32,749 bases of DNA from Jimgerdemannia flammicorona (GCA_003990765.1 RBNJ01000337.1:1-32749); one strand, 5' to 3'. Counted from the first letter of the stretch, positions 1 to 32,749 are shown. Notes: a model not told the origin generated them from the letters alone. Translations and numbers: made by a program.

Positions 1-230
1 GACAAATTAAAGTTTGAAAAAAATGATTTTTTGAAACATTGTTTTTCTGTTAAAAATATATCTCAATTTGTTTAAAAACAATTTTTTTTTTTTTTATAAA
101 ATTTTTACCTAAGGTAGAATTATTATATAAAATATTATTGGTAATTTTTTTTTTAAAAGCTATTATGATTTTAAAAGTTATAAACTTTTAAAATCTTGCC
201 TCTAAATATAGGTACAAAACAGTCAAAGGG
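1..230. mobile_element. Possible terminus of an AT-rich DNA transposon that truncates gypsy A pol
   Basis: Homology to gypsy pol stops abruptly at ~231. The segment ends GGTACAAAACAGTCAAAGGG (reverse complement CCCTTTGAC..., TIR-like) and contains a 13-bp-arm inverted repeat at 167-195. The other end is not in the window. Confidence 0.3.
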
Positions 231-2035
231 ATAGTATCTCTATTAGATGATAGGATTCTTTGAAAAATTTCTTTTCTAAATAGTATTTCTTAATGAATAA
301 AGTGGGTGCTTTGTGATTAGATATCTCAGAGAGCAGATAATACTATTGGCAGATGGTTATCCTAGTTTTTGTAGTTATTATAGATCTTAGTAATAATATT
401 CTTGAGAGTCTTATTGATTCTTTCTACTTGTCTATTTTCTTATATATAATAGACTATAGTCCAAATGTGCTGGATTTTGTACTTTCTGTAGAGAACTAAT
501 TCACAAATTCTGTTCCTCTATCTGTAGTTACTTGTGCTGGGGTCTTGAATCAGCAGATGATTTCTTTGTAGAAGAAATTGGCAATTAACTATATATTGAC
601 TTCTTTGAGGGGTCCTGCCTTTATCTATTTTGTGAAGAGATCCACAATGATAATAATATATTAGTTGCTAATTAATATCAGAGGTAGTGGGCCAATTACT
701 TCTATTGCTATATAAGTGAAGGGTACTGGTTCTATGTGTGCTGATTCTGGAGTTTGGTTTTATTGGTCTTATTTCTATTTTTGGCATTTTTTATAAGTTT
801 TGATAAATTGTCTGATATCTTTCTCTATTCTTGGCCACTACATTATTCTTCTTGTTTTATTATATATATTTATTCCTTCTAGATGACTAAGTTTATATAT
901 TAATTTCATTGCTTGTTCCTTCTTGTGTTTGGGTATAACTAGTAGCTTTCCTTTCTTTAGTATCTCTTTATCAGTTTTGAATTATTTCTAAGTTTTGTTG
1001 ATAATTATTTGTATTTATTCTTTCAAATATTGAGATATATTTTGCTGTCCCAAGTAGGTGATAATTCTATAATAGAGCTCCTTATTCATAGTTGATTTAC
1101 TGGTTAGAAGTCCTTCAGAGTATCTGTAAGAGGGCATCTATATTGGCATTAGTTCTTCCTAGGTAGTATACAATGGTTATATCATAGGCTTGCAACTTCA
1201 TGATCTATCTAGCATAGATTCCTTTGGGTTACCTAGTGATCAGTAGTTAAATAAGGGCTGAGTAGTCCATCTGAATAGTGAAGTGTCTTCTGGTGAGGTA
1301 GTAGTGGAACTTTTCTATAGCCCAGATAACTATAAGATATTCCAACTTATAGGATTCATATTCTTTTTCAGCTCCTCTGGTTCCTCAGCTTAGATATGCA
1401 ATAACATACTCTACTTTATCTTTCTTTTGAGCCAGGATTACTCCTAGTTCTTGGGTACTTACATCTGTCTACAGAATAAATTCTTGAGTCCAATCTGGTC
1501 TTCTGAAGATGGATGCCTAGATCAGTCTGATCTTAAGCTCATCAAATGCTTTTTATTACCTACCAGTTTATTGAAACTTGATATTCTTCTTATTGAGTTC
1601 GTAGATTGAGCTTGTAATGTTGAAGAATTCTCTACTAAATCTTCAGTAGTAAGAGATAAGTCCCATTAAGACTTGGGCTTAAGTAACTGTAGTAGGTCTT
1701 AGATATGCTACTACTACTTGAATCTTGAGGGGATCTGTGTATATTCCATCTTGATTGATGATATGGCTAAGATAGATGATCTCAATTTCTGCAAACTTAT
1801 ACTTCTTGGGCTTGATATAAAGACTATGCTATCTTAGCTTCTCTATTATCTGCTGAATATACTACAGATGTTCTTTAGCTATCTTACTATAGATAATAAT
1901 ATTATCTATATAAACCATTATCCATCTTTCTATATTATAGTGAAAGATTTTATTCATCATTTGCTGGAAGTTCACAGAGACATTGCATATTCCAAATAGT
2001 ATTCACAGGTAGACATAGGTTTTATCTGGGGTCCT
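231..2035 (-). pseudogene. pol: gypsy A pol remnant (C-terminal RT, RNase H, integrase)
   Basis: Minus strand reads TPDKTYVYL*ILFGICNVSVNFQQMMNKIF...VYIDNIII (decayed YIDD at 1901-1912). RNase H and integrase segments are colinear with element B. Many stop codons. Confidence 0.85.
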
Positions 2036-2039
2036 TAAC

Positions 2040-3915
2040 TTGACAAAGTCTAGTATTTTGGTAGTCAGACTGTTAAGATGGTATAGAGTGGTGACAGTTG
2101 CTCATATATATTATAGTTCAGAATTTTTGATTAAGGTATATACTGGTTATGTATTATATCTTTTAATAATAAAAATATGCTCTACTTCTTTTGAGTTCAT
2201 TTCTTTCTCTTTTGGTGAGTTTCTTAAAGATACTTGACTAGATAGGTTCAGAATTTTGAGATGTCTAAGAAGTAGATATATATAGAGAGAGCTCTGGATA
2301 ATTTATACTTAGGTTCTTCTTTCTTAGTCTATGCTTTTTCTTATTATGGAATTGTTTTTGAGACAGAATTAGTCTAGCTATTAGAATTTACTTAATTATA
2401 GTCTTGATTTAGCCAAATACTATTATTGGTAATTACAACCAACTGAGTATTCTTATTCTTAAATCTTTCTTGTACTATTTTGGTAGTATATTGAATAAAT
2501 AATCTGCTTTTATACTATTTTATGCTTTATCATTGACAATATATCTTAGGCCAATAGTGTTCAGAAGTAACTCAAGTTTTGTATAAAAGGTTTTAAATTC
2601 CTCCTTACAATATATATTAAATTTGAGATTATAGAGTTTAACTTGAGATTTAGTAATTAAAGTTTCACTACAATATTGAGCAATTATGAATTATTTGAGC
2701 CCAGGGGCTATAGAGTGATCTTCATATTTAGAGACATTATTTACTATATTTTGAGTAATAACTATAGATCAGATGTTATATATGAGGAATTTTTCAGAAA
2801 AGGTTTACTACTATTCTTCAGCAAGTTCTCAAAAGAATGTAACAACTCAGTAAATATAAGCCATAATAGTGGCAAAAAGTTTTTCAATAGTGTGGTCTTA
2901 GTTATTTATTAGGAGGTAGTCAGCAACTCACTCATTGATCTATTATATCTACTATACTAATAAAGCTTTGGACTTCTTTCTTATATAGTATTATTAAAAA
3001 TAGGTAGACTCAGGCTTTTAGTTAGTCAGATCTATTCAGCTAAGATAATAATAGTTGCTATCATTACAGCTATCTGGGCTATGAGATCTTGGATTTGTTA
3101 GTTTGCTATATTGTTTATAAGAGATAGTTGAACTACTAGTAGTGAAGTTACTGGTATAATTTGAGGTACTAGTGTAGAGTGTTATAGTATTTCTTGAGTT
3201 TGTATAAGTTGCTGAAGTAACTGTTATAGATCTGATATAAGGGTCTGATAGCTAACTATCTATTATTCAGTAAGTATATTTTGTCCTAAAGTAGGTATAT
3301 CTTCTTTAGTAGTATATTTAAGATCAAATTCAGTGAGATACTTCTTCTCTTCTTCACTTGTTCAGTATCAAAATAGATAGTATTGATTGTATACTAGAGT
3401 TCAGATAAACTTAAATCAAAAGCTTCTTCAAGATCAGATTCTGTTTCTAGTTTGATTTCAGATTTAGATAGAGTTCTAGCTAGGCCTGCTTCTGGCTCAG
3501 GGTCTAATTATTGATAAAGGATTTCTCTGACATCTTCTTTAAGAATATGATAGGTCTTATAATTCTGAAAATAGTAGTATAGGGCAGTCTTAGTTCTGGT
3601 ATAATAATAGTTAATAGAGTTGAGCTACTTGGTTACAGAGGCTTAGACTTTGTGAGGAACTAAGACTAGGAAGATAGCTACTGATTATTATAGATTGCTT
3701 GGGTTTATAGAGCTTATAAAACTCTTATTGAGAAGGATAAAGAAGACTTCTATAAGACCTTCTTCATCTTGACTTACAGGATGTAGAGTAAGAAGGTCAG
3801 TAAATAAGATTAAAGAACTTCTTTATATATATAAAGCTTGTTCTACTTGTTATAAGTATAGAGGTCTAATTGTCCTTATATATTAGGTTCAATTTATTCC
3901 AAATTATCAGATATG
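2040..3915 (-). pseudogene. gag: gypsy A gag remnant
   Basis: N-terminus aligns with gag of C. Capsid-like segment GLK*FIIAQYCSETLITKSQVKLYNLKF...KLELLLNTI at ~2555-2705. Decayed CCHC knuckle after FKKLTKRERNELKRS at ~2130-2230. Confidence 0.7.
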
Positions 3916-3951
3916 TAGTTTGAGATAAATTTCAGTTCAGTGGTTGGGCTT

Positions 3952-4215
3952 TAGGAATTTTCTATAAAGAATTATAGCTGAGTGAGAAAGTATTTTGAAG
4001 TAGAATTAGATTATAAACCACTGTTACTAAGTTATAAGAGAGTACTTGTTAGAGTACTGTTATATAGTTCTGGAAGGGTTTTCAGAAAGTTCTGAATATT
4101 CTAGAAGACTATTTTCTTAAGATTAAGATCAATTTTATATAGAGTATATCTTTTATACTTATTAATTTCAAGATTAGATTAATACATATCTTAACCAAAG
4201 TTCTTTCTTAGACTA
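3952..4215 (-). repeat. Partial (U5-side) 5' LTR of gypsy A
   Basis: Reverse complement matches ~21945-22208, the end of LTR C. Confidence 0.8.
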
Positions 4216-5516
4216 AAGACTTACTATAAATGAAATGCCTACTGCTTGCCAAACCTCAAGGTCAAGGAACCATCAAGACACCTCAGTTGAAGAAAGGATG
4301 TTCCAAGATATCAAAAGAGCCATAAGGACTCATATAAGAAGGACTCCTAGTGTTAACCTGAGTACTGCAGATCCTTATCACTTTATTCTCTACCACCATG
4401 AAATGGAAACAAGGATCACTATTGCTACCAAATGCCTTCAAATATGGTAGAAGTATGAAATAGAAAATCTCCTCTGCTGGAAGTATCCACAGGCCAGCCC
4501 TCAAGAGTTATAAGATATTACTCTCATAGATATGCATGAAACAAGAATAGCTAAGAAGATTCATCAGATCTTCAGGCATGCACCATGGTCAATCCCCAAC
4601 TTGAAGTATGTTAGAGTCTCAGATTTCAGAGATCTATCAGCCTACTGTATCAATGCACTAAAAGCCAGAGTGGCTACAGAAGCCCAGTCCACTATCACCC
4701 TCAATAGTGATGAAGTAGAAGACTTCTGGCATCCCATCCTCCAGGACAATCCAGACCAATTTCTGTAAGAATTGATCTCAGTATTCTAAGGCCCAAGCAT
4801 CTAGGTTAGACTTCTTCAAGATCTCACATTTGTCTCTTATTTTGTAGAAGAGAACCTCATAGATTGGAGAGCCCTCAATTTCCTCACATAATATATATAA
4901 AATGCACAACCTATGTAATGATGATGAGATGGACAAAATATTCACAGACCTCATCTCCTTCAAAGACATCCTGATCTCTGATGAGGATGAAGTCCCTATG
5001 GTCTTGAACATTCTGCTCTAAGTTCTTTGGTTACACTGAATTATGCCAGCACTCTTTTTCTATATAACAGCTATTCCTTTACTGGTATTCTGATGTAACT
5101 CAGAATTATTCCAGCACTATTTTTCTGTACCACTAAAATTATACCAGCATCCTGAACCTATGCAACCATCAGTGCCAATACTGGAACTTAGCAGTTTTCT
5201 ATATCCTAGTATTTTATTTTAGTTATTAGAATTTATATTTAGCTTTACATCTTAGCAACCATTGAATTATATTTTATATAAATACCCCTCTTATTTTCTC
5301 TGAAATAAAGTTAGTCTACTTAGTATAATATATACAATTTCTTACAAGCAATCTAAGAGATAACAAGATAGTTTAAAGATAAGAAGTTTGAGAACTATAA
5401 GACCTTAGGAAGGTACTCTAATAAGAACTTGCTTATAACAAACTTGAGTTAGTCTAAGAGATACACCTTGAAGAGAATCTGATATATTTGAAAAACTCAG
5501 TGACTACTATATAATA
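4212..5516 (+). repeat. 5' LTR of B (first ~220 bp missing)
   Basis: Colinear with the 3' LTR. Ends ...ACTATATAATA (decayed ...CATAACA). TATAAATA at 5277-5284 and AATAAA at 5304-5309. Confidence 0.9.
4235..4890 (+). pseudogene. LTR (U3)-embedded ORF of unknown function, 5' LTR copy
   Basis: ORF-track pieces 4235-4450 and 4532-4768 are in the same frame. Several stops are sense codons in the other LTR copy. The 3' end is uncertain. Confidence 0.65.
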
Positions 5517-5519
5517 ACT

Positions 5520-5533
5520 TGGTATCTATTAGC
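5520..5533 (+). promoter_or_regulatory. Primer-binding site of B (decayed)
   Basis: TGGTATCTATTAGC begins 3 nt after the LTR end. The cognate tRNA cannot be assigned. Confidence 0.6.
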
Positions 5534-8500
5534 TGATAATTCAAGATGAATCCCTTACTTTCAAGCTGAAAAATGAACAACTACTACAATAACTATCCTG
5601 ACTACAAGAGTCACCCCTGTAAGAATTTAAGACAAGATAGAAATGTATCCCTCCACATTCTATAGATATACTATTGAAGAGTCAATCCTGACCTTCATTG
5701 AAGACTTTGAACAATTCACTGCCATATAAGCCCTTGGTGTGGATGCATAATTGGCTCTTCTATCTATCAGCCTCAGAGAACCTGCCAGAGAAAAGTTCAA
5801 TATAGCCACTATTGCTGATAATAGTGCAGTCAAACTTGTCAATATGAAGGCCTTCCTCAGAACAATATATTATACTGAAGAGATCAAGCAAGCTCTCAAG
5901 GATCAACTCAATACTATCTACCAGAGACTCAGTGAAGATTCCAACTCATTCTATACCCAAATCTGCCATCAGATTATCTTGGCTGACTATAATAATACCC
6001 TCAAGAAACAAATAGCAGATTCAATCTTTCTCAAAGAAGTTCACCCTGAAATTGTCCTAGCAATCTGGTCTACCCCAGCTACACTGACCCTTGATCAGAA
6101 TATGGTCTTTGCACAGAGATATTGGACTACCAGACACTCTATCAAACACTCAATGGAGAAAATAACTGACATCAAGATAGAGCCATCAAAGCCAACTAGT
6201 ATCATACCCACCATAGTTATAAACAGACAACCATCCCCACCTACCCCCAAGACAGCCAAAGCTGACCCAGTGGCAGAACTCACTAAGCAGTTCACTGAGA
6301 TGACTATACACCTTGATGATGTTATTAGAGAAGTCTGAAGTGCCAACAGGAGACCAGTATAGAGATTTGCAGCTGCTATAGAAGAATGCAATATTATATG
6401 TTTCAGATATAGAGAAGAAGGCCACTATGTAAAGAGTTGCATGACTGAAACAAGATACAAAGCCCAACCAAGCAATGCTAGTAGAACCAGAGAACAAACC
6501 AATACAGTAATCATCAAGAAGATTGGTGATACTGATGATGAAGAATACTATAAAGAGCTCAAATTCTACTCTGCTACTAAAGGTACCAGAACCCAGTCTG
6601 AGCTCTATGACAAGAAGAGCAACAGTAAGCCAGTTGGAAGACCAAAGAAGACCCCAGCTATCACTATTCAAAGCAAGATCCAACCTGAGGAGATTGATCA
6701 AGACATGGAGTTAGATGAAGCTGTCTGCCAAATCATTGAAGGTACTACTCCAGTCTTAGGAGAAAGCAAAAGCAAAAAGGAACAGAAGCTGTATAAGACC
6801 AAGATCCACTAGTATGATATCTACAAGAATCTCAAAGAACAGAAGGTCAATGCTACTTTTGGACAGTTAGCTGAAGTCTCTGCCTTCAGACAGCAGTTGA
6901 GAGTAGGACTTACAACTACTGCTAAGAATCAAGAGTACAAGATTATAGAAGCTCACAATGCATAAGAAGATGATTAAGAAGACTCAGGTAAAGAATCTGA
7001 AGACTAGCACAAGATATTAGCCTATATCTCATATCAGATCAAAGATTGTATCTTTAATACTATCATTGATACTGGTGCTGGAGGATGTCTTATGAGTAAG
7101 AAGGCAATTGACTGCCTAGGCTGGGATATTGAAGAGTCCACCAAGATGGTCTATGTTACAGAAGATGGTATACAAGCTACCTCTCTTGGCAAAATCCAAA
7201 AAGTCCCCATCAAGATAGAAGAAGCTATCATCTCAGTAGATGTGATTGTTATAAGCACCACCAATTATACCATCCTCATTGGCAACCAATGGCTTCACAA
7301 GGCCAAGGCCATCATTGACCTCAATACCCAGAAGATACAGATCAACTATAGAGGAAAAAAGGTACAAGTCTCTATCAATGTCCATAAAGGAGTTCTACCA
7401 GATATGGAGGAAGAAGATGAGAAGGATACAGAAGTCTTCATATACTTGGTGAATAAGAATAAGAATAAGAACAAGACACTCAAGCTCACAGATGAGCAGT
7501 GGTACAACAAGATCATTGATGGCTATGCCCCTCAAGGAAGATGCCCCCATGGTACTAGAATGTACTACTCTGAACACCTGAATGACTACTGGTCCTATAT
7601 CAGTGAAGTCAGAAAAATCTACCAACAGAAGCATAAGCAAGAAGCTGCTGAAGCAAAAAGGAAAGCCAAAGAAGATGACCAGCCCCCAGAGCTTCAAGCT
7701 GATAGTGATGATGAGAAGGAATAAGAACCAGATATTACTCTCAAGGTTAAGAAGTTTCATCCTGAAGCCAAGATTCCAGAATACAAGACTGAAGGAGCCA
7801 TAGAAATAGACCTTGTCAGCATTTAAGATACTACCCTCAAATCACAGACCACTACTCTACTTGGCACTGGAATTGGAGTCAAGTTGCCAGAGAACTATAC
7901 TGGAATTATCAAGACTAGGAGCAGTCTGGCCAAAAGCAAAATCTCAGTTGAAGGAGGAGTAATTGACCCTAATTATACTGACAAGATCTTCCTCATAGTC
8001 AGGAATCACAACTCCACTACCCCATTCAAATTTAAGAAGTATGACAGGATTGGCCAGATGTTGATCCATGAAATCAAGAAGCCCAAGATCACTGAAGCCA
8101 TTGAACTCATCAAGACCAAGAGAGAAGAACAAGGTTTTGGATCTACTGGAAGAGGAGCCTATACTACTACCAAGATCACCAAACTTGAGCACAAGAAAGA
8201 CAGAGATCAGAACAAGCACACATATACTATTGGAGAAAACTTTCCCTTGAAAAAACAACTTCTTAAGATTCTGCATCAGAATAAAGGAGTACTTGCTATA
8301 GACTTCAGAGATATCTATAATCAAGAACTCAAATATTACTATGAAGTTGACACTGGCAATACCAAGCCCATCTACCAGAAAGCCAGACCTATACCACCTA
8401 TCTACAGAGAATAGCTACAAGCAGAACTCAAGGAAATAGAAGAAGTCAGAATCATCAAGCAAGCTATTAGTCTCTGGGCTTCATCTATTGTCCTTGCCTC

Positions 8501-10838
8501 AAAGAAAGAAAGCAAGCCTAGAGAGTTTGTACCAAGACTCTGTATTGACTACAGAAAGCTCAATGCAATCACTAAGAAGGATAGGTAGCCCTTGCCAAAT
8601 ATTCAAGAAATCCTTACTACTCTTGGAAGCAAAGCCAAATACTACACCACCTTGGATCTATTCTCAGGCTTCCATCAGATTGGTCTCACTCAAGATACCA
8701 GTGAGAAATCAGTCTTCATTACACCTGATGTCACCTATATCTACCTGTGAATGCTATTCAGAATATACAATGTCCCAGTAAGTTTTCAGTGAATGATGAA
8801 CAGAGTCTTTAGCAATGAGATTGGAAAATGGCTCTTTGTCTATATTAATGATGTGATCATCTTCAGCAACACTGCATGGGAATATATCAATTACATATAG
8901 CTAGCCCTCAAGAAGCTCAAGGAGTATGGCCTCTACATCAAGTCTAAGAAATGCAAGTTTGCAGTTCAGGAAATCACCTACCTAGGACACCTCATCAACC
9001 AGATAAGAATCCATATAGACTCCATGAAGATTGAGGCTGTTGTAGCCTACCCAAGACCCAGAACAACTACAGAAGTCCATGTCTTCCTTGAACTGGCCTC
9101 CTATTACAGAAGATTTATTAAAGGATACTCTAATATTGCAGTACCTATCTATGAGCTACTGAAGAAGGAAATGGACTAAGGAATGCCAAGAAACCTTTAA
9201 TAAACTCAAGACTAGGTTGACTCAAGCACCTATTCTCAGAAGACCAGATTGGAACCTAGAATTCATCCTGCAGACAGATGTGAGTGCTATAGGACTTGGA
9301 GCAGTCCTAGCTCAGAAGAAAGATGGACATGAATATGTTATCTCCTATATAAGCTGAGGTACCCATGGAGCAGAGCAGAACTATAAGTTATATAAGCTTG
9401 AATACTTAGCAATAGTTTGAGCAGTAGACAAGTTCTACTACTATCTAGCCAAGAAATACTTCACCATTTAAACAGACTATTCCACTCTTGCCTAGCTATT
9501 CCACACTCTGAACCCCAAAGGAATATATGCTAGATGGATCTACAGACTGCAAGAGTATAACTATACTATCAAGTACTGCTCAGAAAGAACCAATATCAAT
9601 GCTGATGCACTTTCAAGAATACCCTGAAATACCCCCATCAAGACTATTTAATATGAATAAAGAGTTATACTATGGATTAATCAGCTACCTTGGGTAGCAG
9701 AAGATATTCAACCACTTCAAACCCTGGACAATCACTATCATCAACCAGACTTGGAAACAGTTTGAGCTAGACAATACTATACTCAGAAAAGGAGGAAAGC
9801 TAGTAATACTCAAACATAAGAAGTATCAAGTAATGAAGGAAGTATATGAGCAAGGATACCTAGGAGAAACCAACATATATAATAAGGCAAGAAGAACCAT
9901 ATAGTGGCCCAAGATAGAGAAAGATCTGTGCCAATTTGTCAAAGGGTGTGATAAGTACCAAAAACAGAAATAAGATCAGCAAGACCAGATACCTAGGTTA
10001 TTAAGAATTGAGCCTATTCTCTTTCACCACATTGCAATAGATATCATTGGACCACTATCAGTAACAATATCAGGAAACCACTATATTATAGTTATTGTAG
10101 ACCTCTTTATCAAATAGATAGAAGCAGAAGTATTACAAGAAGCCAATATTCTCTCTATAGCTGACTTCCTATACTGAGAAATCATCTGCCACTATAAGAC
10201 ACCAAGGCAAATTACCACAGACTACAGCACAGAATTTATCAATAGATTCCATGAGATAATATATCAGAAATACAAGATTCAGTATATCAAGACCACCACA
10301 TACCACTCTCAAGGAAATGGATAGATAGAAAGAACTAACAAGATCCTCAAGAACATTCAGGCAAAAATCTCAGAGACATATGAGAATTGGAATAACTATC
10401 TCCCAACTGTCCTCTCTGTCCTATAAGATATATAGTTACAGAGCACACACTTTACTCCAAGAGAACTGCTCTTCAGAGAAGAAGATTCTGATAAAACCTC
10501 AGCTATAAATCTAGATTTAACTTAGAGATAGGTCAATGCAGAAATCTGAAGACTATACCAAATCAGAAAGAAGGCTGAAGATTACATCATCAAGTCACAG
10601 GAAAAATACAGAAAAGAATCACAAGACCTTAGAACCCATCCAAATTAGAGAAAAGGTCCTATTGTATCAAAATATGATAGAAGCCTCATGGTCATGAAAA
10701 CTGAAGCCCAAATAGAAATGACTCTTCTATATACAAGATATTAAGGGAACTATCTTCTGGCTTAGAAAAATCTCAGAGATCATACTGCCTATTATGGTAC
10801 ATAGGAATAGACTCAAGAAGTACCACAAACCTATATAA
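5532..10838 (+). pseudogene. gag-pol: gag-pro-dut-pol polyprotein of B
   Basis: ORF fragments at 5751, 6441, 7092 and 7884 share one frame. Knuckle CFR[Y<C]REEGHYVKSC at ~6400-6440. Protease IIDTGAGG at ~7062-7085. RT RLCIDYRKLN, LDLFSGFHQI and YIND (<YIDD) at 8841-8852. RNase H FILQTDVSAIGLGAVLAQ at ~9260. Integrase IDIIGPL, ITTDYSTEF and GNG*IERTN; ends near NRLKKY. No chromodomain seen. Confidence 0.9.
7731..8150 (+). pseudogene. dut: Trimeric dUTPase domain between protease and RT
   Basis: All five motifs are recognisable: GAIEIDL, RSSLA, GVIDPNYT, DRIGQ, REEQGFGSTG. Confidence 0.92.
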
Positions 10839-11192
10839 GAGAAGCAAAATGTGATGACTGCCAATGAGGTTCTAGTCTGCAAATTATAACAGCATGTCCA
10901 GTAATCAGCAGGCTATCTATCTGGACTATTCTTTAAGGGATATAGTACTAGCAACTACTCATCTGTGAGACTTTTGAAGCCAGAAGAGTTCAAACTATCA
11001 ACTAATTGATCAATATCAGAATCAGACCCTTGCTCTATATAAAGAAAGTAACCCTTCACCATTATTCCAAAATATATAGAGAAGACACCAGCCTATAAAC
11101 ACCACTTTTTGACCTCTTGTCAGAGGTTATGGGATCAGCAAATTTTTCAGGACTAGACTAATGAATAAGGATGCTCAAGAAGATCCTTATTT

Positions 11193-11202
11193 AGAAGAAA
11201 GA
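11193..11202 (+). promoter_or_regulatory. Polypurine tract of B
   Basis: AGAAGAAAGA immediately before TGTAACAG. Confidence 0.65.
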
Positions 11203-12753
11203 TGTAACAGTAATCCCAGAATGATGACATTAACACAGGAAACAGCCTTTCCTTGTAAGCTACCAGATCAGAGTACAAGAAGATCATATGGTATATAAGA
11301 TGAGTAATTATGACTAACTGTGAGTCATTGTGACCACAGTACAGGTATCTTGAGAAATATAAAAGAAGGATTAAGGAACCACAGTAGCAGCAACTCAACA
11401 AGATCCATCAATCCCAAAATAGCTCAAAGACTTACTACAAACTAAATGCCTACTACTTGCCAAACCTCAAGGTCAAGGAACCACCAAGGTACCTCAGTTG
11501 AAGAAAGGATATTCCAAGACATCAGAAGAGCCATGAGGACCTGCACAAGAAGAACTTCTAGTATCAACCTGGGTACTGCAGATCCTTATCACTTTATCCT
11601 CTACTACTGTGAAATAGAAACAAGGATCACCATTGCTACCAAATGCCTCCAAATATAGCAAGAGTATGAAATAGAAAACCTCCTCTGCTGGGAGTTCTCA
11701 CAGGCCAGTCCTCAAGAGTTATAAGATACTACTCCCATGGATATACACAAAACAAGGACAACTAAGAAGATTCATCAGATCTTTAGGTATGCACTATGCT
11801 CGATCTCCAACTTAGAGTATGTTAGAGTCTCAGATTTCAGAGATCTGTCAGCCCACCATATCAATACACTAGAAGCCAGAGTGGCTACAGAAGCTCACCC
11901 TCAATAGTGATGAAGTAGAAGACTTTTGGTATTCCATCCTCCAGGACAACTTAGACCAATTCCTACAAGGATTGATCTCAGTATTCCAAGGCCCAAGTAT
12001 CTAGGTTAGACCTCCCCAAGACCCCACATTTGTCCCCTATTTTGTAGAAGAGAACCTCATAGATTGGAGAGCCTCTGATTTCCTGCTGAACATAATAACA
12101 TCATCAGCAATGATGTCATCCCATGCAATATACATGAAACATGTGATCTATATGATGATAATGAGACAGACAAAATATTTGTAGACCTTATCTCCTTCAA
12201 AGACATTCTGACCTCTGATGAGAATGAAGCCTCTATGGTCTTGAACATTCTACTCTAAGTTTCTTGGTTATACTGAATTATACCAGCACTCTTTTCCTGT
12301 ATAATAGCTATTTCTTCACCAGTATTCTGATGTAACTCAGAATTATTCCAGTACTATTTTCCTATACTACCAAAATTATACTAGCATCCTGAACCTATGC
12401 AACCATCAATACCAATACTGGAACTTAGTAGTTTTCCATATTCTGGAATTTTATTTTAGTTATTAGAATTTATATTTAGCTTTATATCTTAGCAACCATT
12501 AAATTATATTTTGTATAAATACTCCTCTTATTTCCTCTGAAATAAAGTCAGTCTACTCAGTACAATATATACAATTTCTTGCAAGCAATCTAAGAGATAA
12601 CAAGACAGTTTAAAAATAAGAAGTTTGAGAACTATAAGATCTTAGAAAGGCACTCCAATAAGAACTTACTTATAATAAACTTGAGTTAGTCTAAGAGATA
12701 TACCTTGAAGAGAATCTGATATATTTGAAGGACTCAGTGACCACTACATAACA
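11203..12753 (+). repeat. 3' LTR of B (~1551 bp)
   Basis: TGTAAC...ATAACA termini. The start is inferred from PPT+TG because the 5' copy lacks this part. TATAAAA at 11358-11364 and TATAAATA at 12514-12521. Confidence 0.85.
11446..12258 (+). pseudogene. LTR (U3)-embedded ORF, 3' LTR copy
   Basis: MPTTCQTSRSRNHQG... is homologous to the 4235 copy. An 11-nt deletion lies near 11895. An acidic tail (DLISFKDILTSDENE) ends at ~12258, but its frame linkage is uncertain. Confidence 0.55.
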
Positions 12754-13560
12754 CTAGAAAGAAGTCTCTTTTTCTAATATAAGAACTTTAGATACTTATT
12801 AATTAGATTCTCAGATAATATAATGACTAAAGTAGTTAATAGAATAATAAGTTACTTAGATGATATCTTTAGATATTTTGATAATAATAGATAGTTCTTT
12901 AAAGATCTCTATAATACTTATAAGTTAATCTTATAATTATTTTAAAAAGATAAGAGATATCTAAATAAGATAAAATTAGTATCTTTAGTTTCTATAGTAA
13001 CTTAGTTATTTTTAATATGGTTTATAACTTTAGCTTTAAACTAATTATAGTCTTTTATAGATAAGATAATATCTTAAGAAATTACTCTTTTAAGATAAAT
13101 AATAGTTTAGGGTATATAGTTGAATATTTAATAAATATAAAGAATCTTCTTGATTTGACTTTCTATAATTAATTAATTTACAATGAGATCTTCTTAGTTG
13201 ATATTATTGACTTAATTATAGAGATAGTAGACAATTTTATAATTATATTAAAGGATAAGATAGATCTTGGTTACTTTGAGCTAATATATTATAGTATTAT
13301 AATAATTAATAAAGTAACCTAGATCTTCTATATTGATTGAAGTATTCAGCAGTATTTAGATAATAGTATAGTATAAAATATATAAGTCTTAGATCAGAAA
13401 ATAGAGATAAAGCAGCAGGCTGTTTGATAAGTATATAATAGAAGCTATAGTAGTGAATACTGATTCATAAAATAGTTAAAAAATAAAATTAATTTATAAG
13501 TATATTAAAGTAATAATAATTAAAGATAGATTTTTAAATAATAAAATTCATATTACTGCT
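12754..13560. mobile_element. Extremely AT-rich decayed TE relic (possibly gypsy RT, minus strand)
   Basis: TpA-saturated and CpG-free. Only a faint FLGH..EG..KV-like trace on the minus strand at ~13020-13090. Confidence 0.3.
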
Positions 13561-13796
13561 GGTCTGAGGTTTATCCAGAGATACAGAGGTCTGTGACTTG
13601 GGTCAACAATTTAGATACAGGCAATAAAACTCACATACTTGGTACTTAAATGTATGATGCAGGTACTCAAATATGTATACACATGTATGGTACCAGGATT
13701 TTGTGATAAAACGCCTCTTTTGCTATTCTCCCCTTTACCTTCAACAGCTTCGCTCTATAGCGCTTCCCTTTGTATGCTCTCTCTCTCTGTATCATT

Positions 13797-13798
<2 letters not shown>

Positions 13799-13835
<37 letters not shown>
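13799..13835. repeat. Poly-T tract
   Basis: Homopolymer downstream of the DGAT2 3' end. Confidence 0.9.
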
Positions 13836-13839
<4 letters not shown>

Positions 13840-14157
13840 CAAAAACGTAGCGTTACCATACCTCTCGGTTTAACTCATAAAGAATCCGTGGGGGTTTTCG
13901 AGAACCATAAAGGGAAATACGATCCAGAGATTTTTACCTATACCGTCATACATCGAGTATTATGTGCGCACTCGCCAGATCCTCCATTTCATCTCATCCG
14001 CATACCGTACAACATATTTTCATCATACGAAGAAAACAAGGGGATTTCAAACCCCGATAGACAACCTTTAATCAACACTTCGAACTCTTTCATTATACAT
14101 AAGTATACTCTTAACAAAAAACAAAACAGAACAATCCTATATCACAACGCCCCTCTT

Positions 14158-15829
14158 CTATTCGATAATGGTCATGTCCCTCTTGCGGTCCTTGGCGTAC
14201 ACGTCCTTGTATTTATCGTAAATGTTCTGTAGCTCATCGATGTAGAGCTTCTGTGCGGCGAGGACCTCCTCCTCCGTTGGGTTGGCGGTTTTGACAAGGT
14301 CAATGGGGCGGCCAACTATGAGAACGAAAACCGTGGGATGCGTGAGACGATATTGGTACAGGTGCGGAGCTTAGAAGGACGAAATTATAATAAGGGAGGG
14401 ATGAAGATCCATACCAATGGTGTGGATGGCACGACGATGAGGGAGGAGACCGAGATCATCTATGGAGAACAGCGAAAAAATGATGAGCAACGCAATTTCC
14501 AATGGCAATAGATATCTCACCCTTACACCTACCGCACACATTACTTGGCGGAACCCACGCAGAAAATCGTAACACACAAAACCACCCTCCTTCATTCCAC
14601 ACTATCACTCTGCCGGCCACACACAACTCCCAAAACCAAGAAACTCGCGCTACTCACAGTTGAACATGCCCCTGCCATGGAACAACGGTAGCGTGAACCC
14701 CATAGCCTTCTGAATAGCCTTCTGCCACTTCCACACATTACTCCCCTTCTCATTCTGTAGCTGCTCATAGAGATCATTTTCGCCAAACGAGAACACGGGT
14801 ACAAGACTGGCTCCATTTCTCATAGCGAGCTTAATGAATCCGAGGCGCTTGCGCAGGGTGAGGTCGCTTGTACCCGGGCGAGCATTGAGCGATTCCGCGG
14901 CGCCGCCGACGACGATGACGATGGAGGAACCGGGCCCCTTGTTGAGAATGTTCTCGCAGGATGTGCGGGAGACGGAGGCGCAGCCCATGGCCATGAGATA
15001 GTCACGGTAGAGGGGGAGGTTGAAATTGGAGGTCAGCGTCAGAAGACGAGGCTTGATGCCAGGGAATTTGTCGGAGAAACCTGTGGCCTCTGTCGCGAAG
15101 TTGGTGAAGGCACCCATGGAGATGATGCCGTGGGGGTGGTAGCCGAAGATATAGTTCTTGGAGGGGTCGAGCTCGGATTCCTGGTGGGGAGGGTGGAAGA
15201 GAGAGGAAGGGAGGTGGTGCGGATAGTGAGCGTAGCTTTGGGGTGGATTATCGTCTGGTTGACTTTGGACTTTGAAGTTCCATCGTCCTGACTATATATC
15301 AGCTGTAGCATTCGCTCTCTACTCATGTCACTCGACGGATGTTTTCTCTTCACCTACTCATTCGCTTACCCTCTCCCACGGCCAGATCCCAACATACCTG
15401 CTCAAGCGTGCACGGGAAATAGTCGGCATAATATTTCCACACACCAAGTCTCTTTGCCCAGTCAAATGCTCTTCCGCCGTTCTCAGGCGCGATATCGAAG
15501 AGGACGAAGAGCCAGTAGGCGACGAGGAAGGGCCAAAAGAAGGGATTGGTGAAAGAGAGAAGGAAGAGGAAAAGGGTGATGGGAACGCTAAAGGCCCATA
15601 GGAAGACGGTCAGGGTCTGCAGACGACGCTCGCGGGGTACGCGGAGAGGCACGAAGCGGACCTTGGGAACGTTGGGGATGGAGGGCATGTGCGGCAGCTG
15701 TAGCATTTTAGGGCCAAGGCGACGCTTGGCGTCGGTGTGCGGCTTCTCAATGGCGGTGGTGGTGGCGGTGGAGACTGGGGAATCGACGGGGTCGACTAGG
15801 GTGTCTGTCTCGGACATGGTTTCGGACAT
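14158..15829 (-). CDS. DGA1: Diacylglycerol O-acyltransferase 2 (DGAT2/Dga1), 385 aa, exons 15829-15398, 15180-14658, 14459-14415, 14315-14158
   Basis: Motifs RRLQT, YFP, GYHPHG, GGAAESL and RKRLGFIKLA...GASLVPVFSFGEND. Three GT-AG introns (GTATGT/CAG, GTGAGT/TAG, GTATGG/TAG) join in phase to 1158 nt ending ...DRKRDMTIIE*. Alternative ATG at 15817. Confidence 0.96.
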
Positions 15830-16052
15830 GGTGGTGAGTGTTTAGGGAGGGGGGAGAGGAGTGTTGGGTGCGGGTGGGTGGGTGGGTGCCGAGCTGTCGT
15901 CAGTATTTCATTAAAGGAAAGGAATGAACCAAGGTGGGCGTGCTGTTGCTGAATAAAGAAAATTGGTTCAGCATTTTGTTTAGCAGGGAGCGGGAGACTT
16001 ATAAGAAATATCCAGAGACACGCGACAAAACGTACGACGTCACGGCCATCGG

Positions 16053-16254
16053 ATTTCACATGCAAACCGCCGCCATTCACATGACACCGCAATTTCCTAT
16101 CCCTCGGATCGTCATTTCCTGGCGCAAAACCCACGCCCACGCCCCCCGCATAATCATTCCTTTGCATATTTATCATTCCACAACCTGGATCCGGGGATAG
16201 CACATTTCACAATTTGTGCTCATTTCATAATTGCACAAGGCCTGTCTCACATGA
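16053..16254 (-). promoter_or_regulatory. Cluster of three TCACATG E-boxes upstream of DGAT2
   Basis: ATTTCACATG at 16053-16062, TTCACATG at 16076-16083, TCACATGA at 16247-16254. Confidence 0.45.
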
Positions 16255-16500
16255 AGGTAAAACATCACTAAGCTATTTTAATATTTTATTACAAAAAGAT
16301 CAGTTCTAAATATAGAGAGAGAAATAAATATTCCAAATTATCTAAGAAAGATTTAAATATATTTTTATATTATTATTATTATTTAATTTTTTTATCTTAA
16401 TTTATAGTTATAATATAAATTTATATTATTTTATTTTATTTTTATTTTTTATATATTTTTATAATTTTTATATATTATTCTATAATAACTATATAATAGT

Positions 16501-16616
16501 TGTTGAAATGACAACTCAATATGCCAGTATGTGATCTTATACTATTCTATCAGATTTATATCATTTATTAGTAATGCAAGAAATACACAATTTATGCAAC
16601 TTTAATAAAATTATCT

Positions 16617-16690
<74 letters not shown>

Positions 16691-19600
16691 TTTTTTTTTT
16701 TTTTTTTTTTTTTTTTAATGGACTCAATGTCCTGCAGATTTTTATTGAAAGAGAACCTAGACTATATAGGCCAAAACCCTCCCCACCACCCATCAAGTAC
16801 TGCCCCCCCATTAATCTAGGCTAGCTATTATCTAACAGCTCAATCATGCCAGATATAGCAGGGTCTATGGTAGCCTACACCTCATTCTGCACACCATGCT
16901 CTCCCTACCACCAGGAGAAACCCAGCCATATGCCAACGACTGAAAGCGCATGTCCAAGAACTCAATATATATATAAGGCCATACCTGAGCTAAATAGAAT
17001 AGTCTCTACTACTCCAAAGAAAATGACAGGTAAAGAAAAAACTCTCATCAAAGCACAATACAATGGGTAGGGCCTGGTTCTTCTAGTCAAGATGAGTAAA
17101 GGACTTATACATGAGGCAGGAGGAGATCTCCAATACCCCACTACTCAAGCCTGCAGGCCTCGATCACATTGCTATATCAGCTTTCAGTTCTAGTTGAGTG
17201 CAGCCAAGATACCTGAAATGGGTAGCCTTGGGCCCCCTGACCCCCCCTGACAACCAGGGCCCAACCCACTAAATTGTCAAAAGAAGCTGAGAGTGATACT
17301 TACTACCTAACTGTGCCACACCAATCAAAAGGCCCTACTGAAACAGTACCTACCCCAGCCCTGATGACCACCCCCAGCCTGGCACCCTACTGGTTTACCA
17401 TTATCATCCTTTCTCCTATCTGTAATGCCATCTTCCCTCTCATCCTGACAACATCCAAAAAGCAGTTACCTATGCCAGAACTGTGCTCACTGAGAAGCTC
17501 ACCAAAGCTAGAGAGCTCCACTACAGGTACCGAGGACCTGCAGGTAACCTATACTGAGTACTTGATGTCCAAGGTTGACTGACTCTCTATGTAGCCTAAG
17601 ATATACTGAGACAACATCTTGTTGGTGATGGCAAAAGGAAGAAGGTGCCACACCAAAACAGATACACTCCAGATGCAGCTGAAGGTACCAGAAACTATGA
17701 AAAAGTAGAGAAGACACTGATCTGATACCAATAAAAGGACAACTCATCACTATTGCCTCCCTCCCACTGCCCTACAATAGATACAGCAAACCAACCCAAG
17801 ATAGAGGAGGTAATAATTGTAGAAAGTGGACTTGGAAGGTTGCCTATCAAACTATTGTAACTGGTAAAGTAGTGGAGAAAGGTGAATAAAATTATCTCTC
17901 TTTCACAACAAAGATTATGAGTCTCATTAGTACTAAGTAGCTATAATAAATATACCTCTTTAAATATACTATATATATACTAGAAATATCAGATGACTAG
18001 CTTAGCAATATAAGCATAGAAATAGATATACCAATTATAAGTATTCTGTCAACCATAGGTATAACCTCAATAGGTATGAGAAATATAGTCTTAGTTGTTA
18101 GCATAAATATAGCCAAGAGGTCCATCTCAATCTTTAATGGAAAAAACTATGCTATTTGAGTATTTCATATGATGAATCTCTTTAATGAATATGGCTTAGT
18201 GGAGTATACAAAGCCATAAGTACTAATTCAAGATTATGATCCTATAAATAATTACTAAGCATTATATAAGATTATATTCATATTGTTGAACTTACAAATA
18301 AAGCTTATAATGTATGCTATAATAACTCATAATATATAGAAGATTCTATATACTTATTATATATAAGTATCTATATCCAATTGATTCCACCTAAAATCTC
18401 AACTATTTAATATATAAATAAAGCCCAAGGAGTATATTTATAATTATGTCAATCATATTGACAATTTGGTAAATCAAGTAAATTCTCTCAGTATGTCTAC
18501 AGATTGTATTAATAATAAAGATAAGGTTATAGTACTTATAAGAGAACTTCTAGATATATATAATAATAATATTATAGCTATATATGAGAGTAGCAGTCTC
18601 TTGGATTATACCTACATAATAACAAGTCTCATGAATGAGAAAATATATCAAAGAAATAGTATTAATAATGATAAAAATACCTTCTCTAGGTCCTATAGAT
18701 GTGATGGTAAATGAGATCAAAAGTATGGTCAATAAGATCAATGAATCCATACTTAAGCTCAATAATGCAATAACTAGTTTAGCTAATCAACTAAGTATAA
18801 TAAGTACTATAAATACTGTGGCAAGTATAGATATAGGAAATACTATTATTATAGCTAGGAAAATAAACAAAGAGAGTAGTGAAAATAAGCAACAATGTGG
18901 AAAAAGCCAATGCTAGCAATATGAGAGTAGCAGAAAGAACTATCAAGAGAAGTATAACAATATAAATACCACTGAAACTGATGAAAGTGATAATCTATTT
19001 TTTATATAAGCTGTCAGCTTTACTGCTGATTTCACCACCAGTATGAGATTCATATCTATGAAACCTGGTCAGAAAGATGACAATTTTGGACTGAAAAGTC
19101 TCATCAAATCTACTGCTAGTACTAGCTCTGCTAGTATAAGATCTGTATCTATGAGTAGTTCTATCAGTACTAAATCCACCAATCCATCATCTATAAATTC
19201 TAGTCAATAGTAAAATACTTTTTACCTAACAAAAAGTGGTAATAATGTCAACATAGCCAATAATTATATATTTTCTAAGTATATATCTACTAGTAGCAAA
19301 TCCACCAATATAGCTAATAACAATGATATCTGATTAATAGATTTTGGAGCTACATAACATATAATGCTATATAGAGAATAGTTCTCTATATATGAGTCTT
19401 TCAAGTACTCTGTATCTATCAAGTTAGAAGATAACAATGTCATCTATACTCAAGAAAAGAGAAATGTAGAGATACATCTTTATAGAAATATTATTGAGCC
19501 TACTACTACTCTTAGAGATATACTGTATACTCTAGAGATAGATAAGAATATCTTTTTAATAGGAAAGATGATATTCCATAATAATAAAGAAATATATATA

Positions 19601-20633
19601 TATATAAAGAGCACTACTATATATGATTTATATGATAATGAGCTAATGATAGCTTCAAAACATAGAAATCTTTATATGATCAATAATATGCCAAATAGCA
19701 TGAAAGCTTCTGCTTATATAATAACTACATCTGACATGTCTAATATATGATATCAATACTTAGGATATATCAGTAAGATGAGCCTCAAATATATAATAAG
19801 AAGTAGCTCAGTAAAAGGATTATAGTATATATATATCTGGAGGATAGTTTTTATAAGGTATATATAGAAAATAAAGCTTTCTGGTGATTATTCAAAGAAT
19901 AATTGAAGTACACTTTAGAGATCTTCAATCTAATCTATATAGATATATACAGTCTGATATATACTCTATCACATTTTAGTAAGAGATACTTCCTGATATT
20001 TATCAATAATTATATGCATAAGATATATGTATATTTCTTATTAATAAAGAGTAAAGTATCTTAAAGAAATTTAAAGAATTCAAAGCAATTACCAAGAATG
20101 AGATAGAATATAGAATACATACTATATACTCATATAATAGATATGAATATATCAATATTATATTCAGAGAATTCCTGATGAAATAGAGTATATCTCATCA
20201 AATAATGGCTTCTTATATATCTTAGCAAAATAGTATAACTGAGTAATTAAACTATATAGTCATCAAAATAGTATAGATGATGATTAATACCATTAGATTA
20301 GAATATTTCTATTAGGCTGAAGCCATCAATATAGTGATATATATCTATAATCAGTATGTTTCTCAACCATTAAGCAAGAATTCTAGAAATAATAAGTATT
20401 TCAGAAATGCTAATATTACTCTTGAAGAGTTATAGAGTAGAATAAAGCCCAATATATTATATCTATATATATTTGGATATGACTTGTATGTTCTTGACAA
20501 AATCAATACTATCTGATACAAATTCAAGCAAAAAGTAGTTAAGTATATACTTCTTAGATATAGTGGCAAATTATATAGGCTTTTAAATCTATATATAAGA
20601 TATGTGGTAATTTCATATGATATACAATCTAAT
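16501..20633 (+). mobile_element. Ty1/copia relic (5' LTR, gag, protease, integrase; RT half absent)
   Basis: LTR TGTTG(16501)...CAACA(17910). PBS AAGATTATGAGTCT is a decayed copia-type GGTTATGAGCCC. Gag IFNGKNYAI* at ~18130. Protease I*LIDFGAT*H (<WLIDSGATQH) at ~19330. *YQYLGYI (<WHQRLGHI) at ~19750. Integrase remnants at 19930-20620. Copia domain order PR-IN. Confidence 0.85.
16620..17884 (-). mobile_element. Non-autonomous poly(A) retroposon inserted in the copia LTR
   Basis: ~97-nt poly(A) (plus-strand T run 16620-16716). AATAAA at 16741-16746 (minus). TSD AATAAAATTATCTCTC(TTT) at 16604-16622 and 17885-17903. No recognisable RT/EN motif. Confidence 0.88.
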
Positions 20634-22209
20634 TGTAAGCGCACAACCTCCAAGCTACCAAAATCACATGGTATCCTCAGAACTAATTTGGAAACCACAT
20701 GCAAGACTACAAAACAAGAGATTATCTGGTTATATGAAATACACTAGCAAGTATGAGAACCTACTACCAAGATACAAGAATACTAGAAGAAGTACTATAA
20801 TCATAAGACTGACTCTGAACCACTATAACTAGTTTGGTGTACTGTACTATTATAAAAGGAAACCAAAAGTACCAAACTCAAATTGAGACAAGAAGAACCC
20901 TATCTCATCTACCAAAAGGTTCACGAACTACACTTATCAACTCAAGACCAAGATACACTACAACTATACAAGACCTCATTACTTAGCAGAAGCAAAACAC
21001 ATTTGAATAACTCTATTTGCTCTATCTGTATCATCTCCATTGGAGAGTGACAGATGCTTCATCTGAACTCAAGAAAGCCAACATTGTCAAAACCAATCTC
21101 AAGCCATCCATATGATAGATATTACTACTAGGAATTGCCTTGGATTACAGAAAATATCATTTCCAAGAGGTTCCAACCCCCAGCTGCGACATTGGGAGCC
21201 CTTGCCCTAGATGAGAATGGCCAGTCCTTACAAATGTACCAGTAGATCAAAAAAAAAGAGAACCAAGACCTGTTATCCTTGTACAACCACTGCCACCAAG
21301 GATAGCCTTAATCTTGCAAGAGATAGAAGTGATGACACCTTTGAAACTGATGACATCAGAAGTCAGAAAACTGCTCAGACTTTGCCAGTGATGATGCAAT
21401 TAATGGTGATGTTATCAAAGGCTACCCAGATAGTGTCTAAACCTATAAATAGCCCAGCAGTCATAGTATAGTTAGATTAGCCTTGTACGACATGACTGTG
21501 AACTGACTCAGCAGTCAGATGATCTCTTGATATGTCAGATCACACTTGTACTATGTAACTGCATTCTGACTCAGCAAGGTACTTAGTGCTACATCCATAT
21601 CTAGCATAGTCCAGATAGCCCCTCACTAGTATAAATACCCCCTCCCCCAGACCTCAGAATCTCAGACTTGAAAGACTTGAACAATCTGAACACAACTTCT
21701 AAGTACTTCCCTACAATATCTCTTTATATAACTACTCCTAGTATAGCAATATCATAAATAGTGAATAAACCTATTTAATAATCCACAAACCACTCTTAAG
21801 TAAATCTGCTCCCTGTTAGGTCCTACTCCTAACCCCATCATGAAATTTCCTAATTGGGTATTGTCTGCAGTGATACACCAATTCAACTAAGCTGGTCTTA
21901 GTTTCTTGAACTTCCTGAAATACAGAAAATTCTGAACATCCAGAACTAGTCCGAAAAAGGACTTTGGTTGAGATATCAACCCGATCTTGAAATCAATAAG
22001 AGTAGAGGATATACTCCATATGAAATTGATCTTGACCATAAGAAAACGATCTTCCAGAACATCTAGAACTTCCAGAAAACCCTTCCAGAACTATGTAATG
22101 GTTACCCTAAAAAGCAACTCTCTTACAACTTGGTAGCAGTAGTTTATAATCCAATTCTGCTTCAAGACGCTTCCTCACTCTGCTACAAACCCTTCTGAGA
22201 ATTCCTACA
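20634..22209 (+). repeat. 5' LTR of gypsy C (~1576 bp)
   Basis: Begins TGTAAG where the copia integrase stops and ends CCTACA before the PBS. TATAAAAG at 20851 and TATAAATACCCC at 21630. The end matches the LTR of A. No second full copy to confirm the start. Confidence 0.75.
20880..21440 (+). pseudogene. Putative LTR-embedded ORF in LTR C
   Basis: The frame through 20960 reads TTIQDLIT*QKQNTFE*LYLLYLYHLHWRVTDASSELKKANIVKTNLK... for ~140 codons with few stops, all transition-explicable. Start codon not identified. Confidence 0.45.
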
Positions 22210-22212
22210 AGT

Positions 22213-22224
22213 TGGTATCGAGCC
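22213..22224 (+). promoter_or_regulatory. Primer-binding site of C (tRNA-Met-like)
   Basis: TGGTATCGAGCC 3 nt after the LTR end; resembles the TGGTATCAGAGC iMet PBS. Confidence 0.7.
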
Positions 22225-22252
22225 CAACCTCTGAACTGGAATTTATCCTGAA

Positions 22253-22678
22253 CTATCTGACAATCTGAAGAGAATTGAACCTGACGTATAAGGACAATTT
22301 GATCTCCACACCTACAACAAGTGGGACAAACTTCATTCAAAGAAAGAAGTACTCTAGTTAAACCAGCAAATAGGTGAAACCCTATTCACTGAACTCCTTG
22401 CACTACACTCAGCAAGTCAAGATGAAAAAGATCTTATTGAAGCCTTCTTTACTCTTCTCAACAAGAGTTTTGTCAGCTCCACAAATCCGAGTAACCTAGG
22501 ACAACCAGCAGCAGTCTTTCTAGCCTTAGTCTCTCATGAAGCCCAAGCCTCTATAGCCAAGTGGCTCAACTCTACCAACTTTCACTGCACCAGGACCAAG
22601 ACCACATTATACTACCGATTTCAGAACAGCAAGGCCCACTATATCCTTAAAGAAGAAGCAAGAGCACTTTCTCCTCCG
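22253..22678 (+). pseudogene. gag: gypsy C gag N-terminus, interrupted by the LINE
   Basis: SDNLKRIEPDV*GQFDLHTYNKWDKL...ILKEEARALSPP in one frame with 2 stops; homologous to gag of A. Confidence 0.7.
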
Positions 22679-22748
22679 GTAACATTCAGGTTACACAACC
22701 CTTTGGCAACACTTTCAACACAGTTTCTGGAGAAAAACTACTAGTATC

Positions 22749-24779
22749 ATGGTGACCAACGAGCATCTGGAGGTGCATACTGGGCAGGGTGGCCCTGGAG
22801 CATTTGAATAGCAGCAAGTGGGGAGAGGCCCCGGCTTGGGGGGAAGTATGAGGGGCCTGCTGGCGGGGGGCCATGGTGGAAGAGGGAGCGGAGCTGGAGG
22901 TCAAGGGTCTGGCAGAGTGAGCTTTGCGGAGAAGGTGAAGGGGGGTCAGCAGGGAGCAGGACTGGAGAGCTGGCTGAGAGGGAGGAAGGTACCGGTGATA
23001 GCTTCCAGGCAGCAACCTTTTGGGGGTGCCTCTCTGGAGGGCCATAGGAGTGGAGCTGGGGGGGTAGCGGCTGGGGCGGGGACTGCTGATGGGAGTGTGA
23101 CGGGTGATCTGGAAAAAAATCTAGATGGGACTGCTGATGGTGAGCCGAGCTGTGGGAAGGGCACGAGGCCCAGGGACCTGGCGGATGGTGTAATGGGACT
23201 GGCGGTGGCCCTATTACTCAAGAAGTTGATTTCGGCATTCACAGTCATGCTGTGCTTCTGGGGCTTAGCAGTGATGACAAAAATGGTGTTGGGGCTTATC
23301 GCTAAGCAGGTGGCGGGAGCGGCTTTGGTAAAATTTCTGAAGGGACTGGAGGGAGTGGAGGTGGGATTTGAGGAGGTAGAACTGCTGGAGGAGGCGCTGA
23401 AGGTTGGGTTAGTGGTTGGGGAGGTGTACGTTCCAATGGCGAGGTATTTGAAATGAGATCCGAGGGTGGTCCAACTGCTGGTGAAAGGAGTACCCATGGT
23501 GACGGTGATGGAGATGAGGAAGAGAGTGGAGGATGTCATGGCGGAGTATGGAGAGGTGGTGGATATCGGATTCAGAGTCTGAGAAGGGACCACACTCAGG
23601 ACTGGGAATGTGGATGTGAGGATTTGGCTGGCTGGGAAAGAGGCTACTGGGAAGACAAGGGACTGGCCCTCGGTGTTGGTCTGGGGGGCTTTCCTGTGCA
23701 AGGTGACATGGGTGAAAGGAAGTGAAGAAGAGGAGGAAGATTTATTGGAAGCACTGGAGGAGCTGAATGGGGCTGTGGAATGGCAAGCTAAGGCCTGGAA
23801 GACTTTCGAGAAGTCGACGCTCCTGGAGGTGGTGGATGGAAAGAGGATTCGAGTGGACAAGGTGCAGTGGGAAAGGGCTCAGGGGCAGAAGAGGCAGAAG
23901 GATTTGCTGGCTAAGCTGGGGGGTGGACCACAGAAGGATGCGAGCATGAAGACAGGTACAGAAGGGGCCGGAGCAAGTGTCTGGGCTGGTGCGAGGAGTG
24001 GGAACGAAGGGGCAGGGTCAGGGCAGGCTAAGGAGGTGCAGATTAGAGACCTATATGCTGACGGCACCTTGGAGATTTGGGATGACAGCTGGGAGAACTC
24101 CCCCACCCCTTCCCCTCTAATCAGATGGGGCCCGGCTTCCAGGAACAAGCCTGGGGAGGATGTGACGATGCTGGGAACCCAGCAGGTGAAATTCAGCATT
24201 CTGGAGGTGTTGGGTGGGGACCAAGTAGTGGCGGCAGGGGAGGAGGAACTGGTGGATGTCCCAGAGGTGTGGGATGAGGACGCGAGTGTGGGAGTGGACA
24301 CCATGATGCTAGATGGAGGGAGGCTGGCGACCCCTGGTGGAAAGGAGGTGGGGAACCTACTTTGGATGTGCCGGATGATGAATAACCTGGCAGCAGAAGA
24401 GCTGGGGGAGGTGGACTTGCGTGGGATGGGTGATGAGCACTGGATGAGAATTTTGCAGGGGGAAGGAGTGGCAATGGTGCTGAAGGCGGAAATTCTTGCG
24501 GTATATCTGGAGGAGGAAGGGTATGAGGTGGATAAGGAGAGGGAGGCAGAGTTGGCAGTGGTCACTGGGGAGAAGGCTGAGTACTGTTGGAACAGGCATC
24601 ATGGGTTATAGCTTTGGCAGGAGGCTTGCATCAAGTACCGAAAGGAGTTTGAGGAGAAGGCTGATGAGGAGATGAATGAGCTGTTGGCTGGACTAGAGGC
24701 TCAGAGGGCTGAAGAGGAGGAGGTGATGGCTGAACATCATCTGGATATAGCACAGGAGGAGAGGGGCATGGAGCAGTAG
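22749..24779 (+). pseudogene. LINE ORF1 (~676 aa, RRM-like)
   Basis: Single frame from ATG 22749 with internal stops at 22809, 23454, 23580 and 24609. VSFAEKV motif. RRM-like LLVKGVP...VEDVMAEYGEVVDI...TGNVDVRI. Confidence 0.8.
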
Positions 24780-24810
24780 GGATTAATTGAGAACCAACCG
24801 TATTTTTATT

Positions 24811-27800
24811 ATGAACAGTACAACCAACATTTTTTCTTTGAACATGAATGGGCTAAGGGGTGCAGTTAGACACAGGAACATTTTTCTTTGGTTGAAGGAA
24901 TTGGAGGCCGATCTCTTCCTCTTGCAGGATGTCAGGTGCGAGGATGACGCTGATAGGATGGAATGGACTAAGGAATGGGGTGGTATGGTGATTTGGAATA
25001 GCAAGGTTGGGATTCTGGTTCGGAAAGGCAGAGGGGAGATAAAGGATGTGAGGAGCTGGGGGGAGAGACTGGTCTGGGGTGAGTGGATTTGAGCAGATTG
25101 GGAGCCGGTCACAGTTGGCTCCTATTACTGCCCTGCAGTGCGGGGGGAGCATGTGGATTGGGTGAAAGGGCTCCTGGAGAGTGGGATCCTTACTGAAGCT
25201 GGGTTGGATATGCTTGGAGGAGATTTCAATATGGTTTGAGATGTACGGCTGGATAGAACTGATGGAGGATGGGGTGTGGAGAGTAGGAGTGGAGGGTTAG
25301 CAACGTGGGAGGAGGTTGAAAGGCTAGGAGCACTGGTGGATGCTGGTAGGGAGCACTGGGGGGACAGGAGAGTATATATGCATTGGGCTGGAGGTCTGGG
25401 GACAAGGATTGACTGGATTCTGACAGCCGACTGTTGGGGCCATGATGTCTGGAAGGTGATAGAGGTAGAATGGTGTCCATGGTCAGATCACTGGGACCTC
25501 TTGGGACAGGGGTGTTTTGGGGGAAGTAGAGATGGGCCTGGACATTGGCGCCTGAATTTCTCCTTGTTGGATGATGAGGTCTGGTGGGAGGAGTGGGCAA
25601 AAGACATTCAGTTGAAGGTGACGAATTGGCGGCAGGAAGGGGCCGCAATTGGGGTTTGGTGGATGAGGATGAAAGAGATAGCCAGGATGTATTGGAGCGA
25701 GGTTGGCAGAGTGGCTGGGAGGCAGCAAAGGCAGAAAGTGCATTGGGCTTCTACTAGATTGGCTAGGCTCCTGGAGGAGTGGGCGAGACTGGCTGCAGTG
25801 GAGGGAGAAGAGGATTGGAGAATAACGAGGGTGAAGATGGAGGTTGGGGAACTGCAACAGGTGCTGCAGGAAGAGAAAGAGTCAAGGGTGCAAGGCCTGG
25901 TGGCATGGCTTCATTGGCAGGGGGTGGAGGAAGGGGAAAGGCCTTCCAAGTTTCTCACAAGGACACTTTGAGTGAGAAGAGTACAGCAGCAGTGGGAAGG
26001 GGTACTTGACTTGGATGATGTACTAGTGCATGGTGTACAGGACATCCTTGGAATGCTGAAGGCGCGATGGAGTAGATTGTGGAGTGAGGAGGAGGGTGGG
26101 GCGGATGCTACAGCCATTGACCAAATATTAGAAGATTGGCACCCACCACGAGCTGAGGGACTAGGTGATCTGGTGATGCCTGTAAAGGAGGATGAGATCT
26201 ACCAGGTTCTTGCCGTGACAGCCTTGGGTATGGCGCCTGGGGAGGATGGCCTCCCCTGGGATTTCTGGAAGCGAATGGTTGGAGTCCCAGGCATATTGGG
26301 GGAGCTGATGGTACTGTGTGACTCTATATTGCAGTCAGGGAGATGGGTGGGGGAGCAAGACCTTGGGCTGGTGATGCTGCTTTATAAGAACAAGGGAAGG
26401 CAAGAGGATTGGAAGAACTGGCAGCCGATAATGTTGCTAGATATGGACAGGAAGTTGGTGACTAAGGTGGTGGTTGCAAGGCTACAGAAGGTGGCCCAGC
26501 AAATTGTGGGTGTTGAACAGAGGGGCTTCATAGGGGGTCGGCTCATTAGAGATGGCATGGCCTGGGTACATGGAGTTATTGAAGGTGTTTTAGCCTGTGG
26601 ACTGGATGGGCATCTTGTCTTCTTGGATCAGGAGAAGGCTTATGACCGGGTGCGGCAAGTCTGGCTGGCGAAAGTATTAGATAGAATTGGAGTTCCGGCC
26701 CCATTTCGGTCGGCGATGGTCAGCCTACTAGAAAGGAGTAGGGCTGCGCTCGTGTGCAATGGGCATCGAGGGGTGGCTTTCCCTCTGGGTAGGGGAGTGC
26801 CCCAGGGGGACCCACTGTCCCCCATTTTGTATGCTCTTTCCTTGGAACCTCTTATGGACAGGATTCGGCGGAGGATCGTGGGGCTCTCTATCTATGGAGT
26901 TGGCTGGAAAGTTGGAGCCTTTGTGGACGACATAGTGGTTGGTTTGGGAGTGACTGAGGATGTTGAGGAGCTCCAGAAGACAGTGGAGTGGTATGAGGCG
27001 AACTCTGGGACAAAGCTGAATTGGCACAAGTGTGAAATAATGGTGCTGGGCAATGGCTTGGTGGATGGAGAAGTTATTGGAACAATTGTCCCCACCGGAG
27101 AGGCAGTGTGGTACTTGGGCATCTATTTGTTGGTCTATGGGTCTGTTTTGCCCAGGCTGTAGTGGGAGCAGAGGATTGGAATTTGGGAGGAGGACTTGCG
27201 GGGTTGGGGGGGTAGACACTTCTCTCTGGCAGGAAGGATCTCGATTTTGAATGTTTACTGGCTGCCGAAGATGTGGTATTTGGCCTATCATCTGGACTTC
27301 CCAGCCTGGGTGGTAAAGAGATTGGTGAAGGTGGCCAAAGGATGGATTTGGGCTGGCAGACGGAGTCAGATTGGTTGGGAGACTCTGTCCCTACTGGTGG
27401 CAAGAGGTGGTCTTGGGCTGGTGGACTTCTCCAAGAGACTACACTGCTTGTGGGCTTGGTGGCTGAGGAGAGTGGTGGAGTTGCATGGAGGGGGCTGGGT
27501 CCCCTTGCTGCAGAAGATATGGGAGAGGAGGACATCACCTAGAGGCTTAACTGGTGATCTTCTTTCATTAGTTGGGCTTCAGAACACTGTGTAACTGAGA
27601 TATAAAGGCTTCTGGTGGGGTATAGCCAAGGGGGTACACTGCATTGGTATTCGCTGACGAGAGGATGAGGGGGAGAGGGCTTGGGGCCCAGCAATGTGGA
27701 GATGGGATAGCATTCTTCTGGGAGGCATGCCTTTACTGGAGTTCAACATTTGTGATGGCATCAAATGCCAAAGGAGACTGGGCCAGGATCTGTGGCCTAG

Positions 27801-28467
27801 TGGTTGGCAAGGAGTTGGAATTGGTGAGGAGTGGAACTGGCATGGGGTTTGGACCTGGAGTGCCACAGTGAAAAATTGGATGCCGCCAAAGTACTGGATA
27901 GTCTGGTGGCGTGTGCTGAGGAGGAATGTGATGCTTAACTTCTGCTCAGGACACCTTGTTGTCAGGGGCTGCTTTGACTGTGAGGAGTGCCATAATGTAG
28001 AGCAGGAAGGGGGATTGGTACAGACGCCAGAACATTGGCTAGGGGAGTGTGAGGTGTTGGGAGACTTTTGGCAGGCCATTGGGGACCGCTTGGGGGTAAG
28101 GCGTAGGAGTGATAATGTACGGGGGAGGTGAGAGGACCTGAGGGATCGATTGATAGGAGGGGTAGGGGAGGAGTGGATTACGCTAGGCTGGACATTGGCT
28201 ATTTGGGTTGGGCTGGCCGGCCACTGGCTATTTGTATTTGAGGAGAGGGAGTGACAGTGCTTGGGGAGCCGGTTAGCAAGATGGCAGTTCCTTATGGAGG
28301 ATACCTTGACAGGCTGGTGGCATGGTTGGGGGCTGCAGGGGAGTTGGAGGTGCCACTTGATGGTGAAAATCTGTGGTCAGAGTGGTGGGAGAGTTGGAGT
28401 TGTTGGTGAGAGGGTGGTCTTTATACATGAAGAGGTGGGGTGGGGCCCCCTGATGGGGATCGGTTAG
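24811..28467 (+). pseudogene. LINE ORF2 (~1218 aa: APE endonuclease, RT, C-terminal zinc finger)
   Basis: SLNMNGL, LLQD, GGDFN, RIDWIL, SDH; APGEDG, LDQEKAYDRV, GVPQGDPLSP, FVDD; FSLAGR, GGLGL, CFDC...HWLGEC. 8 in-frame stops (25090, 25237, 25969, 27160, 27592, 27655, 28129, 28252) and no frameshift. Confidence 0.93.
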
Positions 28468-28549
28468 TGGGTGGGGATATTGTATACTTATTCATAGACT
28501 GTAATAAAGACAGAGTCCAAGGGACTATAAAAAAAAAAAAAAAAAAAAA

Positions 28550-28730
28550 GCTCTCAAGCCCAAGCCCCTGTTGGCTCTTAAGTCTAAGCCTCTGTCAGCT
28601 CTTAAGTCCAAGCTCCTGCTGGCTCTCAAGCTTAAGCTTCTGCTGATCCTCAAGTCCAGACTCTTGCTGACTCTCAAGCCCAAGCCTCTACCAGTCCTCA
28701 AGTCTCTGCTAGTCCTCAAGCTCTGGCCCT
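28550..28730 (+). repeat. 24-bp tandem repeat (~7.5 units), decayed APEPEPPP coding repeat of gag C
   Basis: Units such as GCTCTCAAGCCCAAGCCCCTGTTG and GCTCTTAAGTCTAAGCCTCTGTCA. Reversing transitions gives GCC CCC GAG CCC GAG CCC CCG CCG, continuing ...CCT CCG at 22673-22678. Confidence 0.8.
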
Positions 28731-29139
28731 AAAGTCAAGAAGAGGGTAATGTATTATAAGTTATCATAATTATAAAGTATATAATAAAACATACTATACT
28801 ATTTTCAAAATATGCTAATATCTTAATTCTCTAACCTTTCTCCAGACAAAAGACCATATAATAATATATATTAAATGATAGCTACTATAGTCAGATATGC
28901 TGGGAATACTTGAATAAATGTGAGATTATATCAGAAATACTTAAATTATATATCAGATACTAGGGTCATACTAAGAATAAATAAATAGTATAAAAATAAA
29001 TAGATTATATACATATTATAAATAAAAAGATTAATAATATATATAAGATTAATAATATAAGATTTAAATTAAATTGAACTCTCAATTTAATTTGACTTAA
29101 ATCGACTCTATTTTAATTCAATTCAAATTGATTTGATTT

Positions 29140-30520
29140 ATTTGAGAGTACTATCAATACTAATAGCCTCAGTACTATTATAAATCTATTACTAAGAATA
29201 TTAAGTCTACCAAAAATCACTATAGAAGATCTAACAATAACTCTATCAAAGCTACCAACTTATGAACTAATTACTAAGTTTAGCTACCTTGGTAATATTA
29301 TAAAAAAAAAACAACTGTATATCACACTACCTCTAAGATAATAATACTTAAAGAAAGACTACTACTATTCTACTATATAAGTGATAAAAATAGTAGAATA
29401 ATATTAGTAGATAAAAAGATAGTAGCTCTGGCTAAGTAGTCATACTTACTCAAGTCCTCTGCCTCAGTATTAAAATAAACAAACTTACAAAAGGTCTCCA
29501 ACTTATATTATTTAAAGATAAAGTAGACTAAGTAATAATATTTATAGAATAAGTTGATACTAATTATTATATTAATAAATAAAATAATAATCAGAACTCA
29601 GATAGTACTCTTAATAATAATAAGTACTATGAGATTGAAGATCTCTATATAACTGTAGGCTCATAAGTAAAAAAAGTTATCACTCATTTTATAGACATAG
29701 CTACTCAATAGTAGTACAATCTTCCAGTATACCCTCTTATCTAGAAAACTTATACTGAAATTAATATAAGTAAAGGAGATAATAATTGCTCTAACTATGA
29801 AGTCTATTCAGCTAACATAGACCTAAAGGAGCTGATTATTCAATAGTTCTACAGCTCTGCCTATATTGTCAAAGCCAGAACTAAGCTCAAGAATCTCTGA
29901 TTCTACAATAATAAAAAAGAAGACTTAGAAGTATTTATAATAAGATTAGAAACTCTCTTGAATACTATAAAAGTAGAATATAGCTAATAAAAATAAATCA
30001 TGAATAGAACTAGAGTAGTATACTTCTTTAATACTATCTCTGGATAGTTATCAAAGAAGATCTGAGAGCAAGAATAATTCTATAATTGTCTACATAAACA
30101 ATAGTACTTAGGATAAGCTATTATTAGAGTATATATTATCTTAGTAGCTCAAAGACTAAGAGACAATAGAAATAACAATAAAGAAGACAAGTGAGGTCAA
30201 TTTGAGAAGAGATATAAATCTCAGAATAACTCTCTAAAATTATAAGAAATTATTTAATAAGAAAATAGAGAAATTTAAAAAGAAAGAAATATATTATCAC
30301 TATAAAAAGAGGAGACATATGTCTTATAAATACTCTGACAAGAAGACCAATATGAATAAAGAACCATCCTTCTTAATACTATTACTATGATAGGAGATAA
30401 CTCCAAAGAAATCTCTGAGAAAATCAAGATCAAGAAATTTCACATTACTATAAAAATTTCAGACAAAGTATATAAATCTGATACTGGCTATAATCTCTAC
30501 TCAATATAGATAGAGATTAT
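29140..30520 (+). pseudogene. gag: Highly decayed gypsy gag-protease relic (A/C-related)
   Basis: Capsid-like VKKVITHFIDIATQ**YNL and LKELIIQ*FYSSAYIVKARTKLKNL. Decayed knuckle YYHYKKRRHMSYKY (<CYHCxKxGHMSYxC) at ~30290-30335. DTG at ~30480. Confidence 0.65.
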
Positions 30521-31388
30521 TATTATATAAAGTATAAATATAAAAGTAATATTAAAATAATAATATAGTATTTATATTATAGTTTTACTTAATAGATCTC
30601 AACTAGCTTTTAATCAAATATCAGAATTATATATTCTTTTTAATATTAATAGAAACTATTTATTAATATTATTAAAAGTATTACTTATATTTAACTAGTT
30701 TTTTTACTTTATATAAAAATCTCTAACTATTTATCTTTATGAAGTCTGATCATATATTAATCTCTTACTTCAACCCTGGTTATTCAATATTATAGTTCTC
30801 TTCTGACTTTATACTATATATTATATTTCTAGCTCAGAATATTAAAACATTAACTTTCATTCTTATTTCTTATCTAATCTTATTATAATAACTTATATAT
30901 AGATAAGAAGTATGATTCTAAAATAAGTTCAGTATAGTATTATAAGATTTCTATAATCTGATAGTATTAAGAAGAGAAAGATATACTAAGAAAGATGAAA
31001 TATTCAAGTTAAAAAGTAGATATATATATATATTACTGAAAGAGTGAATTTGGAGATTGTGAACATAAACTAAAAGATGAGTATAGCAATTGAGAAGCTA
31101 GATATAATTTTTGAAGATTATATATTTTGAGAATAATTAATTATATTTGATAATTACTGCATATTGACATTATTATAGAATAAACTTCTCAATCATATCC
31201 ATTGAATTTCCTCACTAATTTTATTTTTTTTTCTCACTAAAAAATTTTCACCAGCCCCAATTGTTGGAGGCGACGAATTGAGAAGGCTCAGAATTCCGCT
31301 GCTGTCGGAGCCGCTTGTAGACCTTTTGCAGCTTACGATGTATACTTTTGGCATTTCTGCTAATAGATGTCGAGAAACGTTGAAAACG

Positions 31389-31481
31389 TTGTTGCGGCTA
31401 GTGGATGTATTGTTGCGGCTAGCAGATGTGTGCCTAGTGGATGTATTGTTGCGACTAGCAGATATGTTGCGGCTAGTGGAA
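31389..31481. repeat. Imperfect ~21-bp tandem repeat (TTGTTGCGGCTAGYRGATGT)
   Basis: About five units of 15-21 nt with CpGs retained. Confidence 0.8.
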
Positions 31482-32382
31482 CCCCTAATTAAGATAATAA
31501 GGAAGAAACGTGGCTTTCCCATGTCCCATTCTTCCCATCCTATCCTTCTCGTCTTTTCACCTTCTCTGCCACCCCCCCCCGGCCAGGTTGGCATTCTTCT
31601 GGACAGAAACCATGCTGCACTGGTTGATTGTCCTGGCGCGTCATCTGTGAAAGGGTCGCTCATCACACTGGATATTTGCTGCATTCATGGTTCGGAACGT
31701 TCCAAAAAAAAAAAAAAAAAAAAAAACCAGTATACGTTCCAGAATGGTTTTTTGTATGCACGATTCCACCATAACACTTACCTTGCGCTATCCTTTCAGT
31801 CACGTCCACCGCAACCCCGTGGTCTTCCGGTGATCCAGAGGCCTGCATATTATGCTCGGTGGCGGTGAAAGTGATATTGAGGGTTATGGCGCCTGCGTAA
31901 GAGAGCACAATATATTTTCGATTCGAGATTCCATAAACCGTCACGTTGGTTCCGATTCAATAAAGGATTTTGAATGACATTTTTGTGTTGCGCAAGAAAA
32001 CGAAGGTATTTTCTAAGGAATGGAGATCATAGCTCACTGAATGGATAACCTTATACAGGAGCCTTGAGGTGAACTGGTTCGGATTCTTGGAGGAAGTTGG
32101 ATATAGCAAAGTAGATTGAATCAAATAAGTAAATATTCTAAATCAATCGTTCTAATCGCAGCATCAAAGGCCAACTATGTACCCAGAGTTGCGCTTCTCG
32201 AAAATGGGGGACCACCACACCACTCTTTATACGACAGCGTGATGCTCTGTATCTGCCCACTAAAAACACACATAAGCGTACCCAGAGTAGAAGAACTCCA
32301 TCGACCGGTTCCTAGAGTAGCAGCATCCGTTTCCTCTGTGGAACAATAGACTAAATCATCCACCTCCTAATACGAACCAACA

Positions 32383-32685
32383 TCAAGGAAAAAACATGAC
32401 CTTCGCTAAACCTACATTTATTTCTATTTCCTTTCCTTGTTGTCTTCTTGCTACTCTCCCCCAGCCTCCCCCTCTCAATCCACTGCTCTCCCCGCTCTCA
32501 TTGCTGGCTTGCCATTCACCCGCCTCAAACCTGTCTGCCCACCACCTGATCTCGGCCTCTACCAGCGCCATACAACGCTCCTGCTGCACATCCGTCGGGC
32601 AGGTCAAACATAGCTGCCGCATGTTTGGCGAGTCGAGTAACTGGAGCTGGTTGCTCAAGAAGGCCCAGTAGGTGTTGCCGAGGAC
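32383..32685 (-). CDS. Probable exon of an unidentified host gene entering from the right edge
   Basis: Branch-like ACTGAC and a CAG acceptor (32686-32688) are followed by the open frame VLGNTYWAFLSNQLQLLDSPNMRQLCLTCPTDVQQERCMALVEAEIRWWADRFEAG. CpG-rich. The exon may end at a GTGAAT donor near 32519 or at the stop at 32383. Confidence 0.45.
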   Translation of the reverse strand, partial: VLGNTYWAFLSNQLQLLDSPNMRQLCLTCPTDVQQERCMALVEAEIRWWADRFEAGEWQASNESGESSGLRGGGWGRVARRQQGKEIEINVGLAKVMFFP

Positions 32686-32749
32686 CTGACGAAGAGGGTG
32701 CCCACAAACATGTCAGTTATCTGATTCTCGCCCCCCCACGAAGACGGAA

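Follow-up and report, generated by a model that had tools for sequence, protein, structure and literature searches.

Probable remains of an orphan-family accessory gene in the long terminal repeats of a Ty3/gypsy element from Jimgerdemannia flammicorona

The window – the whole stretch of 32,749 nucleotides from Jimgerdemannia flammicorona (GCA_003990765.1, RBNJ01000337.1:1-32749) that was analyzed – contains a decayed LTR retrotransposon, here called element B, next to an unrelated repeat (repeat A) and a DGAT2 gene. Comparison of the window with itself returned two direct repeats, 4209-5514 and 11420-12751, which are 86% and 90% identical in two blocks. The region between them matches the Pfam families RVP_2 (1.6e-8, at 7008-7724), dUTPase (1.8e-19) and then, in sequence within 8400-11200, RVT_1 (1.7e-21), RT_RNaseH_2 (3.3e-31), Integrase_H2C2 (7.4e-9) and rve (0.0049). 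A gag-like frame with a zinc knuckle of the form CX2CX4HX4C can be read from the translation of 6363-6812, and Pfam found no chromodomain in B. Long direct terminal repeats, combined with an integrase that follows the reverse transcriptase, mark B as a Ty3/gypsy element (Metaviridae), and its predicted order of protease, dUTPase, reverse transcriptase, RNase H and integrase is the Ty3/gypsy order. Stops break every coding domain of the interior. Details of all features are shown in Table 1.

Table 1. Element B, the gene copies and adjoining features, in positions of the window.
Feature	Position	Strand	Basis
Unrelated repeat A, adjoining the broken 5′ LTR of B	3533..4215	-	self-comparison
5′ LTR of element B, as preserved (~1.31 kb)	4209..5516	+	repeat homology
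Decayed LTR gene, 5′ LTR	4235..5021	+	tblastn with P0003
65-nt direct repeat between gene stop and main TATA	5023..5129	+	repeat search
Main TATAAA (5277) and AATAAA (5304) of B's LTR	5277..5309	+	position-inferred function
Internal region of B: gag, protease, dUTPase, RT, RNase H, integrase	5517..11192	+	Pfam
Candidate polypurine tract AGAAGAAAGA, then TGT	11193..11203	+	purine-tract scan
3′ LTR of element B, preferred model (~1.55 kb)	11204..12753	+	PPT then TGT
TATAAAA, candidate promoter, 82 nt 5′ of the ATG	11358..11364	+	sequence motif
Decayed LTR gene, 3′ LTR	11446..12258	+	tblastn with P0003
Third decayed copy, very AT-rich, distant subfamily (P0013/P0016-like)	12802-13474	-	tblastn

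Several smaller signals accompany the repeats. Directly 3′ of the 5′ LTR lies TTGGTATC, with its PBS-like TGG. The main TATAAA and AATAAA have counterparts in the 3′ LTR at 12514 and 12541, and the 65-nt direct repeat has its counterpart at 12275-12399. The latter is possibly enhancer-like, and its copy number is probably variable, as is suggested by contigs that skip 113-115 or 165 nt at this place; Tandem Repeats Finder returned no match on 4900-5520. Rfam and tRNA scans of the window were without a match.

Of central interest is a reading frame that the two LTRs have in common. It begins at the same ATG (4235 in the 5′ LTR, 11446 in the 3′ LTR), runs for ~271 codons and finishes at a TAA (5019-5021 and 12256-12258). 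The gene stop lies 256 nt before the main TATAAA, which sets the ORF within U3 and hence in both LTRs. An earlier reading of this DNA, made from the sequence only, had already reported the same frame in both LTRs, and this part of it stands; however, its length of ~200 codons and its end at 4890 give way to the 271 codons found here, and an LTR of 1.55 kb is arguable for the 3′ copy only. When the copies are aligned by tblastn with P0003, an open relative from the protein databases, 4235-4873 of the 5′ copy corresponds to residues 1-213 (73% identity) and, past a frameshift, 4878-5018 corresponds to residues 224-271. The 3′ copy is matched in three parts, 11446-11898, 11894-12082 and 12085-12255, in frames +1, +2 and +1, respectively. 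In the ungapped part the frame of the gene contains five stops; the remaining two frames have 12 each. Immediately 5′ of the ATG of the 3′ copy there is an in-frame TAA.

Neither copy in the window is intact. Stops interrupt the 5′ copy at codons 72, 93, 178, 185 and 190 (n = 5) and the 3′ copy at codons 71 and 93 and at 12002-12004 (n = 3). Some are complementary between the copies, just as the sequence-only reading had described: where the 5′ copy has TGG TAG (stop at 4448-4450) the 3′ copy has TAG CAA (stop at 11656-11658), and the 5′ copy's TAA at 4766 is matched by CAA in the other. Two stops are nonetheless common to both, namely the TAA at 4511-4513 and 11722-11724 (codon 93) and the TAG at 4802-4804 and 12002-12004, and because of them the consensus of the two window copies is not open. 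Both copies are also frameshifted, owing to a deletion of 11 nt after 11894 in the 3′ copy and to 37 nt that are missing at 4884/4885 in the 5′ copy. The nearly open two-copy consensus that had been expected is thus lost on both counts.

The manner in which the stops arose can be read from the open relatives. In the alignment every stop of the window stands opposite a glutamine, tryptophan or arginine codon of the relatives, and at all eight of the stops tested (8/8) the residue of the relative comes back once a T is returned to C or an A to G; the stops are thus accounted for by C>T and G>A decay of such codons. The same direction of change extends beyond the stops: measured against P0004, decay explains 30 of the 38 mismatches of the 5′ copy and the opposite direction 2/38, while against P0003 it explains 35/58, 27/48 and 5/12 mismatches (controls: 6, 4 and 3). 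Between the two LTRs there are 155 transitions and five transversions over 1295 aligned sites. CpG is absent from the 5′ LTR and the internal region of B and occurs once in the 3′ LTR; the observed/expected ratio of CpG in the neighboring DGAT2 gene is 0.89. The mutated C most often precedes G, then A or C, and scarcely ever T. To judge from these alignments, the window copies were inactivated by hypermutation (C>T / G>A) together with two indels. By codon position the differences between the two copies number 20, 12 and 26, a spread that is expected of neutral decay after insertion and is uninformative on selection in live elements.

The open relatives themselves were obtained by protein searches. 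Using the read-through translation (with an X for each stop) as query, four relatives at 72-80% identity were found among 34 candidates. P0003, with 271 residues, spans the whole query and ends in ...ILNFLL, as against MVLNILL-stop in the window. A profile search of 1.84 billion representatives returned five proteins at E <= 0.001, and a profile search of a set of 5.8 billion returned 13 clusters at this threshold among 8000 scored candidates. Three of the frames are open for 271 (P0003), 325 (P0013) and 342 residues (P0011), their mutual identity being 28-40%, and the distant members P0010, P0011, P0012 and P0013 have open frames of 200-342 residues and are 28-47% identical to P0003. All four members that run from residue 1 (P0003, P0010, P0011 and P0013) start with MP; the distant members keep the blocks EYEI, AKKIHQ.FRH.P, LQDN.DQ.LQ and F.GP.I; and, in the alignment, the length differences between members are in-frame. 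The chance of 271 open codons at the base composition of the window is ~6e-8 to 9e-8. Given the open relatives and this low chance we take the LTR frame to be a real gene of active elements, which bears out the view that it codes for protein and did not arise by chance.

As compared here, the open relatives are a small orphan family that comprises at least two diverged subfamilies. All its members are annotated as unnamed or 'hypothetical', and the open ones are a selected sample, since gene callers list open frames only. The contigs that bear them are short (567-4848 nt). Searches for the DNA of open copies yielded 243 pattern matches in metagenome contigs and 125 in viral contigs, none of which was confirmed (0 and 0), and an exact 24-nt stretch of the LTR had no match in metagenome contigs. 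No longer fused form was present among the 8000 scored candidates, which is weak evidence.

Where exactly the LTR begins bears on how deep the gene lies within it. The 5′ LTR offers little help: repeat A, which is 74% identical to the reverse complement of 21947-22656, abuts it, and the homology between the copies of A stops at 4214/4215 in both. The end of A at 4215 probably marks a nested insertion of A into the 5′ LTR of B. Because the start of the 5′ LTR is missing or nested, no target-site duplication of B can be read. The reverse arrangement, with B nested in repeat A (a YTAGA duplication and an LTR start at ~4213), was considered and rejected: the sequence to the right of B (12752-13700) is no continuation of the second copy of A, their alignment scoring 43 versus 44.7 +/- 5.5 for shuffled sequences.

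For the 3′ LTR two starting points come into question. A start at 11204 is favored by the purine tract followed by TGT, by mirrored ends and by a breakpoint in an RNA contig. Tracts of ten purines followed by TGT occur at five sites in the window, counting both strands, against 2.06 expected. In purine/pyrimidine terms, TGTAACAGTAAT at this start is the mirror image of the terminal ...ACTACA at 12748 (transitions allowed; read by eye), and in one abundant RNA contig the part to the left of 11213 becomes unlike, CpG-bearing sequence. A start at ~11420 is favored by the onset of homology, the 3′ LTR resembling the 5′ copy no earlier than 11420, and by breaks in contigs of both DNA and RNA: seven contigs of soil DNA end at ~11407-11412 and three RNA contigs start at 11415-11426. 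Counting against it, there is no purine tract and no TG near 11420. We prefer 11204 over ~11420 by roughly two to one. Under this model the first 216 nt of the 5′ LTR are out of view, and the ATG lies 243 nt inside the LTR; with a start at ~11420 the depth would be ~20-26 nt. As judged from the repeat, then, the gene is inside the LTR under every model that fits, with a 5′ border at 11204 or ~11420.

The choice of border also decides the standing of the TATAAAA upstream of the ATG in the 3′ LTR. TATAAA is present at both 11358 and 12514, as had been noted. The motif at 11358 has no counterpart in the 5′ copy, and to fall within the LTR it requires the start at 11204; moreover, TATAAA is frequent in the AT-rich DNA of the window, with three occurrences in the 5′ LTR alone.

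The third copy belongs to a distant branch of the family. It was recovered by tblastn in two matches, 13328-12966 and 12924-12802, with 33% identity and E values of 1.8e-17 (P0016) and 5.9e-16 (P0013). It has many stops, its start at ~13474 was read by eye, and it is truncated by the 3′ end of B. On its 5′ side there is DNA of normal GC content and the poly(A) end of DGAT2 (~14026), and no pol. From the lack of pol upstream we infer that in the second subfamily, too, the gene is located at the 5′ margin of a repeat unit. The location of the third copy fits an LTR or solo-LTR position, and it seems that B inserted into an older LTR that held it. Aligned as DNA, B's LTR and the third copy score 165, not above the 196 +/- 16 of shuffled sequences, and a search for the C-terminal part of the third copy in 3300-4260 and beside 21947 gave nothing below E 0.3.

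RNA data come from two studies of the same organism (X1 and X2), which consist of contigs only, with one depth figure per contig, and whose labels as RNA are guesses. Their DGAT2 contigs differ from the window at 0-2 positions per 400-436 nt and have the introns removed (14315/14415, 14459/14658 and 15179/15397, with CT..AC ends on the plus strand); because they are spliced and nearly identical, X1 and X2 can be regarded as RNA of this organism. In both sets the depth of LTR-like contigs is 10-100 times that of gag-pol. Summed depths in X2 are 70, 313 and 2380 in the bins of the 5′ LTR, 0-15 in the bins of 5505-9714, 84 in the bin 9715-10135, and 874, 1155, 300, 705 and 537 from 10978 on. In X1 they are 25.6, 9.6 and 29.8 in the 5′ LTR, 0-13 in the bins of 5505-9714, 2.9 in the bin 9715-10135, and 41.5 from 10978, followed by 273 (11399-11819), 5.5, 0 and 9.3; the bins of 10136-10977 have a depth of ~90-110, which comes from one contig of 4.6 kb on the opposite strand. 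As these are contig data, the internal bins of zero depth by themselves prove nothing. LTR sequence, including the gene, is found in RNA far above gag-pol, and the contigs do not reveal the point at which this RNA starts. The LTR contigs of X1 and X2 match the window at only 84-88% and thus stem from other copies. Read-through accounts for part of the LTR RNA, given that the X2 contig enters at 11213 from unlike sequence, and the starts at 11415-11426 are not usable as transcription starts because the DNA contigs break there too. No splice joint to the LTR gene was seen among the contigs of X1 and X2. Two further data sets, of soil DNA (X3) and root RNA (X4, four records), contain small shares of the sequence words of the window.

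The protein offers a composition rather than a name. Pfam found no family for P0001, P0002, P0003, P0010, P0011 or P0013, even at E <= 5, and a PDB profile search with the family gave no sequence match. Two AlphaFold2 models have a mean pLDDT of 44.2 and 50.6, with a helical core at 60-74, and Foldseek found no match in the PDB at E <= 0.001, the models being too weak for inference either way. No family, fold or motif thus points to a function. In the ESM Atlas the best score was 0.83, to unnamed clusters and within the range of chance. In all four members examined the N-terminal 60 residues are basic and rich in arginine (+8 in P0003) and the last third is acidic, with a charge of -14 to -20, which is a statement about composition only. 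The acidic tail contains hydrophobic/aromatic motifs (among them DLISFEDI, DDFLFEH and DDWPLFYPL) and ends P0003, P0011, P0012 and P0013; P0010 stops short of that region. This layout, a basic N-terminus with an acidic tail, typifies nuclear activators as well as some RNA-export adaptors. Composition of this kind makes it conceivable, though we hold the idea only tentatively, that the LTR protein is an activator-like nuclear regulator of the element's own expression.

Together the above analyses are best explained, with a probability that we put at about 0.7, by a dead Ty3/gypsy element with a dUTPase whose LTRs hold a real accessory gene of ~271 codons in sense orientation. The gene, a member of an orphan family, is dead in the window and is open and apparently transcribed elsewhere. 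It would occupy the first two thirds of U3, to be followed by the 65-nt repeat, the main TATA and the poly(A) signal. The 3′ end of the genomic RNA would contain U3, which would be copied into both LTRs, and because of this copying the gene would ride along in every new insertion and would remain in solo LTRs once the rest of the element is lost. Translation could proceed from a short LTR-borne mRNA that starts in U3, 5′ of the ATG, and ends at the poly(A) site of the LTR; alternatively, a subgenomic RNA might serve.

A bolder form of this explanation is possible, and we regard it as doubtful. Each LTR would be a self-contained gene with a U3 promoter, an ORF of 271 codons and a poly(A) site; solo LTRs would be expressed; the product would be a nuclear activator or anti-silencing factor acting in trans; and the excess of LTR RNA would be its mRNA. 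On such a reading the factor would hold the main promoter accessible in the face of methylation and hypermutation of repeats by the genome, full elements would hold two copies of the gene, and the 10-100-fold excess of LTR RNA would be the gene's message.

Gene capture by LTR elements is known, and the ORF might be a passenger – a host or foreign gene caught in the LTR that, while perhaps expressed to this day, has no part in the life cycle of the element. The protein has no similarity to retroelement proteins and its family is tiny, both of which would suit a capture. However, no cellular relative was found among the 1.84 billion representatives or among longer proteins, and two subfamilies that are ~30% identical both lie at repeat edges within this one window, which favors long co-evolution over recent capture. 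We therefore consider a passenger improbable.

Alternatively, the gene could be internal, located between pol and a short LTR of ~490 bp (12259-12751), with 4235-5021 as the end of another element lying upstream, in tandem or through recombination, rather than a piece of a 5′ LTR. The 490-bp tail does have its own TATAAA and AATAAA and is of normal size for a fungal LTR; furthermore, the break in the 5′ copy at 4209-4215, only 20-26 nt short of the ATG, calls for one rearrangement under every model. Yet there is neither a purine tract nor a TG at 12259-12275; the sole purine tract with TGT between pol and the end of the LTR, outside the ORF, is that at 11193-11205; and the third copy has host-like DNA upstream of it, not pol. 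In soil DNA the summed depth is ~990-1060 for the gene part of the two copies, nearer to that of the LTR tail (~1240) than to that of the interior (290-505); with one depth value per contig, this hints only weakly. An internal gene is on these grounds decidedly improbable. It might also be that there is no gene at all, the frame having arisen by chance in non-coding U3 or being a relic there, and its database relatives being artefacts of gene callers. Members that are unnamed or 'hypothetical', come from short contigs, lack Pfam domains and are modeled at low AlphaFold2 confidence would agree with this. It is scarcely credible, however, against frames of 271-342 codons kept open at 28-47% identity with conserved blocks, an MP start and length differences that preserve the frame, any one of which would be open by chance with a probability < 1e-7.

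Returning to an accessory gene within the LTR as the preferred reading, the consequences reach beyond element B. If it is true, solo LTRs gain a coding role, and the family provides a tractable orphan protein for studying the response of a retrotransposon to silencing and hypermutation of repeats by its host. There is also a lesson for annotation: LTR genes of this kind are masked as repeats, and what they encode enters databases without a name, under the label of hypothetical protein.

The usual description of an LTR retrotransposon is of gag and pol, with any extra ORFs located between the LTRs; accessory genes embedded in the LTR characterize a few complex retroviruses. Closest in architecture to the gene of B is sag of MMTV, likewise a sense ORF in U3 and hence in both LTRs. 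It has ~300 codons and fills most of a long U3 (the LTR is ~1.3 kb), and it is an accessory gene, dispensable for reverse transcription. Unlike MMTV, B belongs to a fungal-type host and is a Ty3/gypsy element without env; there is no homology between the proteins (Pfam 0, PDB 0), and B's protein is basic then acidic and, as far as can be told from its residues, not a membrane protein. Other 3′ accessory or regulatory genes that reach into the LTR are nef of HIV, bel/tas of foamy viruses and the pX genes of HTLV, and several of their products combine basic and acidic parts and act as activators in the nucleus or handle RNA. These genes start upstream of the polypurine tract and merely overlap U3, whereas the ATG of B's gene lies 243 (or ~20-26) nt inside the LTR; here too there is no homology. 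In plants the LTRs of Cassandra TRIM elements carry a 5S RNA gene, which is hence duplicated and retained in solo LTRs. Cassandra resembles B in that a transcribable gene resides in the LTR; it differs in that this is a Pol III RNA gene of a non-autonomous plant element, whereas B has a protein gene in a Ty3/gypsy element of autonomous type. A CERV protein is reportedly known from Cer1.

Additional ORFs (aORFs) of LTR retrotransposons provide a second point of comparison. The passages of PMC7264820 that concern them place them in the internal region and make no mention of ORFs within LTRs. Examples given in parts of the published accounts are brtn of Boty from Botrytis, which is antisense and internal (PMC8365987), ORF0 of Retrosat2, which is upstream of gag (PMC3485330), and the antisense ORFs of Grande, RIRE2 and Retand, ORF0 of RIRE3 and RIRE8, and ORF1 of Ogre (PMC7264820, PMC8365987, PMC3485330). 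Like the gene of B, aORFs are lineage-specific and kept within one retrotransposon family. Unlike it, those in these passages are internal (5′ of gag, or from pol to the 3′ LTR) and many are antisense, while B's gene is in sense orientation and inside the repeat. The dUTPase of B has fungal parallels: according to the relevant part of PMC2864245 it lies between protease and reverse transcriptase in PosPlaTy3-5 of Postia, and the dUTPase-bearing chromovirus-like elements of fungi, which also include elements of Phanerochaete and Tmt1 of Tuber, resemble B in the order of their pol domains. For some element, the legend of Figure 3 in PMC2864245 notes an 'additional ORF with unknown function'; the passages concerned place none in an LTR. 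The literature searched, whose scope took in few subscription journals, gave no LTR-embedded ORF for Metaviridae, the matches being to MMTV or to the same terms in unrelated senses; with no comparable case found in it, the earlier statement that a protein gene in U3 is not standard in Metaviridae agrees with the record. If the preferred reading is true, the packing of a gene into U3, as practiced by retroviruses, arose outside the Retroviridae too.

Element B, the decayed Ty3/gypsy retrotransposon at 4209–12751, shows strong C>T / G>A hypermutation aimed at repeats. Alignment of its two LTRs reveals 155 transitions against 5 transversions, and not a single CpG occurs in either the 5′ LTR or the internal part (the 3′ LTR has one). 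For comparison, the observed/expected CpG ratio is 0.89 in the neighbouring host gene (14650–15841) and 0.30 in the LINE-like element of the window. The contexts of mutation in element B rank as CpG > CpA ~ CpC >> CpT. Features of the element and its surroundings are collected in the table below.

Features of element B and of the surrounding DNA
Feature	Position	Strand	Remarks
Second PPT-like site, GAAGAAAGGATGT	4289–4301 (counterpart 11500–11512)		inside the LTR gene, codons 19–23
65-nt direct repeat, 2–3 units	5023–5129 and 12275–12399		between LTR gene stop and main TATA
dUTPase domain	7827–8414		1.8e-19; element B, between protease and RT
DGAT2-type diacylglycerol acyltransferase, host gene	14026–15913	minus	
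GC-rich stretch with long open frames	about 22800–28100	plus	52–56% GC

The gene embedded in the LTRs carries changes that recur. The database fragment P0015, a protein relative of this gene, ends in FRYAL, and the same reading is present in the 3′ copy in the window (11788–11802); the corresponding site is FRHAP in the 5′ copy, as in the open relatives. The step from FRHAP to FRYAL requires two CpA>TpA changes, and because the same two are found in independent copies (P0015 and the 3′ copy), the sequences suggest mutational hot spots.

Two further landmarks lie within the LTRs. The second methionine of the LTR gene (MFQDI), at which the database relatives P0004 and P0007 start, coincides with the second PPT-like site; the presence of such a site within the gene may be due to chance. 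At the 65-nt repeat, contigs of other copies contain joints that omit 113–115 or 165 nt, and the number of units therefore seems to differ among those copies.

A junction at 11407–11426 (and 4209–4215) is also recurrent: seven contigs from the soil DNA run end within it and three contigs from two RNA runs begin there. Similarity to the 5′ LTR sets in at this point, and repeat A stops there; the junction may be where the LTR starts, a boundary between modules or a hot spot of insertion.

The stretch as a whole is a pile of nested repeats. A second gypsy-like element is located to the left of element B in opposite orientation: its integrase region (767–1506, matching 9236–9975 in reverse) is 70% like that of element B, and its 0.7-kb repeat (3533–4215) has a further copy, also in reverse, at 21947–22656. 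The GC-rich stretch shows a strong excess of G over C (skew 0.36–0.52) and includes a frame (25972–27162) that resembles, in its motifs, a non-LTR reverse transcriptase. In the DGAT2-type host gene, which contains the YIFGYHPHG motif, RNA contigs bear out three introns (14316–14414, 14460–14657 and 15180–15396), and the poly(A) end lies near 14026.

In the placement of its dUTPase, element B is like PosPlaTy3-5 of Postia placenta, for which a dUTPase has been described in the same interval, between protease and RT (PMC2864245).
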